Part shown: one piece after another, positions 1 through 64,000 of the stretch
Numbering within the stretch: the stretch's first letter is position 1
Layout of the letters: every line of letters starts with the position of its first letter
NCBI GenBank assembly: GCA_964521575.1
Contig: CAZFSR010000009.1
Span: forward strand, 10,055 to 74,054
Length of the DNA: 64,000 nucleotides
Direction: 5' to 3'
Source: an uncultured Synergistaceae bacterium
GTDB taxonomy: Bacteria > Synergistota > Synergistia > Synergistales > 79-D21
Notes under the pieces: model-generated
Database searches by the model: none
Told to the model about the DNA's origin: nothing
What the model saw: the letters and a program-made list of their open reading frames with translations, nothing else
Translations under genes and position numbers: made by a program

Positions 1-1
1 G

Positions 2-754
2 GACGGGCAGTACGAGGAATCGATTTCCTATCTCCTCCTCGGGGAAAACAGGGCAATGCTGGTCGACACGGGAAACGGAATCGCGAACCTGCGGGCACAG
101 TGCAGGAAACTCACGTCCCTTCCCATTCTGCTCGTGAACACACACTCCCATATCGACCACGTGGGATCCAACTACATGTTCGACGAGATCGCCGCTTTTG
201 ACGATCACATGGGCTTGGCCCGGAGGACCGCAGCACTGGGTTACCACCACGAAAAGGCCAGGACCTACATCGAGGGAAGCGCGGTCTGGAAGCCTTTCCC
301 GAAGGAGTTCGACCCATCGGCCTTCTGTATCCCGCCCTACCGGATCACCCGCTGGCTACAGGACGGGGAAGTGCTGGATCTGGGGGGAAGGCAGATTGAG
401 GTGCTTTACACGCCGGGCCATTCCCCGGACTCGATATGTCTGCTTGACCGCTGCGCGAGGATGCTCTGGGTCGGCGACCTGTTCTACACCGGGTCGATCT
501 ACACCTGGCTCGCCGGCGGCGATATCGATCTGCTCATCGAAAGCTTCGAACACCTGATCGGCCTCTTCCAGCACTATGACCTGCTCATGCCTTCGCACAA
601 CGAGGCGGCTATCGAAAAGGAAATCCTGCTGGAAGCGCTTGAGGGCGCCCGACAGGTACGGGATGGCAAGGGCGATTACATCCTCCTGGAAGGCGGCAGG
701 AGAAAGTACCCGTTCAGCCGCTTCGCCTTTGTCACCGGCCCGGATGGTCGTTAG
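2..754 (+). CDS. MBL-fold metallo-hydrolase (5'-truncated by window edge)
   Basis: THSHIDH (HxHxDH) motif, PGHS and PSH metal ligands; the frame is open from position 2 (DGQYEESISYLLLGENRAM...). Confidence 0.85.
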   Translation, partial: DGQYEESISYLLLGENRAMLVDTGNGIANLRAQCRKLTSLPILLVNTHSHIDHVGSNYMFDEIAAFDDHMGLARRTAALGYHHEKARTYIEGSAVWKPFPKEFDPSAFCIPPYRITRWLQDGEVLDLGGRQIEVLYTPGHSPDSICLLDRCARMLWVGDLFYTGSIYTWLAGGDIDLLIESFEHLIGLFQHYDLLMPSHNEAAIEKEILLEALEGARQVRDGKGDYILLEGGRRKYPFSRFAFVTGPDGR

Positions 755-773
755 CCTGCCCCCGTTCATTCCG

Positions 774-802
774 TTGCGAGGCTGACCGTGTTGCGATATA
801 AC
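774..802 (+). promoter_or_regulatory. sigma70-like promoter of the epimerase
   Basis: TTGCGA-17 bp-TATAAC upstream of a GGAGG RBS. Confidence 0.55.
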
Positions 803-844
803 CGGGAGGCAGGGAATCCCGGCGGCACGGATGGAGGCTGACTG

Positions 845-1849
845 ATGGAAAAAACGGCAAAGAAGCGGACCTGGCTGGTAACGGGGGCGGCGGGCTTCAT
901 CGGGAGCCACGTGGTCGAGGACCTGTTGTTGTCGGGCCAGGACGTGGTGGGGTTCGACAACCTCAGCACGGGCAGCCGTGAGAACCTGGAGGATGTGGCC
1001 CGGATCGTGGGGCCGGAACGCGGGGCGGCCTTTCGCATGGTCCTGGGCGACATCCGCGACCGGAACGCCTGCTTCGAGGCCTGCAAGGGAGTCGATGCCG
1101 TGGTGCACCTGGCGGCGATGGCCTCGGTGCCGGCTTCCCTGGCCAACCCGGAAGCCTGCCACGCGGTGAACGTGAACGGTTTCCTGAAGATCCTCACCAG
1201 CGCCCGGGCTGCGGGGGTGAAGCGCGTGGTGTACGCCTCCTCGAGCGCGGTCTACGGGGACGACGAAGGGCTGCCCAAGGTGGAGTCGCGCATCGGCCGG
1301 CCGCTGTCGCCCTACGCGCTTTCCAAGAGGATGGACGAGGAACTGGCGGACATGGCCTGGAGGATCTACGGCCTCCCCTGCGTGGGCCTGCGCTTCTTCA
1401 ACGTTTACGGGACGCGGCAGGATCCGGAGGGACCGTATGCCGCCGTGATCCCCATCTGGACGGACGCCCTGAAAAGGGGCGAGCGCCCCGTGGTCTACGG
1501 TGACGGGACCACGACGCGCGACTTCGTCTCGGTGAAGGACGTCGTGCGGGCCATCCGGATGGCGGCGGAAACGGAGAACGCGGCCTGTTTCGGGGAAGCC
1601 TTCAACATCGCGGCGGGCAAGTCGACCAGCCTGAACGAGCTTTTCGAGATCCTCCGGTCGGGCGTGGCGGAGGCAAAGCCGGAAACGGCCCTGATCGAGC
1701 CGCGCCACGCGGAATTTCGGCCCGGGGATATCCGGCACTCCACGGCCGACATCTCCAAGGCCCGGGACATCCTTGGCTTCGAGCCGAAAATTCCCCTTTC
1801 GGAGGGGCTGGACGCCCTGATCCGGGCTTTGCTGCAGCACGGCCGCTGA
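845..1849 (+). CDS. NAD-dependent epimerase/dehydratase (WbpP/UDP-GlcNAc 4-epimerase-like extended SDR)
   Basis: TGAAGFIGS, YASSSAVYG, YALSK (YxxxK), LRFFNVYG and GDIRHS motifs. Confidence 0.85.
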   Translation: MEKTAKKRTWLVTGAAGFIGSHVVEDLLLSGQDVVGFDNLSTGSRENLEDVARIVGPERGAAFRMVLGDIRDRNACFEACKGVDAVVHLAAMASVPASLANPEACHAVNVNGFLKILTSARAAGVKRVVYASSSAVYGDDEGLPKVESRIGRPLSPYALSKRMDEELADMAWRIYGLPCVGLRFFNVYGTRQDPEGPYAAVIPIWTDALKRGERPVVYGDGTTTRDFVSVKDVVRAIRMAAETENAACFGEAFNIAAGKSTSLNELFEILRSGVAEAKPETALIEPRHAEFRPGDIRHSTADISKARDILGFEPKIPLSEGLDALIRALLQHGR

Positions 1850-1877
1850 ATTCACCGGCAATTTCAAGAACAGCGAG

Positions 1878-1904
1878 AGCCTTCCTTTCGGGGAAGGCTT
1901 TTTT
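1878..1904 (+). terminator. intrinsic terminator
   Basis: AGCCTTCCT-TTCG-GGGAAGGCT stem-loop followed by a T run. Confidence 0.85.
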
Positions 1905-1957
1905 GTTCCCGATAAAAATAAACTATATGAAAAGATGAAGGGTCATTTTTTTAATAA

Positions 1958-1986
1958 TTGACATCATTAGAGCGAGGGAATAGGCT
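1958..1986 (+). promoter_or_regulatory. sigma70 promoter of the autotransporter
   Basis: TTGACA-17 bp-TAGGCT with an AT-rich upstream region. Confidence 0.65.
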
Positions 1987-2037
1987 TGAGACGGTTTCAA
2001 TTTCGGGTGAAAACTGGCCGGAAAAGAGGTGTGCCGG

Positions 2038-5000
2038 ATGAGGGGAACAAAAAGGATTCTTGCGGCAGGGGTGATGATCTGCTTTGTTTTTGCCGCTCCA
2101 GTCCAGGCCGTCACGGTCAACCCGGAGGGGAACACCCTCGTCAACACGACCCTGACGGGCGGAGATTGCCAGAACCTCGGAATCATCAGCACCACTTCGG
2201 ATGACCGTTACGGGATTTTCAGCCCGGGCTTCCTGCTCATCAACGGCCCGGGAGCGGCAGTGATCGAGACTTACGGGCTTCGGGCACACGGGATGTTCGC
2301 CGACGACGAATCGACGGCCTGGAACCTCATGGCGGCCGCGATCGAAACCTGGGGGGATTCGGCGCACGGCATGGTGGCCTCCGGCGACTCGTTGGCGGTC
2401 AACTGGGGGGCGGTCACGACCCACGGGGAAAACGCCTACGGGATGTTCGCGACAGGCAGTTCGGATCTTGTCAATCACGGCTCGATCGTCACGAACGGTG
2501 TGTGGGGCCTGGGCTTGAACGCGGCCTACGGGTCCAGCGCCTTCAACGACGGGTCCATCACGACGGCGAGCGACGATGCCGTGGGCATCCTGGTGACCCT
2601 AAACTCGACGGGCGAAAACGAGGGCTCGATCGCCACGAGCGGGGACCGGGCCGACGGGATGTTGGCTTCGGGAAACTCCACGATCTCGAACTCGGGCAGC
2701 ATCGCCACGAGCGGCGACTACGCCCATGGGATGACGGCGTCGGTCGGCTCCTCCGCGGACAATTCCGGTTCCATAGCGACGAGCGGTAGCTACGCGATCG
2801 GCATGTCGGCAGCCACCGGTTCTACGGCGACGAACAGTGGCACGATCACGACGGGCGGTAACGAAGCCCTCGGCATGCGTGCGGACGGCACGTCATGGAT
2901 CCGGAACGAATCAGGCGGGAGCATCGTGACCTACGGCGAGGACAGCCACGGCATGCTGGCTACGCTCGCTTCCTCCGCGGACAACGCCGGCTCCATCGAG
3001 ACGAATGGCTTGTCCGCCCTGGGCATGGCCGCAACGGCCTTCTCCTACGCGGTGAACTCCGGTTCCATCACGACCCACGGGAACGGGTCCCACGGGATGT
3101 TCGCCGATCTCGAATCCATGATTTCCAACCTCGGTGCCGATTCCATCGTGACCTGGGGCGACAGGGCGTACGGCATGTTCGCCAAGGGCTATTCAAGTGC
3201 AGACAACTCCGGGGCTATCACGACGTACGGGGAAGATTCATTCGGCATGGCGGTCGAGGACCACTCACACGCGACCAATACCGGGACGATCCAGACCTGG
3301 GGTGTGGGATCCCACGGCATGTCGGCCAAGGAGAGTTCCCTGGCGCTCAACGACAATGGAGGATCGATCCTGACGGCCAGCGACGATGCCGTTGGCATGC
3401 TGGCACAGACGAACTCCACGGCGATGAACGATGGTTCCATATCGACCGCGGGTCTTGGTTCGTTCGGCATGATGGCCGAAGACGGTTCGCTAATCCGTAA
3501 CCTGTATTTCGGGACGATCGAAACCACGGGCGACTGGGCCGTCGGAATGGTCGCCTCAGACGATTCCATGGCGGACAACAGCAGCGGCATTTTCACGAGC
3601 GGCCTCGGGGCCCACGGAATCCTGGTCCTGGCGGGTTCGGAAGCCTCTAGTTCGGGGCTGGTCGTGACAAGCGGGGACACCGCCTACGGGATCGCCGCGC
3701 AGGAAGATTCCTCCGCCACGAATTCTGCGATGGGGGAGATCCAAACCCACGGTTTGGGGGCTTACGGCATGGCCGCGGTGATTTCCTCCGATGTCCTTAA
3801 CCTTGGCTCGATCACGACCCAGGGGAACGGGGCCTACGGTATGGCCGCCTTATCCCACTCGACGGCGGACAACCGGGGAAGCATCGTCACGAGTGGGGAC
3901 GGTGCTTACGGCATGTACGGGGAAAACGGCTCGGAACTTTCCAACTCGGGGACGATCGTGACCTATGGCGAGGATTCCTTCGGGATGTATGCCAACAGCG
4001 TCTCCTCAGCCGTCAACACCGGGGAAATCACGACATACGGGCTGCGCGCACGCGGCATGCAGGCCTACCTCGACTCCACGATATCCAACCTCGGTGCGGA
4101 CTCCATCGAGACCTGGGGAGAGAGCGCCTACGGGATGGCGGCGTTCGACAACTCGAGCGCGGACAACTCGGGCTCGATCACGACCCACGGGGACAAGGCC
4201 ATCGGCATGTACGCCCATATCTCCTCGTACGCCGAGAACAGCGGGTCCATCACGACCTACGGTGAGCAGGCGATGGGGATGCGGGCGGACGAAACCTCGG
4301 AACTCGAGAACACGGGAACGATCTGGACCGCCGGCGACGGGGCCCACGGCATGGAAGTGGTGGAATACAGCCAGGGCGTGAACAGCGGAACCATCACGAC
4401 CCTGGGGACGGCCGCCCATGCCGTACGGGTGGACTTCAACGGAGGCTTCACGAACAGCGGGACCCTGGACAGCCTCAACGGTTATGCGCTTCTTGCGACG
4501 AATGCAAGCCAGGTCTCCCTGCTGGACGGAACGGTGCTGGCGGGGAATCGCGACCTGGTGGGCGACGAAACGTCGAGCCTGGAGGTGGCGATGGACGGCA
4601 GCCTATCGGCCAGGGTTTCGGGTTTCGGCTCGTTCGCCAAGAACCATGCCGGGTGGATGAGGCTCGAGGGAAACTCCTGGGCCAATCACACGCAACTGAA
4701 TGGCGGAGTGCTCGAAATCGAGCATGGAGGGCAGTTTTGGACTGAAACGTACCTGCAAGACCCGGGAACGACGCTTTTCGTCTACGCCAACCCCGTCGTG
4801 CCGCTTCTGGTTTCGGCCGATGCCAACATGAGCGGAAACATGATGATCGACCTGTCGGGTGTGCCCCTGCCGGGGATCTACACCTACATCGACGCCGGAA
4901 GCTACATCGACAACTTCGACACCGAGTTCGTGAACAACTACGAGGGACTCTACGACCCCTACATGCCCCAGTGGTTCAGCGAGGGAGGCCGGGAATACTA

Positions 5001-5964
5001 CCGGGGGATGATCTCCTACGCCTTCTCGGAACAGGCCCTGGGGCTGGTTTCGGCGATCCAGGACTGGTCGCTGCTCCGGTGGGTCATGGGCAACCACCTG
5101 GCCGACGTGTCCGCCGGGCTTTATGACCTGTCCGACGGAGAGCGGCATTTCCATTTCCACGGCCTGTACGGCAAGACGGAGCGCGACCCGGCTGGGGACA
5201 GCCCGGCGGGCTTCGACGCGACCCAGTCGGGCGTCAGCCTCGGTTTCGACCAGAGGGTGAACGACCGGACCGTATGGGGGCTCTACGCCGGCTACACGAA
5301 AAACGACCTGGACATCACCCGCGTCGCCCCGGCGGCGTCGGACTGGGAGAACCAGGAGAGCTGGCATTTCGGGGGATACGTGAGCTACAGGACGGGCAAC
5401 TGGATCCTGACGGACGCCCTGACCTACCGCACCACGGACCACGAAACCTGGCGGAACCAGTTGGGCGGGGCGGCCACGGCGGACTTCGACAGCTGGTCGA
5501 TCACGAACGACTTCCGGGCGGGATACGTGATCCGGGAGATCGGGCCCGACTCGAACTGGGAGATCGTTCCGGAGATCGGGTTCAACTTCGGCCACCTGAG
5601 CCGGGACGGCTACACGGAAAAGAACGGCTTCACATACCGCGACTTCGACACCACGGTGTGGGAGAGCGTGCTGGGAGTCCGCTTCCGGGGCGAGTTCGCC
5701 AGGGATGACGGCTCCAGGTGGGTGCCCCAGCTTCGGCTTTCCTGGGTGCACCTGCTGAGCGGGGACGACGTGACGGTGGCGCAGTGGTGGGGCGGCGACT
5801 GGCACACCTACACGGAAGTGCTGGACGACGACGCCTTCGTGGTGGACCTGGGGGTTTCCCTCTTCACGGCGGGCGATGCGGAATTCTCCCTGTCCTACAA
5901 CGGCCGCTTCAGCGACAACAGCGAATCCCACGGCGCCTGGCTCAGGATCATGATGAAATTCTAG
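2038..5964 (+). CDS. autotransporter (type V) with repetitive beta-helical passenger and C-terminal beta-barrel
   Basis: Signal peptide MRGTKRILAAGVMICFVFAAPVQA; about 30 tandem repeats; C-terminal barrel-type strands (GVSLGFD, WGLYAGY, VLGVRF) ending in Phe; AGAGGTG RBS fits ATG 2038. Confidence 0.85.
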   Translation: MRGTKRILAAGVMICFVFAAPVQAVTVNPEGNTLVNTTLTGGDCQNLGIISTTSDDRYGIFSPGFLLINGPGAAVIETYGLRAHGMFADDESTAWNLMAAAIETWGDSAHGMVASGDSLAVNWGAVTTHGENAYGMFATGSSDLVNHGSIVTNGVWGLGLNAAYGSSAFNDGSITTASDDAVGILVTLNSTGENEGSIATSGDRADGMLASGNSTISNSGSIATSGDYAHGMTASVGSSADNSGSIATSGSYAIGMSAATGSTATNSGTITTGGNEALGMRADGTSWIRNESGGSIVTYGEDSHGMLATLASSADNAGSIETNGLSALGMAATAFSYAVNSGSITTHGNGSHGMFADLESMISNLGADSIVTWGDRAYGMFAKGYSSADNSGAITTYGEDSFGMAVEDHSHATNTGTIQTWGVGSHGMSAKESSLALNDNGGSILTASDDAVGMLAQTNSTAMNDGSISTAGLGSFGMMAEDGSLIRNLYFGTIETTGDWAVGMVASDDSMADNSSGIFTSGLGAHGILVLAGSEASSSGLVVTSGDTAYGIAAQEDSSATNSAMGEIQTHGLGAYGMAAVISSDVLNLGSITTQGNGAYGMAALSHSTADNRGSIVTSGDGAYGMYGENGSELSNSGTIVTYGEDSFGMYANSVSSAVNTGEITTYGLRARGMQAYLDSTISNLGADSIETWGESAYGMAAFDNSSADNSGSITTHGDKAIGMYAHISSYAENSGSITTYGEQAMGMRADETSELENTGTIWTAGDGAHGMEVVEYSQGVNSGTITTLGTAAHAVRVDFNGGFTNSGTLDSLNGYALLATNASQVSLLDGTVLAGNRDLVGDETSSLEVAMDGSLSARVSGFGSFAKNHAGWMRLEGNSWANHTQLNGGVLEIEHGGQFWTETYLQDPGTTLFVYANPVVPLLVSADANMSGNMMIDLSGVPLPGIYTYIDAGSYIDNFDTEFVNNYEGLYDPYMPQWFSEGGREYYRGMISYAFSEQALGLVSAIQDWSLLRWVMGNHLADVSAGLYDLSDGERHFHFHGLYGKTERDPAGDSPAGFDATQSGVSLGFDQRVNDRTVWGLYAGYTKNDLDITRVAPAASDWENQESWHFGGYVSYRTGNWILTDALTYRTTDHETWRNQLGGAATADFDSWSITNDFRAGYVIREIGPDSNWEIVPEIGFNFGHLSRDGYTEKNGFTYRDFDTTVWESVLGVRFRGEFARDDGSRWVPQLRLSWVHLLSGDDVTVAQWWGGDWHTYTEVLDDDAFVVDLGVSLFTAGDAEFSLSYNGRFSDNSESHGAWLRIMMKF
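2200..4440 (+). repeat. about 31 tandem ~24-aa repeats (NSGSITTxGxxAxGMxAxxxSxAx)
   Basis: Counted 31 AxGMxA-type units in the translation. Confidence 0.9.
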
Positions 5965-5989
5965 GACCCGGGGCAGGCTTTGCGAAAGG

Positions 5990-6021
5990 ACCGGGGTCAG
6001 GTCTTAAGACCTGACCCCGGT
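5990..6021. repeat. perfect 32-bp palindrome built from REP-like GGGGTCAG units
   Basis: ACCGGGGTCAGGTCTTAAGACCTGACCCCGGT equals its own reverse complement. Confidence 0.9.
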
Positions 6022-6061
6022 TTCGTGGCCCCGGCTTGGGTTCTGTAATCGCAGTGGTTCC

Positions 6062-6090
6062 TTGCTTTAAAGAGATGCGCCCTGTATAGT
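6062..6090 (+). promoter_or_regulatory. sigma70-like promoter of the HD-GYP gene
   Basis: TTGCTT-17 bp-TATAGT. Confidence 0.55.
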
Positions 6091-6137
6091 GAAATCATCT
6101 GAAATTATCCCTTCATCTCGAAAAAGGAGGCTCCTCC

Positions 6138-7919
6138 GTGGATCCTGGCTTGAAGCCCCTACGCGAGAACCCGTGCGCTGCTGCGAACGGAAGTGAAGAA
6201 GCCTTGCGGATGCGCCGCCTCTTTCGCCTGGTGGAAAACACCTTCAGCGAGGTCTACTTTTTTGGCGGGGATGACCTGCGGTTTGAATATGCGAACGCGG
6301 CCGCGGTGAGGAACACGGGATATTCCCCGGAGGAACTCTTCGGGATGACCCCCCTGGACCTCAAGCCCGAGTTCGACGCGGAAAGTTTTGCCCGCCTGCT
6401 GTTCCCCCTGCTGCAGGGAACCGTGCCCCATGTCCGGTTCCAAACGGTGCATCGCCGGAAGGATGGCTCGACTTACGAATGTGACGTCCTGCTTCAGCTT
6501 CTGGGCGATCCCGGGGAGAAGAGTTACGCCGCGATCGTCCGGGATGTGACGGACTGGAAGCGCGCCGTCAGGGAACTGGCCGAAAGCGAAGGCCGGTTCA
6601 AGAGCCTTTTTGAAAAGAACCGCTCGGTCATGCTCCTGATCGACCCGGACGGCGGGAGGATCCTGGACGCGAACGAAGCTGCCGTCAGTTTCTACGGCTA
6701 TTCACGCAAGAAACTTTGTTCCATGAGGATCACCGACATCAACCTCCTGTCGCCTGAAGAAGTCCAGGCCGAGATGAAGCGAGCGGAGGCAGGGGGAAAA
6801 GAGCGTTTCCTTTTCAGGCACCGGCTGGCGGACGGAACGGGGCGAGATGTGGAGGTCTATTCGGGACCGGTCAGCCATCAGGGAAGAACCTTGCTTTATT
6901 CCATCGTTCACGACGTGACGGAAAGGGTCGCCGCCGAGCGGGAGCTGGCCGAGAAGACGGCCCTTTTGAACCAGCTTTTCGAAAACGCCCCGTTTGCCAT
7001 TTTCCGGAGCCGGGTCGGCGGAGAGCTGGTCCGGGTCAACCGGGCGGCACAGGATCTTTTCGGCTACCTGCCGGAGGAGATGATCGGGCGGACGTCGGAC
7101 GAATTGATCGTGCCGGAAGACCGAAAGGATGAAGCCCAATCCTACACGGTACAGCTTCACGAAGCACGGCGGAAGGTGGCCTTTGAAAGCGTGCGAAAAC
7201 GGAAGGACGGTTCCCTCATGGACGTGTCCTTCTTCGGGTTCCCGATCCAGCTGGGGGGGGAGGTGATCGGGGGCTACGGGATCTACAACGACATTACGGC
7301 CCGGAAGGAAGCGGAACGGCTCCTGCGGGAGAGCTACCTGGAAATCCACAAGCAGCTGCTCGCCCTGAGACGGTCCTGGAACCAGACGGTCCACATCCTG
7401 GCGTCCGTGGTCGAGGCAAGGGATCCGTACACGGCCGGGCACCAGAAAAAGGTCGCCCAGCTGGCCGGAGAGATCGCCGCGCAGATGAAGCTGCCGGACG
7501 ACCAGGTGGACCAGGTGATCCTCGCGGCACTGGTCCACGATATCGGGAAGGTCGAGGTGCCGTCGGAGATCCTGTCGAAGCCCGGTTCGCTGAGCCCCCT
7601 CGAGCTGCAGCTGATACGGACGCACCCCGAGGCAGGGCGCCGGATTCTTTCCGGCCTGCAGACCCCCTGGCCCCTGGCGGAGATCATCTTCCAGCACCAC
7701 GAACGGCTCGACGGCAGCGGCTACCCCCAGGGGCTTTCCGGGGATGCGATCCTGCTGGAAGCCAGGATTATCGCCGTGGCCGACGTCGTCGAGGCCATGA
7801 CTTCCCACCGCCCGTACCGGCCGGCCTGGCAGGCCGAAGCGGTGGCGGCGGAGATGATCCGCCAGCGCGGGACCGCTTTTGACGCCGACGTGGTGGACGC
7901 CTGGCTCGAAATCCAGTAA
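6138..7919 (+). CDS. triple-PAS/PAC + HD-GYP cyclic-dinucleotide phosphodiesterase
   Basis: Three PAS/PAC units (HRRKDGS, HRLADGT, RKRKDGS); HDIGK, HHERLDGSGYP and ADVVEAM motifs; AAGGAGG RBS. Confidence 0.9.
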   Translation: MDPGLKPLRENPCAAANGSEEALRMRRLFRLVENTFSEVYFFGGDDLRFEYANAAAVRNTGYSPEELFGMTPLDLKPEFDAESFARLLFPLLQGTVPHVRFQTVHRRKDGSTYECDVLLQLLGDPGEKSYAAIVRDVTDWKRAVRELAESEGRFKSLFEKNRSVMLLIDPDGGRILDANEAAVSFYGYSRKKLCSMRITDINLLSPEEVQAEMKRAEAGGKERFLFRHRLADGTGRDVEVYSGPVSHQGRTLLYSIVHDVTERVAAERELAEKTALLNQLFENAPFAIFRSRVGGELVRVNRAAQDLFGYLPEEMIGRTSDELIVPEDRKDEAQSYTVQLHEARRKVAFESVRKRKDGSLMDVSFFGFPIQLGGEVIGGYGIYNDITARKEAERLLRESYLEIHKQLLALRRSWNQTVHILASVVEARDPYTAGHQKKVAQLAGEIAAQMKLPDDQVDQVILAALVHDIGKVEVPSEILSKPGSLSPLELQLIRTHPEAGRRILSGLQTPWPLAEIIFQHHERLDGSGYPQGLSGDAILLEARIIAVADVVEAMTSHRPYRPAWQAEAVAAEMIRQRGTAFDADVVDAWLEIQ

Positions 7920-7923
7920 ATCT

Positions 7924-7940
7924 GGGGTCAGACCTTGAAT
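7924..7940 (+). repeat. dispersed REP-like 17-mer GGGGTCAGACCTTGAAT
   Basis: Identical to the reverse complement of 16805-16821; related to the arms of the 5990-6021 palindrome. Confidence 0.75.
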
Positions 7941-7996
7941 TCGACCGTATGTATACAGTCTGCCGCGCGGAGCCGGACCTTCTCCCGGTCCGGCTT

Positions 7997-8995
7997 TTAC
8001 TTCTTGAGGCTTGCCTCGCGCCTGAGCAGCTCGACGCCGTGTGCCATCTCCGCGGCCACGTGGGTGAAATAGGAGATCTCGGAGGGGCCGAACGCCCCGG
8101 GTTCGCTGGAGTAGAGGCAGAGAACCCCGCGCGTCACGCCCCCCGACTTGAGGGGAAGGATGGCCACGGAGCGGTAGCCTCTTCTCAGGGCTTCCTCCAC
8201 GCGGAAGAAGTCTACCGAGGACGCTTCCAGGTCCGGCACGGTGACGGGTTCTCCCGTTGAAAGGACCTTCTTCGCGAGGCTCTTCGGGTAACGGCGTTCC
8301 CAGGCCTTTAGCCTGAGGCGGGTCAGGTAGTTCCTCTCATAACCGGCATGCCCGGCTTCCAGCAGGCGCTCGACGCCATCCTCGCCCTTCTCGGCGAACC
8401 CCGCCCAAGCCATCCTCAGGCCCATCCTTTTCACCAGGACCCTGCAGAAATCCCGGATGTACACCCGTTCGTCGTGCAGGATGAAAAGAAGGCGGTTGCA
8501 TTCGCTCATGGCCTGCATGGCCAATGCGGCGGCTTTCTGGCTTTCCTTCAGCTTGAGGTAGGCGGTTCTCTGGAGGACGAGGTCGGCACGGGCATCTTCC
8601 AGTTCGAAGGCCTGTGCGGCTCGCTCGCGGGCTTGCGCGGCGGTCCATGAGAGGGTTTCTTCGAGGGCTTCCGGGCAATCGAAGTCTTTGGGGCCGAGGA
8701 TCGCTTCGGCCCCAAGCCGCAGGAAGGGGGCGAGGCGTTCTTCCCCCGGGTTTTCCAGGAGGACCAGCAGGGGAAGGTTCGGAAACGACCGTTTCAGCAC
8801 GGAGAGAGCTGGTTCGTCCTGCGGTGGAGGGAGGCCTGGGTCCAGTATCGCGGCGTCGAACTTTTCCCGTGACAGGAATTCGACGGCTTCTTCCATGCTT
8901 TCCGCACGGGCGGTTTCGGCCCAGGCCAGGGAGGCCGCCCTGCGGGCCGATCCAGGGCCGATCAGCAGAACTCTTGAAGCCGGCAACGGTTGCAT
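7997..8995 (-). CDS. degenerate receiver + coiled coil + GAF protein without an output domain
   Basis: REC-like N-terminus (FDAAILDPGLP); GAF motifs (MAWAGFAE, GYRSVAILPL, GVLCLYSSEPGAF). Confidence 0.65.
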   Translation of the reverse strand: MQPLPASRVLLIGPGSARRAASLAWAETARAESMEEAVEFLSREKFDAAILDPGLPPPQDEPALSVLKRSFPNLPLLVLLENPGEERLAPFLRLGAEAILGPKDFDCPEALEETLSWTAAQARERAAQAFELEDARADLVLQRTAYLKLKESQKAAALAMQAMSECNRLLFILHDERVYIRDFCRVLVKRMGLRMAWAGFAEKGEDGVERLLEAGHAGYERNYLTRLRLKAWERRYPKSLAKKVLSTGEPVTVPDLEASSVDFFRVEEALRRGYRSVAILPLKSGGVTRGVLCLYSSEPGAFGPSEISYFTHVAAEMAHGVELLRREASLKK

Positions 8996-9105
8996 CGCCT
9001 TGCCTCCCCGTAAACCAGGATGGACTGCAGAACGATTTCATTCTAACATCCCCCGCCCCAGCTTGATCAAATCCGACCGCGGAATCCTGGTGTATTTCCG
9101 AGTGT

Positions 9106-10182
9106 TTATGGAGTCAACCCTTCCCCCCCGGCATTGGGATCGCCGAAGAAGGAGCGGAGCATGGCCTCGAGGACGCGGATGGACCGGGCGTATTCGTCCA
9201 GGTCGAGGCGCTCGTCGGCGGTGTGATCGAGGCGAGAGTCGCCGGGGCCCCAGGCGGCCATGGGGCAATTCCAGGCGGCGGCGACGTTGAAGTCGGCCGT
9301 TCCTCCCTTGGCCAAAAGGCGCGGGGTGCCGCCCTGTTCCCGGACGGCGATTCTAAGGGCCCGGATCACCGGGTTGTCGCGGCCGGCGGAGTGCGCGGCC
9401 ACGGCTGAAACGAGGGCCGCGGAGATCCCTCGCGATTGCGCTTTCGTTCGGCAGAAGTCGAAGACCGTTTCGGGACGGGCCCCTAGCGGAAGGCGGATGT
9501 CCAGGTCGACGGACGCCTCCCGGCGGCCCTCTTCCGTGCCCCGCATGGAGAGGACGTTGGCTCCCGTCCGCTCGATGAGAGGCCGGGCCGGGTCATCCTC
9601 GCTTTCGATCTCCTCCAGGATGTCGGCGGCGGCCCGAAGGCATGCGGTGAGGGGGCTTGTCCCGCCGCTGCGGTGGGAACCGGTGTCCTCGGCCGTGAGG
9701 CGGACCTGCAGGTAACCCCGGTAGGCGAGGGTGATGCCGTCCGTCCCCGAGGGCTCCCCGACGATGCACGCCGCCGGGGAGTGCAGGGGAAGGCGGTGCC
9801 ATGCGCCGAGGGAGTCGGTTTCTTCCCGGACGGCCGCGACGAGGGTCAGCCGCCACTCCCTCGGCAGGTCGGCGGCTCCCCCCGCGATGGCGAAAGCGCA
9901 AAGGGGACCCCCGGCATCCACGCTTCCCCGTCCCCAGAGGGTACGCCCCTCGATTCGGACAACGGGGCCGCCGGGCACGGTGTCGATGTGCCCCAGCAGG
10001 AGGAACTCCTTTGGGCCGGTCCCTTTCGTGGCGACAACGTTGCCGACCTCGTCGATTCCCGCGGAGTCCCATCCCAGGCCGGTCAGACGGGATACAAGAA
10101 GGCTTGCCGCCTCGCCTTCACGGCCGCTTGGGCGAGGGGTGGAGACGAGGTCGAGGATCAGTTTCTCCGCCGCGTCAGGCAA
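9106..10182 (-). CDS. lysK: [LysW]-lysine/[LysW]-ornithine hydrolase (M20)
   Basis: LLGHIDTVPG, GRGSVDAGGP, REETDS, GEPSG, WGPGDSRLDHT; TTG start at 10182 overlaps the lysJ stop. Confidence 0.9.
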   Translation of the reverse strand: MPDAAEKLILDLVSTPRPSGREGEAASLLVSRLTGLGWDSAGIDEVGNVVATKGTGPKEFLLLGHIDTVPGGPVVRIEGRTLWGRGSVDAGGPLCAFAIAGGAADLPREWRLTLVAAVREETDSLGAWHRLPLHSPAACIVGEPSGTDGITLAYRGYLQVRLTAEDTGSHRSGGTSPLTACLRAAADILEEIESEDDPARPLIERTGANVLSMRGTEEGRREASVDLDIRLPLGARPETVFDFCRTKAQSRGISAALVSAVAAHSAGRDNPVIRALRIAVREQGGTPRLLAKGGTADFNVAAAWNCPMAAWGPGDSRLDHTADERLDLDEYARSIRVLEAMLRSFFGDPNAGGEGLTP

Positions 10183-11305
10183 GGTTCTCAAGCGAAAGCA
10201 CCTCTTCGAGCGTTTCGGCGGCCCGCGAGAAATGGTCCGGCTCGGCGGCAAACGACGGCAGGAAGCGGATCACGTTGGGGCCGGCAGGCAGGGCCAGTAC
10301 GCCCCGTTCCTGGAGTGCCCGGACCACGGGGGCGGACCGCCCCTCGACCTGGACTCCCACCAAAAGACCCAGTCCCCGAACGCCGCGGGTGGCCGGCGAC
10401 TCGATGGCCTCCAGGCGGGCCCGGAAGGCCTCCCCCATGGCCCGTGCCTTTTCGGGCAGCCTTTCCTCCTCCAGGATCGAGAGGGCCTCGTGCGCGACCC
10501 GGCAGACGAGGGGGTTCCCACCGTAGGTCGAACCGTGGCTTCCTTGGGGGAAATCGCCGAGGCTTCCTTTCCAGACCGTGACGCCGACGGGAAGTCCCCC
10601 TGCCACGCCCTTGGCGAGGCAGACGATATCGGCGGCGAGTCCCGACAGGGAGCTCGCCAGCATCGCCCCGCAGCGCCCGAAACCGCTCTGGACTTCGTCG
10701 GCGACGATCAGGGTCCCGGCTTTTTGGCACGCGGCGGAGATTTCGAACCCCAATGCGGGATCCAAGGGGTGGACACCCCCCTCTCCCTGGACGGGCTCGA
10801 TAAAGACCGCTGCCACGTTTTCGTCGATAGCCCCCGGCAGGTTCTCGGGGGCATGGTGTTCCACATTGAACAGCAGCGTCTGGAACGGGCGCCGGTAGTG
10901 CGGGTTGAAGGTCAGGCTGAGGGCCCCGAGCGTCCGCCCGTGGAAACCCCTTCGCAGGGCCAGGATGCGGCGCCTTTCCGGGCGGGCCACGGCGACGAGC
11001 TTCAGAGCGGCCTCGATGGCCTCCGTGCCGCTGTTGCAGAGGTAGGCCTTCCCGTCCGGCAGGAGGTTGCCGAGTTTTTCCATGAGGCTGGAGCGGAATT
11101 CGTCGTCAAAGCCCATCCCGATGGTCCAGGGACGCCCGGCGGCACCGTTTAGGGCGCTCACCAGGCGGGGATGGGTGTGCCCGAAAAGGGCCGAACCATG
11201 GGCGGTGAAAAAATCCACGTATTGCCTGCCGGCCGCGTCGGTGACGACGCCTCCGTGCCCCGAGGCAAGCGTTAAACCGCGGCTTCCGTATAGACAGCTT
11301 GGCAT
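10175..11305 (-). CDS. lysJ: [LysW]-aminoadipate/glutamate semialdehyde transaminase (class III PLP)
   Basis: NSGTEAIEAALK, GFHGRT, EPVQGEGG, DEVQSGFGR, LAKGVAGG; operon context. Confidence 0.9.
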   Translation of the reverse strand: MPSCLYGSRGLTLASGHGGVVTDAAGRQYVDFFTAHGSALFGHTHPRLVSALNGAAGRPWTIGMGFDDEFRSSLMEKLGNLLPDGKAYLCNSGTEAIEAALKLVAVARPERRRILALRRGFHGRTLGALSLTFNPHYRRPFQTLLFNVEHHAPENLPGAIDENVAAVFIEPVQGEGGVHPLDPALGFEISAACQKAGTLIVADEVQSGFGRCGAMLASSLSGLAADIVCLAKGVAGGLPVGVTVWKGSLGDFPQGSHGSTYGGNPLVCRVAHEALSILEEERLPEKARAMGEAFRARLEAIESPATRGVRGLGLLVGVQVEGRSAPVVRALQERGVLALPAGPNVIRFLPSFAAEPDHFSRAAETLEEVLSLENLA

Positions 11306-12111
11306 AGGGTCGTTCCCCTCCCTTCAAGGGCCTGTCCCAGGGGCCGGTTCACCCGGCTGTCGGCGATGCAGACCCGGTCGATCCCGCCTTCGAGAGCTTC
11401 CCGGCAGGCCAAAAGCTTCCTCTTCATGTTGCCCCGGGCCATTCCCTCGAGGCTTTCCCATTCTCCCAGGCCGGCATGCTTCACGAGGCTTCCCGGGTCC
11501 GCAGGGTCCGCGAGCAGGCCCGGGACGTTGCTGAGGATGACCAGCACATCGGCCCTCACGGCAACGGCGGCGGCAGCGGCAAGGCGGTCCCCGTCCACGT
11601 TCAGGAGCCCTGCCCCGTCCCGGTCCAGGGCCAGGGGGGGCAGAAGCGGCACGGTTTCCATGTCCCAGGCCCTTTCAAGGGCTTCGGGATCGACGGAGCG
11701 CGTGCTGCCGCTGGTGTTACCGTGGAGGATCCGCACGCGGCCGTCCTCCACGGACCTAAGGGCCTCCTTGCGGGTTCCCGAAACGGAGCCGATGAGCCCT
11801 GGGTGGAGGATCGCGGCCGGTGTGCCCCTCGTGAAGAGCTCGCAGGCCAGTGTGGCCGAAACGGAGAGGGCCGCGGCGACGAAGAGGTCCCTCTCTGCTT
11901 CGCCGAGGAAGCGGCTTCGGTAGCCGGAAGGGCTGGTCACGTACCGCGGCTGCATCCCGCAGGAACCGGCGAGGGTGTCCATGATGCCGCTGGCCCCGTG
12001 GACGAGGGCCCACCGCTCGCCCCGGGCCACCCTGTTGCAAAGGTCGTCCAGCAGGGGACGCGGGTTGTTGCCGAGGGCTCCGCCGATCTTGACGATTCCG
12101 GTGAGGCGCAT
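11272..12111 (-). CDS. lysZ: [LysW]-aminoadipate/glutamate kinase
   Basis: VKIGG, LVHGAS, GYRSR, NVDGDRLAA, GNMKRKL; operon context. Confidence 0.9.
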   Translation of the reverse strand: MRLTGIVKIGGALGNNPRPLLDDLCNRVARGERWALVHGASGIMDTLAGSCGMQPRYVTSPSGYRSRFLGEAERDLFVAAALSVSATLACELFTRGTPAAILHPGLIGSVSGTRKEALRSVEDGRVRILHGNTSGSTRSVDPEALERAWDMETVPLLPPLALDRDGAGLLNVDGDRLAAAAAVAVRADVLVILSNVPGLLADPADPGSLVKHAGLGEWESLEGMARGNMKRKLLACREALEGGIDRVCIADSRVNRPLGQALEGRGTTLCQAVYTEAAV

Positions 12112-12133
12112 ATCGATCGTCTCCTTTCCTTGC

Positions 12134-13180
12134 TCAGGCCGGGTAGACCGGCCGCATCTCGAGCCCCGCGGTCTCGGGGCATCCCAGGAGGAGGTTGGCT
12201 GCCTGGACCGCGGTCCCGGAGGCCCCCTTCAGCAGGTTGTCGATGGCGGCAACGGCGGTGAGCCGCCGGCCGTCCGGGTGGAGGGCGAACCCCACGAGGG
12301 CACGGTTGGATCCCATCACCAGGCGAGGGTCCGGAAGACGCAGGTGGGAGGGGCGGGCCGGGCAGACAAAGACGAAAGGTTCGCTCGCGTAGGCCCCGCG
12401 GTAGAGCTTCCAGAGGTCCGCTTCCCTCACCGGCTCGGCCAGCGTGACGGTGGCCACGGCCTGGACTCCCCGGACGCTTTCCACTGCCGTGACGCCCAGG
12501 GTGAGGCGGCTTTCGTCCAGGCCGGTTTCCTGGGCAACCTCGGCCAGGTGCCGATGGGCGAACGGCTCGAACATGCGAAGCGCCCGGCTTCGGTAGGGGT
12601 GATGGCTGCCCTCGGTGGCCTTGCTTCCTCCCTCCGAGGATCCCGCGCGGGCCTCGATGCGGGCATCGGCAACGATCCCCGCCCGTGCGAGGGGAGCCAG
12701 GGCCAGGATGGCGGCCGTGGCGTTGCACCCGACGCCGGAAACGAGGCGGGCGCCGCGGATCTCTTCGCGGTGCAGTTCGGGCAGGCCGTAGACGGCCTCC
12801 TGAAGCAGGGACGGGTCCGGATGGCCTCCCCCGTACCAGCGTTCGTAACGTTCGGGATCACGCAGGCGGACGTCGGCAGCGAGGTCCACGACCTTGACGC
12901 CCCGGTCCAGCCAGCTCCGGATCGCGGGGGCCGACGAACCGTGGGGCAGGGCCAGGAAGACGAGTTCCGGGTGGAGCGCCTCCGCTTCTTCTGGGGAGAT
13001 GAACGCCGCGTCCGGGAAATCGGGCCTCAGGTGCGGATGCACCGCCGCAACGGGGTGCCCGGCCTTCCCCCTGGACACGACGCCCGCCACCTCGATTGCC
13101 GGGTGCCCCGCCAGGATCCTCAACAGTTCCCCTCCGGCCATTCCGCTTCCGCCTACGACCACTACCGGGTGCCTTTGCAT
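12134..13180 (-). CDS. lysY: [LysW]-aminoadipate/glutamyl-phosphate reductase (ArgC family)
   Basis: GGSGMAG, LALPHG, YGLPEL, GVGCNAT, IDNLLKGASG; ATG 13180 has a GGAGG RBS. Confidence 0.9.
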   Translation of the reverse strand: MQRHPVVVVGGSGMAGGELLRILAGHPAIEVAGVVSRGKAGHPVAAVHPHLRPDFPDAAFISPEEAEALHPELVFLALPHGSSAPAIRSWLDRGVKVVDLAADVRLRDPERYERWYGGGHPDPSLLQEAVYGLPELHREEIRGARLVSGVGCNATAAILALAPLARAGIVADARIEARAGSSEGGSKATEGSHHPYRSRALRMFEPFAHRHLAEVAQETGLDESRLTLGVTAVESVRGVQAVATVTLAEPVREADLWKLYRGAYASEPFVFVCPARPSHLRLPDPRLVMGSNRALVGFALHPDGRRLTAVAAIDNLLKGASGTAVQAANLLLGCPETAGLEMRPVYPA

Positions 13181-13205
13181 GAAGTCCTTCCTCCGTTTCA
13201 AGGGT

Positions 13206-13238
13206 AAAAAAATGGCCCGCGGAATTTTCCCGCGGGCC
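13206..13238 (-). terminator. intra-operon terminator-like hairpin between lysX and lysY
   Basis: Minus strand GGCCCGCGG-7 nt-CCGCGGGCC-A-T7. Confidence 0.7.
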
Positions 13239-13271
13239 TCGAGGCTTGTTCTTTCCAAGCCGCTCCGGGGG

Positions 13272-14174
13272 TTAAAGCCCCGGGCTCGAGGACCCGCATA
13301 AGGGCGCGCTGCGCTTGACGCCGCGCTTGGCGCAACGCTTTTCTCTTTTCATCAGGGCGGCACAGGCTTCGACGACCGCACCGGCGATGTCCACGCCCGT
13401 GGGTGCGCTTGAGTTCCTGAACTCGGCCCCGTCGTTCACCTCGTTCACGAGCCATCCCTGGTTCGTCAGGAACAGGTCGACGGCGATAAAGTCGCCTCCC
13501 ACGGCGTCGTGGACCCTTTCCAGGATGGCATGAAGCCCCGGTTCCATCGGCTGGTTCTCGGCCCGGCCTCCCCTGGCCGTGTTCGTAATCCAGTGGCCGC
13601 TGGTCCTCCGGATCGCGCAAAGGGGGCGCCCCTCCAGGACGAAAGCCCGCACGTCGAACCCGCCCTTCTCGACGTAGGATTGGACGTAATAGACCTGGTG
13701 AGCGGCGCCCAGGTGGGCCTTGTGCTCCACGATAGCCTCGGCGGTCTCGCGGTTGGAGGCCAGCGCGAGCAGGCGTCCCCAGCTGCCCGTTACGGGCTTG
13801 AAGACGACGGGATAGCCGAGCTGCTCAGCCGCTTCCAGGGCCGCTTCCTCGGAAAAGGCCGCCCGGAAGGCCGGCTGCGGGATGTCGGCCGCGGCAAGCG
13901 CGGCGCTCGTGGCCAGCTTGTCGCCGCAAAGCTCCATGACGGCGCTCGGGTTCACCGTCCGGGCTCCGCCGGCCTCGAGCATGCGGGCCACGGAGACGTT
14001 CTGCAGGTGCCCGATGCACCGGCACAGGAACACGTCGTTTCCGTTCGGCTCGATCCGCCAGGGCTCGGTACGGATATCCTCCAGGCTGCAGGGGATCTCC
14101 CTTGCCTCGGCTGCGGCGAAAAGCTGCTTTTCCTCGGCGCGAAGCCGGGAGTAGAGGATCCTGAGCCTACTCAC
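13272..14174 (-). CDS. lysX: LysW ligase, RimK/ATP-grasp family (LysX-type signature)
   Basis: KPVTGSWGRL, HWITNTARGG, NEVN...EFRNS; GTG start overlaps the lysW stop. Confidence 0.9.
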   Translation of the reverse strand: MSRLRILYSRLRAEEKQLFAAAEAREIPCSLEDIRTEPWRIEPNGNDVFLCRCIGHLQNVSVARMLEAGGARTVNPSAVMELCGDKLATSAALAAADIPQPAFRAAFSEEAALEAAEQLGYPVVFKPVTGSWGRLLALASNRETAEAIVEHKAHLGAAHQVYYVQSYVEKGGFDVRAFVLEGRPLCAIRRTSGHWITNTARGGRAENQPMEPGLHAILERVHDAVGGDFIAVDLFLTNQGWLVNEVNDGAEFRNSSAPTGVDIAGAVVEACAALMKREKRCAKRGVKRSAPLCGSSSPGL

Positions 14175-14340
14175 CCCAGTCCTCCTGGACCTGCGGGGCT
14201 TCCTCCGCCCTAACGGGGTCGAGGGCCACCACTTCCAACTCTGTCCCGCAATCGCCGCAGACCAGGATCTCGCCCAGGCCGCAGTTCTCCGGGAGCGCCA
14301 CCGCCGCTTCGCACACCACGCACGTCACCGTTCCTGCCAT
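14167..14340 (-). CDS. lysW: amino-group carrier protein LysW (57 aa)
   Basis: CxxC...CxxC zinc ribbon and C-terminal EDWGE; GAGGAGGAG RBS. Confidence 0.97.
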   Translation of the reverse strand: MAGTVTCVVCEAAVALPENCGLGEILVCGDCGTELEVVALDPVRAEEAPQVQEDWGE

Positions 14341-14367
14341 CTCTAACTCCTCCTCACGAATTGGAAT

Positions 14368-14640
14368 AAAAAAAGGACCCGCCCCTCCACACGTGTGAAG
14401 GGACGAGTCCTGGTAAAGACCCGCGGTACCACCCAACTTGGACGCGTCCCCCCTCAGGGGGGCGGTCCCGCTCGCGGACAGGTAACGGCTGTCCTTCACC
14501 GGGCGTCCTACTACGGGCGTGCGCCCTTTCGGAGCCTGCTCTTCGAGCCTTGGGCCTTTCGGCAGCCCGGCACCCCTCTCATCCGGTGGAGGTCCCTCGC
14601 TGTAGGGCTTGTACCCCGTCAGGCCACTCGCGTCATCGCA
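14368..14640 (-). ncRNA. T-box riboswitch (transcription attenuator) of the lysW operon
   Basis: Stem I GCGATGA start, AGCGA bulge, ATGAG distal loop, stem II AGTA/GAA, CCGTTA, T-box AAGTTGGGTGGTACCGCGG (14421-14439), then a GGAC/TC...GGGTCC-T7 terminator. Confidence 0.92.
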
Positions 14641-14706
14641 TTTTTGAAATGCTTCAGTTGAAAATGTGGTCCGTACCAAGTCGCTCATCGCGAATTGAAA
14701 TGCAGT

Positions 14707-15597
14707 TTACCGGGGGTATCCCGGATTGTCAAGCCCCAAGGCCGTGATATTCCAGGCGTATTCCAGGACCTTCCCGGCAAGGTCCAATCCTGTGGCTTCG
14801 ACGGAACCGTGAAATTCCGGCTGTCCGTTGACTTCGTTCACGGTCCACCCGTTCTCCGATTCGAACAGGTCCACGGCGAGGAAATCCCCGCCGATGGCGG
14901 TGCCCACCTTCCGCAGGAGGGCGGTCATCGCGGGGGGCATCTCGCAGCGCTCGGGCGTCGCCCCCCGTGCCGTGTTCGTGATCCAGTGCGCGCTCTTGCG
15001 CCGCATGAGGGAGACCGGCTCGCCGCCCACGAGGATCGCACGGAGGTCCGAACCGTTTTTCTCCACGTATTCCTGGATGAAAAAGACGGAGTGGGAGGGG
15101 CCCATCGCCGCCTTGTGGAAGGCGACGGCTTCGGCACCGGCGCGGTCCGTGACCTTCGCCAGGAGACGGCCCCAGCTGCCGCAGGCGGGCTTGAACACCA
15201 CCGGGTAGCCCATCGTCTCCGCGGCATCCACAGCCGCCTCGGGTGAGGCGGCCACGCGGTAGGCCGGCTGGGGGATACCCGCCGCGTCGAGGCAGGCGGC
15301 CGTGGCGATCTTGTCGCCGCAGAGGCTCATGACGGAAGAGGGATTGATCGTCTTCACGCCCCGTGATTCCAGCAGCCGGGCGAGAGCGAGGTTGTGGGTC
15401 TGCCCCACGCAGCGGCAGATCGCCACGTCGCCGGGAGCCGCGTCGAAGCCCTCCGGCCAGGCCAGGGAAGACACGTCCTTGAAGTCCGCAGGGATCCCCA
15501 GTCTCTGCGCAGCCGAGGCGAGCATCTTCTCCTCCGGCCGAAGCCGGGTGTAGGGAACGAAAAGCCTCGGTGTGCGTCGCGGGGTTGCGGACTTCAT
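14707..15597 (-). CDS. second LysW ligase paralog (ArgX-like signature)
   Basis: KPACGSWGRL, HWITNTARG, NEVNGQPEFHGS. Confidence 0.85.
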   Translation of the reverse strand: MKSATPRRTPRLFVPYTRLRPEEKMLASAAQRLGIPADFKDVSSLAWPEGFDAAPGDVAICRCVGQTHNLALARLLESRGVKTINPSSVMSLCGDKIATAACLDAAGIPQPAYRVAASPEAAVDAAETMGYPVVFKPACGSWGRLLAKVTDRAGAEAVAFHKAAMGPSHSVFFIQEYVEKNGSDLRAILVGGEPVSLMRRKSAHWITNTARGATPERCEMPPAMTALLRKVGTAIGGDFLAVDLFESENGWTVNEVNGQPEFHGSVEATGLDLAGKVLEYAWNITALGLDNPGYPR

Positions 15598-15641
15598 CGT
15601 GACAAGCCTCCTTGGAATTCGCCTATGGGCGGGATTCCGGG

Positions 15642-15670
15642 AGTGTAAACTAAAGTTTATGGCTTGTCAA
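15642..15670 (-). promoter_or_regulatory. sigma70 promoter of the second ligase, with an overlapping inverted repeat
   Basis: TTGACA-17 bp-TACACT, AT-rich UP element, and ATAAACT-TT-AGTTTAC dyad across the spacer and -10. Confidence 0.7.
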
Positions 15671-15696
15671 ATACTAAAATAAAATAACCTTTCTGT

Positions 15697-16752
15697 TCAA
15701 TTATGGTCCCTGGAACAAACTTGCCGGTTTTTCGGGTTCATTCTGCCGAGGGATCGGGGTACCGGCAGGTCCAGCATCGTGAGGAGCCCCGGCCGGGCCT
15801 GCATGACCAGGGGGATGGTGTTGACGGCAAGTGCGACGGTTCCGATGCCGCCGGGGATCTCCGGCTTGATCTCGAGGCGAATGTCCGGGGTCCCGAAGAT
15901 CTCGATCGTGTCTCCGGTGCGGACGCCCTCCAGGTGGGGATGGATCTGCTGGGGGTGGATCATCTCGACGACAAGGTCGCTCCCCCGGTAGCCGTAGCCG
16001 GTTTGGCGGCATCCGGCCACCATGCCCGGCTCCACGACGATTCCCTTCTCCTCGCGACGGACGGAGGAAACGATGGGTTCGCGGAACTGCTCGATGCGGT
16101 CGACGCCAAGTTCCATGGCGTCGGAAACCATGCGGATGGATTGGACGAAACCGACGTGCCCTTCGACGGTGCCTTCGGCCACACCTAGCCGGAAGGCCTC
16201 CTCCGTGAGCCCCACCCCTTGTTCGCGAAGGACCGTCGGGCCGAAGGGAGCGAGGTCGTTGACCCGGGTCACGCGAACCCGCTTCACGTCCGTGCAGGCT
16301 GCGCTCATGACGACCGGCAGCAGGTCCATGACGAACCCGGGGTTGATCCCCGTTCCCAGGACAGCGACTCCCTTTTCCTTTGCGGCGGTGTCCATCCGTG
16401 CGCAGAGTTCCGGCTCGGCAGGCCACGGGTAGGCCATCTCCTCGGCGGTGGTCATCACGGCCTTGCCGTTCTCCAGTGCCTCCATGATCCTGGGGAACAC
16501 TTCCCTTACGAGGGAAGCTGTGGCGACGACGACAAGGTCAGGGTCCGCAGCCATCGCCTCGGCGAGAGTCGCCACGACCGTAACGTGTTCCTGGGTGCAG
16601 AGCCCCGTGAATCCTGCAAGGGGTTGACCGATCTTGGCCGGGTCAGTGTCGACGGCCCCTACGACTTCCAGGGCCGCTCTTTCGCCGACGGCCCGGGCGA
16701 TCCCGGCTCCCATGGCCCCGATACCCCAGACGGCGACTTTCAGCGGCTTCAT
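15697..16752 (-). CDS. ord: 2,4-diaminopentanoate dehydrogenase (ornithine catabolism; DapB-like Rossmann N-terminus)
   Basis: VAVWGIGAMGAGIAR, TTAEEMAYP, LGTGINPGFVMD, VNDLAPFG, GHVGF, PEIPGGIGT; ATG 16752 with AAGGAG RBS. Confidence 0.8.
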   Translation of the reverse strand: MKPLKVAVWGIGAMGAGIARAVGERAALEVVGAVDTDPAKIGQPLAGFTGLCTQEHVTVVATLAEAMAADPDLVVVATASLVREVFPRIMEALENGKAVMTTAEEMAYPWPAEPELCARMDTAAKEKGVAVLGTGINPGFVMDLLPVVMSAACTDVKRVRVTRVNDLAPFGPTVLREQGVGLTEEAFRLGVAEGTVEGHVGFVQSIRMVSDAMELGVDRIEQFREPIVSSVRREEKGIVVEPGMVAGCRQTGYGYRGSDLVVEMIHPQQIHPHLEGVRTGDTIEIFGTPDIRLEIKPEIPGGIGTVALAVNTIPLVMQARPGLLTMLDLPVPRSLGRMNPKNRQVCSRDHN

Positions 16753-16804
16753 GAATTCAACTCCTTCTCTCGTGGTTGGTCCTCTTTTGCATACAAACGC
16801 CAAG

Positions 16805-16821
16805 ATTCAAGGTCTGACCCC
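16805..16821 (-). repeat. dispersed REP-like 17-mer (second copy)
   Basis: ATTCAAGGTCTGACCCC is the reverse complement of 7924-7940. Confidence 0.75.
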
Positions 16822-16831
16822 CTGTTTTGGG

Positions 16832-16860
16832 TTGTCACTTTCAGCCCCCGCGGATAGGAT
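16832..16860 (+). promoter_or_regulatory. sigma70-like promoter of tex
   Basis: TTGTCA-17 bp-TAGGAT. Confidence 0.55.
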
Positions 16861-16900
16861 AGCCTGAGAAGGTTTGGAACGACAACGTGGAGGTTTTTCG

Positions 16901-19054
16901 ATGAACGAGGCCTATTACGAACGAATCGCGCGCGAGGCGGGGATCAGGGCGGGCCAGGTGAAGGCCGCCGCGGAGCTTCTGCAGGAAGGGGGCACGGTTC
17001 CCTTTATCGCCCGTTACCGCAAGGAGGCGACCGGAGCCCTGGACGAGGTTCAGATCGCCGCCGTGCGCGACCGGCTGGAGCAGCTGGCGGAGCTGGACAA
17101 GCGGCGCGAGGCGGTGATGAAGTCGCTGGCGGAGCGCGACCTGCTGACCGACGAGCTGAAGGCTTCCCTGGAGGCGGCCGAGACCCTGACACGGGTGGAA
17201 GACCTGTATCTTCCCTTCAGGCCCAAGCGCCGGACCCGGGCCTCGATCGCCGTCGAACGGGGGCTCGAACCGCTGGCCGACCTCCTGATGGAGGCTTCTG
17301 CCGGCTCCTCGGCCTGTCCGGATCCCGTCGCGGAGGCGGGCCGTTTCGTCGACCCGGAAAAAGGGGTACCCGACGCTGAATCCGCTCTTGCCGGGGCACG
17401 GGACATCGTGGCCGAAAAGGCGACCGAGGATCCCCGTGCCCGTCACGCCTTGCGCCTGCTCTTCGTCCGGAGGGGGACCTTCACGAGCCGGGTCGTGAAG
17501 GGCAAGGAGGAAGAAGGGGCCAAGTACCGCGACTACTTCGACTGGAACGAACCGGCCGTGAAGGCTCCGTCTCACCGGATACTGGCGGCCTTCAGGGGGG
17601 AGGCGGAAGGGTTCCTTTCCCTCTCCTTCATGCCCCCGGAGGGGGAGGCCCTGGCCGCCCTCGAGAGCCTTTTCCTGAAGGTGGACGGACCGGCCGCGGC
17701 CCAGGTGAAAGCGGCCCTTGCGGACGGCTACGCCCGGCTGGCGGGTCCCTCGATGGAAACGGAACTTCGGGGCGTGCTCAAAAAGAAAGCGGACGAGGCG
17801 GCGGTGGCGGTTTTCGCGCAAAACGTGCGCGAGGTGCTGATGGAATCGCCCCTGGGACAAAAGGCGGTCCTGGCGGTGGATCCCGGCATCCGCACCGGCT
17901 GCAAGCTCGCGGTGCTGGACGCGCAGGGCCGTCTTCTGGAAACCGCGGTTATCTACCCCCTCAGGGGGAAAGGCGACCTGGAGGGCGCGGCGCGAGTGGT
18001 GAAGGAACTCCTGTCGCGCCTCCCGGTCGAGGCGGTGGCGGTGGGAAACGGCACGGGGGGCCGTGAGACGGAGGATTTCCTCCGGGGCCTTGACTTGCCG
18101 GGCCGGCCCGTCGTGGTGCTGGTGAACGAGAGCGGGGCCTCGGTCTACTCAGCCTCCGAGGCGGCGCGCGAGGAGTTTCCGGACCAGGACCTGACGGTAA
18201 GGGGAGCCGTTTCCATCGGGCGCCGGCTGCAGGATCCCCTGGCGGAACTGGTGAAGATCGACCCGAAATCCATCGGCGTGGGGCAGTACCAGCACGACGT
18301 GGACCAGAAAATGCTGAAACGGGCGCTGGATGACGTGGTGAGCCTGTGCGTGAACCGCGTGGGAGTGGATGTGAACACCGCGAGCCGGCAGCTATTGACC
18401 GCGGTTTCCGGGGTGGGGCCGGCCCTGGCGGCCTCGATCGTGTCCTACCGGCAGGAGAACGGCCCTTTCAGGAGCCGGGCCGAGTTGCGAAAGGTCCCCA
18501 AGCTGGGACCCAAGGCCTTCACCCAGGCGGCGGGCTTCCTGCGGATCCGGGGCGGCACCGAACCCCTCGACGCCAGCGCCGTCCACCCGGAATCCTACGG
18601 GGTGGTCAGGTCGATGGCGAAGGACCTGGGCTGCACGGTGGCCGAGCTGATGGCCAACTCCAAACTGCGGAAGCGCATCGAGCCGGAGCGCTACCTGGGG
18701 GGCGATACGGGTTCGTACACGCTGAAAGACATTTTGGAAGAGCTGGACAAGCCGGGGCGCGATCCCCGGGCAACCTTCGATGCCGTGGAATTCTCCCCCG
18801 ACGTGAGGGAGATCGGCGACCTTCGCGAAGGGATGGAACTGGCGGGGGTGGTGACGAACGTGACGGCCTTCGGCGCCTTCGTCGACATCGGTGTGCACCA
18901 GGACGGGCTCGTGCACGTGAGCGAGCTGTCCGGACGGTTCGTGAAGAACCCTTCGGACGTGGTCCGGGCCGGCCAGAAGGTTCGGGTGCGGGTCATCTCG
19001 ATCGAGGCGGCGCGGAAGCGGATCGGCTTGTCGATGAAGGGCCTGTCTAGTTGA
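16901..19054 (+). CDS. tex: Tex-family RNA-binding transcriptional accessory protein (YqgF, HhH and S1 domains)
   Basis: GTVPFIARYRKE, DPGIRTGCK, GNGTGGRET, SIGVGQYQHD, C-terminal S1 domain. Confidence 0.95.
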   Translation: MNEAYYERIAREAGIRAGQVKAAAELLQEGGTVPFIARYRKEATGALDEVQIAAVRDRLEQLAELDKRREAVMKSLAERDLLTDELKASLEAAETLTRVEDLYLPFRPKRRTRASIAVERGLEPLADLLMEASAGSSACPDPVAEAGRFVDPEKGVPDAESALAGARDIVAEKATEDPRARHALRLLFVRRGTFTSRVVKGKEEEGAKYRDYFDWNEPAVKAPSHRILAAFRGEAEGFLSLSFMPPEGEALAALESLFLKVDGPAAAQVKAALADGYARLAGPSMETELRGVLKKKADEAAVAVFAQNVREVLMESPLGQKAVLAVDPGIRTGCKLAVLDAQGRLLETAVIYPLRGKGDLEGAARVVKELLSRLPVEAVAVGNGTGGRETEDFLRGLDLPGRPVVVLVNESGASVYSASEAAREEFPDQDLTVRGAVSIGRRLQDPLAELVKIDPKSIGVGQYQHDVDQKMLKRALDDVVSLCVNRVGVDVNTASRQLLTAVSGVGPALAASIVSYRQENGPFRSRAELRKVPKLGPKAFTQAAGFLRIRGGTEPLDASAVHPESYGVVRSMAKDLGCTVAELMANSKLRKRIEPERYLGGDTGSYTLKDILEELDKPGRDPRATFDAVEFSPDVREIGDLREGMELAGVVTNVTAFGAFVDIGVHQDGLVHVSELSGRFVKNPSDVVRAGQKVRVRVISIEAARKRIGLSMKGLSS

Positions 19055-19496
19055 GGATGATCCCGGAGAGCTTTTCCTTCGCTTTCTCGCATTCCAGGGC
19101 GAAATCCTGGGGTTTCGACGTCCAGAAAGCCTTCCGGGTTGACCACTCGCGGCGGAAGTTGCGCAGCCACTCCCCCTTGAAGTGGTCTTCGAGGGGATCC
19201 AGGGCGGAGGCAGACGGGGCGCAGAAAACAAAACCGCCGGTCATGTCCTTCAGGCGAAGTGCCCAGGGGCGCACGAGGACGAACGGGTCACCGCCCTGAG
19301 TATTGTTCCTCGCCCAGAGCGTGACGGCGTCGGTGGCGAGGGCCATGCAGTTGGCGACGATGTATTCCGGGTTGCTGAAGAAGATCTCGGCCTCGATCCT
19401 CTCCCGCGGATCAAGGATCAGCTGCAGGGCAAGGGTGTGTCCCGGAACGGGAAACCCCGCAAGGGTGTCTCTTTCGACCGTAATGTTCAATCGCAT
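19047..19496 (-). CDS. hypothetical protein
   Basis: 149-codon ORF with GGAAGGGG RBS, convergent on tex; no family recognised. Confidence 0.55.
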   Translation of the reverse strand: MRLNITVERDTLAGFPVPGHTLALQLILDPRERIEAEIFFSNPEYIVANCMALATDAVTLWARNNTQGGDPFVLVRPWALRLKDMTGGFVFCAPSASALDPLEDHFKGEWLRNFRREWSTRKAFWTSKPQDFALECEKAKEKLSGIILN

Positions 19497-19779
19497 CAGC
19501 CCCTTCCAGGGGAAAATGAACTCCAAGACAAAAAATAAACGATGTTACCCAGTAAATTATAGCCGAGCCTTTCTGTAAATCAAGCAAATAACTTTAAAAA
19601 ATAGCCCTGTATAAGTAAAAAGATTTTAGAGTGTAAATTTCCAAACCCGTTCATGCCGTGCTTTTTTCGATTTTTAAAGGGGGCGTGAACTTTGCCCCCC
19701 GGCAACCCGCTGAACCGTGGGAAAAATCCGAAGAAATTAAACGAAATATCGTGCATACAATCAGGAAGGGGGCTTACCC

Positions 19780-20961
19780 TTGCTTTCAATCCAGGAACTG
19801 CAGGGACACATGGAACGCTTTCTCGACGAAAGGGCCGGCGAGATGGGGGCGTTCAGCGATTTTCTCGGCCGCCACCCGGAACTTCCGGCCAAGGAGTATG
19901 AAAGCAGCCGGCTTTTCGTCGAAACCCTGAGGAAAGAGGGGTTCGAGGTCGAGTTCCCCTTCCTGGGGATCGAAACGGCCTTCATGGCGAAAAAACGGCG
20001 CGGCAAAGGGGGAATCGTGGCCCTCCTGGCCGAGTACGACGCCCTGCCGGAGATCGGGCACGCTTGCGGCCACAGCCTTCACGGGACGTTGTCGCTCTAC
20101 GCGGGGCTTGCCCTGGGGCGGATCGTGGAGGAAACGGGGGGCGAGGTCTGGGTCGTGGGAACCCCCGCTGAGGAGGAGGACGGCGCGAAGAGTCCCATGG
20201 CAGACGCCGGCGTGTTCGACGGCGTGGACCTGGCGATGATGTTCCACGCTTCCGGAGGGTGCTCCTGGACCGATTACCGGTCTCTTGCCCTGCACGGCTA
20301 CGATTTCACCTTCCGGGGAAGGACGGCTCATGCCGCGGCGGCACCCTGGGACGGCAGGAATGCCTTGAACGGCTTGAAGCTTTTCATGGTCGCGATGGAC
20401 ATGCTGCGGCAGCACGCCCGCCCCGAGACCCGCATGAACGGAGTGATCACGAACGGCGGTTCCGCGGTCAACGTAATTCCCGACCACGCGGTCTGCCGCG
20501 TGGAAGTTCGCGCGCCCGAAAAGGCGGGGCTGGACGAGTTGATGGAACAGGTGTTTGACTGCGCCCGCGGGGCGGCGTTGGCCACCGGGACCTCCGTGGA
20601 GTGGGCCAGGTTCCTTCAGAGTTTCGACGACATGCGCCCTAACCCGGCCGCCGAGGGACTCGCGAGAGAAATGCTCGAGGCCCATGGGTTTCCCTGTGTC
20701 GCAGGTCCCGGCGCGAGCGGGTCGACGGACGTGGGCAACGTTTCCTACCGGTGCCCGGCGATCCAGCCCATGATGGCCATCACGGAAAAGCCGCTTGTCC
20801 TCCACACGAAGGCTTTTGCGGAGGCCACCTTCACGCCGGAGGCCCACGATGCCCTGCTGCGCGGGGCGAAGGCCCTAGCGGCCACGGGCCTGCACGTGCT
20901 GGCCGATCCAGCCGTCCGTGAACGCATCCATGCCGATTTTGCGAAAAGCGCTCCGCGTTGA
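19780..20961 (+). CDS. M20 family amidohydrolase (ACY1L2/AbgB-like)
   Basis: AEYDALP, GHACGH, GTPAEE, GSTDVGNVS. Confidence 0.88.
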   Translation: MLSIQELQGHMERFLDERAGEMGAFSDFLGRHPELPAKEYESSRLFVETLRKEGFEVEFPFLGIETAFMAKKRRGKGGIVALLAEYDALPEIGHACGHSLHGTLSLYAGLALGRIVEETGGEVWVVGTPAEEEDGAKSPMADAGVFDGVDLAMMFHASGGCSWTDYRSLALHGYDFTFRGRTAHAAAAPWDGRNALNGLKLFMVAMDMLRQHARPETRMNGVITNGGSAVNVIPDHAVCRVEVRAPEKAGLDELMEQVFDCARGAALATGTSVEWARFLQSFDDMRPNPAAEGLAREMLEAHGFPCVAGPGASGSTDVGNVSYRCPAIQPMMAITEKPLVLHTKAFAEATFTPEAHDALLRGAKALAATGLHVLADPAVRERIHADFAKSAPR

Positions 20962-22012
20962 ATTCTTGACGGCGATCCTGGTCTACACCCTGGTTTCTGG
21001 GTGTAGACCGGCCGTGGCCGGAGGCCCCGTGATCCTGGCGTGGGACCACGTCCGGTCGGAGCCTCCCAACCTGGCAGTGGATCCCCCAAACCCGGTGGTG
21101 ACCGTTCTTTCCCCAACCTGGTTCTCGCTTTCCGCCCCCGACGGGACGGTGGCATCCAAGGCCGACCCCGCTTACGCCACCGAGGCGAAGAAACGCGGGA
21201 TACGGGTGGAGCCGCTGTTCTCGAACGGCTTCGATCCCGAACGCACGAAGGCGTTCTTGTCCGACCCGGCGGCGAGGGCCCGCTCCGTTGCCCGCATGAA
21301 CAGGTTCTGCCGGGAGCTCGGGCTGGACGGCATCAACATCGATTTCGAGAACGTGTTCGACGATGACCGCGACCGGCTCACTTCCTACGTGTCGGAGCTT
21401 ACCGGCGCCTTGCGGGCTTCCGGGCTCCGCGTTTCGATCGACGTGACGGTGATCTCCGAGAAGCCCAACTGGTCCGCCTGCTACGACCGTGAGGCCCTGG
21501 GCAGGATCGTCGACGCCGTGGTGCTGATGGCCTACGACGAGAACTGGAGGGGCGGACCGGTGAGCGGGCCGGTGGCTTCCATCGGTTGGGTGGAGCGCTC
21601 CGTCGCGGAGTTGGCTGCCCTCGTGCCGCCAGGGAAGATATGGCTTGGAATTCCGTTCTACACGAGGGAATGGGAGGAAAGTTTCCTCGAAGGAGCTTGG
21701 AAAAAAACGGGAGCACGGGCGCTATCCATGACGGAAGCGGAGGTCCGCCTTGCGGAAAACAGGGCGGCGGTCAGCTGGGACGGCGAGGCAGGGGCCCACT
21801 ACGGGGAGTATCTAAAGGCAGGGAAGCGCTACCGGATCTGGCTGGAGGACGAGCGCTCCCTGGGTCTCAAGGTCGCCGTGGCCGGGCGCTACGGCTTGGG
21901 AGGGCTGGCCGCCTGGAGGCGCGGGTTCGAAAAGCCCTCCGCATGGAACGTCCTCCAGGGCCTGAAGGGTGAGGCTAGAGCCTGGCAAATGCCCGGATAC
22001 TCAACCCCTTAG
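20918..22012 (+). CDS. secreted GH18 glycoside hydrolase (YaaH/YdhD-like)
   Basis: DGINIDFE motif, VLMAYDE, LGIPFYTREW, AAWRRGFE; hydrophobic N-terminus; exact start uncertain. Confidence 0.8.
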   Translation: MNASMPILRKALRVEFLTAILVYTLVSGCRPAVAGGPVILAWDHVRSEPPNLAVDPPNPVVTVLSPTWFSLSAPDGTVASKADPAYATEAKKRGIRVEPLFSNGFDPERTKAFLSDPAARARSVARMNRFCRELGLDGINIDFENVFDDDRDRLTSYVSELTGALRASGLRVSIDVTVISEKPNWSACYDREALGRIVDAVVLMAYDENWRGGPVSGPVASIGWVERSVAELAALVPPGKIWLGIPFYTREWEESFLEGAWKKTGARALSMTEAEVRLAENRAAVSWDGEAGAHYGEYLKAGKRYRIWLEDERSLGLKVAVAGRYGLGGLAAWRRGFEKPSAWNVLQGLKGEARAWQMPGYSTP

Positions 22013-22316
22013 CTGCGCATGAGACCGGAGTAAACCTGGCTTGAAGAGATGCGCTGGCGAAGATCCCGGCTCAAGGGCTGAAGCGTGCAGGGGGACAGCC
22101 CGGGGTTCCCGAATGTGAAAAAACGGGTATTCACATCATCGATATGGAGCGGTTGTTGCGAAATCCGCAGGGCTTAGTTCGGGATTCCCGTTTTCATGCG
22201 AGCGGTGAACATTGACTCCCCCTTCCTGCATGCTTCTTTGCATACTATACACGACTTTTCCCGGCATGTAGAATCGATAAAGACTGTCCTCATCCTGGGA
22301 GGTCTGCAGCAAGACG

Positions 22317-23483
22317 ATGCGATGTCTTTATATTACGCCTTTCAACCCCTATCCCGCCCGGTCGGGAGGAGCCCTGTTGACCGACCTGATGCTGCGCAGC
22401 ATCGGGGAAAGGGGGCCGGTGGATGTCGCGACATTCGGGGATTCCACCGACTATTCTCCTTACGCAGGTTTCGTGCGCGTTTTTCCTCTCGCCAAGAATC
22501 CCCTCTACCGTTTCCGTGCCCTTTTTGGAGAATACCCGGAATCCCTCGAGCGGCACACGGATTCAGCCTTCCGGGAAGTTTTTTCTGCGGGGGACTACAC
22601 CCATGTTTTCTGTGACAGTTTCACTCCCGTGCTCAACCTTGCACGGATCCCGGGGCTGCTCGGACAGGGAGGTCCCCTCAAGACGCTGCTGCTGAGCCAC
22701 AATCTCGAGAGCCAGGTGGAACGCGAGAACATCCTGTACGATGCGGGACGCTTCTCCTGGCATAAACGGAAAATACTGGAGAGGGACGTGGAGCGGATGG
22801 AAAGGGCGGAAGCTTCTTTTGTTCCTCTTTTCGACCAGGTCCTTTCTGTTTCGGGATATGAAAGCCGCATCATGGCCTGCCGATACGGGTGCGGTAACCT
22901 GAAGACCTTGCCTCTATCCTTCCCCCGCAGGAAGGCCTGGAGCGCGGAAGGCCGAAAACCCGGCACGATCCTTTTCGCCGGGTCGATGTGGTGGCTGCCG
23001 AACCGTCATGGCCTTGCCTGGTTTTTTGAAAATTGCTGGGAAACGGTTCTCGCAGCCTGCCCGGGAGCCCGCATCGTGCTTGCCGGCAACGACAAGACGG
23101 GCTTCGCCCGCGAGATGGCCGGACGTTACCGGAATGTCGCGGCTACAGGCTATGTGGAGGACATCGAACCCTTTTTCGCTGAGGCTTCCGTCTTTGTCCT
23201 TCCTCTCCTGATCGGCACGGGCATCAAGATCAAGCTGCTGGAGGCGCTGGGCTGGGGACTTCCTGTCGTCTCAACCTCCAAGGGGGTTGAGGGGACTGTC
23301 GGTTTCATGGATGGCCGGCATGCCCTGGTCTGCGATTCTCCTCGAGATTTCGCGGAAGGCGTCATTCGCCTGCTCGCGGACCCCGGGCTGAGGGAGCGGA
23401 TGGGTCGCGAAGGGCTCGCCCTGACGGAGTCGAACCGCAAGGCATTTGAATCCATGCTTGACGAGGTGTTTTCCGATGGTTGA
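22317..23483 (+). CDS. glycosyltransferase family 4
   Basis: FAGSMWWLPN, GTGIKIKLLEALGWGLPVVST. Confidence 0.85.
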   Translation: MRCLYITPFNPYPARSGGALLTDLMLRSIGERGPVDVATFGDSTDYSPYAGFVRVFPLAKNPLYRFRALFGEYPESLERHTDSAFREVFSAGDYTHVFCDSFTPVLNLARIPGLLGQGGPLKTLLLSHNLESQVERENILYDAGRFSWHKRKILERDVERMERAEASFVPLFDQVLSVSGYESRIMACRYGCGNLKTLPLSFPRRKAWSAEGRKPGTILFAGSMWWLPNRHGLAWFFENCWETVLAACPGARIVLAGNDKTGFAREMAGRYRNVAATGYVEDIEPFFAEASVFVLPLLIGTGIKIKLLEALGWGLPVVSTSKGVEGTVGFMDGRHALVCDSPRDFAEGVIRLLADPGLRERMGREGLALTESNRKAFESMLDEVFSDG

Positions 23484-24417
23484 CGACAAACCGATGCAGA
23501 TCTTTTTTTCCTCGGACGGGAATTACGCCCCGCATCTTGCTGCAGCGGTCGCTTCCATTGTCGAAAACGCGGAACCGGATGACCGGCTGTCTTTTCAGAT
23601 CCTCGATTGCGGTCTTTCTTCCGGAGCCAGGGGGGCCATCTCCGAGATTGCAGGCCGACGTGGATTCCCGGTCCGTTTCATTGAGCCGCTGCCGGAAATG
23701 CGGCTATTCGCCGAACAAGTTGCGACGCCCATGCCGGACAACGTTCTGCCCGACCTGACCTATTACCGGTTGATGGCCGGCTCCCTTTTCCCGGAACTGG
23801 ACCGGCTGATTTATCTCGATTGCGATCTCATCGTCAGGAAAAGCCTGAAGAGTCTCTGGGAGACTTCTCTGGACGGCAGGATGCTCGGGGCGGTAGAGGA
23901 TCAGGGCAGGGATGAAAAACTAGCCAATGAAAAGCGCCTGCTGGGAGCGAATTTCTACATGAACTCGGGCGTCCTTCTCTTTGACCTCGAAGCCTGGCGG
24001 ACCCGAGAGGCGGAACGGCGGTTTGTCGACTACGCCAGGACATCGAGTCACATCCCGAGGTGCTGGCATGACCAAAGCCTTCTCAACGCGGTACTCTGGA
24101 AAGAGGTGCTTTCCCTCGACAGGACTTGGAACGCGATGGTCAGCACGCGTGAGGGAATACCCGACAATCCTGCAATCGTCCACTACACCTACTCGAAACC
24201 CTGGAAGTACCGGTACAGGCACGTTCCGTTCGCGGCGGACTACTGGAAATACAGGAAAAAGACCCTTTGGGGAAACAGGGGTGCGCTGGAGGAGATAAAA
24301 CGCCGATTCCTGTCTGAGCGCACCAGGGAAGCCTGGCGACACCCCAAGCAGGTCATAAAAGCGGCTTTGGGCCTGGAGCCTTGGGAAGCCGCGCTTCCGG
24401 AAGGGCTGGAGGGCTGA
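23476..24417 (+). CDS. glycosyltransferase family 8
   Basis: YYRL, LIYLDCD, YMNSGVLL, HDQSLLN, IVHYT. Confidence 0.88.
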   Translation: MVDDKPMQIFFSSDGNYAPHLAAAVASIVENAEPDDRLSFQILDCGLSSGARGAISEIAGRRGFPVRFIEPLPEMRLFAEQVATPMPDNVLPDLTYYRLMAGSLFPELDRLIYLDCDLIVRKSLKSLWETSLDGRMLGAVEDQGRDEKLANEKRLLGANFYMNSGVLLFDLEAWRTREAERRFVDYARTSSHIPRCWHDQSLLNAVLWKEVLSLDRTWNAMVSTREGIPDNPAIVHYTYSKPWKYRYRHVPFAADYWKYRKKTLWGNRGALEEIKRRFLSERTREAWRHPKQVIKAALGLEPWEAALPEGLEG

Positions 24418-25368
24418 ATGGGAACCTCCTTGAAGGTCAGCGTGATCATTCCCATGTACAACGCTGCGGACACGATCTTTTTCCCCTTGAGAGCCCTTGC
24501 AGGCCAGACTCTGCCTCCCGGTTCCATGGAGGTTATCCTGGTGGACGACGGCTCGACGGATGCCTCCGTAAAAATAGCGGAGAAGCAGCTGGAAGGGGTG
24601 TCCTTCAAATGGCGAATTTTGCGGGGTGCCCGAGGGGGGGTGGCCCATGCCCGAAACAGGGGAATTGCCCTGGCACAAGGGGAGAACATCTTCTTTCTCG
24701 ATGCCGACGACAGCCTTCCGCCGGATTTTCTGGGAACGGTCCTGGAAGGGATGGAAAACAAGGAGGCTGACCTGGCCTGGATATGGAAGGTCATGAACCC
24801 GGCGGAGTTTTCCGCTTTCAGGAAACACCCGATGGGGTTGCATCAAGCAGGGCTCAAATGCCTGGAAGCCTTTCTGCGTGAGCCGAAAAACGCCCAGGTC
24901 ATGGTCCGCAGAAGTCTCCTCGATTCGACGGGGATTCGCTACACGGAGGGCCTGGCCTACGGAGAGGACTTCGACATTTTCGTCCGGCTTCTCCTGGATG
25001 CTCGCCTCGTTCACGTCGAGGACCGGACCTTCTACATCTACAGGGAGCATGCCCGCCAGGTAACTCGCAACATCAACCGGTTGGAGGCGAGGCAGTCAAT
25101 CGACCGGACGTTCCGGCGCCTGTACTTCTACCTGCTGGAAAGGGAAGCTCCCGAAGCCGTATTGCTGGAGATGAGGCTCCATACGGCGAAGGCCAGGATC
25201 AATCTCCTGCGGGAGGCCCGCAGGAGAAACAGGATTGATCTGTTCGAACAGCTGGTCGGCAGTTGCGAGACAGAAGAGGCGATCCGGCTTGCGGGCAAGG
25301 GGCTGTTGCCGGTTAAATGGCAAATTCGGGCCGTGATGATCGACCTGGCAAGGCTGATGAAGATCTGA
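24418..25368 (+). CDS. glycosyltransferase family 2
   Basis: VSVIIPMYN, VDDGSTD, ARNRG, FLDADD, GED. Confidence 0.88.
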   Translation: MGTSLKVSVIIPMYNAADTIFFPLRALAGQTLPPGSMEVILVDDGSTDASVKIAEKQLEGVSFKWRILRGARGGVAHARNRGIALAQGENIFFLDADDSLPPDFLGTVLEGMENKEADLAWIWKVMNPAEFSAFRKHPMGLHQAGLKCLEAFLREPKNAQVMVRRSLLDSTGIRYTEGLAYGEDFDIFVRLLLDARLVHVEDRTFYIYREHARQVTRNINRLEARQSIDRTFRRLYFYLLEREAPEAVLLEMRLHTAKARINLLREARRRNRIDLFEQLVGSCETEEAIRLAGKGLLPVKWQIRAVMIDLARLMKI

Positions 25369-25386
25369 GAATATTGTTGCCTTTCA

Positions 25387-27036
25387 TTAGAAGACCGCGA
25401 GTCGGGGCGCTCCGTATGGGGGAGGGTCCGTCTTCAGGCAGGAATCCTCCCAGATGGAAAGCACGGCGAGGTTCATGATGGCTCCGCTGGTTTCCCACAC
25501 CGGTTTTTTCAGGAGCGGCAGGACTTCCGGGGAAAGTGCCGAGGGTGCCGGCCGCTTTTCGAAGAAGCCCGCAAGAGGGCCGGTGGTAAGATAGCGGGTC
25601 CGCGGCACCCCGTTGCCTCCCTTGGGAAGGTCCGCCGGGAAGCCGGGCACCCTGGCCTTCAGGATGTTCCTCAGCACGGCCTTGAGAGGGGTTCCTGCAG
25701 GAGAGCGGCTGCTGATCGGAAGTGCCCAGGCCGCCCGGAGGATGTCCCGCTGGGCTAAGGGGCAGAGCAGGGATTTCCCGTGGGCGATGGCCTGCTGCCG
25801 GTAATGGTGCCTCCAGTACGGCTGTCCCAGGACGAACGCGATATGTCCCCATTCCGCCGTGAGGTCGAAGGACGGAGGCAGCCGGTGCAGGTCTCCGGTT
25901 AACTCCAGGAGGTAGACGTGCCGATCGTGCAGGCGCCCGGACACCAAATCTGCTCCCAAAAGCGGCACGGCTGCCGGGGCGCCAGAGAACAGGCCCATCG
26001 TACCAAGCCTTCTGGCCAGTCCGCCTTCCGGGAAAAGCTGTTCTTTTAGTCCCTCCCACGCATCCGGTTCGTCCAGGCTCCCTTCCACATGCCGGTAACC
26101 GAACAGGGAGTCGGCCATGTCGCCTGTACAGTAGGCGGCGTGTTCGGTCCGGAACAGCGTTTCCTGGAACAGTCCCTGGTAGTTGGGGAAGGGAACGGGG
26201 ACACCCGCGTTGCGGACGGTATCGGCGATTGCTTCGATGAACCGCTCGTCGGAGAAGGGGATTTCCCGCACTCTCCGAAGGCCGAGGATATCGGCACCCC
26301 GTCTTGCGATTTCGTGTTCAGGGGCCAGTTCTCCGGGCGGCGCGAGCGCGATGAGGGCTTCGGTGCACGGGTCGAGGAAGGAGCCCAGCAGGCTCGAATC
26401 GACCCCCCCTGAAAAGAGCAGGGCCAGGCCGGGCTTTCCGCGCAGGGGTTCCATGACCCGCTCAAGCGCCTCTTGCAAAGTGGGCCATGGCGTTTCCGCG
26501 AGCAGGTCGGCCAGGGTTTCCGCGACGAGGCGGACCGGGGTTGCGCTTCCCGCTTTCCATTCCCGGATGGCCCCGTTGGGAACGCGGGAGATTGCGGGGA
26601 TGTATGTGCGGTCGTCGATCGGGCAGAGGGTCAGGAGGTAGTCGGCGATGCCGGGAAGGCCGAGACGCCTTTCCTCCGGGGGAAGGAGGGCGACGGCATC
26701 CCTGTAGAAATCGGTGAGGGTGAGCCGGCCGCAGGCGTCCCGGAGACAGAAAAGCTCGAAGCCGGAAGAAAGGCTGCTGAACGCGACAATGTGGTCGGCC
26801 GATAACCGCGGGACAAAGACTCCCGTGACCTCCGGGTAAAGGGCGCAGAGTTTTCGGACGAGAGCAGGGGTGTCGCCGCCGGGTTCCAGCAAGGAAGCCG
26901 CTCGGGAAGGGGATTGCCCCCACGGAAGCCAGAGAATCCAGGTTCCATGGGGTGTCTCGAGTCGGTGGGCGTCCGGGCTGAAAGCCCGTATGCATGGGCG
27001 TGGCTGCTGCCGTTTCGGCTCTTCCTTGTCGGGCAT
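25387..27036 (-). CDS. asparagine-synthase-like ATP-dependent amide ligase with a degenerate glutaminase domain
   Basis: FSGGVDSS PP-loop, TGDMADSLFG, LCPL, LKAVLR; no N-terminal Cys2. Confidence 0.7.
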   Translation of the reverse strand: MPDKEEPKRQQPRPCIRAFSPDAHRLETPHGTWILWLPWGQSPSRAASLLEPGGDTPALVRKLCALYPEVTGVFVPRLSADHIVAFSSLSSGFELFCLRDACGRLTLTDFYRDAVALLPPEERRLGLPGIADYLLTLCPIDDRTYIPAISRVPNGAIREWKAGSATPVRLVAETLADLLAETPWPTLQEALERVMEPLRGKPGLALLFSGGVDSSLLGSFLDPCTEALIALAPPGELAPEHEIARRGADILGLRRVREIPFSDERFIEAIADTVRNAGVPVPFPNYQGLFQETLFRTEHAAYCTGDMADSLFGYRHVEGSLDEPDAWEGLKEQLFPEGGLARRLGTMGLFSGAPAAVPLLGADLVSGRLHDRHVYLLELTGDLHRLPPSFDLTAEWGHIAFVLGQPYWRHHYRQQAIAHGKSLLCPLAQRDILRAAWALPISSRSPAGTPLKAVLRNILKARVPGFPADLPKGGNGVPRTRYLTTGPLAGFFEKRPAPSALSPEVLPLLKKPVWETSGAIMNLAVLSIWEDSCLKTDPPPYGAPRLAVF

Positions 27037-27136
27037 CCGATCTCCTCCCTCGATCCGCCTATTTTATCCCTTGAAGAACGGGGGCCGGCAAAACGCCGGC
27101 CCCCCACTCTTTCACCCGATTGGCGTCTCCTGGCGC

Positions 27137-28075
27137 TCAGGCTTCCCAGGTTTCGCCGCAGCGGTCGAGGATGGCCTGCCAGTCGGCGTCCACGTCGGCC
27201 TGGATTTGCTCCAGCAGGGCCTTGGAGGCCTCACCCTTGAAGAGGTGGCGGAAACGGGCCTGGGGCTTGAGGAACTCCTCGATGGGAACGCGTTTCTTCG
27301 GCTTGTAGGTGAGTTTCCATACCCCGTCGATGACCTCGTAGACGGGCCAGAAGCGGGTGTCCGCCGCGAGCTTGCAGATGTCCTGCTGCAGGGACGGGTC
27401 GATGCCCCAGAAGAGGACGCACGGCACGAGGATGTTGACGAACGCCGGTCCCGGCGTCTCGACGGCACGCTTCACCTTCTCGGCCACGTCGGTGGCGTTG
27501 AACAGGGTCGTCTGGGCTACGTAAGGCACGTGGTGGGCTTCCGCGATGGCGGTGAGGTCCTTGGGTTTCTGCAGCTTGCCGGGGATGACGCTCCCGGCCG
27601 GGGAGGTGGTGGCGTTGGCCCCCTTCGGGGTCGCGCTGCTTCGCTGAGCCCCGGTGTTCATGTAGCCACCGTTGTTGTAGCAGATGTAGGTGAAGTCGTG
27701 TCCCCGCTCCAGGGCGCCGGAGAGGGCCTGAAGGCCGATATCGTAGGTGCCGCCGTCGCCGCCGAAGGCGACGAACTTGATGTCCTTGTCGATCTTGCCG
27801 CGTTTCTTCAGCGCCACGTAGGCGGCTTCTACGCCTGACACGCCGGCCCCCGCGTTCTCGAAAGCCGTGTGGATCCATGGCACCCTCCAGGAGCTGAACG
27901 GGTAAACGGTGGTGGAAACCTCCAGGCAGCCCGTGGCGTTGACGACGACCACGGGCGATTCGACGCCCATAAGCCCCTGGTGCACCGCCGTGGGGGCGCC
28001 GCAGCCCGGGCACATGCGGTGCCCGTTGGTCAGGGGGCTTTCCTTCTGCGTGTAGTCCTTGATCCGGATGGCCAT
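27137..28075 (-). CDS. porB: pyruvate:ferredoxin oxidoreductase beta subunit
   Basis: GHRMCPGCG, GGDGGTYDIG, YMNTGAQRS. Confidence 0.92.
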   Translation of the reverse strand: MAIRIKDYTQKESPLTNGHRMCPGCGAPTAVHQGLMGVESPVVVVNATGCLEVSTTVYPFSSWRVPWIHTAFENAGAGVSGVEAAYVALKKRGKIDKDIKFVAFGGDGGTYDIGLQALSGALERGHDFTYICYNNGGYMNTGAQRSSATPKGANATTSPAGSVIPGKLQKPKDLTAIAEAHHVPYVAQTTLFNATDVAEKVKRAVETPGPAFVNILVPCVLFWGIDPSLQQDICKLAADTRFWPVYEVIDGVWKLTYKPKKRVPIEEFLKPQARFRHLFKGEASKALLEQIQADVDADWQAILDRCGETWEA

Positions 28076-28086
28076 CTCTTTCCCCC

Positions 28087-29253
28087 CTATTCCAGCAGTC
28101 CCAGGTAGCGCTCTTCGCGGGAGACCTTCCCCGCGGCGAGGTCCGTGAAAAGGTCCCGGGCATACTGCGGGAAGAAATCCCGCCCGCCCAGGCCGTAAAC
28201 GCACGACTGCACGGGGACGTTCTCCCCGGAGTCGTACAGGGCGCTCTTTACCTCGGCGGCCAGCGGGGCCGTTCCGCCGATGCTCAGGGCCCGGTCCAGG
28301 ACCGCGACGGCCTTTGCGCCGCCCAGGGCCGCAGCGGCTTCTTCGGCCGGGAAGGGCCGGAACATCCGCACCCTCAGGCAGCCGGCCTTGATGCCCTGGT
28401 CGCGCAGCTCGTCCACGACGTCCTTGACCACGCCGGAGGCCGACGACATGACCACGACGATGTAGTCGGCGTCCTCGGTGCGGTACCGGTCGAGCTTGGG
28501 ATAGAAACGTCCCGAGACGGCTTCGTAGTCCTTCGCGACCCCGTCGTAGACCCGAAGGACGTTCTTCATGGCCTCGACCTGCTGCCGCTTGATCTCGAAG
28601 TAGTATTCGGACATGACGAAAGACCCGTAGGTGACCGGGTTCGTCACGTCCAGGAGCGGAAAGTGCGCATCTCGCTCGCCGACGAAGGCTTTCACCGCCG
28701 CGTCGTCAAGCAGGTTCACCGGTTCGAAGCCGTGGCTCGTGATGAAACCGTCCTGGCAGACGAAGACGGGGGATAGCACGTCCTTGTGCTCGGCCAGGCG
28801 GACGGCCAGGATCGCCGTGTCGTAGGCTTCCTGGGCGTCCTCGCAGTAGAGATGGACCCATCCCGCGTCGCGCTCGGCCATGCTGTCGCTGTGGTCGCAG
28901 TGGATGTTGATGGGAGCGCCGATGCACCGGTTCACCAGCCCGAAGACGATGGGCGTGCGGAAGCAGCCGGCGATGGGGAAGATCTCGTGCATGAGGGCCA
29001 CGCCGTTGGCGCTCGAGGCCGTCATGACGCGCGCTCCGGCGGCCGAGGCGGTGACGCAGGCGGTGATGGCGGAGTGCTCGCTTTCAACGGTGACGAAGTT
29101 GGTGTCCACCTTGCCGTTGGCCACGAAGTCCGCGAACTTCATCGGGATGTCGGTGGACGGGGTGATGGGGTAGGCGGCGACGACGTCCGGGTTGATCTGG
29201 CGCATCGCTTCCGCGAAGGCCCAGTTGCCCGAAGTGATTTCCCTGCGAGGCAT
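28087..29253 (-). CDS. porA: pyruvate:ferredoxin oxidoreductase alpha subunit
   Basis: AAYPITPST, ESEHSA, NRCIGAPINIH, RVRMFRPFP. Confidence 0.92.
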   Translation of the reverse strand: MPRREITSGNWAFAEAMRQINPDVVAAYPITPSTDIPMKFADFVANGKVDTNFVTVESEHSAITACVTASAAGARVMTASSANGVALMHEIFPIAGCFRTPIVFGLVNRCIGAPINIHCDHSDSMAERDAGWVHLYCEDAQEAYDTAILAVRLAEHKDVLSPVFVCQDGFITSHGFEPVNLLDDAAVKAFVGERDAHFPLLDVTNPVTYGSFVMSEYYFEIKRQQVEAMKNVLRVYDGVAKDYEAVSGRFYPKLDRYRTEDADYIVVVMSSASGVVKDVVDELRDQGIKAGCLRVRMFRPFPAEEAAAALGGAKAVAVLDRALSIGGTAPLAAEVKSALYDSGENVPVQSCVYGLGGRDFFPQYARDLFTDLAAGKVSREERYLGLLE

Positions 29254-29256
29254 GGC

Positions 29257-29601
29257 TTACTCCCCCTTCGTTCCGGCGCCGGGTCCCGTGAACTCGGACT
29301 CGGGCCGCATCTCGATGGCCTGCTTCGGGCAAATGTGGGCACAGATGCCGCAGCCCTTGCAGTAAAAGGTGTCGATGCCGGCGACCTTCCCGTTCTCGTC
29401 CGTCAGGACGGAGCGGTCGGGACACTGGTTCCAGCAGAGGAGGCACGAGATGCACTTTTCCCCGTCCCAGACCGGCCGCATGCTCCTCCACTGTCCGGTC
29501 TCGACGGCCTCTGCGGAGGCCCCGAAAGCGATGCCGCCCATGGGGACGTCCTGCCACTTTTTCGGCTTGCCCATCTCGGCGCTGTTCCCGCGCTCCTTCA
29601 T
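29257..29601 (-). CDS. porD: pyruvate:ferredoxin oxidoreductase delta subunit (2x[4Fe-4S])
   Basis: TGQWRSMRP, CISCLLCWNQCP, YCKGCGICAHICP; ATGA overlap with porC (alternative start 29574). Confidence 0.9.
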   Translation of the reverse strand: MKERGNSAEMGKPKKWQDVPMGGIAFGASAEAVETGQWRSMRPVWDGEKCISCLLCWNQCPDRSVLTDENGKVAGIDTFYCKGCGICAHICPKQAIEMRPESEFTGPGAGTKGE

Positions 29602-30170
29602 CCGACCTGCACCTCCTCGTAGCCCCGCCGGATCGCCCGCACGTTTGCCGCGAGGATCTTTTCGGGGAGCTTGGCCATCTTGTGGGAGAAATGCTCGACG
29701 AAGGCCTCGATGGGAACCTCGCCGAAAATGTGGGCGAAGGTGCCGAGCATGGGAGCGTTGGGGCGGTTCTGGCCGAACTCTTCCAGCGTGATCTTCGTCG
29801 CGTCGATGGTGATGACCTTCACGGCATCGGGCAGGCCCAGCCGTGCCTTGATCTCGGCAGGTGCGGCGGGCGTGTTGACGAGGTACACGGTCTTTTCCGT
29901 GCACCCATCCGTGGGGCGGACCGATTCGAGCAGGGTCGGGTCGATGACGGCCACGACGTCGGGGTTCTGGACGCCGCAGCGCTTGCGGATGGGGGCGTCG
30001 GAGACTCGGTTGAACGCCTTCATCGGCGCTCCCTGCCGCTCGGCGCCGTACTCCGGGAACGACTGCACGTGCTTGCCGGCCTCGAACAGGACTTCCGCCA
30101 GGACGGCCGATCCCGTCTTGGCTCCCTGTCCTCCCCGGCCGTGCCACCGGACCTCCAGGGTCTTGGGCAT
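29598..30170 (-). CDS. porC: pyruvate:ferredoxin oxidoreductase gamma subunit
   Basis: RWHGRGGQGAKT, FPEYGAERQGAP, NRPNAPMLG. Confidence 0.92.
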   Translation of the reverse strand: MPKTLEVRWHGRGGQGAKTGSAVLAEVLFEAGKHVQSFPEYGAERQGAPMKAFNRVSDAPIRKRCGVQNPDVVAVIDPTLLESVRPTDGCTEKTVYLVNTPAAPAEIKARLGLPDAVKVITIDATKITLEEFGQNRPNAPMLGTFAHIFGEVPIEAFVEHFSHKMAKLPEKILAANVRAIRRGYEEVQVG

Positions 30171-30345
30171 GGACGGATCACGCTCCTCTCGTGGAATAAT
30201 GAATGCTGTATATCGCTAGAGGACATACGGGAAAAGAATAGCGTGAGTCGGGGGAATAATCAAACGATTCGGGAGAGTTTGACCCCTGGAAATAGGGCGC
30301 GCAGCGGTCTCCTGTGTTATAAAGGACTTAAACGGGAGGGATGAT

Positions 30346-31668
30346 ATGCTTCGGGCCAATTCGCGCTATTCGAATTCCCTGGCCGTGCTTTTCGGGGCGG
30401 AAAGCCTGGTGTTCTGGGTGGCAGTCATCGCTGGCGGGCTTCTCGTCTTCGAAGGAAAAGCCTACTGGGGCCAGTATGCCGTGCTCCATGTCTGCCTGGT
30501 CCTGGGGCTGTATGCCTTCAGGGGCTATGATCCCGCGCGGCTCAAGAACCGTTACGAAGCGCTCATCTCGTCGTTCCAGGGAACCCTGTTCGGGGGGATC
30601 CTGGCGGTTTCCCTCCTCATGACGCAATTCCCCCGCATTCCCCGCCCCTACTTCATCCCGGCTTTCCTGGCGTATGCCGCAACTGCTCTGGCCGGACGGC
30701 TGGTGTGGCCGGTCGCCTTTTCCCGGACGGAAAGGACCCTGGCGGTGCGGGTCGTGGGCGAGGAGCGGTGGAGAGGGTTGCTCTCCGAAATTGCGACGGG
30801 CCTGGGGATCGTCTTCGAACCGTCCGCTTTCGTGAACCTGAACGACCTGGAAACGCTGCCCATTCCGGCGAAAAACGGCGGGAACAAGGGGGGGCTGCTG
30901 ATCGTGGCGGATCCGGAGGCCCTTGCGGCTCCCGGGTTTCACCGGGCCTTGAACCGGATGGGGGCGAAGGGTATGCGGATCGAGCTTCTGCCCAACCTGG
31001 CCGAGCGGGCCCTGGGGAGGATTCCCCTGGACGTGGCCCAGGCTTTTCGAAACCACTACGAGGTGGTCTTCAATGACCTCGTGCTCGATCCGGTGCAGAG
31101 GATCCTGGACGTGACGGTCTCCCTATGTGCACTGGTGCTTCTATCTCCGGTCATGGCGCTGGCCGCCCTAGCGATAAGGCTGGATTCTAAAGGGCCGGCC
31201 CTGTTCGTCCAGGACCGGGTGGGGCTGGACGGGGCGGTCTACCGGATGCACAAGTTCCGCACGATGACGGTGCGGGAAGAGGGAAACGGAAAACCGGCCT
31301 TCGCGGACAAGGAAGAACACCGGATCACGAAGGTCGGCCGGATCTTGAGAAAGACCCGCCTGGACGAACTGCCCCAGCTCTGGGACGTGCTGAGGGGAAA
31401 GATGAGCCTGGTGGGGCCGCGACCGGAGCAGCCGCCGTTCGTGGAGCAGTTCCGGGAGGCGATCCCCTTTTACGACTACCGCCACGAGGCCAAGCCCGGC
31501 ATCACCGGCTGGGCCCAGATCAACTATGATTATGTGTATGACCTGGAAGGCACGAAACGCAAGCTGGAATACGACCTTTACTACGTCAAGCGCCGGTCGC
31601 TCATGCTTGACCTTCAGATCCTGCTGAAGACTCTGGAGATCATGGTGGGAAGGCGGGGAGCCCGGTGA
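30346..31668 (+). CDS. undecaprenyl-phosphate sugar-1-phosphate transferase (priming glycosyltransferase)
   Basis: N-terminal TMs; KFRTM, RITKVGRILRKTRLDELPQL, SLVGPRP, KPGITGWAQ. Confidence 0.92.
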   Translation: MLRANSRYSNSLAVLFGAESLVFWVAVIAGGLLVFEGKAYWGQYAVLHVCLVLGLYAFRGYDPARLKNRYEALISSFQGTLFGGILAVSLLMTQFPRIPRPYFIPAFLAYAATALAGRLVWPVAFSRTERTLAVRVVGEERWRGLLSEIATGLGIVFEPSAFVNLNDLETLPIPAKNGGNKGGLLIVADPEALAAPGFHRALNRMGAKGMRIELLPNLAERALGRIPLDVAQAFRNHYEVVFNDLVLDPVQRILDVTVSLCALVLLSPVMALAALAIRLDSKGPALFVQDRVGLDGAVYRMHKFRTMTVREEGNGKPAFADKEEHRITKVGRILRKTRLDELPQLWDVLRGKMSLVGPRPEQPPFVEQFREAIPFYDYRHEAKPGITGWAQINYDYVYDLEGTKRKLEYDLYYVKRRSLMLDLQILLKTLEIMVGRRGAR

Positions 31669-31713
31669 GGCGGCTGCATATCGGGATTGCAATCAAGTCT
31701 GGGGGGCGTTGAA

Positions 31714-32820
31714 ATGGTCAAAAGAGCCCTGATTTCGGGCATCACCGGTCAAGATGGAGCCTACCTCGCGGAATTCCTGCTCAGCAAAGGATACGAGGTT
31801 CATGGAATAAAGCGCCGGAGTAGCCTTTTCAACACGGGTCGGATCGATCACCTCTATCAGGACCCACACGAAGAGAACCTGCGGTTTACCCTTCACTACG
31901 GTGATTTGACGGATGCGACCAACCTCATCCGGGTCGTGCAAGAAGTTCAGCCGGATGAGATTTATAATCTCGGTGCCCAGAGCCACGTACAGGTGTCCTT
32001 CGAGACTCCGGAGTACACGGCCAACAGCGATGCGCTCGGAACGCTAAGGCTACTGGAGGCGGTCCGGATTCTAAATCTTGAGAAAAAAACCCGCCTTTAC
32101 CAGGCATCTACAAGCGAGCTCTTCGGGAAGGTCCAGGAAGTCCCGCAGAAGGAAACCACCCCCTTTTATCCACGAAGTCCATACGCGGCAGCCAAGCTTT
32201 ACGCTTACTGGATCACCGTGAATTACCGAGAAGCCTACTATCTCCACGCCTCGAACGGGATCCTTTTCAACCACGAATCCCCGCTGCGCGGAGAAACCTT
32301 TGTTTCAAGAAAGATCACCCGGGCGGTTGCAAGGATCGCCCTCGGGATGCAAAAGAAACTCTACCTCGGTAATCTGGATGCCAAGCGGGACTGGGGGCAT
32401 GCACGGGATTACGTTGAAGCCATGTGGTTGATGCTACAGAAAGAGTGTCCCGACGATTACGTGATCGCCACGGGGAAGACCCATTCGGTCAGGGATTTTG
32501 CCACACTAGCCTTTGCGGAGGCTGGAATCGATCTGACCTGGGAGGGTATGGGCCTGGAGGAAAAAGGACGAAATGTGAAGACAGGGGAAGTTTTGATTGA
32601 GGTTGATCCCCGCTATTTCCGCCCCACCGAGGTGGACCTGCTGCTGGGGGATCCCTCAAAGGCAGGGGAAAAGCTTGGTTGGAAGGCCAAAACCTCTTTC
32701 GAGGAGCTCGTAAAGGAAATGGTGGCAGCGGATATTGAGCGGTTCCTCAAGGAGAAATATTGTCGTGATGGAGGCTTTACCTCCTCCCCCCGAATCGAGG
32801 AGTTCGGTCAGATTCTATAG
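31714..32820 (+). CDS. gmd: GDP-mannose 4,6-dehydratase
   Basis: [48 protein letters not shown]. Confidence 0.97.
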
Positions 32821-32837
32821 CAAGGAAGAAGGTCTCG

Positions 32838-33776
32838 ATGATGGAACGTGGGGCGAAAATCTATGTCGCCGGTCACCGGGGGCTTGTAGGCTCCGCCCTG
32901 GTCAGAAAGCTTGAAGACAAAGGATATGGGAACCTTGTGGTCCGGACCAGCATGGAACTGGATCTCCGCCGTCAGGAAAAAGTCGAACGGTTCTTTGACG
33001 AGGAAAAACCGGAGTACGTCTTTCTGGCCGCGGCCAAAGTCGGTGGCATTTGGGCCAATAGCACCAATCCCGGGCCATTTATTTACGACAACCTTGCGAT
33101 TCAGCTCAACGTTCTGGAATGTGCCCGTATTTACGGGGTCAAGAAATTGCTTTTTCTAGGAAGTTCTTGCATCTATCCCCGGGACTGTCCCCAGCCAATC
33201 CGGGAGGAATATCTTTTGACAGGTCCTCTTGAGCCGACCAACGAGCCATATGCCGTAGCAAAAATCGCGGGCATTAAAATGTGCCAGGCTTACCGCAAAC
33301 AATATGGCTGTAACTTCATTGCAGTCATGCCAGCAAATCTTTATGGCCCAAATGACAATTATGATTTGGATACCAGCCATGTTCTTCCAGCGATCATTCG
33401 CAAATTCCGCGAGGCAAAGGAGCGAAAAGAGCCTTTCGTGACCCTCTGGGGTACGGGAATACCCAGAAGGGAATTCCTGCACGTGGATGACCTTGCCGAC
33501 GCTTGCCTATTCCTGATGAATAACTATGAGGGAAACGAAATCATCAATATTGGTACCGGCTCGGATCTGCAAATAAGGGATCTGGCTGAAATGATAAAAA
33601 AAGCCGTCGGGTATGAAGGAAAGATTCATTGGGATAAGGCCAAGCCGGACGGTACACCCAGGAAGTTGCTGGATACGACTCGAATCGCAAAGATGGGATG
33701 GAAGAACCAAATCTCTCTCCTTGATGGGCTCATTGAACTCATACGGGGACTAAGTGGTCAGAATGACTGTCGGTAA
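32838..33776 (+). CDS. fcl: GDP-L-fucose synthase
   Basis: VAGHRGLVGS, LAAAKVGGI, SSCIYP, YAVAK, SHVLPA, PDGTPRK. Confidence 0.96.
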   Translation: MMERGAKIYVAGHRGLVGSALVRKLEDKGYGNLVVRTSMELDLRRQEKVERFFDEEKPEYVFLAAAKVGGIWANSTNPGPFIYDNLAIQLNVLECARIYGVKKLLFLGSSCIYPRDCPQPIREEYLLTGPLEPTNEPYAVAKIAGIKMCQAYRKQYGCNFIAVMPANLYGPNDNYDLDTSHVLPAIIRKFREAKERKEPFVTLWGTGIPRREFLHVDDLADACLFLMNNYEGNEIINIGTGSDLQIRDLAEMIKKAVGYEGKIHWDKAKPDGTPRKLLDTTRIAKMGWKNQISLLDGLIELIRGLSGQNDCR

Positions 33777-34920
33777 GCTTTCCCCGAACCAAGGAAAAAG
33801 AGTCTTGCAAGTCATTACTTTGGGTGAACATGGCGGAGCGCAAAGTCATTTGCTTCACCTTGCCCGCGCTCTGGCAGAAACGGGATCGTGGGACATCCAT
33901 GTTGCGATCGGCCAAGCAGGTGCCCTTTTTGATGAACTGGCTGGAGTAGGTATTCCGACCTACGCGATTCCGAGCCTGGAACGGAACATTCATCCTCTTA
34001 GGGATACAGTAGCGCTAAAACGCTTGCGAACCCTCATGAAGGAGATTGCACCTGCGCTGGTATGCGCTCATTCCAGCAAAGCCGGATTTTTAGCCAGACT
34101 TGCGGCAAGGCTCGAGGGCATTCCTGCAATTTACACGGCGCATGGCTGGCCATTTTCGGAAAGCGTCCCAGCGGTTCCAAGGTGCTTCTATTCGTGGCTT
34201 GAACGAAAGGCTTCCACCTGGGGATCGCGGATTATCTGCGTTTCCGACTATGACAGGAAACTGGCTCTTCGTAAAAGGGTGGGCAAAGAGGAATCTCTGG
34301 TAACCATCCATAATGGACTTCCATCTACGGAGGCTTGCCAATTTGACCGTGAAGGCCGTTTTGATGTCCCACGGGTTGTCATGGTTGCACGTTTCGCCCC
34401 TCCCAAGAGGCAGGATTTGTTGTTGCTGGCCGTTTCAGCCCTCCGAAAAGAAGGTGTGGAACTAAAACTCGACCTTGTCGGGGATGGCCCCATGATGGAG
34501 AAAGCGAAAGCACTAACCATAGAACTGAACATGAATGATACTGTTCGTTTTCTTGGTGACAGGGAAGATGTAGCGCGGTGCCTAGCGAAAGCTGATATTT
34601 TTGTCCTCCTCTCCGACCGGGAAGGATTTCCCATGACGATCCTTGAAGCGATGAGAGCCGGCCTGCCGGTTCTTGCGCATGATGTGGGCGGTATCCGAGA
34701 GGCCGTGAATGACGGGGAAACGGGCTTCTTGACGGCCTGCGGAGATTTTCGTTCTCTTCTCTCCAAGCTTAGGTTGCTTCTGGAGAACAGGGACTTGCGC
34801 ATTCGCATGGGAATAGCCGGAAGGCAGCGTTTTTACGACGCGTTCACAATGGATCGAATGCTTTCGAAAACCCAGCTTCTTTACAATGATGTCCTGTCTG
34901 AGTGGGGAAGGGCTCTTTGA
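33763..34920 (+). CDS. glycosyltransferase family 4
   Basis: GGAQ, HSSKAG, YTAHG, EGFPMTILEAM. Confidence 0.88.
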   Translation: MTVGKLSPNQGKRVLQVITLGEHGGAQSHLLHLARALAETGSWDIHVAIGQAGALFDELAGVGIPTYAIPSLERNIHPLRDTVALKRLRTLMKEIAPALVCAHSSKAGFLARLAARLEGIPAIYTAHGWPFSESVPAVPRCFYSWLERKASTWGSRIICVSDYDRKLALRKRVGKEESLVTIHNGLPSTEACQFDREGRFDVPRVVMVARFAPPKRQDLLLLAVSALRKEGVELKLDLVGDGPMMEKAKALTIELNMNDTVRFLGDREDVARCLAKADIFVLLSDREGFPMTILEAMRAGLPVLAHDVGGIREAVNDGETGFLTACGDFRSLLSKLRLLLENRDLRIRMGIAGRQRFYDAFTMDRMLSKTQLLYNDVLSEWGRAL

Positions 34921-34957
34921 CCTGAAAAGTCATACCAAAGTGGGGAGGTATGGGAGC

Positions 34958-35758
34958 ATGCCTTTGATCAGCGTGATCATGGGAGTGAAGAATGGCGAAA
35001 GGACTCTCAAGGCCTCTCTCGAATCACTTTGTGCTCAGACTTTCCGGGATTTTGAAGTGATTGCCTGTGATGATGGGTCTTCCGATGGCACTTATGAAAT
35101 CCTCTCTTCCTTCCAGGGCCCCCTGCCAGGGATGAAAATTCTCAGGAATCAGGAAAGCATGGGCTTAGGTTTTGCACTGAACAAGTGTATTCACGAGGCC
35201 AGAGGAAACTACCTTGCCCGCCAAGACGCGGATGATGAATCCGAGCCGACGAGGTTTGAAGAACAGTTAAGATTTCTCGATAACCATCCGGAGATTACCG
35301 TTCTTGGAACCTATGCCAGGATCGTTGATGAGGAAGGAACCGCCTGGGGAGAATATTGTCCCCCAGAGGAGGCCACGCGAAAGGAATGGCTTAGGGGGAA
35401 CCAGCTGATCCATCCTTCTGTCCTGATGCGAACGGCGGACATCAAGCGGGTCGCTTCCTACGATCCTTCCGCTATTCGGCTTGAAGATTACGATCTCTGG
35501 CTTCGCCTTCTTGGAAAAGGAGCAAGGCTTGTAACCCTTCCCCGATTTCTTTACCGCTATCGTTGGGCTCTGGCTGACTACAGGCGCAAACGCCTTCAAG
35601 ACCGGATAGGAGAAGTTCGGATGCTTTTCCGGTTCAGTAAGCAATGGCACATTCCACTCGCAGATCGCGTCTACTGTCTCAAGCCACTGGTTGCAGGGCT
35701 TGTACCGGATTCACTTCTGTACCGGTTCCACCGCAGAAAGTGGAGGCAAAGAGCTTGA
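34958..35758 (+). CDS. glycosyltransferase family 2
   Basis: ISVIMGVKN, CDDGSSD, ARQDADD, EDYDLW. Confidence 0.88.
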   Translation: MPLISVIMGVKNGERTLKASLESLCAQTFRDFEVIACDDGSSDGTYEILSSFQGPLPGMKILRNQESMGLGFALNKCIHEARGNYLARQDADDESEPTRFEEQLRFLDNHPEITVLGTYARIVDEEGTAWGEYCPPEEATRKEWLRGNQLIHPSVLMRTADIKRVASYDPSAIRLEDYDLWLRLLGKGARLVTLPRFLYRYRWALADYRRKRLQDRIGEVRMLFRFSKQWHIPLADRVYCLKPLVAGLVPDSLLYRFHRRKWRQRA

Positions 35759-36993
35759 AAATCCTACATGTGACGGAATATTACCCTCCTTCGGTCGGAG
35801 GAGTGCCGGAAACGGTGCGCCAGATCTCCGAGCGGTTGGTTAAAGTGGGGCATTCGGTTACCGTGGCGACGTCATGGATTCCCTCTAGGCCTTATGTCCA
35901 GAGAGGGGTGGAAATTAAGAGCTTTCACATCTCGGGGAATCTGGTCGAGGGATTCCGCGGAAGGGTGGAAGACTACCGAGATTTTCTCCTGTACAGCGAT
36001 TACGATGTGGTTTGTTTTTTCGCATCTCAGCAATGGGGGACGGACCTTGCCCTACCGGTTCTTGACAGAATCAGAGCAAAGAAGATATTTGCTTCGGCAG
36101 GGTTTTCACGCAAGGATGATCCTCGGTACAGAAAATATTACGAAAAATTGGCACTCTTGTTGGGCAGATTTGATGCCCTCGTATTCTTATCCGAGGATTT
36201 ACCGGACTTCAAGTTTGCGCAGGATTACGGTTGCAAGAGCCTTTTTGTTATTCCAAACGGTGCATCGGAAGAAGAGTTCACAGAACGGAAAGGGGCGGAA
36301 ATCAGAAATTCCCTGGGTATCTCCACCGAGGATCTCTTGATTCTCTCAGTAGGCAGCCATACTAGCCTCAAGGGACACAGGGAATGTTTCGAAATTTTCA
36401 GCAGGGCGAAGATCGCAAAGTCCACCCTTCTCATTATCGGGAACCATACCCGGAGTAACCGGGTGTTTTGGATCGCCAAGACGCTAAAGCTCCTTTGGGA
36501 AAGAGGCAGGGTGGATTGTCCAGGTCTGTGTTGTCTTGCTGAAAGCATTTATAACCATCGTACCTCTTTCAGGAAAATGGGGAAGAAGGTCCTTGTCCGA
36601 GACCTGGATCGACAATCGACCGTCTCTGCCTTCATGGAAGCCGATGTTTTTCTTTTTCCTTCGAACGTTGAGTGCTCCCCGTTGACCCTGTTTGAGTGTC
36701 TGGCTTCGGGAACTCCTTTCCTGAGTACCGATGTGGGGAACGCTGCGGAAATTGCCCGTACCACTGGAGGAGGTAGGATCATTCCCTCTAGACAGCTTCT
36801 TGATGGTCGCGTGGTGCCCGATATGGAAGTGGCGGTTTCGATGCTTGAGACACTTGCAAGAGATCCTGCCGGGCGTGAAAAAATGGCAATGAAGGGTCAC
36901 TGTGCCTGGGCAGAAAAGTTTACGTGGGCCAAAGTCGCCTCGCGTTACAACGTCTTGTACGAATCGTTGGTGGGAGGGAATGGATCCAAGTGA
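35755..36993 (+). CDS. glycosyltransferase family 4
   Basis: YYPPSVGGV, KGH, ECSPLTLFECLASGTP; TTG start with GGAGG RBS. Confidence 0.82.
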   Translation: MKILHVTEYYPPSVGGVPETVRQISERLVKVGHSVTVATSWIPSRPYVQRGVEIKSFHISGNLVEGFRGRVEDYRDFLLYSDYDVVCFFASQQWGTDLALPVLDRIRAKKIFASAGFSRKDDPRYRKYYEKLALLLGRFDALVFLSEDLPDFKFAQDYGCKSLFVIPNGASEEEFTERKGAEIRNSLGISTEDLLILSVGSHTSLKGHRECFEIFSRAKIAKSTLLIIGNHTRSNRVFWIAKTLKLLWERGRVDCPGLCCLAESIYNHRTSFRKMGKKVLVRDLDRQSTVSAFMEADVFLFPSNVECSPLTLFECLASGTPFLSTDVGNAAEIARTTGGGRIIPSRQLLDGRVVPDMEVAVSMLETLARDPAGREKMAMKGHCAWAEKFTWAKVASRYNVLYESLVGGNGSK

Positions 36994-37865
36994 TTGTTGT
37001 ACAGCTTCTTGGCGGGCTGGGAAACCAACTGTTCCAATATGCTCTTGGCAGGGCCCTATCTGAAAGGAGAGGGTTGCAGTTGAAGCTAGATCTGTCCTCC
37101 TTTAAGGACTACCCTTTAAGGAGTTATCGGCTGGGCAATTTTCGTATACAGGCGGAAATCGCTTCGGAAGAGGACATCCTGCAATGCGGTTACGGCCAGG
37201 GATTGATCGGAATGGCACAGAAAATTTGGGATAGGACGCACCCGTGGTATGCCAGAAGAATTGTCAGGGAGGAATCATTTCGCTTTTCCAAAGATATTTT
37301 CAAGGTCAGGGACAAAACTCTAATCAAGGGGTACTGGCAAAGCGAGAAGTACTTCATCGACATCGCCCAGGAGTTGCGAGACGAAATCGTGCTAAAAAGC
37401 AAAATGAGCGAAGAATCATTGGCAATCCTTGCCGAAATAAGGTCTGGAGAATCAGTGAGCCTACACGTGCGGAGAGGCGATTACGTGGAAAACCCGGTTA
37501 CCAATGCTTACCATGGTGTCTGTTCTCAGGATTATTATCGCCGGGCTATCGGAATTGTGAAGAAAAAAGTCAAGACAGAGACACAGTATTTTGTCTTTTC
37601 CGATGATCCGGATTGGGTGGAGAAATCCCTTGATATCGGGACGGATTTTCGAACAATCCGGCACAACGGTCTAGGCAAAGATTACGAAGATCTCATGCTG
37701 ATGTCGGCCTGCTCGAACCATGTGATTGCCAACAGTTCCTTCAGCTGGTGGGGGGCGTGGTTGTGCAAGAATCCTGGGAAAGTTGTCGTGGCTCCTTGTC
37801 AGTGGTTCGCCCAAGCCGGAAAGGACACAAGAGATCTGCTTCCGAAAAATTGGTTGACGTGTTAG
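36990..37865 (+). CDS. alpha-1,2-fucosyltransferase (GT11)
   Basis: GGLGNQLFQYA, GYWQSEKYF, HVRRGDY, FSDD, NSSFSWWGAWL. Confidence 0.93.
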   Translation: MIVVQLLGGLGNQLFQYALGRALSERRGLQLKLDLSSFKDYPLRSYRLGNFRIQAEIASEEDILQCGYGQGLIGMAQKIWDRTHPWYARRIVREESFRFSKDIFKVRDKTLIKGYWQSEKYFIDIAQELRDEIVLKSKMSEESLAILAEIRSGESVSLHVRRGDYVENPVTNAYHGVCSQDYYRRAIGIVKKKVKTETQYFVFSDDPDWVEKSLDIGTDFRTIRHNGLGKDYEDLMLMSACSNHVIANSSFSWWGAWLCKNPGKVVVAPCQWFAQAGKDTRDLLPKNWLTC

Positions 37866-38695
37866 GACCCACCTAGAAATTTTCCGGCGAACAATATAGA
37901 TTTGAATGCGTCTCTTAAAAGAAAAGCTTTGCCCCACAGACGGTCGATTGTTTTCCCTGAAGGAGATTCAGCGCTCCAACTGATAAAATCGTTTATTACG
38001 GATTTCCTGTCCGCCAATTCAGCCCGGTAAGCCTCTTTAGAGGGCAAAACTCCCCTGAGGCTGTTATAGGCATCATCCCGGTAATAGAGACGGGGTTCGT
38101 TGTCGTAGGCGAAGTCGGTCAGGGAGGCAACGCGAAGCCATAGAGCATAATCGTTGCTATTTTTGAAATCTGGTTTTTCGGGGAAACCGAACACCTTGTC
38201 AATTAAAGAACGATTTATCATGGCCGAACTGCAGATGACCCAATTCGATCTAAGGATTTTTTCTAGGCTTATGGCTGGAATTCGGAAATCTTGATATAGC
38301 CCCGTGACAGAACCATCTTTTCGAAGCCGGAGTGCGTTGGTGGAGCAGGCGAGCAAGCCGGTTTCTTTCACCAGGTTTATTTGCCTTTCAAGCTTGTCTG
38401 GGAACCAGATGTCATCGCTATCAAGAAAGGCGAGCCATTCTCCCCGAGCGGAAAGGATTCCCCTGTTCCTTGCGGGGGCTGGTCTTCCTGAATGTTGCCC
38501 GGGGATCCACCGGAGTTTTGGGTTGCACAAACTGGCGATCCTATTCCTGGAGTCATCCGTAGAACCATCATCACAAACAAGAACCTCGATATCCTCAACA
38601 GTCTGGGCAAGAGCGCTTTCGACTGCCTTGAAAAGGAGTTCGGCTCGATTATATGTAGGGATAATGACCGAGACTTGAGGAATCAATCGGTGCAC
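37862..38695 (-). CDS. glycosyltransferase family 2 (inverted within the cluster)
   Basis: VSVIIPTYN, CDDGSTD, ARNRG, FLDSDD; GTG start inferred. Confidence 0.85.
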   Translation of the reverse strand: MHRLIPQVSVIIPTYNRAELLFKAVESALAQTVEDIEVLVCDDGSTDDSRNRIASLCNPKLRWIPGQHSGRPAPARNRGILSARGEWLAFLDSDDIWFPDKLERQINLVKETGLLACSTNALRLRKDGSVTGLYQDFRIPAISLEKILRSNWVICSSAMINRSLIDKVFGFPEKPDFKNSNDYALWLRVASLTDFAYDNEPRLYYRDDAYNSLRGVLPSKEAYRAELADRKSVINDFISWSAESPSGKTIDRLWGKAFLLRDAFKSILFAGKFLGGS

Positions 38696-38788
38696 CCCCG
38701 TTCCATTCTTTATCTTACGGATTACATTATGTTTTTCAAGTGCCTGAGTGGGTGAAGAAGCGACTGGAGCCAAAGAGAGGGTTTGTTT

Positions 38789-40333
38789 ATGGGAGAAGAA
38801 GCAGGGACAAGGCAGGCGAAGAGGGAAGTTCGACACCCGGAAGCTTTAGGACGGATTGCTCTTTTCTCGGTCATTTTGTCCATACTAGGTCGATGCCTGG
38901 GCTATGTGCGGACCTTGATCGTTGCCTATTTCTTCGGGGTTACTCCACTTATGGATGCTTTCTCTATTGCCATGGGTATTACTGAATTTTTTGCCGCAAC
39001 AATCCGATCGTCTTTGCAGATGGCCCTGCTTCCGCAACTTTCGGTAGCACAACTCAGGGGGGGTGAGGAGGAAACCAGGCCACTAATGGGTTTTATTTCA
39101 CGCATAGTCCTTGTCTTGGCAGTGTTCTTTCTTTTCTTCTCGCTTCTTTTCCCTGTCCAGGTCGTCAGGATGTTCGCTTATGGCTTTACAGGACCTGTCC
39201 TGCAGTTATCGGCATTAACCCTGCGCCTTCTTTCTTTCTATTTGGTTGGATACACGGGCTATTGCCTTTACTCCGTCTGGGCTTTCCACAACAGGCGATA
39301 TCTCTTGCCCTCTGTACTCGAGGCAACTCTCAACATCCTGACGGTTATTTTCTTTATGCTTATCATGACCTTATCGAAATCTAAGGCACTTCCACTTTCG
39401 GTTGGATTGGCCTGGTGCATTCTTCTGCTTTCTATGGCGTTCCTTCAGCGAGATTTTCCCTGGAATGCAAGTCAGTACATGCCACATCATTTTAAGAAAT
39501 TTTCGAAAAACTTTATTTTTTGCCTGGGGTTGGTTGGATCGGGGGCACTCTACCAGGCCACGGACCGCTTTTTTGCTTCGCTTCTGCAGGGCGGTTCAGT
39601 CGCCGTGCTCAATTATTCAATCTTCTTGTTGTGGGTTCCTTTGGCGTTGTTGGAACCGGCTTTTCAGATTTTTTTCGCGGATATAGTTCATCTTCACTAC
39701 GATGGTCCAGAAAGGGCGCGTTTACGAATTTACGAAGCGATATCATTAGCCTTTTTTTACGGGATTCCGCTATCGATGTTTTTTCTCCTTTTTTCCCCGA
39801 GTGCCGTTAAGGCTTTGTTCGGGTACGGGGCTTTCGATAGCAATGCGGTTTCAAATACTGCAGCCTGCCTTGCGGCATATGGTGCAGGATTTGCCTTTAC
39901 TGCTGGGAACCACTTGCTTTGGAGGTACGGCCATGCTGCTGGGCGAAGTGGAGAGCTGCTTCTCATTGCATATCTATCTGTTCTTGCTAACGCAGTTCTG
40001 GATTGGGGCTTATCTCGAATATTCGGGGTCGCTGGTATTGCAATAGCGACAACGATTGTTACGAGCTTTACGTTTTGTTTGTTCATTTTACGGTTCATGG
40101 GTAAGGAATACTTCATCCCCCTTTTGCGACGTGCGGGTCTCTTCCTAATCCTTTCTATGCCATGGTTTTTTTGGGCCGGATTGCTCTGGCTTTCTTCGCC
40201 AATCCTAAAGTTCATTTCCGGAATTCTGGCATCATTTGCGGCTTTTTTCTTTTCAGAATACTGGTTGGGCAAATGGGAAATAAATCTGGAAGGAACCCCA
40301 ACTTTGCTGTTGAAAATGTTAAGAAGGAAATAG
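38789..40333 (+). CDS. MurJ/MviN-like (MOP superfamily) flippase
   Basis: LGRCLGYVR...DAF, TDRFFASLL, LFGYGAFD, GIAIATT; many TMs. Confidence 0.75.
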   Translation: MGEEAGTRQAKREVRHPEALGRIALFSVILSILGRCLGYVRTLIVAYFFGVTPLMDAFSIAMGITEFFAATIRSSLQMALLPQLSVAQLRGGEEETRPLMGFISRIVLVLAVFFLFFSLLFPVQVVRMFAYGFTGPVLQLSALTLRLLSFYLVGYTGYCLYSVWAFHNRRYLLPSVLEATLNILTVIFFMLIMTLSKSKALPLSVGLAWCILLLSMAFLQRDFPWNASQYMPHHFKKFSKNFIFCLGLVGSGALYQATDRFFASLLQGGSVAVLNYSIFLLWVPLALLEPAFQIFFADIVHLHYDGPERARLRIYEAISLAFFYGIPLSMFFLLFSPSAVKALFGYGAFDSNAVSNTAACLAAYGAGFAFTAGNHLLWRYGHAAGRSGELLLIAYLSVLANAVLDWGLSRIFGVAGIAIATTIVTSFTFCLFILRFMGKEYFIPLLRRAGLFLILSMPWFFWAGLLWLSSPILKFISGILASFAAFFFSEYWLGKWEINLEGTPTLLLKMLRRK

Positions 40334-40429
40334 TGGTCTTAGTCGGCATCTCACGGGAGCTTGCTGTTAATTCGTGTTAAAATATAAATTAGATCCTTCT
40401 GTATAATAAAGTGAAAGGAGGCATCCCTC

Positions 40430-40873
40430 ATGCTCAAGGACTTCAAGACCTTCATCCTGCGCGGGAACATGATGGACCTGGCGATCGGGATTATCCTGGG
40501 CGGGGCGTTTGGCGCCATCATCAAGTCCCTGGTGGAGGACGTCCTGATGCCGCCCATCGGCCTGGCTTTGGGGAACACGGATTTCACGGGCCTCTTCGTC
40601 GTCCTGAAAGAAGGAACGGCTCCCGGGCCTTACGCGTCGCTGGCAGCGGCAAAGGCGGCGGGAGCGGTCACCCTGAACTACGGGCTCTTCTTCACTGCCA
40701 TCGTCAATTTCCTGATTATCGGTTTCTGCATCTTTCTCATCGTCCGCTGGCTGAACAGGCTCATGCCGAAGCCGGAACCGGCCCCGGCGCCAGCCATGAA
40801 GGACTGCCCGTTCTGTCTTTCCAGCATCCCTGCCGGAGCGAAACGCTGCCCGCACTGCACGTCCGAGCTTTAA
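40430..40873 (+). CDS. mscL: large-conductance mechanosensitive channel with C-terminal CxxC-CxxC extension
   Basis: DFKTFILRGNMMDLAIGIILGGAFG, LNYGLF, VNFLI; tail CPFC...CPHC. Confidence 0.95.
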   Translation: MLKDFKTFILRGNMMDLAIGIILGGAFGAIIKSLVEDVLMPPIGLALGNTDFTGLFVVLKEGTAPGPYASLAAAKAAGAVTLNYGLFFTAIVNFLIIGFCIFLIVRWLNRLMPKPEPAPAPAMKDCPFCLSSIPAGAKRCPHCTSEL

Positions 40874-40919
40874 CCGCGGCGATACCGGACTGCTGGGCAA
40901 CTGGTTTTTGGTCCGTCCC

Positions 40920-40944
40920 GGGGGTTCCTGCCAAAGGAACCCCC
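40920..40944 (+). terminator. stem-loop after mscL
   Basis: GGGGGTTCCT-GCCAA-AGGAACCCCC; weak T tail. Confidence 0.55.
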
Positions 40945-41054
40945 TTCACAATGTGTACATCCCCCTGCCTGCGGCTGTATAATCCGGACATATCCGTTGC
41001 CTCCGGGTAAAAAGTAAACCTCACTTAAACTTCTTAGAAGGAGCGTGCGTTTTC

Positions 41055-42158
41055 ATGTTCACGGATTTGCTGACCGCCCTGGCCGTCGTCATCAACGGCA
41101 TCCCGCAGGGCATCCTGGCCCTGAGTTTCGGCTTCGCGGCCCTCCCCACGTCCCTGGCCTTCCTGGTGGGTATCGCCGGTTCCCTGGCCTTCAACTCGGT
41201 GGCCACAATCAGCTTCCAGGCTGAGACGATCACCCTGGCGGGGTCCCTCGGCCGGAACATCAGGGAGCGGCTGAGCCTGGTGTTCTGGGGCGGCATCTTC
41301 CTCCTCATTCCCTCGGTCCTGGGCATGAACGAGGCGATCGTGGCCTTCATCGGCCCCACCATCGTCACGTCGATGATGGCCGGCGTCGGCATCATGCTGG
41401 CCTTCGTGGCGGTCAACCTGTACGCCTCCGAGAAGTTCTCCGGTGCGGTCTCCTTCGTTTCGGCCCTGGCGGTCTGGTTCATCACGAAGGACCTGGCCAA
41501 GACGATCATCGTGTCGGTGCTGGCCTCGACCGCGGTCTACAACTATCTGCGCTACGTGGCGAAGAAGGACGTGGACGCTCCGGAGATCCACATGGAAAAC
41601 GAGCGTTTCCACTTCGGGAACATCGAGTGGTGCTTCTGGCGCAACCGGGCGGTTTTCCTCGGAGCGCTCGGCATCGCCTGCCTGAACATCGGGGCGAACA
41701 TCTCCTTCGGCAAGATCACGGGCAGCATCGCCAACGTGAACACGAACATCGACCACCTGGCGATCTACTCGAGCGTGGCGGACATCCTTTCGACCCTCTT
41801 CGGAGGCGGCCCGGTCGAGGCCATCATCTCCGGCACCGCCACGGCCCCGAACCCGCTGCGTTCCTCGGTGCTGATGATGGGCATCATGGCGGCGATCCTG
41901 CTTTTCAAGCTCCTGCCGGTGATCGGGCGGTACGTGCACCGGTCCTCGATCGCAGGGTTCCTGTTTATCCTGGGGACGTTCGTGACTTTCGCGACGAACA
42001 TCCAGGGCGCCATCGCCACGGCACCGACCTTTGCCGGACCTTACGGCTTCTCCCCCTGGGGGATGGTCATCGGTGCCACCACGCTGGTTTCGGCCCGCTG
42101 GAACCCGTTCTACGGACTGCTGGCCGGGCTGGGCATCAAGCTGTTCTTCCAGCTTTAA
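41055..42158 (+). CDS. NCS2/AzgA-like nucleobase permease
   Basis: Polytopic membrane protein (ISFQAET, GGGPVEAIISGT) co-transcribed with a purine PRTase. Confidence 0.7.
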   Translation: MFTDLLTALAVVINGIPQGILALSFGFAALPTSLAFLVGIAGSLAFNSVATISFQAETITLAGSLGRNIRERLSLVFWGGIFLLIPSVLGMNEAIVAFIGPTIVTSMMAGVGIMLAFVAVNLYASEKFSGAVSFVSALAVWFITKDLAKTIIVSVLASTAVYNYLRYVAKKDVDAPEIHMENERFHFGNIEWCFWRNRAVFLGALGIACLNIGANISFGKITGSIANVNTNIDHLAIYSSVADILSTLFGGGPVEAIISGTATAPNPLRSSVLMMGIMAAILLFKLLPVIGRYVHRSSIAGFLFILGTFVTFATNIQGAIATAPTFAGPYGFSPWGMVIGATTLVSARWNPFYGLLAGLGIKLFFQL

Positions 42159-42170
42159 GCGGTACGGACG

Positions 42171-42716
42171 ATGCCTGAATTCTACGAGCTGAAAGTGGCG
42201 GGGCTCACCCGCCGCCTCAAGAAGGTGCGGGTGGCGGACCACCTGGTGATCGCGTCGTTCGTCATGCTGGGGGACACGAAGCTGATCGAGGCTTGCGCGG
42301 ACGCCCTGCTCCCGCTTCTTCCCAAGGAGAAAATCGACATGCTGGTCTGCCTGGAGGCAAAGGGCATCCCCCTGACCCACGCCTTGGCGGTTCGGCTCGG
42401 CGTGGACTACATCACGGTCCGCAAGTCCGTGAAGAGCTACATGGAGAACCCCCTCGTGGTGGAGGTCCAGTCCATCACCACCGCCGGGAAGCAGGTGCTC
42501 GTCATGGACGGCGTTGACCGCGCCAAGGTGGAGGGACGTCGCATCTGCGTCGTGGATGACGTGGTTTCCACGGGCGGATCCCTGAGGTCGGTGGAGAAGC
42601 TGCTGGCTACGGCGGGGGCCGAGGTGGTTTCCAAGACCGCGGTGCTGCTTGAAGAGGGCGGCTATGACGGATCCGACCTCGTCTACCTGGAAAGGCTGCC
42701 GGTTTTCCCGGACTGA
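42171..42716 (+). CDS. purine phosphoribosyltransferase (Apt/Xpt-like)
   Basis: EAKGIP, RK, VVDDVVSTGGS PRPP-binding motif. Confidence 0.88.
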   Translation: MPEFYELKVAGLTRRLKKVRVADHLVIASFVMLGDTKLIEACADALLPLLPKEKIDMLVCLEAKGIPLTHALAVRLGVDYITVRKSVKSYMENPLVVEVQSITTAGKQVLVMDGVDRAKVEGRRICVVDDVVSTGGSLRSVEKLLATAGAEVVSKTAVLLEEGGYDGSDLVYLERLPVFPD

Positions 42717-42737
42717 AAGGTGCGTCTTAGGTTTTGT

Positions 42738-42763
42738 CAGGGGGGCGAAAGCCCCCCTTTTTC
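42738..42763 (+). repeat. left 26-bp direct repeat (terminator) of the NRPS cassette
   Basis: CAGGGGGGCGAAAGCCCCCCTTTTTC, identical to 48699-48724. Confidence 0.92.
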
Positions 42764-42846
42764 TTTCCCCTGCCCCGCTGATTGCTGTAACGGGTCTTTG
42801 TTTGGTAAGCTGGCTCAATGAAAGCAGGGTGACTGGGGGGAGTGTT

Positions 42847-43881
42847 ATGGGTTTGAGAGAAAGGTTCCCGCGCATTGTGGCGTTCATCATGAAGATCGGG
42901 TGCCTGGCTTTTCTTTTTTCCGGTGCCCTGCCAGTGGAGGCGGCATCATCCGCTTTGACCCCCATCCGTGCGGTGGTTCTGCCCTATATTACTTTTGCGC
43001 CGTTCTTCATCGCCAAGGACGAGGGGTATTTCGAGAAGGAGGGTCTGGACGTCGAGTTTGTCAGGCTGGTCCAGCCGATGGCGGGAGTGGCCGAGGTGGC
43101 CAAAGGCAGCATCGACATGACCCAGGTTGGCACGCGTGTCGGGATATTCAACGCTATGGGCCGGGGCGCAAACCTCCGCATCGTGGCGGACAAGGGCGGC
43201 TTTGCGGGGGAAAAAACGGCAACCAGCGGATTCCTGATCCGGAAGGAATTGCTTGACGCCAAGGGCAAACCTGACTGGGAGCGGATCAAAGGGCGGAAGG
43301 TCTCCGTGGATCCCACCAGCTTCTGGGGGTTCCTCTTCGAAAAGTACCTGTCTCGAAACGGCCTGAAGATGTCGGACTTCGATATCGAGGATTTGCCTGT
43401 AACGGTTCTGCCCGGGGCTTTCGATCAAGGGAACGTGGCGATCGCCCACGTTACCGAGCCCTGGGTTACGAAAATCACCCGCGGAGGGAAGGTCGTGCTG
43501 CTCGTGGCAGACGCCAGCCTGTCGCCGAACGCGCATTTCTCGGGAATCTGTTTTGGCCCCTCCCTGCTGGAAGGGAATCCCGAGGCAGGGGAGAGGTTCA
43601 TGGTGGCCTACCTTAAGGGTGTCCGCCAGTACAACAAGGGAAAAACGGACCGGAACATCGGGATCATCGCCAGGAACACCGGCCTGGACAGCCGAAGTGT
43701 CGCCGAGTCGGCGTGGCCGGCAATTCGCAACGACGGCCAAATGGATATCTCCGGCTTTGTCGAGTTTCAGCGGTGGGCAAAGGGAAAAGGATATCTTGAT
43801 GTCGTCGTCCCTGCTGAGAAAATCTGGGATCCCCGCTTCGTCGAACAAGCTAACCGCAAGCTGGGCGGTAAGAACCCCTGA
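42847..43881 (+). CDS. ABC substrate-binding protein, NMT1/SsuA/TauA-like
   Basis: Signal peptide; APFFIAKDEGYFEKEGLDVEF, GSID, FMVAYLKG; GGGGAG RBS at ATG 42847. Confidence 0.85.
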   Translation: MGLRERFPRIVAFIMKIGCLAFLFSGALPVEAASSALTPIRAVVLPYITFAPFFIAKDEGYFEKEGLDVEFVRLVQPMAGVAEVAKGSIDMTQVGTRVGIFNAMGRGANLRIVADKGGFAGEKTATSGFLIRKELLDAKGKPDWERIKGRKVSVDPTSFWGFLFEKYLSRNGLKMSDFDIEDLPVTVLPGAFDQGNVAIAHVTEPWVTKITRGGKVVLLVADASLSPNAHFSGICFGPSLLEGNPEAGERFMVAYLKGVRQYNKGKTDRNIGIIARNTGLDSRSVAESAWPAIRNDGQMDISGFVEFQRWAKGKGYLDVVVPAEKIWDPRFVEQANRKLGGKNP

Positions 43882-43882
43882 A

Positions 43883-46429
43883 ATGGAACTCGACGCCTAT
43901 CTCTCCAGGGGCTTTTGGGAAAGATTCGTAGAGATCGCCGACCGTTTTCCCGATATCCCGGCCTGGTCGCGGGAAGGGGAGAGCCTCGCCTACGGGGAGA
44001 TCCTTTCCCGGGCGGAAGACTTGGCCGGGCAGCTGGACAAGGTTACGCACGGCATTCGCGGGCTTGTGGTCGAAGTGGAGGCGACGCTGGTTCCGGGCAG
44101 CATCGTTTCTTTCCTGGCGGTTCTCAAGGCAGGGGCCGTCATCTTACCGGTGGATCCGGCCTTTCCCCTGGATTTTCGGCAGGAGATCCGCCGGCAGGTT
44201 TCCCCCATTGCCCGCCTGGAGGCAGGCGATGGCCCGGGAGATGTCTTTTTGCGACAGGACAAAATTCACGGTCCGGAGGGACCGCCCGTTCCTTTTGCAC
44301 CCGAAGATGCGGCCGTACTTCTCTGGACCTCGGGCTCCACAGGAAAGCCGAAAGGGATTCTTCTACCCCAGCAGGCTTTCCTCCTTGATGCGTGGAACCG
44401 CGTCAGGGATTATCACGTTCGAGCCGGCGACAGGGTCGCATGGACTGCCCCGCCTGTCCTTGCGGGACCCATCGGGATGCTTTGCTTCTCTCTCCTCGGT
44501 GGTGCGACGCTCGTTCCTTTCCCCCTGAAATCGATCGATGCGGGCGCCCTTTCCGGGCTTCTCCGCAGGGAGCGGGTAAGCTACTTCAATCCCCCGGTTT
44601 CCTATTTCAGGCAGTGGATGCTTGCCGAGGACGGCAAAGGATCCTTGCCCGACTTGCGCACGGTTGTCCTAGGCGGGCAGCCCGTTAGCTGGAAGGATGT
44701 CCGTGCCGTCCAGGGGAGCCTGTCCGAAGGAGCGAAACTGGTCCACCGCTACGCGGCCTCGGAAGCGGGCTTAATCTCCCAGGCCTTTTTCGACAGGTTT
44801 CATGCTACCGAAAACGAGGGGAGCGTACCGCTGGGATTTCCTCCCATGGGGAAGCGAACGGTCATCCTCGGGGAGGACGGAGCAATCCTGCCGGATGGGG
44901 AGATAGGTGAAATCGGTGTGGTCAGCCGCCACGGGGCGCTGGGGTATTGGAAGCGCCCCGACCTGAACAGTGAACGTTTTCGAAGGCTGCCCGGCGGGGA
45001 GACCCTGTTCCTCTCCGCAGACCTGGGCCGATTGAGGCCGGACGGCCAGCTGGAATTGCTTGGCAGAAGGGACGGCCAACTGAAAATCAGGGGCTTCCGG
45101 GTAGAGCCTGCCCAGGTCGAGGTGGCCTTGAGAAGCCTGCCCGGGGTGGCGGATGCGGTCCTGCTTCCGTGGGCCCCGCCTGCTACTCCCGAAGAAAATG
45201 AGCTTGTCGCCTACGTCGAGCCTGCCAGGGGTTCAAGGCTGGCTACCGACGGGTTGAGAGCCGGCCTCCGGGAAACCCTGCCAGAGTTCATGGTCCCTTC
45301 CAGGTACGTCCTGCTGGAAGAAATGCCGAGAACCCGGAACGGCAAGCCCGATCGTACTCGGCTCCCGGACCCGGGAACCTCCCGGCCGGACCTCACGGTG
45401 CGTTTTGTCCCGCCGGAAGGCAAGACGGAGGAGAGGCTTGCAGGGTTGTGGCACGAAGTGCTGGGGATCTCTCCCATCGGGGCGGAAGACGACTTTTTTG
45501 ATCTTGGGGGGCACTCCCTTTTGGCCGTTCGCTTGTTTTCCCGCATCGAAACGGTTTTCGGCAGGGACATTCCCCTGGCAGAGATGCTCCAGGCCAGAAC
45601 CGTGAGATCCATGGCGCGCCTGCTGGAGGCCCCGAAAGGTAAAAGGGAATGGAAGTGCCTTGTCCGGATCAACGTGGTGGGAAACCGGCCCAAGGTTTTT
45701 ATCGTTCATGGGGGTGGCGGCAATGTCCTTTGTTTTGCCCGGCTTGCGGCCCGCTTGACTGACTATGACGTATACGGTTTGCAGGCTCTGGGGCTGGACC
45801 GGCGCCACCTGCCCCAGCTTTCGGTGAGGGGGATGGCGGAGAGGTATGCGGCCGAAATCCGCGAGGAGCAGCCCCACGGCCCGTTTCGGATCGTCGGCTA
45901 TTCCTTTGGCAGTATCGTGGCCTTCGAACTGGCCCTTCTCCTGCAGGCCTCGGGTGAAGAGGTGGGCTTCCTGGGCCTGCTGGACAGGGCTATGCCTGCC
46001 CGGTCGTCCGCCCCTCCCCGCGCCAATCTCGTTTCGGAACTATGGGACCGGGCGACGACCCGCCTCAAGTTCCATTTGAGGCTTAATGCAGGGCGGCTTC
46101 TGCTGGGGGCAGGCCTGCCCGTTCCGTTCATGCAAAAAATCTACAATGCCGCGAACGGCTTCATGAGCCGGGGTTATGTCCCGCCGGCGGCATTCATGGG
46201 CAACATGGCCGTCTTCCAGACGGCGGAAAGACGAAACGAAGGGATCGATCCGGCTTCGGAGAGAGGATGGGGACCGCACGTAAAGGGGGAAACCCGGGTT
46301 TATGCCGTCCCGGGGACACATCACACCCTGCTTGATGATCCTCATGTCCGGGATGTAGCCAGGGTCCTTGATGCAGCCCTTGGCGAACCTTGTTCTTGTC
46401 CCCCCGGGGGGAAGTATCCGGGAAGTTGA
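43883..46429 (+). CDS. stand-alone NRPS-like enzyme, A-PCP-TE
   Basis: A3 WTSGSTGKPKG, A8 GRRDGQLKIRGFRVE, A10 NGK, PCP FFDLGGHSL, TE GYSFGS and GTHHTL. Confidence 0.92.
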   Translation: MELDAYLSRGFWERFVEIADRFPDIPAWSREGESLAYGEILSRAEDLAGQLDKVTHGIRGLVVEVEATLVPGSIVSFLAVLKAGAVILPVDPAFPLDFRQEIRRQVSPIARLEAGDGPGDVFLRQDKIHGPEGPPVPFAPEDAAVLLWTSGSTGKPKGILLPQQAFLLDAWNRVRDYHVRAGDRVAWTAPPVLAGPIGMLCFSLLGGATLVPFPLKSIDAGALSGLLRRERVSYFNPPVSYFRQWMLAEDGKGSLPDLRTVVLGGQPVSWKDVRAVQGSLSEGAKLVHRYAASEAGLISQAFFDRFHATENEGSVPLGFPPMGKRTVILGEDGAILPDGEIGEIGVVSRHGALGYWKRPDLNSERFRRLPGGETLFLSADLGRLRPDGQLELLGRRDGQLKIRGFRVEPAQVEVALRSLPGVADAVLLPWAPPATPEENELVAYVEPARGSRLATDGLRAGLRETLPEFMVPSRYVLLEEMPRTRNGKPDRTRLPDPGTSRPDLTVRFVPPEGKTEERLAGLWHEVLGISPIGAEDDFFDLGGHSLLAVRLFSRIETVFGRDIPLAEMLQARTVRSMARLLEAPKGKREWKCLVRINVVGNRPKVFIVHGGGGNVLCFARLAARLTDYDVYGLQALGLDRRHLPQLSVRGMAERYAAEIREEQPHGPFRIVGYSFGSIVAFELALLLQASGEEVGFLGLLDRAMPARSSAPPRANLVSELWDRATTRLKFHLRLNAGRLLLGAGLPVPFMQKIYNAANGFMSRGYVPPAAFMGNMAVFQTAERRNEGIDPASERGWGPHVKGETRVYAVPGTHHTLLDDPHVRDVARVLDAALGEPCSCPPGGKYPGS

Positions 46430-46442
46430 AGGAGACTTAGGC

Positions 46443-47225
46443 ATGTTGCACTGCAGGGGGCTTTCAAAACGTTTCGAGAGCGGGAACGGTTCCGTTACCG
46501 CCCTGGAGAGGGTCGACCTCGACCTGGCCGAAGGGGAGTTCCTGTGTGTTCTGGGCCCGTCCGGCTGCGGGAAGTCCACGCTCTTGCGGTTGGTGGCCGG
46601 GATCGTTCCCCCATCGGCAGGCAGCGTCGAGTTCGTTCCGGGATGCGGGCGTCCCCCGGGACGCCCCAGGTGCGCCATGGTGTTCCAGGAACACGGCTTG
46701 TTTCCCTGGATGACGGTTCTCGAAAACACGGGCTTCGGCCTGAAGATGCAGGGATTCGCACGGAAAGAGCGGGAAGCGATGTCGATAACCGTTCTGGAAC
46801 AGGTCGGCATGGGGGCCTTCGGGCGGCATTATCCCCACGAACTGTCGATGGGCATGCGCCAGCGTGTGGCGCTGGCCCGGGCTTTTGTTTCTTCCCCCGA
46901 TGTCCTCCTGATGGATGAGCCGTTTGCATCGCTGGACGCCCAGGCAAGGGCCGTCCTCCAGCAAGACCTGATTTCCTGGCAGGAAGATCGCGGCACGCCG
47001 GTCATTTTCATTACGCATGACATCGCTGAATCCCTTGTCCTTGCGGACCGGATCCTTGTCCTTTCGGCACGGCCTGGGAGGGTTTTGGCGAGCATCCCTC
47101 TGCCTCCGGGCCGAGGCCATTCGCCGGTGGCCGGTTTTGATCCCGATCTCGGGGCGATCGGCCGGGAGATCTGGGGCATGCTGGGGCAGGAATCCTGTCC
47201 CGAGCTGCAGGGTGCGATCTTTTGA
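46443..47225 (+). CDS. ABC ATP-binding protein (TauB/SsuB-like importer)
   Basis: GPSGCGKST, VFQEHGLFPW, ELSMGMRQR, LLMDEPF, FITHD. Confidence 0.92.
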   Translation: MLHCRGLSKRFESGNGSVTALERVDLDLAEGEFLCVLGPSGCGKSTLLRLVAGIVPPSAGSVEFVPGCGRPPGRPRCAMVFQEHGLFPWMTVLENTGFGLKMQGFARKEREAMSITVLEQVGMGAFGRHYPHELSMGMRQRVALARAFVSSPDVLLMDEPFASLDAQARAVLQQDLISWQEDRGTPVIFITHDIAESLVLADRILVLSARPGRVLASIPLPPGRGHSPVAGFDPDLGAIGREIWGMLGQESCPELQGAIF

Positions 47226-47995
47226 GTGCGAGGTTGAAGCAAATCCCACGGGCCCTGTTCCTGCCGTGCATCCTCCTCCTGGGCTGGGAATTGGGGGTCC
47301 GGGCAGGATGGGTTTCCCCCATGTTCTTCCCCGCTCCGACGACGATCGCGAAGACCCTGGCCGAACTGGCGAAAAGCGGGCGTTTGGGTGCCAATCTTCT
47401 TGCCACCCTGCTACGGGTGGCCCTGGGCCTGTCGCTGGGGGTTGGCCTGGGCCTGCCGCTCGGGTTGTTGATGGGCTGGAAGCCTTCATTCCGGGCTATC
47501 GTCGATCCCATGGTTGGCGCGACTCATGCCCTTCCAAAGATCGCCATCTACCCGATCCTGATGGTCCTCTTCGGCATTGGGGACGGTTCACGGGTCGCCT
47601 TGATCACGCTGGGGGCGTTTTTTCCCATGCTGGTCAACTCCATGACTGCGGTGCGCCAAATCGATCCCCGTTATTTCGAAGTCGCGGAAAGCTACGGTGC
47701 CAAGGGGTTCCGGATCCTCTCCGAGGTCATCTGGCCGGGAAGCCTGCCCCTTGTCCTTGCGGGCTTCCGCCTGGCCCTGAACGGAGCCTTGCTGCTGGGC
47801 ATCGCAGCGGAGCTCCTCACGGCCCGGGAGGGGTTGGGCGGGATGATCTGGATGGCCTGGCAGACCTTCAGGACGGAAGAACTCTATGCGGCGCTTTTCG
47901 TCACGGGACTCCTCGGTGTGGCTTTCAACAGCCTGACGGACCTGATGGCCGGGATTCTCGTCCCATGGCGGGCAGGGACAGAAAACGGCAAATAA
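47222..47995 (+). CDS. ABC importer permease (TauC/SsuC-like)
   Basis: FFPAP, LPKIAIYP, EAA loop (EVAESYGA), GLGGMI. Confidence 0.9.
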   Translation: MSARLKQIPRALFLPCILLLGWELGVRAGWVSPMFFPAPTTIAKTLAELAKSGRLGANLLATLLRVALGLSLGVGLGLPLGLLMGWKPSFRAIVDPMVGATHALPKIAIYPILMVLFGIGDGSRVALITLGAFFPMLVNSMTAVRQIDPRYFEVAESYGAKGFRILSEVIWPGSLPLVLAGFRLALNGALLLGIAAELLTAREGLGGMIWMAWQTFRTEELYAALFVTGLLGVAFNSLTDLMAGILVPWRAGTENGK

Positions 47996-47999
47996 GAGG

Positions 48000-48689
48000 G
48001 TGAAGAAACGTTTGCAGCCGCAAAACTGGCAACCGCTCTCCCCAAGCTTTCCGGTCAAGGTCTGGACCGTTTCCGTTTCTTCGGTTCTTGGTACTTGCGG
48101 GACTGCAGGGCTTTCAGATGCCGAGCGGGACCGGTCCGGGAGGTTTCGGTGCGAGGAGGATTCGATGCGCTTCTGTGCGAGCCGCCTACTCTTGCGAGAG
48201 GTCCTCGGGAGGCATCTGGGCATGAGGCCGGGGGACCTCCAGCTAGAAAAGGCCCCCGGAGGCAAGCTCACCGTCGTTTTGCCCCCCTGCTCACCCCCCG
48301 TGTTTTTCAGCCTTTCACGGTCCGGCGATTTTTGCACCGTCGCTCTTTCAGGTTCCGCCGAGGTCGGGGTGGATATCGAAAAAACAAGGGTTTTCCCGGA
48401 CTGGCCGGCCGTAGCCCAGGCTTGGCTGAGCAAGGGAGAAAGAAGCGCCATAACGGCCCTGGTTGGAGAGAACTCCCGTGCCGAAGCTTTCTTCAGGCTG
48501 TGGTGCGCACGGGAGGCTGCGGCGAAAGCCCTGGGGCTAGGGCTTGCCCTGGATCCTCGTTCTGCGGGGAGCCTTGAGGGGATCCTGGAGGGGGGGCGGG
48601 TCGTGGCCGTGTTCGGGGGAAGAACGGTCGAAGTGGCCGAGCTGGAGGCCCCCCAAGGGTACCGGCTTGCCGTGGCAAGTGAGGCATGA
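48000..48689 (+). CDS. Sfp-type 4'-phosphopantetheinyl transferase
   Basis: GKL, FSLSRSG, VGVDIE, WCAREAAAKALGLGL; start uncertain. Confidence 0.85.
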   Translation: MKKRLQPQNWQPLSPSFPVKVWTVSVSSVLGTCGTAGLSDAERDRSGRFRCEEDSMRFCASRLLLREVLGRHLGMRPGDLQLEKAPGGKLTVVLPPCSPPVFFSLSRSGDFCTVALSGSAEVGVDIEKTRVFPDWPAVAQAWLSKGERSAITALVGENSRAEAFFRLWCAREAAAKALGLGLALDPRSAGSLEGILEGGRVVAVFGGRTVEVAELEAPQGYRLAVASEA

Positions 48690-48698
48690 GTGCTTCTG

Positions 48699-48724
48699 CA
48701 GGGGGGCGAAAGCCCCCCTTTTTC
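48699..48724 (+). repeat. right 26-bp direct repeat (terminator) of the NRPS cassette
   Basis: Identical to 42738-42763; abuts the MFS stop codon. Confidence 0.92.
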
Positions 48725-49979
48725 ATTCCCTTTCCCGGACCAGGAAGGGCAGCAGGGCAAACATAGCCAGTCCCAGCGTCGCCCCGGCGTAGAAGGGGGC
48801 ATGGGGGCCGAAGCGCAGAAAAACAAGGCCCATGACCAGGGGGCCGACGGTTTGTCCCAGCCGGAGGACCATGCCGTTGAGGGACATGAAAACGGCGCGG
48901 TTCTCTTCGGGTGCCAGGTCGGAAAGCAGGGCCTGCGTCGCGGGAATGTTCATCCCCTGGGCGCACCCGTAGAGTGCCGTGGCGAAAAGCAGGAACGGAA
49001 GCCCGGGCATCAGCGGGATCAGGACCAGGGCCAAGGCGAAGAGGATGAACGACGTCCGCAGGACGTTGCTTTCCCGATAAATCCTGCCCAGCCGTCCGGC
49101 CTGGGAGGCGAGGATGGCGTTCGAGACCGACATGGATGAGGCCATGAGGCCGATGGAAAGGGGAGAAGCCCCGAACTTCGAGGACATCAGGACGGGCAGG
49201 TAGGTGTGGAAGGATCCGTAGAGGATGACGAAGGTCGATGTGCTGGCGAGAAAGAGCCCCAGGATGCGCGGGTCGCGCGCCATGCGGGCGCCCTGCAGCA
49301 GGTAGAGCTCGAGGGGAGGTTTCGATTCGGGGAGGGGAGGGACCTTGAGGATGAAAAGGGAGGCAAGGCCCACGGGAACGGCCAATAGCGGCAGGGCGAA
49401 GGGGGCATGCCAGCCCAGAAGCCCGAGGGTCCCGCCGAGGGCGGGGTAGATGGCCGTTCCCACGCTCAGCATCCCGGCGTTGAAACCGAGGGCGTCGATG
49501 CGCTTGTTTCCCCTGTAGAGGTCCCCGACGAGGGTCACGTTCATGCCGCTGAGCGAAGCGGCCCCCATCCCCTGGAGGAATCTCAGGGCGAGGAGGAGAT
49601 CGAAGTCTCGGGTGAGGGCGCAGGAGGCCCCCGCGAGGGCGAAGAGGAAGAGCGAGGGCACGAGCACGGCCTTGCGCCCCACGCGGTCTGCCATCACGCC
49701 CAGGAAGGGCGGGAGAAAGACGCCGGGGAGCGTGAAGGCCGTAATCAGCCAGCTGACCTGGGCGGGAGAGATGCCGAGGTCAGCGGAGATGGCCGGGAAA
49801 AGGGGGGCGACGCTGGCGACCCCAAGTACGGAGATCAGGGTGACGCCGAACACGACCTGCAGATTGGCGTCTCTGCAAAGGCTGAAATCAGGCTTTCGGG
49901 ATTCCGGGGCCGAACTTTCACCCCGTTTTTTCCTCCAGGCCGATTGTGCCGCTTCCCTGACCCACTTGTTCAGCACCAT
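48723..49979 (-). CDS. MFS transporter (DHA1-like)
   Basis: GVMADRVGRK motif A, RFLQGMG, GQTVGP; about 12 TMs. Confidence 0.88.
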   Translation of the reverse strand: MVLNKWVREAAQSAWRKKRGESSAPESRKPDFSLCRDANLQVVFGVTLISVLGVASVAPLFPAISADLGISPAQVSWLITAFTLPGVFLPPFLGVMADRVGRKAVLVPSLFLFALAGASCALTRDFDLLLALRFLQGMGAASLSGMNVTLVGDLYRGNKRIDALGFNAGMLSVGTAIYPALGGTLGLLGWHAPFALPLLAVPVGLASLFILKVPPLPESKPPLELYLLQGARMARDPRILGLFLASTSTFVILYGSFHTYLPVLMSSKFGASPLSIGLMASSMSVSNAILASQAGRLGRIYRESNVLRTSFILFALALVLIPLMPGLPFLLFATALYGCAQGMNIPATQALLSDLAPEENRAVFMSLNGMVLRLGQTVGPLVMGLVFLRFGPHAPFYAGATLGLAMFALLPFLVRERE

Positions 49980-50069
49980 GAAAAGATCTCCTCCTGCGCC
50001 AACAGTTTAGCAGCTATCTCCTGCTACAATTCCCCTTAGGAAACGGGTGCCTAAGGGGGTGAAGCAACG

Positions 50070-50672
50070 ATGGAAAAGCGTGCGGAAAGCGATTACCCGA
50101 TCGAGGTCCTTTTGGCGCGAAGATGGAGCCCGAGGGTTTTTTCGGGAAGAAGCGTGGATGCGGAAACCGTGTGCAGCCTTCTCGAGGCGGCCCGGTGGGC
50201 TCCGTCCTGCTTCAACGAACAGCCCTGGAGTTTCATCGTGGCGACGAAGGAGGATCCTGGGGCGTTCAGTGACCTTCTCGGCTGCCTTCGCGAGGCCAAC
50301 CAGGCCTGGGCGAAGCATGCACCGGTGCTCATGGTGGCGGTCGCCAAGGCGGCCTTCGACCACAACGGCAAGCCGAACCGCCACGCGGGGCACGACGTGG
50401 GGCTGGCTGTGGAGAATCTCATGCTCCAGGCGGTTTCGATGGGGATGTTCGCTCACGCCATGGCGGGGTTCGACGCAGCGAAAGTGAGGGAACGTTACGG
50501 GGTGCCGGAAGGGCACGACCCTCTCGTGGCGATCGCGGTGGGCTACCCGGGGGATCCCGGGGATCTCCCCGACGACTTGAAGGAAAAGGAGCTGGCCCCG
50601 CGGGAGAGAAAACCTCTCGGCCGCTTCGTGTTCGGGCTGTCCTGGGGAAAGCCCTGGAGCGGCCTTCGGTGA
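50070..50672 (+). CDS. nitroreductase family protein
   Basis: RRWSPRVF, AARWAPSCFNEQPW, HDVG, AVGYPG. Confidence 0.9.
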   Translation: MEKRAESDYPIEVLLARRWSPRVFSGRSVDAETVCSLLEAARWAPSCFNEQPWSFIVATKEDPGAFSDLLGCLREANQAWAKHAPVLMVAVAKAAFDHNGKPNRHAGHDVGLAVENLMLQAVSMGMFAHAMAGFDAAKVRERYGVPEGHDPLVAIAVGYPGDPGDLPDDLKEKELAPRERKPLGRFVFGLSWGKPWSGLR

Positions 50673-50718
50673 GAAAGGGCCGTGTTTGGAAGCCGACAGT
50701 GCAGAAGGGGGAGTTCGA

Positions 50719-51081
50719 ATGATCCGAAAGGCTTCGGAATTGTCGAGGATTCGCAGGGAAGCGTTCACCAACGGGGTGGGAGGGGGGTTTGCCACCCACG
50801 CGCTTCCGCCGGGGGAGAATGTCCCCGGGAGCCGGTTCCAGATGGTTTCCCGGATCGAGCTGGATCCGGGGTCGAGCATCGGGGCCCATCTTCACGCGGA
50901 GAACGAGGAGATTTACTGGATCCTTTCCGGAGAGGGCGTGTACAACGAGGACGGCCGGGAGGTTCCCGCCGTCCCGGGCGACGTTTTCATCGCCCTGCAG
51001 GGGCACAGCCATGGCCTGAAGAACACGGGGTCCGGCCCGCTCGAGATGATCGCGGTGATCGCTGCCGACCGGAATCCCTGA
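50719..51081 (+). CDS. cupin domain protein
   Basis: GAHLHAENEEIYWILSGEG, GHSHGLKN. Confidence 0.88.
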   Translation: MIRKASELSRIRREAFTNGVGGGFATHALPPGENVPGSRFQMVSRIELDPGSSIGAHLHAENEEIYWILSGEGVYNEDGREVPAVPGDVFIALQGHSHGLKNTGSGPLEMIAVIAADRNP

Positions 51082-51088
51082 GAACCGC

Positions 51089-51610
51089 CTAGAGAATCGC
51101 GAGCCCCGCCAGCCCGAACAGGAGGAAAAGGGCTGGCGGGTTTTCCCTGAAGAAACGGAACCGGAGGGCCGCGATCCCCGCTGCGAAGAGCAGGGCGGGA
51201 AGGATGCCCGAAAAGGCCGTCTGGGCCAGGGGCAGGAACGCCAGGGTCAAAAGGGCGGCCACAGTGGGTCTCAGGGCGTTCCTGAAACGGTCCATGCACC
51301 CTTCGGGGCCGCACTTGAGCAGGGCAGAAACGGCGATGACGATAATCAGCGGGGCGCCGCAGACGGAGAGGGTGGCCACCGTCGCCCCGGTGAACCCGGC
51401 GCGCTGGAAGCCGACGAATGTGGCGGCATTCACGGCGATGGGGCCGGGGGTCACCTGGGCCAGGGCGAGGACCTGGTTGAAGCCGTCGAGGGTCAGCCAG
51501 CGGTAGTTGTCCACCAGGATGTGCCGGATCAGGGGAAGGGTCGAGATCCCGCCGCCGAAAGCCCCGATTCCCACTTGGGCGAAGCCCCAGGCCAGCTTCA
51601 GCAGTTCCAT
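51089..51610 (-). CDS. short-chain chromate-ion transporter subunit (ChrA family)
   Basis: GAFGGG, AQVTPGPIAVNAATFVG. Confidence 0.88.
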   Translation of the reverse strand: MELLKLAWGFAQVGIGAFGGGISTLPLIRHILVDNYRWLTLDGFNQVLALAQVTPGPIAVNAATFVGFQRAGFTGATVATLSVCGAPLIIVIAVSALLKCGPEGCMDRFRNALRPTVAALLTLAFLPLAQTAFSGILPALLFAAGIAALRFRFFRENPPALFLLFGLAGLAIL

Positions 51611-52140
51611 CGGTTTCCCTCCGGAAGAACGAGGCGGAGCCCGACCCCGCAGGCCATGGCGACCAGTGGGTGGAGGCCTGCCCACAAAATGAGGGCGATC
51701 ACCAGGGCATAGGGAAGGAAATTGATCCAGCGCGCCTTTCCCACGAGGGAACGCTTGACTTCCCCCCACACCAGGGTGGCGACGAGTGCGGCCACCGCGC
51801 AGAGGACGCCCTTGAAGAAGGCCGCCAGGAGCACGGAATCCCGGTGGCCCATCACGAAGCCGGAAAGGATGAGGATGGCGGAGAAAGGGGGGACCAGGAT
51901 TCCCGCCACGGAGGCAAGAGCCCCGGGTATCCCCGCGATCTTCCGGCCGGCCAGCCATGCCGAGCTCGTCGCGATGGGGCCGGGCATGGAGGTCGCCAGG
52001 GCGGCGATGTCGGACATCTCCTCTTCCGGGAAACCCCGCTTACGGAGTTCGGTTTTTGCCATCGCCAGGATGGCGATGCCGCCGCCGAAGGTGACGGCGC
52101 TGATTTTGAAGAACATGAGGAAGAGGGCCATAGGGCTCAT
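51598..52140 (-). CDS. short-chain chromate-ion transporter subunit (ChrA family)
   Basis: TFGGG, SMPGPIA, ILVPP. Confidence 0.88.
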   Translation of the reverse strand: MSPMALFLMFFKISAVTFGGGIAILAMAKTELRKRGFPEEEMSDIAALATSMPGPIATSSAWLAGRKIAGIPGALASVAGILVPPFSAILILSGFVMGHRDSVLLAAFFKGVLCAVAALVATLVWGEVKRSLVGKARWINFLPYALVIALILWAGLHPLVAMACGVGLRLVLPEGNRWNC

Positions 52141-52216
52141 TCTGCGGTTCTCCTTCCGGGTGCGCATCGGTTCCATTTTAACCGAAGCGCGGGAACCCCT
52201 TTTCGGATGCCCCCAT

Positions 52217-52247
52217 ACTTGCAAGTGATTTGCAAATACACTATCAT
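52217..52247 (+). promoter_or_regulatory. promoter with a Fur/Zur-type operator
   Basis: ACTTGCAAGT-G-ATTTGCAAAT (TTGCAA-N5-TTGCAA) overlapping -35 TTGCAA, 17 bp, -10 TATCAT. Confidence 0.7.
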
Positions 52248-52254
52248 CCTTTCC

Positions 52255-52701
52255 ATGGAAACCCTTTGCAATGCAGCCCTGCTGCTGAAGTCGAACGGGA
52301 TGCGGGTCACCCCGGCGCGCGTTCTCCTGCTGGAAGCCCTCCATTCCGGGAGAGGGCTTTTCACGGCGCAGGAACTTCATGGATTCCTGCCGGCCGGGAG
52401 CGCCGACCTTGTCACCGTCTACCGCTTCCTGGCCCTTCTCGTCAAGGCGAGGCTCGCGCGTGAGGTCGCCGGAACGGACGGCGTCGCCTACTACGAGATG
52501 GCCTGCAGGCACAACCCGGTCCATCCGCATTTCGAATGTCTCGGCTGCGGCAGGATCCTATGCCTGCCGGTTTTCCTGGAGGAAGATTCCGACCGGGTTT
52601 ATGCCTACGGAGAAGGACACGACATCGAGAGCGTTTCTGTTGTCTTCCGGGGAACCTGCTCGGAATGCCTGGCAAAGGCAGAGAAGGAGGAAAAAGGATG
52701 A
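52255..52701 (+). CDS. Fur-family regulator (probably Zur)
   Basis: MRVTPAR, TVYRFL, HPHFECLGCG, GTCSEC; heads the znuACB operon. Confidence 0.88.
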   Translation: METLCNAALLLKSNGMRVTPARVLLLEALHSGRGLFTAQELHGFLPAGSADLVTVYRFLALLVKARLAREVAGTDGVAYYEMACRHNPVHPHFECLGCGRILCLPVFLEEDSDRVYAYGEGHDIESVSVVFRGTCSECLAKAEKEEKG

Positions 52702-53549
52702 AACGTTTGATTCTTCTGTTGCTGATGGCCAGCCTGCCGACCGTTTTCGTCGGCTTTCTCCTTCACCGCCCTGTTTCCGCCGGCCCCTTGAAGGTGTTCG
52801 TCAGCGTCCCGCCGCAAAAGTACTTCGTGGAACGTGTGGGGGGAAACCGGGTCCGGGTGTCCGTCCTGATTCCTCCGGGGGCGGATCCCCACACCTTCGA
52901 ACCGCGGCCCGCCTCCATGGTCGAGCTCTCCCAGGCCCGGGCCTGGTTCACGATCGGGGTCCCCTTCGAGGACAACCTGTTGCCGAGAGTTGCCCCGATG
53001 AACCCGGAACTCGAGATCGTCCGGACCGAGAAGGGGATCGTCCGGACCGAATCGGCCCACGGGAGTGCCGATCCCCATATCTGGCTCTCTCCGCGCCTGG
53101 TGAAGAGCCAGGCGGAAAACATCCTGGCCGGGCTCATCAAGGCCGACCCCGCCGGGGAGAGGATATACCGGTCCAATGCGAGGCGTTTCCAGGCCGAGCT
53201 GGATGCCCTTGACCGGGAATTCAAAACCCTTTTTGCACCCGCCAGGGAAAAGTCGTTCCTGGTGTTTCACCCGTCCTGGGGTTACCTCGCCGCGGATTAC
53301 GGGCTCCGGCAGATCGCCATAGAGGTCGAAGGGAAGGAGCCGAAGGGGGCTGAGCTTTCCCGGATTATCGACCTGGCGAAAGAAAAGAGGATCCGGGTGA
53401 TCTTTGTCGAGCCCCAGTTTTCTTCCCGAAGTGCCGGAACGATCGCCGAGTCGATCGGGGCGAAGGTCGTGACGGCCGACCCCTTGGCGGCCAACTGGGC
53501 CGACAACCTGCGCAAGGCGGCCCGGGCCTTCTCCCAGGCTGCACGCTAG
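52698..53549 (+). CDS. znuA: zinc/metal ABC substrate-binding protein
   Basis: DPHTFEP, DPHIWLSP, FHPSWGY, FVEPQF. Confidence 0.9.
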   Translation: MKRLILLLLMASLPTVFVGFLLHRPVSAGPLKVFVSVPPQKYFVERVGGNRVRVSVLIPPGADPHTFEPRPASMVELSQARAWFTIGVPFEDNLLPRVAPMNPELEIVRTEKGIVRTESAHGSADPHIWLSPRLVKSQAENILAGLIKADPAGERIYRSNARRFQAELDALDREFKTLFAPAREKSFLVFHPSWGYLAADYGLRQIAIEVEGKEPKGAELSRIIDLAKEKRIRVIFVEPQFSSRSAGTIAESIGAKVVTADPLAANWADNLRKAARAFSQAAR

Positions 53550-53559
53550 CCGCAAAACC

Positions 53560-54360
53560 ATGGAAAACCGTGCGTACGACATCGAGCTGAGGGATGTCAG
53601 GTTTGCCTACAACGGGTCTGGCCCCGTGCTGGACGGGGTTTCCCTTGCCGTCAGGCCGAAGGAGTTCCTGGCGGTCCTGGGGCCGAACGGCGGGGGCAAA
53701 AGCACCTTGCTCCGAGTCATCCTCGGGCTTCTCGAACCCCAGGCCGGAACGGTTCGGCTGCTGGGTAGCCCCCCGGCGGAATCTGTGCGTCGCGTGGGAT
53801 ATGTTCCCCAGGACGCGAATTCGAACCGGGGCTTTCCCGTTTCGGTGGAAGACGTGGTCCTCATGGGCCGTTTCAGCGGGAAAGGCGCGCGATGGAAAGC
53901 CGGGGCCGAAGACCGGCGCGCGGCGGAAGAGGCCATGGCCCGGATGGGAATCCTGTCCGAGCGCCGGAAACGGATCGGGGAGCTTTCACAGGGACAACGC
54001 CAGCGTGTGGCGATTGCCAGGGCCCTGGCCGTGGAACCGGAGCTCCTGGTTCTCGACGAGCCCACCGCCAGCGTGGACCTGCAGACCCAGGCGGCTCTCC
54101 ACGAGATCCTGAAGGAGTTGAACCGCAGCATCACGATCGTCATGGTGAGCCACGACCTGACGGCCCTTACCAGTTGTGCGACTTCGGTGGCGTGCGTCAA
54201 CCGCACTCTTTTCCACCACGACCGCGCCGAGCTGACCGCCGAGATGTTCCAGTCGGCCTACGGCAGTTGTCCGGTCGAGCTCATCGCTCACGGGATCCCG
54301 CACCGGGTCCTGCATCGCCACGAAAACAACACCGGGCAAGGGGACCAGGATCATGCTTGA
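53560..54360 (+). CDS. znuC: zinc/metal ABC ATP-binding protein
   Basis: [31 protein letters not shown] tail. Confidence 0.9.
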
Positions 54361-55186
54361 CGCCCTCCAGTTCGGCTTCATGAGGAACGCCCTGTTCGCG
54401 GGGCTTCTGGTCAGCCTCGCCTGCGGGATCATCGGGACCCTGGTCGTGGCCAACCGTCTTGTCTTCCTCGCGGGAGGCATCGCGCATTCAGCCTACGGAG
54501 GCGTCGGGCTCGCGCTCTATTTCGGCTTCTCTCCCTTTTTCGGGGCGATGGGCTTCAGCCTTGCGATGGCTCTGCTTCTCTCGGCCATCACCGTGAAGGG
54601 CAGGAACCGGGCGGATACCGCGGTAGGGGTTCTCTGGGCCGTGGGCATGGCCCTGGGGGTTATCCTCGTCGACCTGTCGCCCGGGTACAGGGCCGATCTC
54701 ATGAGCCTGCTTTTCGGAAGCATCCTCACCGTGAGTTACCGGGAACTCTGGCTGATGGGGGGAACGACGGTCCTCGTCGCCGGGGTCGTGGCCCTGAAGT
54801 ACCGGGACCTGCTGGTCCTCTCATACGACCCGGAATTTGCCGCGACGCGCGGGTTGGACGTGGTCGGCCTGCATACGCTGCTGCTCCTCCTCGTGGCGGC
54901 CGGTACAGTGGTGGCCATCCACGCTGTGGGGCTGATCCTGGTCATTGCCCTCTTCACCATTCCGCCGACCCTGGCGGAACGGTCCTGCCGCTCCCTGGCC
55001 TCGATGATGGCCGTCTCGGCCGCCTGGAGCGCGCTATTCACCTTCCTCGGGCTGGATCTCTCCTACCGGTTCAACCTCACTTCCGGCGCCACCATCATCC
55101 TGGTCGCGGCCTTTGCCTTCTTCCTGTTCTCGATCCGGGACGCAAAAGGCAGGGGCGGGATCCGGAAGACCCCGCCCCAGTCCTGA
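54353..55186 (+). CDS. znuB: zinc/metal ABC permease
   Basis: GIAHSAYGG, LFGSIL, VGLIL, TSGATII. Confidence 0.9.
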   Translation: MLDALQFGFMRNALFAGLLVSLACGIIGTLVVANRLVFLAGGIAHSAYGGVGLALYFGFSPFFGAMGFSLAMALLLSAITVKGRNRADTAVGVLWAVGMALGVILVDLSPGYRADLMSLLFGSILTVSYRELWLMGGTTVLVAGVVALKYRDLLVLSYDPEFAATRGLDVVGLHTLLLLLVAAGTVVAIHAVGLILVIALFTIPPTLAERSCRSLASMMAVSAAWSALFTFLGLDLSYRFNLTSGATIILVAAFAFFLFSIRDAKGRGGIRKTPPQS

Positions 55187-55208
55187 TCCCGGTTTCCCGA
55201 GTGCCCGC

Positions 55209-56213
55209 TCAGGGCGCGAGGATGATCTTGCCGAAGTGCTCGGCCCGCTCCATCCGCTCGTGGGCCAGGGCGGCATCCTTCAAGGGCATGACGGTATCGA
55301 TGACGGGTCGGATCCGGTCCTCTTCGACCAGCCGGAAAACACGCTTGATCTCTTCGGGGGTTCCTCCGTACGAGCCGAAGGCGGCGATTTCCTTCCGGTA
55401 GATTTCCTGAAGGTTGACATGGACCTCGGCTCCCGAGGTGGAACCGCAAAAGGCGATTCGCCCCCCGCGGCGGAGGGAAGCGATGCTGCGGCCCCAGGTC
55501 GCCTTGCCGACTGTTTCCAGGACCAGGTCCACTCCCCGGTTTTTCGTGAGGCGGCGGACCTCCGCCGAGAAGTCGCTTCCAGAGTCGATGACGGCATCTG
55601 CTCCCAGGTCGTACAGGCGGGTTCCCTTGTGGGTGTCGCGCGTGGTGGCGTACACTCGGGCCCCGATCGAACTGGCCAGCTGGACCGCCGCCACCCCGAT
55701 CCCTCCCGTGGCTCCCACGACGAGGACGGATTCGCCGGGCTGCAGGTTGCCCCGGGTGATGGCCATTCGGTAGACAGTGGTGGAAGTGAGGGGAATGGAG
55801 GCGGCTTCCTCGAAGCTGAGCTTCGAAGGCTTGTGCAGCAAGGCATGGGCCGGGACGGAGACGTACTCCGCGTAGCAGCCGTCCCGTGCGACCCCGAAAA
55901 TGCGGACCGAAAGGTTAGGGGGGTCTTCGTAGGGGCGATCCGGGAAAATCCAGGGGGTCACCACGACTTCGTCCCCTTTTCGGAAATCGGGAACCCCCGG
56001 CCCTACGGATTCGACTGTCCCTGCCCCCTCGCAGCCCGGGATGATAGGCATCGGCGCGAAGACGGACCCCAGCCTCATCCAGATGTCCAGGTGGTTCACC
56101 GCTGCGGCAGCCAGCTTGACGAGGACTTCCCCGGCCGAAAGTCCCGGCTGCTCCGTTTCCTCCCGTTTGAGCACCTCAGCCGGGCCTGGAGCGTGCACAC
56201 GTATCGCCTGCAT
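55209..56213 (-). CDS. MDR-family NAD(P)H:quinone oxidoreductase / zinc-binding ADH-like
   Basis: PGCEGAG, GCYAEYV, GATGGIG, HFGKIIL. Confidence 0.85.
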   Translation of the reverse strand: MQAIRVHAPGPAEVLKREETEQPGLSAGEVLVKLAAAAVNHLDIWMRLGSVFAPMPIIPGCEGAGTVESVGPGVPDFRKGDEVVVTPWIFPDRPYEDPPNLSVRIFGVARDGCYAEYVSVPAHALLHKPSKLSFEEAASIPLTSTTVYRMAITRGNLQPGESVLVVGATGGIGVAAVQLASSIGARVYATTRDTHKGTRLYDLGADAVIDSGSDFSAEVRRLTKNRGVDLVLETVGKATWGRSIASLRRGGRIAFCGSTSGAEVHVNLQEIYRKEIAAFGSYGGTPEEIKRVFRLVEEDRIRPVIDTVMPLKDAALAHERMERAEHFGKIILAP

Positions 56214-56261
56214 CGGTCATCCCCCCTGGCAGTTCCTGCCTGTGAAATCGAACATGACGGG

Positions 56262-57542
56262 TCAGAACCTTTTCCGGGTCAGCCACGACCGGGCTTCGGC
56301 CGGGGTGGAGATTTCCCCGCGGATAACGGCTTCATCGAGCCTGGCGAGGATTTCCCCGACCTGCGGGCCTTCGGGAAGGTCCAGGATTTCCATCACTTCC
56401 CGCCCATCCAGGAGATGCCCGGCCTGCTCGAGGCGGAAAAGGGCGGCGATCGCGCGAGCCCGGTTTTCCATCCAGGGCATGAGCCGTCCGCTTCCGGCCA
56501 GGACATCGGCGTAGCCCAGGACGAAAAGGCGTTCAAGCCAGGCTCCCCCGAAAGCCCTGATCTGTTGGGCCAGCCCGGCCTCGGGCCATGCGGCCGACGG
56601 CAGCCTGTGCCATCTCACGAGGTTGGCGACGGTTTCCGAGAAATCCTGCGGCCAGGCCCACCGGCGGGCCATATCCCTGGCGAGTTCCGCGCCGTCCCGT
56701 TCATGCCCGGTGAACCGGCTCTCCTCCCCTTCCCCAGGCGCACTCTGCGCCTTCGCGACGTCATGCAGGAGGGCTGCGGCCCGGACAGCGGGGTCGGGGG
56801 TCAGTTTCTGGGCGGTATCGAGACAGAGCCTCGTATGGAGGTAGGCATCCCCTTCAGGGTGCTTCTCGGGATCCTGCTCGATTCCCTTCAGGGCTTCGAT
56901 TTCCGGCAGGATCGCCCCCAGCAGGCCTGTCCCGTTGAGCATGTCGAGGAACAGCCCGATGTCCCCTTCCAGGGCTTTCATGATTTCCCGGCCGATTCGC
57001 TCCCCGGGCACGCGGGCGAGCCTCCTGTAGAGTTCCGGGTCGCGGCAGGCGGATTCGGAGTCCGGAGCAACGGTGAAGAGGGGAAGGGTGGCGGCGAAGC
57101 GGAAAAGGCGGATTGCCCTAACGGCATCCTCCTGCAGGCGGTCCGAGGCCCTCCCGTTGAAGCGGAGGCGACGACGGGTCAGGTCCTTTTCCCCTCCCCG
57201 CGGGTCCACCAGGGTTCCGAGGCGGGTCATCGCCATCGCGTTGACGGTGAAGTCACGCCGGGCGAGATCGTGATCGAGGCTGAAGCCGCAATAGGAGCAG
57301 AATTCCACGGGAACCTTGCCGCACTGGAGGAGGGCCGTCTGCAGGGGGGGCTTCCCGACCGGCTTCGCTCCCGGCCACAGGCGCAGGACGACTTCGAGGG
57401 GAGCGGAGGTCGAGATGTCCACATCGGTCACCGGGAGTCCCAGGAAGAGGTCCCGGACGGCTCCCCCGACGAGGGCGGCCTCGTAGCCCTCCGTTTCCAG
57501 CGCAAGCAGCCATTCAAGGGCAGTCTGGATTTCAAGCTTCAT
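56262..57542 (-). CDS. class II tRNA nucleotidyltransferase with HD domain (flexible loop absent; CC-adding-like)
   Basis: VGGAVRD, DVD, DLARRDFTVNA, EDAVRAIR, ERIGRE, LLHDVAK. Confidence 0.85.
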   Translation of the reverse strand: MKLEIQTALEWLLALETEGYEAALVGGAVRDLFLGLPVTDVDISTSAPLEVVLRLWPGAKPVGKPPLQTALLQCGKVPVEFCSYCGFSLDHDLARRDFTVNAMAMTRLGTLVDPRGGEKDLTRRRLRFNGRASDRLQEDAVRAIRLFRFAATLPLFTVAPDSESACRDPELYRRLARVPGERIGREIMKALEGDIGLFLDMLNGTGLLGAILPEIEALKGIEQDPEKHPEGDAYLHTRLCLDTAQKLTPDPAVRAAALLHDVAKAQSAPGEGEESRFTGHERDGAELARDMARRWAWPQDFSETVANLVRWHRLPSAAWPEAGLAQQIRAFGGAWLERLFVLGYADVLAGSGRLMPWMENRARAIAALFRLEQAGHLLDGREVMEILDLPEGPQVGEILARLDEAVIRGEISTPAEARSWLTRKRF

Positions 57543-57578
57543 CTGATCACCCCCTCACCGTAAAGTATAGCAGAGGGC

Positions 57579-57633
57579 AAGGAACAAGAAGAGGCTCCCC
57601 GTGGTTTCCCGGGGAGCCTCTTCTTGTTCCTTC
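57579..57633. repeat. 23-bp perfect inverted repeat with a 9-nt loop
   Basis: AAGGAACAAGAAGAGGCTCCCCG / CGGGGAGCCTCTTCTTGTTCCTT. Confidence 0.88.
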
Positions 57634-57669
57634 AGGGGGAATTCGAAAGCCGGGTGGAAGAAAAACGGA

Positions 57670-57843
57670 TTACTGCGAGATCGCGCTGACGGGGCAGGTG
57701 GCCACGCAGGCGCCGCACTCCACGCAGCTGTCCGGGTCGACGAAAGCCTTGCCGTCAACCATGCTGATGGCGGTGACGGGGCAGACTCCCACGCAAGCTT
57801 CGCAAGCGATGCAGGTATCCTTGTCGACAACAGCCTTTGCCAT
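57670..57843 (-). CDS. 2[4Fe-4S] ferredoxin (57 aa)
   Basis: CIACEACVGVCP and CVECGACVATCP; GAGGAGGG RBS. Confidence 0.95.
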   Translation of the reverse strand: MAKAVVDKDTCIACEACVGVCPVTAISMVDGKAFVDPDSCVECGACVATCPVSAISQ

Positions 57844-58013
57844 AACTTTTCCCTCCTCATGAATTTTTCGAAAGGCGATCGGCCCCATCGGGACCTGAGC
57901 GCATTCTAACCGATACGAAAGGAGAAATGCAAATGGCGGTCCTCCTTGGGACGCGCCGTTCCCCTTATAATGAAAAAGCGATGGAAAACAGCGAAGGACG
58001 GAGGTCGAGAGGA

Positions 58014-58529
58014 ATGCCGGAACCGGAGGATCTTCAGATCGAACTTTTTGAAGGGGCGAAAGAGAGAAAGTCTGGCAGCGCGGGCGGCAAGGCGGCTTCG
58101 AGGCGAAGGACGGTCCTCGAGGCGCTCGACAAGAACCTCAGGAGCATCTGGGAGGCCAACGTCGACCTTTACAGGGCCACCACGGCCGACGAAGTGACGT
58201 TCTTCGAATGGTACATCAGCCCCGACCGCATCGACGGGATCGACTTCCACCTAAGGGAAATCAAGGTCCACGCCTCGGTTTTGGCCGAAGGGGGCAAGAT
58301 CGAGCACGAGATCATGAACCCGCGGGTCCAGTTTTACGGCCCAGTGGCGATCGTCACCTACACGCTGATGATCCGGTCGGTTTCCGTGGGAAAGGTCACG
58401 CACAGGAGCCACCATGAAACCCGTGTCTTCCATGAAACCGGCACGGCGGACGCGCCAGAGTGGAAACTCGTCCACTGCCACAAGTCACCCGTGAGCACCG
58501 TCGATAGCCTGGGAGTCCTGAGAGGCTGA
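58014..58529 (+). CDS. NTF2-like (DUF4440) protein resembling the CaMKII association/hub domain
   Basis: GIDFH, IMNPRVQFYG, AIVTY, ETRVFH, WKLVHCHKS; start could be 57981. Confidence 0.7.
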   Translation: MPEPEDLQIELFEGAKERKSGSAGGKAASRRRTVLEALDKNLRSIWEANVDLYRATTADEVTFFEWYISPDRIDGIDFHLREIKVHASVLAEGGKIEHEIMNPRVQFYGPVAIVTYTLMIRSVSVGKVTHRSHHETRVFHETGTADAPEWKLVHCHKSPVSTVDSLGVLRG

Positions 58530-59623
58530 TGGACCCTTCCCTGGCCCGGAAACTCCTGGAATGGTTTTCCGCCAAGGCAAGGGAACTGCCTTGGCGAACC
58601 ACCCGTGATCCCTACGCGATCCTCGTCTCGGAGGTCATGCTCCAGCAGACCCAGGTGGATACGGTCATCCCCGCCTACGGCAGGTGGATGCGGACCTTCC
58701 CGGATGTCCAGGCCCTCGCGGGAGCGAACCAGGAAGAAGTCCTGAAAGCCTGGGAAGGGTTGGGCTACTATTCCCGGGCCCTCAACCTGCAGCGCGCAGC
58801 GCGCCTTGTCGTGGAGCACCACGGCGGCCGCATCCCGCGCGAGGAAGAAGACCTGCTGGCGCTCCCGGGCATCGGCCGGTACACGGCCGGGGCGGTCCAG
58901 AGCATCGCTTTCGGCCTGCCCAGGGCTGCCATCGACGGGAACGTCGAGCGGGTTTTCTGCCGTTTCCTCGATCTCGATACGCCCGCCCGGGAACGACGGA
59001 ACCAGGCCCTTTTCGGGAGGATCATCCGGGAGATGATGCTCGAAGGGCCTCCAGGGGAGGTGACCCAGGCCCTGATGGAGCTTGGGGCCCTGGTTTGCCT
59101 TCCCAGGAAACCCCGATGCGGCGAGTGCCCGATGGGGGCAGGCTGCCTGGCGAAAACCCGCGGTACGGTCCTGAAGCGGCCCGTACCGCGAAAAAGGAAA
59201 CCGGCCCAGGCGATCCAGGCCGCCGTGTGCATCCTGACGGACGGAAAGCGGATCTTCCTCCAGAAGAGACCCCCGGTGGGATTGATGGCCAACCTGTGGG
59301 AGTTCCCGGGAGGGAAGCTGGAAGCCGGGGAAACGCCGAAGGAGGCCCTGAGACGCGAACTTTACGAAGAGCTCGGGATCCTGGTCAGGGGGGAGAAAAA
59401 GGTCGGGACCATCCGGCATGCCTACACTTCCTTTTCCGTGACGCTCCACGTGTACCAGGCCAGGGTCGAGGAAGCCCCGAACCTGCCGGGGCCTGCGGAC
59501 GGGCCGGTCCTTCCCTCGGGCTGGTTCACTCCGGGTGAGGCTCGGAACCTGCCGATGCCCGCGGCAAACGTGAAGATCCTGGCAAATTGGGTGGATGAGG
59601 CCGAGGGGAGTTCGGAAATTTAG
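58529..59623 (+). CDS. mutY: A/G-specific adenine glycosylase with a C-terminal Nudix domain
   Basis: LPWR, SEVMLQQT, GLGYYSRA, LPGIGRYTA, IDGNV, Cx6Cx2Cx5C; Nudix box. Confidence 0.95.
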   Translation: MDPSLARKLLEWFSAKARELPWRTTRDPYAILVSEVMLQQTQVDTVIPAYGRWMRTFPDVQALAGANQEEVLKAWEGLGYYSRALNLQRAARLVVEHHGGRIPREEEDLLALPGIGRYTAGAVQSIAFGLPRAAIDGNVERVFCRFLDLDTPARERRNQALFGRIIREMMLEGPPGEVTQALMELGALVCLPRKPRCGECPMGAGCLAKTRGTVLKRPVPRKRKPAQAIQAAVCILTDGKRIFLQKRPPVGLMANLWEFPGGKLEAGETPKEALRRELYEELGILVRGEKKVGTIRHAYTSFSVTLHVYQARVEEAPNLPGPADGPVLPSGWFTPGEARNLPMPAANVKILANWVDEAEGSSEI

Positions 59624-59635
59624 CTCTTGCGCATG

Positions 59636-59663
59636 TTGCACAGATAGGGTGTCAGCGTATAAT
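59636..59663 (+). promoter_or_regulatory. sigma70-like promoter
   Basis: TTGCAC-16 bp-TATAAT. Confidence 0.55.
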
Positions 59664-59694
59664 GATTCTATAACCACTTAAAGGGGTGATCGGA

Positions 59695-59985
59695 ATGGGT
59701 GAGCACGATCTGCAGATGGAGCTTGAGTCGCTCAAGGGAGAATTGGGCAAGCTTCGCTCGGACCTGGAGGAACTGAAGGGGCCCGTAAAGGGGATCGCGT
59801 GTGCCTTGAAGGAGAACCTGGCGGAAGCGCTCGGCGCCGGTTTCGAGAAGGCGAAGGTATCCGGGAAGAAGGCGGTCGAGGTCGTGGAGACCACGGTCGA
59901 GGAAAAGCCGCTCCAGTCCGTCCTGGTCGCCTTCGGAGTGGGGTTGCTGCTCGGCAAGCTGCTTGACATGTCCCACCGGAGGTAG
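59695..59985 (+). CDS. DUF883/ElaB/YqjD-like tail-anchored protein
   Basis: N-terminal coiled coil; KPLQSVLVAFGVGLLLGKLL tail anchor. Confidence 0.82.
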   Translation: MGEHDLQMELESLKGELGKLRSDLEELKGPVKGIACALKENLAEALGAGFEKAKVSGKKAVEVVETTVEEKPLQSVLVAFGVGLLLGKLLDMSHRR

Positions 59986-59992
59986 TCCCTCC

Positions 59993-60271
59993 ATGGGCTT
60001 GGGGAGGCTGGTGGTTTCGTTCCTGGAACTGCTGGAGGCAGAGGTCCGGGCCCTGGGGGCCGGCCTTCTCGACCTGAAAATCGCCTCCATCCTCGCCTGG
60101 GTTGCCGGCTGCCTCGTTCTCCTGGGCTTTTCGCTCGTGGTGATGGGGTTCTATCTTACCTTGCGGAGCGGGATGTCCGGCCCTGCCGCGCTCGTGGTTA
60201 CCGGCCTGGCGACCCTGGCCGTCTCGGGAGGACTTCTATGGAGCGCCCGGAAGATCGTCCGGCGAGCTTAG
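59993..60271 (+). CDS. YqjE/holin-like two-TM protein
   Basis: ELLEAE then two TMs; typical position after elaB. Confidence 0.65.
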   Translation: MGLGRLVVSFLELLEAEVRALGAGLLDLKIASILAWVAGCLVLLGFSLVVMGFYLTLRSGMSGPAALVVTGLATLAVSGGLLWSARKIVRRA

Positions 60272-60507
60272 AACAGGCAAAAGCCCGTTTCCTCGAAGAA
60301 GCGGGAAGGCTGACACCGTCGGCATGGATCAGGGAGCACCCGGACGCCGCACTAGGCGGTGCGTTTGCGGCAGGTTTCCTCTTTGGTTGCTCCCCTGACG
60401 CGCAGGAGGCCGTGCTCCGGAACGCTCAATCGGGCTTCAAGCTGGCAGCGGCGTTCCTGGCCGGATTGAAGGATTCCGCCGGGGGACGCGAAAAAACCGA
60501 AGCCTGA
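60238..60507 (+). CDS. YqjK-like small protein
   Basis: WIREHPDAALGGAFAAGFLFG; third gene of the elaB-like operon. Confidence 0.55.
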   Translation: MERPEDRPASLEQAKARFLEEAGRLTPSAWIREHPDAALGGAFAAGFLFGCSPDAQEAVLRNAQSGFKLAAAFLAGLKDSAGGREKTEA

Positions 60508-60510
60508 ACG

Positions 60511-60546
60511 AAAAAGCCGGCCCCGACTGGTCGGGGCCGGCTTTTT
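60511..60546. terminator. bidirectional intrinsic terminator
   Basis: AAAAAGCCGGCCCCGAC-TG-GTCGGGGCCGGCTTTTT between convergent genes. Confidence 0.9.
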
Positions 60547-61575
60547 TCATCCTTCTTCGGGTGTTTCCCAATCCAGCCCGGGAGGGAGTTCCGGCTTGGG
60601 GTCCCGGAGGAAAAGCGCCTCCAGGACGCGGGCCGGGGGGACGGAATCGTAAAGGACCCGGTGGATGGCCTCGGCGAGAGGCAACTCGACGTTCAGTTCC
60701 CGTGCGAGGGCGACGACGGCCTTTACGGTAGTGGCGCCTTCGGCGACCTGCCCAAGGCTTTCGAGAGCCGCTTCGAGGGAAAGGCCTTCGCCCAGGGCAA
60801 GTCCCAGCCGGAAATTCCGGGAGTGGTGGCTGTAGCAGGTGACCATCAGGTCTCCGACCCCCGCCAGTCCCGCGAGGGTGAGCGGGCGGGCCCCGAGACG
60901 GGCCCCCAGGCGCATCGTTTCCGCAAGCCCGCGGCTCACGAGGGCAGCCACGGCGTTGTCGCCGAGGCCCATCGCCCGGGCCACGCCGGCGGCGACAGCC
61001 ATCACGTTCTTGACGGCTCCTCCCACCTCCACGCCCACGACATCCGTACCGGTGTAGACCCGGAAGGTGCCCCCGTTCAGGAGACCCTGCCAGAGCGCGG
61101 CTTCCCCGCCGTCGGAAGAGGCCACGACCACGGCCGTCGGCTGTCCCTTGATCACTTCCTCGGCATGGCTGGGCCCGGAAAGGACGGAGTAGCGGGCCTG
61201 GGGGAGGATTTCCTTGACGATTTCGTGTATCAGCTTCCGGGAGCCGATCTCGATCCCCTTCGCCGCGTTGCAGGCGGAAAGCCCCGATGGGGAAAGCGGG
61301 GCAAGCCTCAGCAGGGTCTCACGAAGGGACTGCGTCGGGATGGCGAGGATCCACCGCCCTGAATGCGAAGCCGCTTCCCCGATATCCGAGGTGGCGTCCA
61401 GGGAGGGGTTCAGGGGTGCGTCGGAAAGATAGCGGGGGTTGTGGCCGGTGGCGTTGATGGCCCTTGCCTGGTCTTCATGGCGGCACCAAAGGACGACATC
61501 GTGTCCCCGCCTTGCCGCGAGGTCCGCCAGGGCGGTGCCCCAGCTTCCCGCACCGAAAACGGTGATCGTTTCCAT
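60547..61575 (-). CDS. gpsA: NAD(P)H-dependent glycerol-3-phosphate dehydrogenase
   Basis: GAGSWGTALA, LSGPSHA, GGAVKNV, GVGDLMVTC, SRN, VAEG. Confidence 0.95.
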   Translation of the reverse strand: METITVFGAGSWGTALADLAARRGHDVVLWCRHEDQARAINATGHNPRYLSDAPLNPSLDATSDIGEAASHSGRWILAIPTQSLRETLLRLAPLSPSGLSACNAAKGIEIGSRKLIHEIVKEILPQARYSVLSGPSHAEEVIKGQPTAVVVASSDGGEAALWQGLLNGGTFRVYTGTDVVGVEVGGAVKNVMAVAAGVARAMGLGDNAVAALVSRGLAETMRLGARLGARPLTLAGLAGVGDLMVTCYSHHSRNFRLGLALGEGLSLEAALESLGQVAEGATTVKAVVALARELNVELPLAEAIHRVLYDSVPPARVLEALFLRDPKPELPPGLDWETPEEG

Positions 61576-61769
61576 TCGGATCCCTCCAGGATGGGTGTGT
61601 TTGCCGAACCGGGACGAGTTCACTTTAGCACGAAACCCGATGTGGGTGCCGGCAGGAATTTCGGTGGGAGAACCCTAAACAAAAGGGCAAAGTATCCTGT
61701 ATAATCAACCGGATTTTTGGGGACTCATCCCCGGAACAGGGGCATCGTCCCCGAAGAAGGAGGATCCCA

Positions 61770-62810
61770 ATGGAACGTTTGACACTCACCCTGGGTGACG
61801 GCACGGCGTGGACGGGCTTTTCCGCCAATGGCCTACTGGAGGCCGAAGGAGAGGTTGTCTTCACGACCGCCAGCTGCGGTTACCCCCAATCGTTGACGGA
61901 CCCTTCCTACAACGGGCAGGTCCTGGTTTTTGCCTTCCCGCTGGTGGGCAACTACGGGGTGGACGAAGACAGGCTGGAAAGCGGAAGACCGTGGGTGAGG
62001 GCGGTCCTTGCCGGGTCCCTCACGGGGGAGACGCGGCTGGGGCCGAGGGTCGAGGAGTGGCTGGCCCGTTGGGGAATTCCGGCGGTCACGGGTGTCGACA
62101 CAAGGGCTCTCATCAGGCACCTGCGGGAAAAGGGAACCGCCATGGGACGGCTGTCCGCCAGGGCGGAACCTCCAACGGGGACGGACCTCCCCCACGACCT
62201 GGCGATCCAGGTTTCCGTCCCGGAACTGAAGGTACACAACGAATCGGGTGGAGGGCCGCGCATCGCCCTGCTCGATTACGGGGTAAAGGCCAACATCATC
62301 CGCGAGCTTGTCCGGAGGGGCTGCACCGTTTTCCAGTGTCCGGCCGGCCTTGACGCGGCCGACATCCTGTCCCTTCGGCCGGACGGCGTGATCCTGAGCA
62401 ACGGCCCGGGAGATCCGGCCTGGCTGGTTTCCCAGGTGAAGGCGGTCTCGAACCTCCTCGGCCGGATCCCGCTCTGGGGCATCTGCCTGGGGCTGCAGGT
62501 GATGGCCCTGGCTGCCGGGGCGAAAACCTACAAGCTGCCTTACGGCCACCGCGGAGTGAACCATGCCGTCGCGGAGACGGGAGGCCGCAAAGGCTGGATC
62601 ACCAGCCAGAACCACGGCTACGCCGCCGACGGGAAAAGCCTGCGGGGCACGGGGTTTTCCGTTTCCCTGGTCCACCTGGGGGACGGCAGCGTGGAGGGCA
62701 TCAAAAGCGAGCGGCACCGGGCCTGGGCGGTACAGTTTCATCCTGAGGCCTGCGCCGGGCCGCGCGACACGGGGTTCCTTTTCGACGAATTCCTGGAGGG
62801 GCTGAAATAG
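61770..62810 (+). CDS. carA: carbamoyl-phosphate synthase small subunit
   Basis: GEVVFTT, LTDPSY, LSNGPGDP, GICLG, SQNHGYA, QFHPE. Confidence 0.95.
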   Translation: MERLTLTLGDGTAWTGFSANGLLEAEGEVVFTTASCGYPQSLTDPSYNGQVLVFAFPLVGNYGVDEDRLESGRPWVRAVLAGSLTGETRLGPRVEEWLARWGIPAVTGVDTRALIRHLREKGTAMGRLSARAEPPTGTDLPHDLAIQVSVPELKVHNESGGGPRIALLDYGVKANIIRELVRRGCTVFQCPAGLDAADILSLRPDGVILSNGPGDPAWLVSQVKAVSNLLGRIPLWGICLGLQVMALAAGAKTYKLPYGHRGVNHAVAETGGRKGWITSQNHGYAADGKSLRGTGFSVSLVHLGDGSVEGIKSERHRAWAVQFHPEACAGPRDTGFLFDEFLEGLK

Positions 62811-64000
62811 ATGAAAACGTCCATGACGAAAACGATCCAGAGCGTACTGATCCTGGGGTCCGGCCCGATCCGCATAGGCCAGGCCGCGGAGTTCGACTAT
62901 TCCGGGAGCCAGGCCTGCCGGGCGCTGCAGGAAGAAGGCGTTCGCGTCATCCTCCTGAACAGCAACCCCGCGACGATCCAGACCGATCCGGGGCTGGCCG
63001 AGGTGATTTACCTTCGTCCGCTGACCCCGGAGGTGATCGAGGATATCCTGAAGGCCCACCGTCCGGACGGGGTCATCGCGACCCTGGGCGGGCAGACGGC
63101 GCTCAACCTCCTGGTGGAACTCCACCGGCGGGGAACGTGGGAGCGCTACGGGACTCTCCCCCTGGGAACGCCTCCCGAAACGGTGGATCGGGCGGAGGGG
63201 CGGGAGCCTTTTCGCGACCTGATGAAGTCTATCGGGGAACCGGTCGTGGAAAGCCGGATCGTGACGAAGCCGCAGGAGGCCCTGGAGTTTGCGGGAACCG
63301 TGCCGTTTCCCCTGGTCATCCGGCCTGATTTCACCCTGGGCGGGACGGGAGGCGGCGTGGCTTTTGACGAAAGCTCGCTTGTCGAACGGGTGCTGGAAGG
63401 CGTCGCGGCTTCCCCGACGAACCGGGTGTTGGTGGAACGATATCTTTCCGGCTGGTACGAAGTCGAGCTGGAAATCGTCAGGGACGGGTTCGGGAACGCC
63501 CTTTGCGTCTGCGGCATGGAGAACGTCGACCCGATGGGGATCCATACCGGGGACAGCGTCGTGGTGGCGCCGGTCCTGACCCTGAGTGACAGCCAGTGGC
63601 AGCGGCTGAGGACGGCGGCCCTGCGTATCGTCGAGGCCCTGGATGTCCGGGGAGCCTGCAACGTCCAGTTCGCGGCCTCTCCCGACATGGAGGAATACGC
63701 GGTTATCGAGGTGAACCCGAGGGCCAGCCGGTCCAGCGCCCTGGCCAGCAAGGCCACGGGCTACCCCATCGCCCGCATGGCCGCCAAGATCGCCCTAGGG
63801 AAATCCCTGGCCGAGATGCCCAACCCTGTGACGGGGGTCGGGAGCGCCCTCTCGGAGCCGGCCCTGGACTACGTGGCGGTGAAGTTTCCCCGCTGGCCTT
63901 TCGACAAGTTTCCCGACGCAGATCCCACCCTTGGCACCAGGATGAAGTCGACGGGAGAGGTGCTCGCCCTGGGGCCGAATTTCGCCCAGGCTCTCCTGAA
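62811..64000 (+). CDS. carB: carbamoyl-phosphate synthase large subunit (3'-truncated by window edge)
   Basis: Manual translation stays open to the edge: GSGPIRIGQAAEFDYSG, GIHTGDS, IEVNPRASRSSALASKATGYPIA, MKSTGEV. Confidence 0.95.
   Translation, partial: MKTSMTKTIQSVLILGSGPIRIGQAAEFDYSGSQACRALQEEGVRVILLNSNPATIQTDPGLAEVIYLRPLTPEVIEDILKAHRPDGVIATLGGQTALNLLVELHRRGTWERYGTLPLGTPPETVDRAEGREPFRDLMKSIGEPVVESRIVTKPQEALEFAGTVPFPLVIRPDFTLGGTGGGVAFDESSLVERVLEGVAASPTNRVLVERYLSGWYEVELEIVRDGFGNALCVCGMENVDPMGIHTGDSVVVAPVLTLSDSQWQRLRTAALRIVEALDVRGACNVQFAASPDMEEYAVIEVNPRASRSSALASKATGYPIARMAAKIALGKSLAEMPNPVTGVGSALSEPALDYVAVKFPRWPFDKFPDADPTLGTRMKSTGEVLALGPNFAQALL

Follow-up and report, generated by a model that had tools for sequence, protein, structure and literature searches.

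One LysW carrier, two diverged LysX-family ligases and a lysine T-box at a Synergistota locus: a putative common route to lysine and ornithine

LysW pathways are a standard example of lysine and arginine biosynthesis diverging from one promiscuous route, and a split between two ligases has, to our knowledge, been demonstrated only in Crenarchaeota. A locus in a Synergistota bacterium from sludge raises the question of what a second LysX-family ligase does beside a lysW-X-Y-Z-J-K operon. Both had been recognised in a first-pass annotation of the 64-kb stretch of DNA analysed here (the window), and we find its gene positions and quoted peptide motifs to be accurate. We arrive at a reading in which the operon ligase probably loads α-aminoadipate, and the second ligase glutamate, onto the same carrier.

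Gene content of the locus

All pathway genes lie on the (−) strand. The gene lysW (14340-14167) encodes a 57-aa amino-group carrier with a zinc ribbon (CVVC...CGDC) and a C-terminal EDWGE, scoring 65.5 bits against TIGR01206 (cutoff 53.2). It is followed by lysX (14174-13272), which holds NEVNDGAEFRNS, belongs to the ligase clade we call A and scores 267.8 bits against TIGR02144, just below the cutoff of 275.6. Next come lysY (13180-12134; ArgC family, [LysW]-aminoadipyl/glutamyl-phosphate reductase; TIGR01850, 332.6 bits), with ATG 13180 the likely start within an ORF of 13258-12134; lysZ (12111-11272; [LysW]-aminoadipate kinase family; NF010659, 214.2 bits, just below the cutoff of 223); lysJ (11305-10175; ArgD/LysJ-family aminotransferase; TIGR00707, 320 bits; LysJ models, 288 and 273 bits); and lysK (10251-9106; M20, [LysW]-lysine/ornithine hydrolase; NF003367, 314 bits vs a cutoff of 363; TIGR01902, 240 vs 163). 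All four downstream enzymes are present, with LysW-pathway or arginine-homolog families as their best models and several scores below equivalog cutoffs. Between lysX and lysY lies a conserved, terminator-like hairpin followed by U7 (13238-13214, (−)), for which attenuation or the setting of stoichiometry are candidate roles.

Upstream of the operon, ligase 2 (15597-14707, (−)) encodes a 296-aa LysX-family ATP-grasp protein that holds NEVNGQPEFHGS, belongs to a second ligase clade, B, and is 53% identical to the operon LysX. It lacks its own lysW, and tblastn across the window reveals a single lysW, one YZJK set and no further lys gene copies. Pfam scans of the ~58 further ORFs find no HMGL-like/homocitrate synthase, aconitase, Iso_dh, arg or dap genes in the 64 kb, bearing out the earlier statement that homocitrate synthase, homoaconitase and homoisocitrate dehydrogenase are missing from the window. 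A solitary ord gene, missing from the syntenic relative L002, adjoins ligase 2, and the window also contains an NRPS-like gene and a PPTase ~28 kb away.

Separate promoters and a lysine T-box leader

Ligase 2 and the operon have separate promoters. A promoter scan places P1 of ligase 2 at 15670-15642 ((−); TTGACA-17-TACACT), with an inverted repeat, AACTTTAGTT (15657-15648), in its spacer; this spacer element, TTGACA...AACTnnAGTTTAyNAT, also occurs upstream of clade-B lysW-ligase clusters in other Synergistota. P2 (14732-14704, (−); TTGACA-17-TAAACT), which overlaps the ligase 2 stop codon and is conserved in L001-L003, belongs to a leader lying between ligase 2 and lysW (14645-14396, (−)), so that ligase 2 stands outside its control. 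The leader, this second promoter and the conserved lysX-lysY hairpin are absent from the first-pass annotation, as is the assignment of the DNA to Synergistota.

This leader is a T-box with a Lys specifier. It matches Rfam RF00230 over the full length of the model (1-219), at 32.9 bits (E = 2e-4), below the gathering score of 93; orthologous leaders from four other lineages score 79, 60, 55 and 54 bits. The lower helix of Stem I pairs CGAG (14630-14627) with CUCG (14547-14544), the specifier AAG (14551-14549) is followed by G (14548), the T-box core AAGUUGGGUGGUACCGCG lies at 14439-14422, and a terminator of 17 bp plus U7 (14411-14364, (−)) overlaps the 3′ half of the antiterminator with its 5′ arm. 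Across five Synergistota lineages the specifier reads AAG-G or AAA-R (Lys); the helix flanking it is 94% paired, with compensatory changes in 4/5 pairs (slid controls ≤43%), which fixes the specifier register. Expression of the pathway would be expected to respond to lysine, and the lysine specificity of the leader disfavours the earlier alternative that the operon makes ornithine only.

T-box riboswitches include Lys-specific ones on Bacillus lysyl-tRNA synthetase genes. The leader shares with RF00230 T-boxes a Stem I with K-turn, specifier loop, AG bay and distal loop, a UGGN T-box and a terminator/antiterminator switch; unlike the Bacillus Lys T-boxes it precedes a LysW carrier-protein biosynthetic operon and has a shortened specifier loop. 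We found no paper in the literature linking a T-box to a LysW carrier. Such a Lys T-box offers an RNA-level indicator of the branch that an operon serves, and is a rare T-box on a carrier-protein pathway.

Pocket residues, phylogeny and the predicted substrate of ligase 2

Specificity in this family is associated with a five-residue motif, F-I-T-NS in LysX, I-Y-V-GF in ArgX and Y-I-T-NA in a bifunctional enzyme (PMC12998189). Mapping on 3vpd and 3vpb shows that the operon LysX is exactly of the LysX type, F-I-T-NS, and that ligase 2, with I-M-T-GS, differs from it at pocket positions 182, 192 and 258, toward ArgX. I182 and G258 are identical to ArgX and M192 is enlarged like its Tyr; T203 and S259 are LysX-like. 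The motif is a hybrid distinct from I-Y-V-GF, and residue 259 is not bulky, which we count against glutamate as the substrate. A single change, F182I, sufficed for glutamate loading by Thermus LysX, and Asn258 is missing from the Glu-specific ArgX enzymes (GF in Sulfolobus, AL in Natrinema); Natrinema ArgX was not converted by motif swaps, so the motif is insufficient to predict specificity (PMC10433800). The motifs given in the first-pass annotation, ...NEVNHTMEFKNS for Thermus LysX and ...NELNDVPEFKGF for S. tokodaii ArgX, are essentially correct, and its Asn/Gly signature does form part of the specificity motif, as one of five residues in a set that does not itself suffice (PMC10433800). 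The functional divergence that it proposed agrees with an operon copy combining F-I-T-NS with a Lys T-box and an upstream copy altered at three pocket positions and transcribed from its own promoter.

We find that clade B is a Synergistota-specific paralog clade (bootstrap 86), sister to the Synergistota LysX clade (A), with A+B monophyletic (bootstrap 97) and StArgX the most distant reference. This makes the ligase split independent of that in Sulfolobus and rules out ligase 2 as an ortholog of archaeal ArgX. On this tree the duplication arose inside Synergistota, and the "Sulfolobus-like" split of the earlier annotation is one of analogy, not homology. All 115 clade A members carry F-I-T-NS, with F182 and N258 invariant; among the 105 clade B sequences F182 never occurs and Asn258 is kept in five. 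Nine alignment positions separate the clades, two of them (182 and 258) within the five-residue motif. A Lys T-box precedes lysW in 5/8 clade A lineages and 0/11 clade B lineages (Fisher p = 0.005, the lineages not being independent), and it does so solely where an F-I-T-NS ligase follows.

A parallel comes from Anaerolineales-like argG-argH-lysW-ligase clusters (metagenome loci L052, L076 and L089), whose ligases have I-M-T-TM pockets, the Anaerolineales type, or V-M-T-TL, and in which no T-box core was seen; an F-I-T-NS ligase is found behind homocitrate synthase, aconitase and Iso_dh. These ligases share with ligase 2 I/V-M-T at 182, 192 and 203 and the lack of Asn at 258, and in L052 and L089 the argGH-linked ligase occurs alongside an F-I-T-NS ligase. 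They differ in having their own lysW, direct argGH linkage and T-M or T-L at 258-259, and they group in a clade of their own (bootstrap 99), which makes the likeness to ligase 2 convergent. We count them in favour of our reading, as an apparently independent bacterial precedent for an arginine-side ligase. The two-ligase arrangement, said earlier to be best known from Crenarchaeota, is likewise not unique to this bacterium, as these contigs have arg-linked second ligases of their own.

Ligase 2 could instead share the specificity of LysX, as an α-aminoadipate loader or a bifunctional enzyme like that of T. kodakarensis, i.e., a constitutive isozyme beside a starvation-induced LysX; in that case the product would be lysine, or lysine with some ornithine made by way of one promiscuous enzyme. 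Ligase 2 resembles LysX-type enzymes in keeping T203, S259 and their HWITNTARG segment, some clade B members keep Asn258 (TITNS, AITNS), and in several Synergistota a clade B member is the sole ligase heading a complete lysW-lig-YZJK operon. A set of 20 named Synergistaceae MAG proteins contains no clade A and B pair with accessions close enough for one genome; most Synergistota may therefore hold one ligase type, and clade B could there be bifunctional or serve lysine. The 77 ORFs flanking clade-B clusters include only one ornithine carbamoyltransferase, which counts against our own reading. Against a shared specificity stand the invariant F182/N258 of clade A, with F182 missing from clade B and N258 rare there, the confinement of the Lys T-box to clade A clusters and the convergent argGH-linked pockets; it would also take a special explanation for purifying selection to maintain both ligases if their specificities were identical. 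On balance we regard a shared specificity as unlikely, if well worth keeping in view.

A role outside the LysW pathway, as a RimK-like modifier or in loading another amino acid for a specialised product, is improbable. AmCP ligases do serve Streptomyces secondary metabolism, and the separate promoter, the missing lysW, the adjoining ord gene and the distant NRPS-like and PPTase genes would fit such a role. However, ligase 2 passes the LysX equivalog TIGR02144 (278.7 bits vs 275.6) and falls far short of the RimK, MptN and CofF models; its closest relatives, a VMTGS group (bootstrap 98), always sit after lysW and before lysY; the syntenic L002 lacks ord; and no secondary-metabolism genes are adjacent. 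Neither ligase qualifies as RimK: against the S6 ligase equivalog NF007764, ligase 2 and LysX score 63.9 and 63.2 bits (cutoff 331), and the best solved-structure match of both is Thermus LysX (E = 3e-75 and 2e-69), with RimK matching poorly. The possibility that had been named as fatal to the dual-ligase idea, a RimK-type modifier, gives way to a pair of diverged LysX-family paralogs. The absence of the lysW and lysY that accompany its closest relatives might suggest that ligase 2 is left over, redundant or without function, from a clade-B lysW-ligase-lysY cluster that has decayed; this is very improbable given an intact ORF with a consensus-like promoter and RBS, a dN/dS of 0.15-0.16 (purifying selection, like lysX) over dS up to 0.77, an arrangement kept in at least five related contigs and fragments of the gene among sludge metatranscriptome contigs.

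A proposed dual pathway and its relation to known systems

We consider it probable, from sequence comparisons, that LysX loads α-aminoadipate and ligase 2 glutamate, with one LysW and YZJK common to both. In unit 1, P2 would drive the lysine-specific leader; uncharged tRNA-Lys would pair with the AAG specifier and the UGGU bulge, stabilising the antiterminator, and RNA polymerase would enter lysW-lysX and then, via the leaky internal hairpin, lysY-Z-J-K. LysX would join α-aminoadipate to the C-terminal Glu of LysW, and LysZ, LysY, LysJ and LysK would convert this to LysW-lysine and release lysine. In unit 2, P1 would drive ligase 2, which most likely places glutamate on the same LysW, in which case the shared ZYJK would yield ornithine for arginine. 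As the ligase 2 pocket is altered in the glutamate-loading direction, lysine and ornithine/arginine probably come from one pathway. The gene identities, the T-box with its Lys specifier, the pocket differences, the phylogeny and the separate promoters are direct observations; we infer the two substrates, their common use of LysW and YZJK, and the origin of the α-aminoadipate. Glutamate on LysW, and acceptance of both chain lengths by ZYJK, are indirectly supported by the altered pocket, the regulation and the convergent arg-linked ligases. The earlier proposal of one carrier and a common YZJK set is in keeping with diverged paralogs and a single such set in the window, its glutamate-loading step being at the inferred stage. 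With lysW and YZJK behind a Lys T-box, ornithine synthesis would be tied to lysine limitation, to basal read-through or to genes elsewhere in the genome; this, and the lack of α-aminoadipate upper-pathway, arg and dap genes in the window, weighs against the model.

A broader reading, which we hold tentatively and at somewhat less than even confidence, is that glutamate-loading, ArgX-like LysW ligases evolved at least twice in bacteria independently of archaeal ArgX (Synergistota clade B and the argGH-linked Anaerolineales type), converging on an I/V-M-T pocket without Asn258; that LysW-based ornithine/arginine synthesis is widespread and hidden under the name LysX; and that here a tRNA-Lys T-box controls the carrier and enzymes common to both branches. 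If so, the T-box would tie the supply of arginine precursors to lysine status, cross-regulation of a kind not described for any T-box, and the two-ligase solution would be one that evolves repeatedly. Since every one of these ligases bears the name LysX, a systematic mis-annotation would be exposed, and amino-acid auxotrophy would be predicted better for Synergistota and Chloroflexota of anaerobic digesters. The I-M-T-GS, T-I-T-SS and I-M-T-TM enzymes would be natural test cases for the five-residue rule.

Among known systems, the Thermus thermophilus lysWXYZJK genes (LysX 1UC8, 3VPD) have the same gene set, carrier, EDWGE tail and F-I-T-NS pocket as the window; Thermus has a single ligase, makes arginine by a separate classical pathway and is not reported to have a T-box on the operon (established knowledge; PMC12998189), whereas the window adds a second ligase and an operon under a tRNA-Lys T-box. 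Thermococcus kodakarensis (LysX 5K2M, Y-I-T-NA) likewise uses one LysW pathway for lysine and ornithine, but one promiscuous ligase does both, and neither ligase here has Y...NA. Natrinema gari ArgX is a Glu-specific LysX-family ligase that, like ligase 2, lacks Asn258; this haloarchaeal system has a dedicated carrier (ArgW), makes only arginine, with lysine from the DAP route, and is archaeal with motif ..AL (PMC10433800). In Sulfolobus, LysX and ArgX share one LysW and a common LysZYJK (Ouchi et al. 2013, as summarised in PMC12998189). The window contains the same combination, two paralogous ligases, a single LysW and a single downstream ZYJK set, with I182 and G258 in the second ligase. It differs in that archaeal ArgX has I-Y-V-GF and a protein regulator, while this bacterium has I-M-T-GS, a T-box and a predicted substrate, in a ligase that is not orthologous.

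Genes and transcription units of the locus

Seven genes, all on the minus strand, fill positions 9106-15597, and the lysW-X-Y-Z-J-K operon plus second ligase described in the first-pass annotation is thus found in full; the peptide strings quoted there are also exact. First in transcription order is a LysX-family ATP-grasp ligase (ligase 2; 15597-14707), followed by lysW (14340-14167), which encodes a 57-residue zinc-ribbon carrier with a C-terminal EDWGE, then lysX (14174-13272), lysY (an open reading frame from 13258 to 12134, with a probable start at the ATG at 13180), lysZ (12111-11272), lysJ (11305-10175) and lysK (10251-9106). Homologs place the source organism in the Synergistota (Synergistales). 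Pfam scans of the other ORFs in the window find no homocitrate synthase, aconitase-family or Iso_dh domain, in agreement with the earlier remark that the upper pathway to alpha-aminoadipate (AAA) is not encoded here, nor any arg or dap gene; no tRNA gene and no second copy of any lys gene is found in the window. DNA nearly identical to the window is present in wastewater, sludge and digester metagenomes, and metatranscriptome contigs reveal low-level expression of all genes of the locus, without a quantitative read-out of termination.

The earlier gene assignments stand, but they overlooked the regulatory elements in the 366-nt gap from ligase 2 to lysW, which holds a promoter, a T-box leader and a terminator. 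This sigma-70-like promoter (P2; TTGACA-17-TAAACT, 14732-14704, minus strand) is distinct from that of ligase 2 (P1; TTGACA-17-TACACT, 15670-15642, minus strand), and these separate promoters define two transcription units, with ligase 2 outside the riboswitch. At 14677-14692 (minus strand), between P2 and the real start of Stem I (GCGATGACGCGAGTGG), the sequence GCGATGAGCGACTTGG resembles a partial duplicate of the 5' end of Stem I and is kept in three related contigs (L001-L003). A conserved, GC-rich, terminator-like hairpin followed by U7 lies between lysX and lysY (13238-13214, minus strand), ~25 nt upstream of where lysY translation begins, with a conserved multi-stem structure upstream of it (region 13214-13290, minus strand). 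Analogous hairpins with a U-run are found 3' of the ligase gene in five contigs from other Synergistota (L010, L012, L016, L017 and L023); the element could be an attenuator, or could set the ratio of carrier and ligase to enzymes.

Adjoining ligase 2 upstream is a solitary 2,4-diaminopentanoate dehydrogenase gene, ord (15697-16752, minus strand; NCBIfam equivalog, 455 bits), with no oraSE, ortAB or racemase in its neighborhood; it is present in L003 and L014 and missing from L002, a syntenic contig in which ligase 2 directly adjoins Tex. Farther away, a block at ~31.7-40.3 kb has a GC content of 0.48-0.52 against ~0.63, encodes a GDP-mannose dehydratase/epimerase, many glycosyltransferases, including a family 11 fucosyltransferase-like protein, and a MurJ-type flippase, and is probably a horizontally acquired surface-polysaccharide cluster. 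Positions 43553-48689 encode a stand-alone NRPS-like A-T-TE protein of 958 residues, then ABC transporter components and a 4'-phosphopantetheinyl transferase, and in a 1311-residue protein (2029-5964, plus strand) only a C-terminal autotransporter beta-domain is recognized, the passenger domain having no Pfam match.

The T-box leader and the amino acid it senses

The T-box leader (14645-14396, minus strand) matches Rfam RF00230 over the full model length (32.9 bits, E = 2e-4), carries the hallmark AAGUUGGGUGGUACCGCG, and is accompanied in the ligase 2-lysW gap by a 17-bp terminator and U7. Leaders orthologous to it stand ahead of lysW in Thermovirga lienii, at 79 bits, and in three other lineages, at 60, 55 and 54 bits. 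On its 3' side the specifier loop has the sequence C-AAG-G-CUCG in the window group, UC-AAA-G-CUCGC in L016 and L018, G-AAA-G-CUCGC in L017, U-AAA-A-CCUGA in L023 and L068, and C-AAA-A-CCCAU in Thermovirga (L010). Pairing in the next helix reaches 94%, four of its five pairs show compensatory changes, and a shift of the partner strand by one to three columns lowers whole-structure pairing from 87% to at most 43%; the register is thereby set as codon, then conserved purine, then helix. The specifier codon is then AAG or AAA, both lysine, in every one of the five lineages. Reading it as AGG (Arg) or GGC (Gly) was rejected, since the amino acid is then inconsistent across lineages and the covariation fixes the lysine register. 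We predict from these alignments that uncharged tRNA-Lys induces the lysW operon, which would make it a lysine-supply operon.

T-boxes occur in five of the eight lineages of the Synergistota ligase clade that includes the window LysX (clade A) versus none of the 11 lineages of the clade that includes ligase 2 (clade B; Fisher p = 0.005, with lineages that are not independent), and an Rfam search of clade-B clusters returns no T-box or other riboswitch. Three low-GC clade-A operons (L020, L021 and L024) lack the T-box and have in common, in the stretch from promoter to lysW, AT-rich repeats (e.g., TTGATATAAATCAA) that may serve as a protein operator in place of the riboswitch.

Specificity pockets and origin of the two ligases

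The Nishiyama group established a five-residue signature (Thermus LysX positions 182, 192, 203, 258 and 259) that reads F-I-T-NS in LysX, I-Y-V-GF in ArgX and Y-I-T-NA in the bifunctional T. kodakarensis enzyme; the F182I substitution alone lets Thermus LysX load glutamate (PMC12998189), and Asn258 is likewise absent from the Glu-specific Natrinema ArgX (PMC10433800). Mapping through PDB alignments gives F-I-T-NS for the LysX of the window and I-M-T-GS for ligase 2. The 218 Synergistota homologs fall into two clades: all 115 sequences of clade A are F-I-T-NS save one conservative F-V-T-NS, and the 105 of clade B are [VI]MTG[ST], LITGS or TITSS, with a few TITNS and AITNS. Nine alignment positions split A from B cleanly, two of them motif positions 182 and 258.

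In a neighbor-joining tree that includes metagenome ligases of other bacteria, A and B together are monophyletic (bootstrap 97%; B, 86%; A, 67%), Thermus LysX clusters with other bacterial F-I-T-NS ligases, and T. kodakarensis LysX and S. tokodaii ArgX fall outside, so that the A/B split is a duplication within bacteria, separate from the one that gave rise to LysX and ArgX in Crenarchaeota. Elsewhere in Synergistota, clade-B ligases come after their own lysW and before lysY, with or without ZJK. Their cluster promoters and the window P1 have in common TTGACA...AACTnnAGTTTAyNAT with a spacer inverted repeat (AACT-NN-AGTT; 15648-15657, minus strand, in P1), and by this shared element ligase 2 is orthologous to the clade-B ligases down to its regulatory region. 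The repeat, a candidate operator for some regulator, sits in the promoter spacers of all clade-B lysW-ligase clusters as well as ligase 2 (L005, L006, L008, L011, L012, L026, L028, L030 and L032-L034).

In the genus of the window, ligase 2 has lost, or become separated from, its own lysW and lysY, and the window LysY falls outside the LysY group of clade-B clusters. A dedicated 'ArgY' was sought in the LysY tree and set aside: the LysY proteins of clade-B clusters form a single group, but one that lies within the A-type sequences, where paralogy and species phylogeny are inseparable. At least six related contigs (L001-L003, L013, L014 and L031) show all or part of this order of ligase 2, T-box and lysWXYZJK. 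Among 20 proteins, judged only by proximity of NCBI accession numbers, no A and B pair attributable to one genome was found, nor another genus that carries both clades in a genome, which is a caveat on the reading proposed below. ORFs flanking the Synergistota clusters, scanned in bulk with Pfam, give among the 25 top families listed no arg or AAA genes beside clade-A operons and one OTCase beside a clade-B cluster. Tandem lysW-ligase(TITSS)-lysW-ligase(AITNC) arrangements in L006 (3368-5761) and L019 (3951-6310) are a second, nested duplication of carrier and ligase inside clade B.

A proposed shared carrier and its relation to known systems

We favor, with moderate confidence and from sequence comparison, one carrier pathway with two gates: tRNA-Lys starvation would induce LysX, which would load AAA for lysine, and ligase 2, under different control, would load glutamate for ornithine/arginine, the single LysW and single ZYJK set handling both adducts. 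Such sharing is plausible, as the Thermus enzymes LysZ and LysY retain 60% and 15-20% of their normal activity when given LysW-Glu (PMC12998189); that lysW and YZJK lie behind a lysine T-box is a caveat. The hybrid pocket of ligase 2 is likewise a caveat on glutamate loading, the motif is insufficient to predict specificity, and we regard it as unlikely, though worth weighing, that ligase 2 is an isozyme or a bifunctional ligase. A role outside the LysW pathway is improbable, given that both ligases (53% identical) match RimK only weakly; their best solved-structure match is Thermus LysX (E = 3e-75 and 2e-69), followed by T. kodakarensis LysX and then S. tokodaii ArgX. A dN/dS of ~0.15 for ligase 2 (0.11-0.14 for lysX) indicates purifying selection, and we give very little credence to a relic.

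The two-gate arrangement can be set beside ligases of other bacteria, among which a metagenome scan identifies a separate, divergent clade (bootstrap 99) with T at position 258 (IMTTM, VMTTL, IITTA, LITTA, MITTL and FITTT). L052 and L089 encode an F-I-T-NS ligase, argG, argH, lysW and an [IV]-M-T-T-[ML] ligase; L076 encodes argH, lysW, an IMTTM ligase and lysY; L092, argG, argH, lysW, two ligases (FAAAS and FVTNS) and YZJK; and L055, an FMTTL ligase, homocitrate synthase, aconitase, Iso_dh, an F-I-T-NS ligase and YZJK. In the contig with the upper-pathway genes, an Lrp/AsnC ligand domain is fused to the homocitrate synthase. These neighbors suggest that elsewhere in bacteria ligases without Asn258 go with arginine genes, and F-I-T-NS ligases with the AAA upper pathway.

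Each component has been described before: the LysW pathway, the LysX/ArgX concept and T-boxes. Literature searches on Synergistetes with LysW and on T-boxes with the LysW carrier returned nothing relevant, the latter matching only an unrelated 'lysW' transporter; in the literature searched, a putative bacterial, independently evolved two-ligase LysW system, a predicted tRNA-Lys T-box on a LysW operon, and a wider pattern of apparently arg-linked, mis-annotated 'LysX' paralogs all appear to be undescribed. The IMTTM ligase of L052 and L076 is of Anaerolineales type by its homologs, all named ones of which are annotated LysX; its I-M-T at motif positions 182, 192 and 203 is that of ligase 2, to which it is not closely related. 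Of the Sulfolobus-like LysX/ArgX split proposed in the first-pass annotation, the two diverged ligases hold; given the 97% support for A plus B, the likeness to the crenarchaeal pair is convergent, and the duplication seen in the window is a separate one.

Follow-up and report, generated by a model that had tools for sequence, protein, structure and literature searches.

An SBP-dependent importer encoded with a stand-alone A-PCP-TE enzyme in an uncultured Synergistaceae bacterium: a candidate system for uptake and activation of an exogenous carboxylic acid

Within the window, as we call the whole stretch of 64,000 nucleotides analysed here, five translationally coupled genes on the + strand (42847-48689) combine the components of an ABC importer with an NRPS-like enzyme and a PPTase. 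The cassette and its flanks contain the following features:

42739-42758, + strand: left intrinsic terminator hairpin, 3' of the APRT gene, AGGGGGGCGAAAGCCCCCCT followed by TTTTTC
42782-42811, + strand: candidate promoter, TTGCTG-18 nt-TAAGCT, with TGg directly before the -10 box (extended -10-like)
42847-43881, + strand: SBP, 344 aa, NMT1/NMT1_2 domains (Pfam)
43883-46429, + strand: A-PCP-TE NRPS-like enzyme, 848 aa, AMP-binding, AMP-binding_C, PP-binding and Thioesterase domains (Pfam)
43883-45382, + strand: A domain within the A-PCP-TE enzyme, residues 1-500
45431-45625, + strand: PCP, residues 517-581, GGHS with Ser545
45692-46375, + strand: TE, residues 604-831, with GYSFG Ser, LLD Asp and GTHHT His
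46443-47225, + strand: ABC ATPase, TauB/ProV/PotA-like, 260 aa, Pfam ABC_tran 2e-30
47222-47995, + strand: ABC importer permease, SsuC/TauC/SaoP-like, 257 aa, Pfam BPD_transp_1 4.7e-24
48000-48689, + strand: Sfp/HetI-type PPTase, 229 aa from GTG 48000, Pfam ACPS 6.9e-14 and AASDHPPT_N 4e-07
48700-48719, + strand: right terminator hairpin, an identical copy of AGGGGGGCGAAAGCCCCCCT with a T-run, 11 nt past the PPTase stop
48723-49979, - strand: convergent MFS efflux-type transporter, Pfam MFS_1 2.2e-63

The initial annotation described a self-contained cassette of five tightly coupled genes with an NRPS inside a transporter operon, and each part of that description is borne out. All five genes carry the named domains (Pfam, NCBIfam), and it can be read directly from the sequence that the ATG of the A-PCP-TE gene lies 1 nt past the SBP stop. 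The 13-nt gap between the A-PCP-TE and ATPase genes holds an AGGAG ribosome-binding site for the ATPase, the TTG start of the permease overlaps the ATPase TGA and the GTG start of the PPTase follows 4 nt past the permease stop. The public gene call for the PPTase starts later and yields 174 aa, which would lose the AASDHPPT_N region (residues 36-115); homologues of 229-245 aa are encoded 3' of the A-PCP-TE gene in the related loci L004, L006 and L170.

The cassette is a discrete unit bracketed by two identical terminator hairpins. The AGGGGGGCGAAAGCCCCCCT hairpin with its T-run occurs twice in the whole window, once on each flank of the operon, and both copies are parts of a direct repeat of ~40 nt (left 42737-42777, right 48698-48738). 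A hairpin resembling the left copy is also found 3' of APRT in L004, and the left copy is predicted to shield the cassette from upstream transcription. The start at 42738 that had been assigned to the cassette belongs to the terminator of the APRT gene upstream and is no gene start. The proposed promoter boxes are likewise present (42782-42787 and 42806-42811), although a generic consensus scan makes no call there. The motif CTTTnTTTGrTAAGCTG, which includes a TGnTAAGCT element, is kept in L170 as well, where it precedes the homologous operon, and TTGCTG-18-TAAGCT may be regarded as a putative promoter. With Rfam, neither the 5' region nor the window as a whole gave a riboswitch or any other RNA, and no regulator gene at the locus hints at a ligand. 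As previously stated, there is no C domain in the cassette, the A-PCP-TE protein having no room for one, and no exporter, but the convergent MFS gene begins 34 nt downstream. Precursor-supply or tailoring genes were found neither at the window locus nor at the compared loci of relatives. The genes for an upstream 367-aa hypothetical protein, APRT, nitroreductase, cupin, ChrA and Zur-ZnuABC were rejected as cassette parts, since their synteny is restricted to the closest lineage and they are absent from L006, L168 and L169. Surface-polysaccharide genes lie upstream of the cassette in the window and in L004.

The SBP carries an N-terminal Sec signal peptide (...ALPVEA/AS) and matches Pfam NMT1 (5.7e-12) as well as NMT1_2. 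Its AF2 model (pLDDT 91) adopts the NMT1/SsuA/TauA fold of NitT/TauT-type importers, and with a BPD_transp_1 permease and an ABC_tran ATPase the set of components of such an importer is complete. ATPase homologues, also of 260 aa, are present in L004, L006 and L170. The family of this SBP has at least 568 members, and all those examined have an export signal, either a signal peptide or a lipobox; on this ground, a Thi5-like function of the NMT1 protein in the cytoplasm was rejected.

These assignments raise the possibility that the importer is an ordinary one for a sulfonate, taurine, a thiamine precursor or nitrate and shares its operon with an unrelated NRPS-like gene, as a selfish operon or by chance. 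The best curated-model matches are indeed SsuA, SsuC, TauB and TauC, and Foldseek places TauA, thiamin-SBP, SsuA, Thi5, NrtA/CmpA and PqqT closest to the SBP model (TM 0.6-0.7, 12-20% identity), a result that indicates fold class alone, as these neighbours bind very diverse ligands. The matches are nevertheless far below the curated NCBIfam cutoffs: the SBP scores 22 against 304 for the TauA equivalog and 50.7 bits against 163.5 for SsuA_fam (TIGR01728), the permease 119 against 347 for the SsuC equivalog, with all its other NCBIfam matches also below their cutoffs, and the ATPase ~200-201 bits against 357 for its best match, the taurine ATPase TauB. A ligand such as taurine or a sulfonate can therefore not be deduced from these matches. 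SaoABP was rejected as an identity as well, its matches being below cutoff and SaoABP being a different system. TauABC/SsuABC (TC 3.A.1.17) agree with the cassette in the fold of the SBP and in the families to which permease and ATPase belong, yet they are partnered with desulfonating oxygenases instead of adenylating enzymes.

The partner in the window is a stand-alone NRPS-like module, with A, PCP and TE domains in a single polypeptide that lacks a C domain (AMP-binding 5e-41, PP-binding 3e-16, Thioesterase 3e-30; residues 17-831 of 848). According to sequence and alignments, the A3 (TSGSTGKPKG), A8 (GRxDxQxKIRGxR) and A10 (Lys) motifs, the GGHS Ser of the PCP and the Ser/Asp/His triad of the TE are intact, and the A5 motif is divergent (HRYAASE in place of NxYGPTE). 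The best PDB sequence matches are LgrA, SrfA-C, EntF and AB3403, and the TE matches those of NocB, FAS, Pks13 and EntF. The PPTase has the two-domain structure of Sfp-type enzymes, AASDHPPT_N (PF22624) plus ACPS (PF01648); it scores 82 against the NCBIfam cutoff of 370 for the HetI equivalog.

The A-domain pocket departs from that of amino-acid-activating enzymes. Asp235 in NRPS A domains binds the alpha-amino group of the substrate. In the alignment to LgrA, the specificity positions (GrsA numbering) read A235, G236, G239, F278, V299, G301, R322, L330, I331 and K517, so that Ala aligns to the Asp of LgrA SFDGS, and Ala is invariant in this column in the close family. The window enzyme thus lacks the residue by which an alpha-amino-acid-activating A domain is recognized. 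None of the ~36 SBP-linked A domains has Asp235 (FDxS), compared to 65 of 72 generic NRPS A domains that served as control. The SBP-linked A domains frequently have an Arg at position 322 or 299, and the window pocket contains R322.

The same gene set recurs in other genomes. SBP, ABC genes and A-PCP(-TE) occur together, in varying gene order, in the window, L004, L006, L007, L168, L169 and L170. Sampling with an SBP profile yielded 80 metagenomic loci, and in 50 of the 53 that measure at least 3 kb, a count taken from the SBP side alone, an adenylate-forming enzyme gene lies beside the SBP gene, usually within 250 nt. The initial annotation had reasoned that the juxtaposition would be due to chance if homologous NRPSs mostly lacked the ABC genes; instead, synteny is conserved, and all homologues at 45-63% identity (three in L004, one in L006, two in L170) adjoin ABC genes. 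NRPSs without ABC genes are ~30% identical and are ordinary amino-acid-activating modules with Asp235. One further homologue, at 87% identity, was found among protein representatives, where multi-module mega-NRPSs ranked first. When contigs were scanned with the NRPS alignment, the generic PCP motif DDFFDLGGH saturated the result, which is thus uninformative on synteny: the 80 matches listed are ordinary NRPS modules at 26-36% identity, apart from one partial match at 44%, and none has an SBP in its vicinity. They were used as the Asp235 control. Because the gene set recurs in independent contigs and the SBP family almost always adjoins an adenylating enzyme, the juxtaposition is not due to chance.

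Moreover, each SBP forms a matched pair with its A-PCP-TE, and the two are inherited and duplicated together. Four genomes encode three orthologous pair types, each type with its own pocket code. SBP and A-domain distances correlate with r=0.85 (Mantel 0/2000; 15 pairs, mostly close relatives), and the partial correlation given the permease is 0.92 (8 pairs with permease, mostly close relatives). An ordinary importer beside an unrelated gene is very improbable in light of this joint duplication and of a pairing that persists across very divergent sequences and gene orders.

Since the pairing recurs in dozens of uncultured bacteria, it most likely reflects the uptake and intracellular activation of a carboxylic acid. 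In this model, to which we assign a probability of roughly 0.55, an exogenous non-amino carboxylic acid is imported, activated as a carrier-protein thioester and finally released by the TE, perhaps to an acceptor. The secreted SBP would capture an acid without an alpha-amino group, probably a bulky one that bears an anionic or strongly polar group, and the NitT/TauT-type importer would carry it into the cytoplasm. There, the co-evolving A domain would adenylate the acid and load it as a thioester onto the PCP, made holo by the PPTase of the cassette, after which the C-terminal TE with its intact triad would off-load the acyl group. The SBP ligand would then be the A-domain substrate, and both the inward direction of flow and this fate of the thioester are presumed. 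Concerning the release step, we consider hydrolysis by the TE, as it would amount to a futile cycle, less likely than transfer to an acceptor or than a release that is intramolecular or dimerising.

Several observations on the family argue for uptake. Since all family SBPs are exported, the sole link between them and a cytoplasmic enzyme is the transported molecule. The partner enzymes comprise A-PCP-TE, A-PCP with an LpxL-type acyltransferase, plain acyl-CoA synthetases and an unannotated PaaK-like protein. CoA thioesters are not exportable, and the SBP ligand must therefore be the substrate in the CoA-ligase sister loci; by analogy, the same may apply to the window locus, the SBPs of these sister loci being 30-40% identical to that of the window. 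SBPs often outnumber enzymes, by up to 4:1, and the locus L168 of one relative contains a TonB-dependent receptor. Several SBPs per enzyme together with such a receptor follow a scavenging logic.

Some points count against uptake and activation. A TE accompanied by a dedicated PPTase is a hallmark of secondary-metabolite synthesis and not of nutrient assimilation, and the MFS gene is conserved beside the cassette in the three closest genomes (window, L004 and L170). Both fit the first of the two mechanisms that the initial annotation had put forward, in which the A-PCP-TE enzyme makes a product (a chelator, signal, quinone or furanone) from an endogenous acid, the MFS transporter exports it and the SBP-ABC system returns this product or its loaded form. 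The best NCBIfam match of the MFS protein is the bacillibactin exporter BcbE (118 bits against a cutoff of 600), its best, sub-threshold matches being siderophore exporters; the TonB receptor in L168 would be equally at home in such a cycle, and product-specific receptors would fit the co-diversification of SBP and enzyme just as well. However, L006, L168, L169 and the metagenomic loci lack the MFS gene, leaving no exporter conserved across the whole family among the loci compared, and the MFS transporter is possibly an accessory of the cassette. The CoA-ligase and PaaK-like partners of the same SBP family and the excess of SBPs over enzymes also speak against re-import, the SBP is of the NitT/TauT class and not of the siderophore type (FepB/FhuD), and no Fur-box-like sequence is visible by eye in the 5' region. 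Of the two mechanisms, uptake and activation is therefore favoured, and synthesis followed by re-import appears improbable.

For the destination of the imported acid, the relatives without a TE are informative. An LpxL-type acyltransferase (PF03279) occurs only in such TE-less relatives, fused to A-PCP twice in L167 and encoded by a separate adjacent gene in L007; weak C-terminal PF03279 matches are found in L140 and L160. AlmG is a member of the LpxL family, and these loci thus reproduce the AlmE-AlmF-AlmG architecture. They suggest a narrower form of the uptake model, tentative and in our estimation unlikely, in which lipid A, a glycan or an envelope glycolipid would receive the PCP-bound imported acid as an ester formed by the TE. 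In L006, a GT4 gene whose start overlaps the PPTase stop is followed by GT2 and LPG_synthase_C genes, and the TE of the window enzyme resembles, among others, the acyl-transferring TE of Pks13. The window enzyme itself has a TE and no LpxL domain, however, and a transferase activity of this TE is only putative. The upstream surface-polysaccharide genes of the window and L004 would suit envelope decoration as well, but in the window MscL, a hypothetical gene, APRT and a strong terminator lie between them and the cassette, and envelope genes are lacking in the vicinity of L169 and other loci. Similarly doubtful is the more general proposal of a pathway, widespread in uncultured anaerobes and other bacteria, in which an environmental acid would be scavenged by dedicated SBPs, at times together with a TonB receptor, loaded onto a carrier protein by a matched NRPS-like enzyme and esterified by a TE or a fused LpxL-type transferase onto lipid A or an envelope glycolipid, with co-evolving specificities of SBP and A domain.

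Uptake and activation shares elements with several known systems. The AlmEFG system, which glycylates lipid A in Vibrio cholerae (PMC4278540), and more loosely DltABCD, also rely on a stand-alone adenylating enzyme that charges its own carrier protein with a small acyl unit, which a terminal transferase then passes to an acceptor, and the TE-less relatives are literal A-PCP-LpxL-type acyltransferase fusions. Yet, the substrates of Alm and Dlt are amino acids of the cell itself (Gly, D-Ala), and neither system is known to include an importer, whereas an SBP-dependent importer is the conserved partner here, the A domains lack the amino-binding Asp and the release domain of the window enzyme is an alpha/beta-hydrolase TE instead of an LpxL (PF03279) or MBOAT enzyme. 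RalA, EchA, TdiA and AtrA, quinone or furanone synthetases, have the same three-domain A-T-TE organization without C domain and have lost Asp235, their substrates likewise not being alpha-amino acids; the comparison with alpha-keto acid dimerisation made in the initial annotation goes no further than this likeness. They dimerise endogenous aryl alpha-keto acids and are not known to be linked to an SBP importer, and the present pocket carries Arg322 and three Gly. In modules of acid catabolism or salvage such as FadL/FadD (vectorial acylation), aromatic-acid ABC plus CoA ligase clusters and LplT-Aas (lysophospholipid repair), the gene of a dedicated transporter adjoins that of an ATP-dependent adenylate-forming enzyme, by which the imported acid is trapped as a thioester, and the sister loci with plain acyl-CoA synthetases or PaaK-like ligases come close to this; the window cassette differs by its built-in carrier protein, own PPTase and TE in place of CoA or a housekeeping ACP, and by its NitT/TauT SBP. 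The enterobactin locus (EntF, EntD PPTase, EntS MFS, FepBCDG) likewise unites an NRPS with terminal TE, a dedicated PPTase, a nearby MFS and an SBP-dependent importer, but the window cassette lacks a C domain as well as genes for an aryl acid or precursor, its SBP and permease are of another class, iron regulation is not evident and the nearby MFS is not conserved family-wide.

The operon had not been recognised as a described system, and we concur: it corresponds to no cluster characterised so far and to no curated family model (NCBIfam, full-text literature), and a full-text literature search yielded no description of an importer combined with an NRPS-like acid-activating enzyme. If the uptake model is correct, the cassette would represent a recurrent, previously unannotated unit in hundreds of mostly uncultured bacteria, in which an SBP importer is hard-wired to a carrier-protein-based acid-activating enzyme. 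It would help in practice to deorphanise NRPS-like A domains, since the SBP inherited along with the enzyme is soluble and easily screened as a reporter of the enzyme substrate, and would point to exogenous acids that anaerobes such as Synergistota scavenge for metabolism or envelope modification. Should decoration of the envelope prove true, this would be an Alm/Dlt-like surface remodelling from exogenous instead of endogenous building blocks. Finally, the analysis exposes the PaaK-like proteins as a family of ~540 aa, so far without Pfam or NCBIfam model, which occupies the enzyme position in most sister loci.

The cassette is a real, conserved and self-contained operon, the features of which are, in window positions:

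42739-42758: terminator hairpin, left copy, directly after the APRT gene
42847-43881, + strand: secreted substrate-binding protein (SBP), NMT1/NMT1_2 domains, clear Sec signal (...SGALPVEA followed by ASS)
43883-46429, + strand: A-PCP-TE, 848 aa, AMP-binding, AMP-binding_C, PP-binding and Thioesterase domains
46443-47225, + strand: ABC ATPase
47222-47995, + strand: BPD_transp_1 permease
48000-48689, + strand: two-domain Sfp-type PPTase
48700-48719: terminator hairpin, right copy, 11 nt past the PPTase stop
48723-49979: efflux-type MFS gene, convergent on the cassette

The five genes are separated, in order, by 1 nt, by 13 nt containing AGGAG, by a 4-nt overlap and by 4 nt. All lie on the + strand with the domains named in the initial annotation, and a C domain is indeed missing, as the four domains occupy the whole A-PCP-TE protein. 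The candidate promoter proposed there, TTGCTG-18-TAAGCT, was likewise found in its place; TGg immediately precedes TAAGCT and the related locus L170 shares the TGnTAAGCT element ahead of its homologous operon, though a generic promoter scan made no call for it. A perfect hairpin, AGGGGGGCGAAAGCCCCCCT, followed by a T-run, brackets the cassette in two identical copies, the only ones in the 64-kb window. It is part of a direct repeat of ~40 nt (42737-42777 and 48698-48738) that flanks the cassette exactly, occurs only twice in the window and is present as the left copy only in the related locus L004. The repeat could be a terminator that was duplicated when the cassette was inserted or rearranged, or one terminator sequence that was reused. 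In the public annotation the PPTase begins at 48165, yielding 174 aa and losing the AASDHPPT_N domain; a start at GTG 48000 gives 229 aa, in agreement with homologues of 229-245 aa.

The exact A-PCP-TE protein also occurs on Logan metagenome contigs with the same neighbour genes. Among named organisms, the neighbouring APRT is closest to proteins of Thermovirga/Thermovirgaceae and Synergistaceae, which places the uncultured host in Synergistota. SBP relatives at 55-90% identity belong to the same cassette type with varying gene order and copy number:

L006: ATPase-permease-SBP-A-PCP-TE-PPTase
L170: ATPase-permease-SBP-A-PCP-TE-PPTase-SBP-A-PCP-TE
L004, from an anaerobic chloroform-dechlorinating consortium (PMC11324032): A-PCP-TE-ATPase-permease-SBP-A-PCP-TE-SBP-A-PCP-TE-PPTase

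In the more distant loci L007, L168 and L169, SBPs of ~40% identity also adjoin A-PCP(-TE) genes. A profile of 32 SBPs retrieved 80 loci from metagenome contigs, in which partner genes were found by tblastn with the window proteins and by clustering of all ORFs. Of the 53 loci that span 3 kb or more, 50 have an adenylate-forming enzyme gene, as do 27 of the 28 that span 8 kb or more; the gene usually lies at most 250 nt from an SBP gene. The juxtaposition of SBP and A-PCP-TE is meaningful. Chance, which the initial annotation would have inferred had homologous NRPSs mostly lacked the ABC genes, is contradicted: all homologues of 45-63% identity keep them, and the ~30%-identical NRPSs without them are ordinary amino-acid modules. 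Its impression that this is not a described system agrees with our search of open-access text and curated family models, in which no description of an SBP/A-PCP-TE/PPTase unit was found.

Four kinds of partner occur: A-PCP-TE; A-PCP; a free-standing enzyme of ~520-550 aa that is acyl-CoA-synthetase-like and has FadD/MenE-type matches of a generic kind; and a ~540-aa protein without Pfam/NCBIfam match, often accompanied by a second PaaK-like gene. Given its GGTTGAGTR and FTE.G motifs and a weak profile match to phenylacetate-CoA ligase structures (4r1l, E=5e-5), this last family is probably a divergent adenylate-forming enzyme. It lies directly upstream of SBP homologues in 32/87 loci (e.g., L107:582-2213, + strand; L090:4395-6026; L120:6274-7905). 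The PaaK-like/SBP/ABC loci often contain a type I phosphodiesterase (PF01663) and a polysaccharide deacetylase (PF01522), as in L090, L102, L104, L107, L111 and L158.

Binding protein and enzyme are also matched in sequence. In the window, L006, L004 and L170, SBPs and A-PCP-TEs can be sorted into three orthologous pair types that are the same for both proteins, with SBP and A-PCP-TE identities of 71-77% and 59-68% within types and 52-64% and 43-55% between them, and with pocket codes per type of AG[G/A]FVGRL[I/V]K, AGAFTGRL[L/V]K and AGQFSGRLVK. In 15 adjacent pairs, the distances between SBPs track those between A domains (r=0.85; Mantel, 0 of 2000), and controlling for the permease gives a partial correlation of 0.92 in this small sample. 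All SBPs of the family carry a signal peptide or lipobox, whether or not ABC genes lie next to them. This puts the SBP on the far side of the membrane from the enzyme, which depends on ATP and a PPTase and is cytoplasmic, so that a transported molecule is the only plausible link between them.

The importer belongs to the same family as TauABC/SsuABC. The AF2 model of the SBP (pLDDT 91) matches TauA, thiamin SBP, SsuA, Thi5, NrtA/CmpA and PqqT in Foldseek (TM 0.6-0.7, 12-20% identity), which assigns it to a fold class but not to a ligand. Taurine/sulfonate equivalogs were ruled out, as all scores of the importer proteins lie far below the NCBIfam cutoffs. An Rfam scan of the window, including the cassette 5' region, gave no riboswitch or other family.

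The enzyme has an NRPS-type A domain (top PDB matches LgrA, SrfA-C, EntF and AB3403), with intact A3, A8 and A10 motifs, and the carrier serine in GGHS; its overall domain architecture is shared with RalA/TdiA A-T-TE enzymes. The specificity positions, mapped via the LgrA alignment and given in GrsA numbering, are A235 G236 G239 F278 V299 G301 R322 L330 I331 K517. An invariant Ala takes the place of Asp235, the residue that contacts the alpha-amino group, and the A5 motif reads HRYAASE. The same column extraction on 72 generic NRPS modules returned recognisable Stachelhaus codes, with a fourth position (278) that is mostly Leu, probably through a one-column alignment shift. Asp235 occurs in 65/72 of these modules vs 0/~36 SBP-linked A domains, among which Arg at 322 or 299 is common. 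Because Asp235 is replaced, the substrate is predicted to be a carboxylic acid that lacks an alpha-amino group; the pocket contains three Gly, which suggests that the acid is bulky, and it probably bears an anionic or polar group. An amino-acid-activating A domain is ruled out by the failed Asp235 test. The TE has Ser (GYSFG), Asp (LLD) and His (GTHHT) and resembles the type-I TEs NocB, FAS, Pks13 and EntF.

Between the two mechanisms offered initially, we lean, at roughly 55%, toward import and activation of a non-amino carboxylic acid. The SBP/ABC importer would take up the acid, which A-PCP-TE would then activate in the cytoplasm, in like manner to uptake-plus-CoA-ligase modules and Alm/Dlt carrier-protein systems. 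This direction is favoured because in sister loci members of this SBP family are partnered by CoA ligases, the products of which cannot leave the cell, because SBPs often outnumber enzymes (up to 4:1), because L168 has a TonB-dependent receptor among four SBPs, and because the family as a whole has no conserved gene for precursor supply, tailoring or export. The other mechanism, in which the enzyme product leaves the cell and is brought back by the SBP/ABC importer, retains some weight through the biosynthetic signature of TE plus PPTase and an MFS gene conserved in the three closest genomes, yet L006, L168, L169 and the metagenomic loci lack this gene. In L168 (7976-18605), the four tandem SBP genes interrupted by the receptor gene come before a split ABC ATPase, a permease, an A-PCP and a separate TE ORF, the latter two possibly a frameshifted A-PCP-TE.

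If an imported acid is activated, the TE more likely does something other than hydrolysis, which would be futile. TE-less relatives fuse A-PCP to an LpxL-family acyltransferase domain: twice in L167 (1624-9175), with weak C-terminal matches to the same part of the profile in L140 (8967-11972) and L160 (5101-8061), and as a separate gene adjoining A-PCP in L007 (8267-11033). These genes lie beside SBP homologues. The fusions have the same architecture as AlmE-AlmF-AlmG, of which AlmG is LpxL-related. There, a carrier-bound acyl unit is moved to lipid A (PMC4278540). The L006 PPTase gene shares its end with the start of a GT4 gene, and GT2 and LPG_synthase_C genes come next. Both the fusions and this overlap make a role in scavenging, activating and decorating possible for the family; for the TE-type enzyme of the window it would be only an analogy. 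AlmEFG itself was ruled out for the cassette, since the window has no LpxL domain. L129 shows a methyltransferase domain fused to the N-terminal side of its A domain.

The stretch that follows the MFS gene downstream (50070-55186) contains a nitroreductase, a cupin, two chromate-transporter halves, a Fur-family regulator and ZnuABC; of these, the first four genes stay with the cassette in L004 and L170 and not in more distant loci. A 367-aa protein without Pfam/NCBIfam match (41055-42158, + strand) is encoded between MscL and APRT; it is conserved between the window, L004 and, in part, L170, and only in this lineage does it keep synteny with the cassette. A surface-polysaccharide cluster (~20000-40300) encodes a sugar transferase, several GT1/GT2/GT4/GT11, an asparagine-synthase-like gene and MurJ; the GC content of its distal part (32-40 kb; 48-52% vs ~63% elsewhere) suggests horizontal acquisition. 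Further upstream, a 1311-aa autotransporter with a C-terminal beta-domain (2029-5964, + strand) is followed by a triple-PAS HD-GYP-type (HD_5) signalling protein (6138-7919, + strand).

Follow-up and report, generated by a model that had tools for sequence, protein, structure and literature searches.

A stand-alone A-PCP-TE enzyme without Asp235, encoded beside an ABC importer, probably activates a non-amino organic acid

The window, a 64,000-nucleotide stretch of DNA, encodes an NRPS-like protein with an adenylation (A), a carrier (PCP) and a thioesterase (TE) domain, in which an alanine stands where alpha-amino-acid A domains have the aspartate that holds the amino group. It is probably a functional A-PCP-TE enzyme, the chemical class of whose substrate we infer from comparison with related proteins, and we consider it likely that it activates an acid without an alpha-amino group, probably an anionic one, and is functionally tied to the importer encoded with it. 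Since the residue that would hold an amino group has been lost, the substrate is probably a non-amino organic acid.

Domain architecture, catalytic motifs and conservation

The 848-aa translation carries four Pfam domains, all scoring above their cut-offs: AMP-binding (residues 17–356; PF00501, 141 bits against a cut-off of 29.9), AMP-binding_C (412–488; PF13193, 37.1 bits against 24.5), PP-binding (517–581; PF00550, 59.9 bits) and Thioesterase (604–831; PF00975, 106 bits). Pfam finds neither a condensation (C) nor a KR domain, and the layout is that of a stand-alone tri-domain protein. Support for the start at 43883 comes from the N-termini of orthologues and from the upstream gene, whose stop at 43881 leaves a gap of 1 nt between the two genes. 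The best sequence matches are canonical NRPS termination modules (EntF, SrfA-C, AB3403 and LgrA; about 25–36% identity), and EntF, AB3403 and SrfA-C are also the top PDB folds for the AF2 model, which has a pLDDT of 86 and is confident throughout the A domain. The score against the TIGR01733 'amino acid adenylation domain' profile is 209 bits, below the cut-off of 317.4. Coordinates of the features are collected in Table 1.

Table 1. Features of the five-gene module and of the A-PCP-TE gene, in window coordinates
Feature	Position	Strand	Basis
Terminator-like hairpin that follows the upstream PRTase gene (38-nt direct repeat, 5′ copy)	42738..42775	+	
NMT1/SsuA-like substrate-binding protein with N-terminal signal peptide	42853..43881	+	Pfam NMT1, NMT1_2
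A-PCP-TE (NRPS-like) gene	43883..46429	+	848-aa translation; Pfam domains
A3 motif TSGSTGKPKG, ATP phosphate loop	44327..44356	+	Invariant in family
A4 pocket helix LAGPIGM	44459..44479	+	HMMER to LgrA, MAFFT column counts, AF2
A5 motif HRYAASE	44744..44764	+	Alignment columns
A7 FLSADLG (Asp380 invariant) and A8 hinge GRRDGQLKIRGFRVEP	45008..45109	+	
A10 motif RNGKPD, catalytic Lys488 (GrsA Lys517)	45335..45352	+	
PCP core DDFFDLGGHSLLA, phosphopantetheine-attachment Ser545 in GGHSL	45488..45526	+	
TE triad Ser674 (GYSFG), Asp701 (LLDR), His813 (GTHH)	45890..46330	+	
ABC transporter ATPase, taurine/sulfonate/nitrate-type	46443..47225	+	Pfam ABC_tran, NCBIfam
ABC importer permease, BPD_transp_1, SsuC/TauC-like	47222..47995	+	Pfam, NCBIfam
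Sfp-type 4′-phosphopantetheinyl transferase, last gene of the module	48000..48689	+	Pfam ACPS, AASDHPPT_N
Same terminator hairpin, 3′ copy, directly after the PPTase gene	48699..48736	+	

An initial annotation of this DNA had described the lysine of NGK, the serines of GGHSL and GYSFG and the histidine of GTHH as intact, and all four are in place (Lys488, Ser545, Ser674 and His813). Throughout the orthologous family the A3 motif, the A5 Glu294, the A7 Asp380, the A8 hinge, Lys488, Ser545 and the Ser-Asp-His triad of the TE are invariant, and the GGE motif reads GGQ in every member. The A7 sequence SADL, to which the same annotation drew attention as a deviation, is present in the window but is a strain-level variant that carries no weight, the other family members having TGD, TAD or TSD at this place. 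Among solved TEs, NocB, FAS, Pks13 and EntF have the closest ones.

The family is small, its members are 45–100% identical, and they derive from sludge and digester metagenomes, in which their hosts are probably Synergistota-like anaerobes. The A-PCP-TE gene is under purifying selection, with dN/dS values of 0.13–0.24 overall and 0.10–0.19 per domain, and the A core, at 0.19, is constrained to the same degree as the other domains. The earlier inference of an active enzyme is thus supported, at the level of comparison, by motifs that stay invariant down to 45% identity, by low dN/dS and by the presence of a PPTase gene in the operon. No characterised or named relative of the family is present among the homologues found. 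A profile search with alignment A2 gave no further members, and a contig scan keyed to generic NRPS motifs (DDFFDLGG and KIRGFRVEP) recovered only canonical NRPSs at 27–37% identity and none from the family. When 1.84 billion representatives were searched by profile, the best 150 matches were multi-module mega-synthetases with the exception of a single family member (P0003), a list that is uninformative on the breadth of the family because the scores of mega-synthetases sum over their modules. Sludge runs labelled as RNA contain low-depth contig fragments across the operon, to which DNA carry-over may contribute, and Rfam searches in gathering and E-value modes revealed no riboswitch or other RNA that would name a ligand.

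The substrate pocket of the A domain

The A4 string DRVAWTAPPVLAGPIGMLCFSLLGGATLV corresponds to residues 183–211 (nt 44429–44515). The equivalence of Ala194 (codon 44462–44464) with GrsA Asp235 follows from the HMMER alignment to LgrA, in which LAGP is matched to FDGS and the stretch around it is gap-free, and when 103 A domains are aligned with MAFFT the Ala194 column is occupied by Asp in 73 of the 82 relatives from outside the family. There is no Asp within 10 residues of Ala194, and in the AF2 model the helix begins at residue 194. Both alignments agree with the claims of the initial annotation that the A domain lacks the amino-binding Asp and that FDAS has become LAGP without gaps. Its reading of the pocket as Ala-Gly-Pro holds for the first two residues, Ala at 235 and Gly (Gly195) at 236, but not for the Pro, which is position 237 and lies outside the code positions; Gly198 is at 239. 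Asp235 is conserved among A domains for alpha-amino acids (PMC12283262, PMC11253843), and Ala or Gly is found at this position in hydroxy-acid domains (PMC11253843). All 20 family sequences have Ala.

Two further features set the pocket apart. First, the A5 motif, correctly quoted earlier as YAASE, has Ala in place of both Gly324 and Pro325 and retains Glu294; across the family YGPTE is replaced by YA[ATVC][ST]E and the Pro is gone. Among the 82 nearest relatives, the A5 Pro is missing from all nine that lack Asp235 as compared with 8 of the 73 that have it (Fisher p=8e-8). Second, Arg289 (44747–44749) occupies code position 322, where Arg is present in 20/20 family sequences and 0/82 relatives. 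The nine pocket positions are free of acidic residues in every family member, and Arg322 is the sole charged residue among them. The family has a code of its own, A-G-x-V-x-G-R-L-[IV]-K, of which position 278 is aligned with the least certainty by MAFFT. The proposal of a non-amino-acid substrate, already made from the A4 region, gains comparative support from the invariant Ala235, the loss of the A5 Pro and the lack of an acidic pocket residue. The A5 Pro loss as a signature, Arg322 and the importer context had all been overlooked in the initial annotation.

The five-gene module and its neighbourhoods

The module encodes, in order, a secreted NMT1/SsuA-like binding protein, the A-PCP-TE protein, an ABC ATPase, a permease and an Sfp-type PPTase. 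With an NMT1-type protein, a BPD_transp_1 permease and an ABC_tran ATPase, the neighbours of the synthetase are by their domain content a NitT/TauT-type binding-protein-dependent ABC importer. The binding protein matches Pfam NMT1 with 45.7 bits (cut-off 20.5), and its score against the SsuA family TIGR01728 is 50.7 bits, far below the cut-off of 163.5; its single-sequence AF2 model (pLDDT 38) is unusable. NitT/TauT-type binding proteins cover many ligand classes. A signal-peptide-like N-terminus is present in every full-length copy (the copy in locus L001 ends at the contig edge), and the gene lies immediately 5′ of the synthetase gene in all loci where the upstream side is visible. The PPTase is HetI-like in NCBIfam, with a score below the cut-off, and its start is backed by locus L088.

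A 38-nt direct repeat consisting of terminator-like hairpins brackets the module, and the hairpin core is also found 3′ of the PPTase gene in L086, L089 and L001. All five genes are retained together in two unrelated genomic neighbourhoods. In L003 and L089 the binding-protein and synthetase genes have been duplicated as a pair, and the subfamilies of the two proteins co-diverge. This strict pairing and co-duplication with the binding protein, together with the importer, offers a directly testable handle: what the binding protein binds should reveal either what the enzyme uses or what it makes.

The flanking genes are more variable. A divergent MFS efflux gene adjoins the module and Zur-ZnuABC genes are close by in most loci, but in L088 and L093, which represent the second neighbourhood, no MFS, nitroreductase, cupin or Zur-ZnuABC genes lie beside it; identity is 74–81% for these genes as compared with 87–93% for the module. 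Several candidate partners were considered and rejected. A likely Zur box, TTGCAAATGATTTGCAA, is common to the zur promoters but was not found in the promoters of the operon, and, with Zur-ZnuABC missing in L088 and L093, a zinc link was rejected and the adjacency is judged to reflect shared gene-order ancestry rather than function. The operon in L088 and L093 is fused to GT4 and GT2 glycosyltransferase genes, a pairing that is not conserved since these glycosyltransferases are just 28–30% identical to those of the window. The upstream PRTase and 367-aa membrane protein genes were treated as a separate unit because a terminator hairpin separates them from the module and L088 is without both. 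The names SaoA and SaoP (selenium-associated ABC) were also set aside, as the matches fall far short of the NCBIfam cut-offs and the family was described in another context. No described system with such a gene composition was found in the literature.

Proposed role, alternatives and related enzymes

We propose that the A domain activates a carboxylic acid without an alpha-amino group, most likely an alpha-keto or alpha-hydroxy acid, or another acid with an anionic or polar group suited to Arg289 (code position 322), which may bind that group. The acyl group would be loaded onto the PCP, converted to its holo form by the PPTase of the same operon, and the TE could then free it through self-condensation or cyclisation, transfer to an acceptor, or hydrolysis. 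The enzyme would act within the five-gene module together with its nitrate/sulfonate/taurine-type ABC importer, and this acid is most likely also the ligand of the periplasmic binding protein, to be imported and then activated; alternatively, the binding protein may recognise the released product. We infer both the chemistry of the TE and the direction of the transporter link, and note that import and loading followed by simple hydrolysis would be futile. More tentatively, the module could be an undescribed 'import-coupled thiotemplate' system, in which the binding protein and the A domain have co-evolved for the same anionic non-amino acid, which would be taken up by ABC import, loaded directly onto the carrier-TE instead of being handled by a CoA ligase, and converted or transferred inside the cell, with Arg322 as a new determinant for acidic non-amino substrates. 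If Arg322 does bind an acidic group, this would add an A-domain specificity rule for substrates beyond the current code tables, but if the enzyme is an ordinary keto-acid activator then its description amounts to routine annotation.

The transporter could instead serve a secreted product, as in metallophore or signal systems, although this is rather unlikely. Here the enzyme would draw on a cytosolic primary metabolite, for instance a keto or hydroxy dicarboxylate, its product would leave by, for example, MFS export and be taken up again through the binding protein and ABC importer, and the substrate would still be non-amino. The co-divergence of the synthetase and binding-protein subfamilies is what would be expected of a product-receptor pair, small biosynthetic clusters typically have a PPTase of their own, and in most loci the module has Zur-ZnuABC nearby and the divergent MFS gene, whose best NCBIfam matches are siderophore exporters, albeit far below the cut-offs. 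But it is these genes, along with the nitroreductase and cupin, that are missing from the second neighbourhood and less conserved than the module, the likely Zur box is not in the operon promoters, and NitT/TauT-type binding proteins are not known to serve as metal-chelate receptors.

Two other explanations concern the A domain itself. An amino acid may be activated after all, either a beta-, gamma-, omega- or N-substituted one or one whose alpha-amino group is held without Asp235. McyG, which has Val at 235, nevertheless adenylates Phe (PMC11253843), so the missing Asp235 is not in itself proof of a non-amino substrate, and the closest homologues, like the best fold matches, are NRPS modules that activate amino acids. 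Set against this are a pocket that throughout the family has a cationic Arg as its only charge and no acidic residue, the retention of the Asp in beta-amino-acid domains such as VinN (PMC11253843), the loss of a Pro that is conserved in amino-acid domains, and the TIGR01733 score under its cut-off, and we regard this explanation as improbable. That the A domain is degenerate or inactive, leaving the protein as a carrier-thioesterase or scaffold, would account for three core motifs (A4, A5 and A7) being off consensus in the window sequence, as decay, and for the family-wide change of GGE to GGQ. It is nonetheless highly improbable, given that the deviations are fixed and conserved down to 45% identity rather than scattered, that the A core has a dN/dS like that of the other domains, that A3, A8 and the A5 Glu, A7 Asp and A10 Lys are the same in every family member, and that the AF2 model is confident over this domain.

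The preferred reading, activation of a non-amino acid, has precedents. Fungal pigment pathways and a few bacteria are the main known sources of stand-alone A-T-TE enzymes with non-amino-acid substrates. The aryl-alpha-keto-acid synthetases (fungal TdiA, AtrA, HapA and CorA; bacterial RalA and EchA) have the same tri-domain layout without a condensation domain, as described in PMC10316625 and PMC9047271, and like the window family they have an aliphatic residue at 235 and the TE as the only releasing or condensing domain. By published description, however, code position 1 is Val in these enzymes, a mark of keto-acid-activating A-T-TE enzymes (PMC10316625), whereas the window family has Ala-Gly; its invariant Arg322 has no obvious fit to their hydrophobic aryl-pyruvates, and the accompanying ABC importer and PPTase set it further apart. 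None of the top homologue matches is named as a synthetase of this type.

Among depsipeptide synthetases, A domains for alpha-keto and alpha-hydroxy acids (StsA/cereulide, enniatin synthetase A1 and engineered TycA) have Asp235 replaced by Ile, Gly or Ala (PMC11253843). The keto-acid domain StsA, in which residue 235 is hydrophobic and Met replaces the A5 Pro, shares the double change with the window family, and this Met415 is essential for activity, the M415P mutant being inactive (PMC11253843). In the window family the A5 Pro gives way to Ala, Thr, Val or Cys, not to Met, and Gly324 is changed to Ala as well; the depsipeptide synthetase domains sit in multimodular C-A-(KR)-T lines, whereas the window enzyme has neither C nor KR. 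EntF, SrfA-C, AB3403 and LgrA have the ATP-binding, carrier and TE motifs in common with it but differ in having a condensation domain, Asp235, the Pro of YGPTE and alpha-amino-acid substrates. The architecture is of a kind already known, and what is new is a small uncharacterised bacterial A-T-TE family with its own code. Other bacterial stand-alone A-T-TE proteins (for example P0021, P0061, P0034, P0039 and P0058) have the same architecture with different codes and are only 30–33% identical to the window enzyme; in the two contexts examined, those of P0034 and P0058, which are without Asp235, no binding protein or ABC importer genes lie alongside. Several of the stand-alone relatives, for example P0021 and P0061 (E...GMTE), likewise have neither Asp235 nor the A5 Pro.

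An NRPS-like synthetase with an altered adenylation pocket

A-PCP-TE is an NRPS-like A-T-TE enzyme of 848 amino acids, within which Pfam finds no condensation domain. Its ATG lies one base past the stop codon of the upstream gene and agrees with the N-termini of its orthologues. The A3 motif is TSGSTGKPKG, the A4 string is DRVAWTAPPVLAGPIGMLCFSLLGGATLV, A5, A7 and A10 read HRYAASE, FLSADLG and NGK, the carrier motif is GGHSL and the TE motifs are GYSFG and GTHH; each string quoted in the initial annotation is found at its expected place. AF2 models the protein confidently (mean pLDDT 86), with EntF, AB3403, SrfA-C and LgrA as the best PDB matches.

Features of the window; genes were mapped by tblastn against an annotated orthologous contig and by Pfam and NCBIfam, and domains by Pfam (all above cut-off)
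Feature	Position	Strand
ORF of 1311 aa, C-terminal autotransporter beta-domain	2029-5964	
Polysaccharide cluster	about 30300-40300	
MscL	40430-40873	+
367-aa polytopic membrane protein, no family match	41055-42158	+
Adenine-PRTase-subfamily gene, then terminator hairpin	42171-42716	+
38-nt direct repeat, upstream copy	42738-42775	
NMT1/SsuA-like binding protein with signal peptide	42853-43881	+
A-PCP-TE	43883-46429	+
 AMP-binding	residues 17-356	
 AMP-binding_C	residues 412-488	
 PP-binding	residues 517-581	
 Thioesterase	residues 604-831	
ABC ATPase	46443-47225	+
Permease	47222-47995	+
Sfp-type PPTase, then same hairpin as after PRTase gene	48000-48689	+
38-nt direct repeat, downstream copy	48699-48736	
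MFS transporter	48723-49979	-
Nitroreductase (+), cupin (+), ChrA (-), Fur/Zur (+), ZnuABC (+)	about 50070-55186	mixed
zur promoter element	52162-52224	

HMMER aligns the A4 region (...vlagpigm...) with LgrA (...sfdgsald...) without a gap, so that the canonical FD(235)xS, in GrsA numbering, reads L-A194-G-P. In a MAFFT alignment of 103 full A domains (the window protein and proteins from the first homologue search), the Ala194 column holds Asp in 73 of 82 non-family domains and Ala in all 20 family sequences. Both alignments bear out the earlier claim that the amino-binding Asp is missing from A4. Asp235 of GrsA lies on the pocket helix, and in the AF2 model a helix begins exactly at residue 194, which fits this placement.

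The specificity code was assigned by motif register using the position list of PMC11253843. The family has Ala at 235, Gly at 236, Gly, Ala or Gln at 239, Val at 278 (the least certain column), Val, Ser, Ala or Thr at 299, Gly at 301, Arg at 322, Leu at 330, Ile or Val at 331 and Lys at 517, with no acidic residue at any pocket position so mapped. The proposed Ala-Gly-Pro pocket thus holds for its Ala (235) and Gly (236), but the Pro falls at position 237, outside the code.

Several features are absent from the initial annotation, namely the family-wide loss of the A5 Pro and its association with loss of Asp235, the Arg289 residue, and the variability of A7 across the family. A5 reads YA[ATVC][ST]E throughout, with both Gly324 and the conserved Pro325 replaced, and among the 82 nearest relatives the Pro is absent from all nine domains lacking Asp235 versus 8 of the 73 that have it (Fisher p=8e-8). 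Arg289, which fills code position 322, is the same in every family member and occurs in none of the 82 relatives. A7 is TGD, TAD or TSD in other members, the Asp alone being invariant; the reported deviation (SAD) is present but is peculiar to the window sequence, not a family feature.

The catalytic apparatus appears under constraint. A3, the A5 Glu, the A7 Asp, A8, the A10 Lys, the PCP Ser and the TE triad Ser674-Asp701-His813 are all invariant, in keeping with the catalytic residues having been described as intact, and dN/dS is 0.13-0.24 against five orthologues and paralogues and 0.10-0.19 per domain against the closest orthologue. Low-depth contig fragments along the whole operon in sludge runs labelled as RNA suggest, but do not prove, that it is transcribed.

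A conserved and co-duplicating module

The homologue search returned about 13 closely related clusters (838-854 aa, 45-100% identical), below which scores drop sharply from 744 to 406 bits to ordinary NRPSs of at most 36% identity; a profile search added no further members. Scanning JGI metagenome contigs for PPVS[YF][YFC]R[QH]W, a peptide specific to the family, gave 26 matches, of which only two are family members, both with the same neighbouring genes. Family DNA occurs in sludge, wastewater and anaerobic-digester metagenomes, and no member carries a functional name. A Tex protein encoded in the window shares 68% identity with its counterpart in Aminithiophilus ramosus (Synergistota) and 65% with Thermodesulfobacteriota proteins, so the host is probably, though not certainly, Synergistota-like; the autotransporter beta-domain indicates a diderm.

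Five genes, for the binding protein, A-PCP-TE, the ATPase, the permease and the PPTase, make up the module; they occur together in both genomic neighbourhoods and at every locus long enough for all five, and loci ending at a contig edge show the adjacent subset. The second neighbourhood, on metagenome contigs L088 and L093, is unlike that of the window: here the module has no MFS, Zur or ZnuABC genes beside it, and its operon continues into glycosyltransferase genes. Window and L088 share the five proteins at 52-76% identity and nothing else around them. The binding-protein gene is always immediately 5′ of the synthetase gene, and in L003 and L089 this pair is present twice, with one ATPase-permease pair and one PPTase. 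The two synthetase subfamilies (40-46% identical to each other) pair consistently with two binding-protein subfamilies (53-61%). This pairing, with the duplication of the pair, is the strongest evidence that the binding-protein ligand and the enzyme reaction are linked.

Substrate, transport and known relatives

Four features speak for a substrate that lacks an alpha-amino group: Asp235 is lost, the A5 Pro is lost, the pocket has a cationic residue and no acidic one, and the TIGR01733 score is 209 against a cut-off of 317. The Asp235 observation is confirmed, and the earlier proposal of an active enzyme with an unusual pocket and a non-amino-acid substrate is supported by comparative sequence evidence. 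The bare absence of the Asp is not rare, since it is also missing from roughly one in nine of the closest A domains, mostly in stand-alone A-T-TE proteins. The class with the best precedent is an alpha-keto or alpha-hydroxy acid. According to PMC11253843, StsA, a keto-acid domain, carries a hydrophobic residue at 235 and replaces the A5 Pro by Met; putting the Pro back abolishes its activity. For hydroxy-acid domains the same review gives Ala or Gly at this position 235. StsA-type domains share the double change with our family but sit in multimodular lines with KR domains, unlike the stand-alone A-PCP-TE. The aryl-keto-acid synthetases TdiA, AtrA, RalA and EchA, compared by description only, share the A-T-TE layout and the missing Asp but have Val rather than Ala at code position 1. 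Given the invariant Arg, the substrate may also carry an anionic or strongly polar group, a reading by analogy with the His322 and Lys278 of Asp-activating codes; two relatives with an Asp-like code have His at 322.

By type the importer belongs with the nitrate/sulfonate/taurine systems, but its binding protein falls far short of the SsuA-family cut-off, so the ligand class of this protein is not fixed by the likeness. We favour a scheme in which an acid would be imported by the ABC transporter and then activated by A-PCP-TE, because no exporter adjoins the module in the second lineage; re-uptake of the enzyme's own product is a less likely alternative. The nearest solved TEs are those of NocB, FAS, Pks13 and EntF, so release by hydrolysis, by acyl transfer to an acceptor or by oligomerising cyclisation is in each case plausible.

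A literature search found no description of a module of such composition. New here are the Arg322-containing code, specific to this family, and its conserved tie, co-duplication included, to a binding-protein-dependent importer and PPTase; A-PCP-TE is an uncharacterised form of a known enzyme type, with a clear experimental path. Elsewhere, L091, an unrelated metagenome contig, carries tandem stand-alone A-T-TE genes (1153-7370; 901 and 922 aa), one product of which, P0034, has Met at 235 and GSTE in A5. Such non-Asp enzymes seem common in metagenomes and largely uncharacterised.

Surroundings of the module

Between the window and the orthologous contig L086, the proteins from MscL to PPTase (40430-48689) are 87-97% identical and the flanking MFS, nitroreductase, Fur, ZnuA, ZnuC and sugar transferase 74-81% (exceptions being the cupin, the ChrA pair and ZnuB, 84-91%), which indicates stronger constraint on, or more recent exchange of, the block. 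The 38-nt direct repeats flanking the module (35/38 identical, without chance matches in shuffles) consist of a G+C-rich terminator hairpin, CAGGGGGGCGAAAGCCCCCCTTTTTC, and a C-rich tail. L086 has a diverged upstream copy, and in L089 and L001 the exact hairpin core is found only 3′ of the PPTase; the repeat may be a rearrangement or insertion boundary, or simply a reused terminator.

The polysaccharide cluster encodes Bac_transf, GDP-mannose 4,6-dehydratase, an epimerase/reductase, several GT4 and GT2 enzymes, a GT11 fucosyltransferase-like protein and a MurJ-like flippase. G+C is 0.48-0.52 over 32-40 kb versus about 0.62-0.65 elsewhere. At this place L086 carries another set of glycosyltransferases, so the cluster is a variable glycan locus, probably subject to horizontal exchange. 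In L088 (12559-15343) and L093 (4902-7687) the PPTase gene and a GT4 gene overlap by 4 nt, and a GT2 gene and then a stand-alone LPG_synthase_C-domain gene follow; this run-on hints at a possible tie between the second-lineage product and a glycoconjugate. The window's own glycosyltransferases are not orthologues of these.

The 367-aa membrane protein, without a Pfam, NCBIfam or PDB match and 94% identical in L086, is encoded directly 5′ of the PRTase gene, which passes the NCBIfam adenine-phosphoribosyltransferase subfamily cut-off (NF005592); together they resemble a unit for uptake and salvage of a nucleobase, in which the transporter would belong to an undescribed family. Finally, a conserved tandem TTGCAAATGATTTGCAA(A) element, absent upstream of the A-PCP-TE operon, lies in the zur promoters of the window, L089 (16682-16782) and L001 (7640-7741) and is probably the Zur/Fur operator of this lineage.
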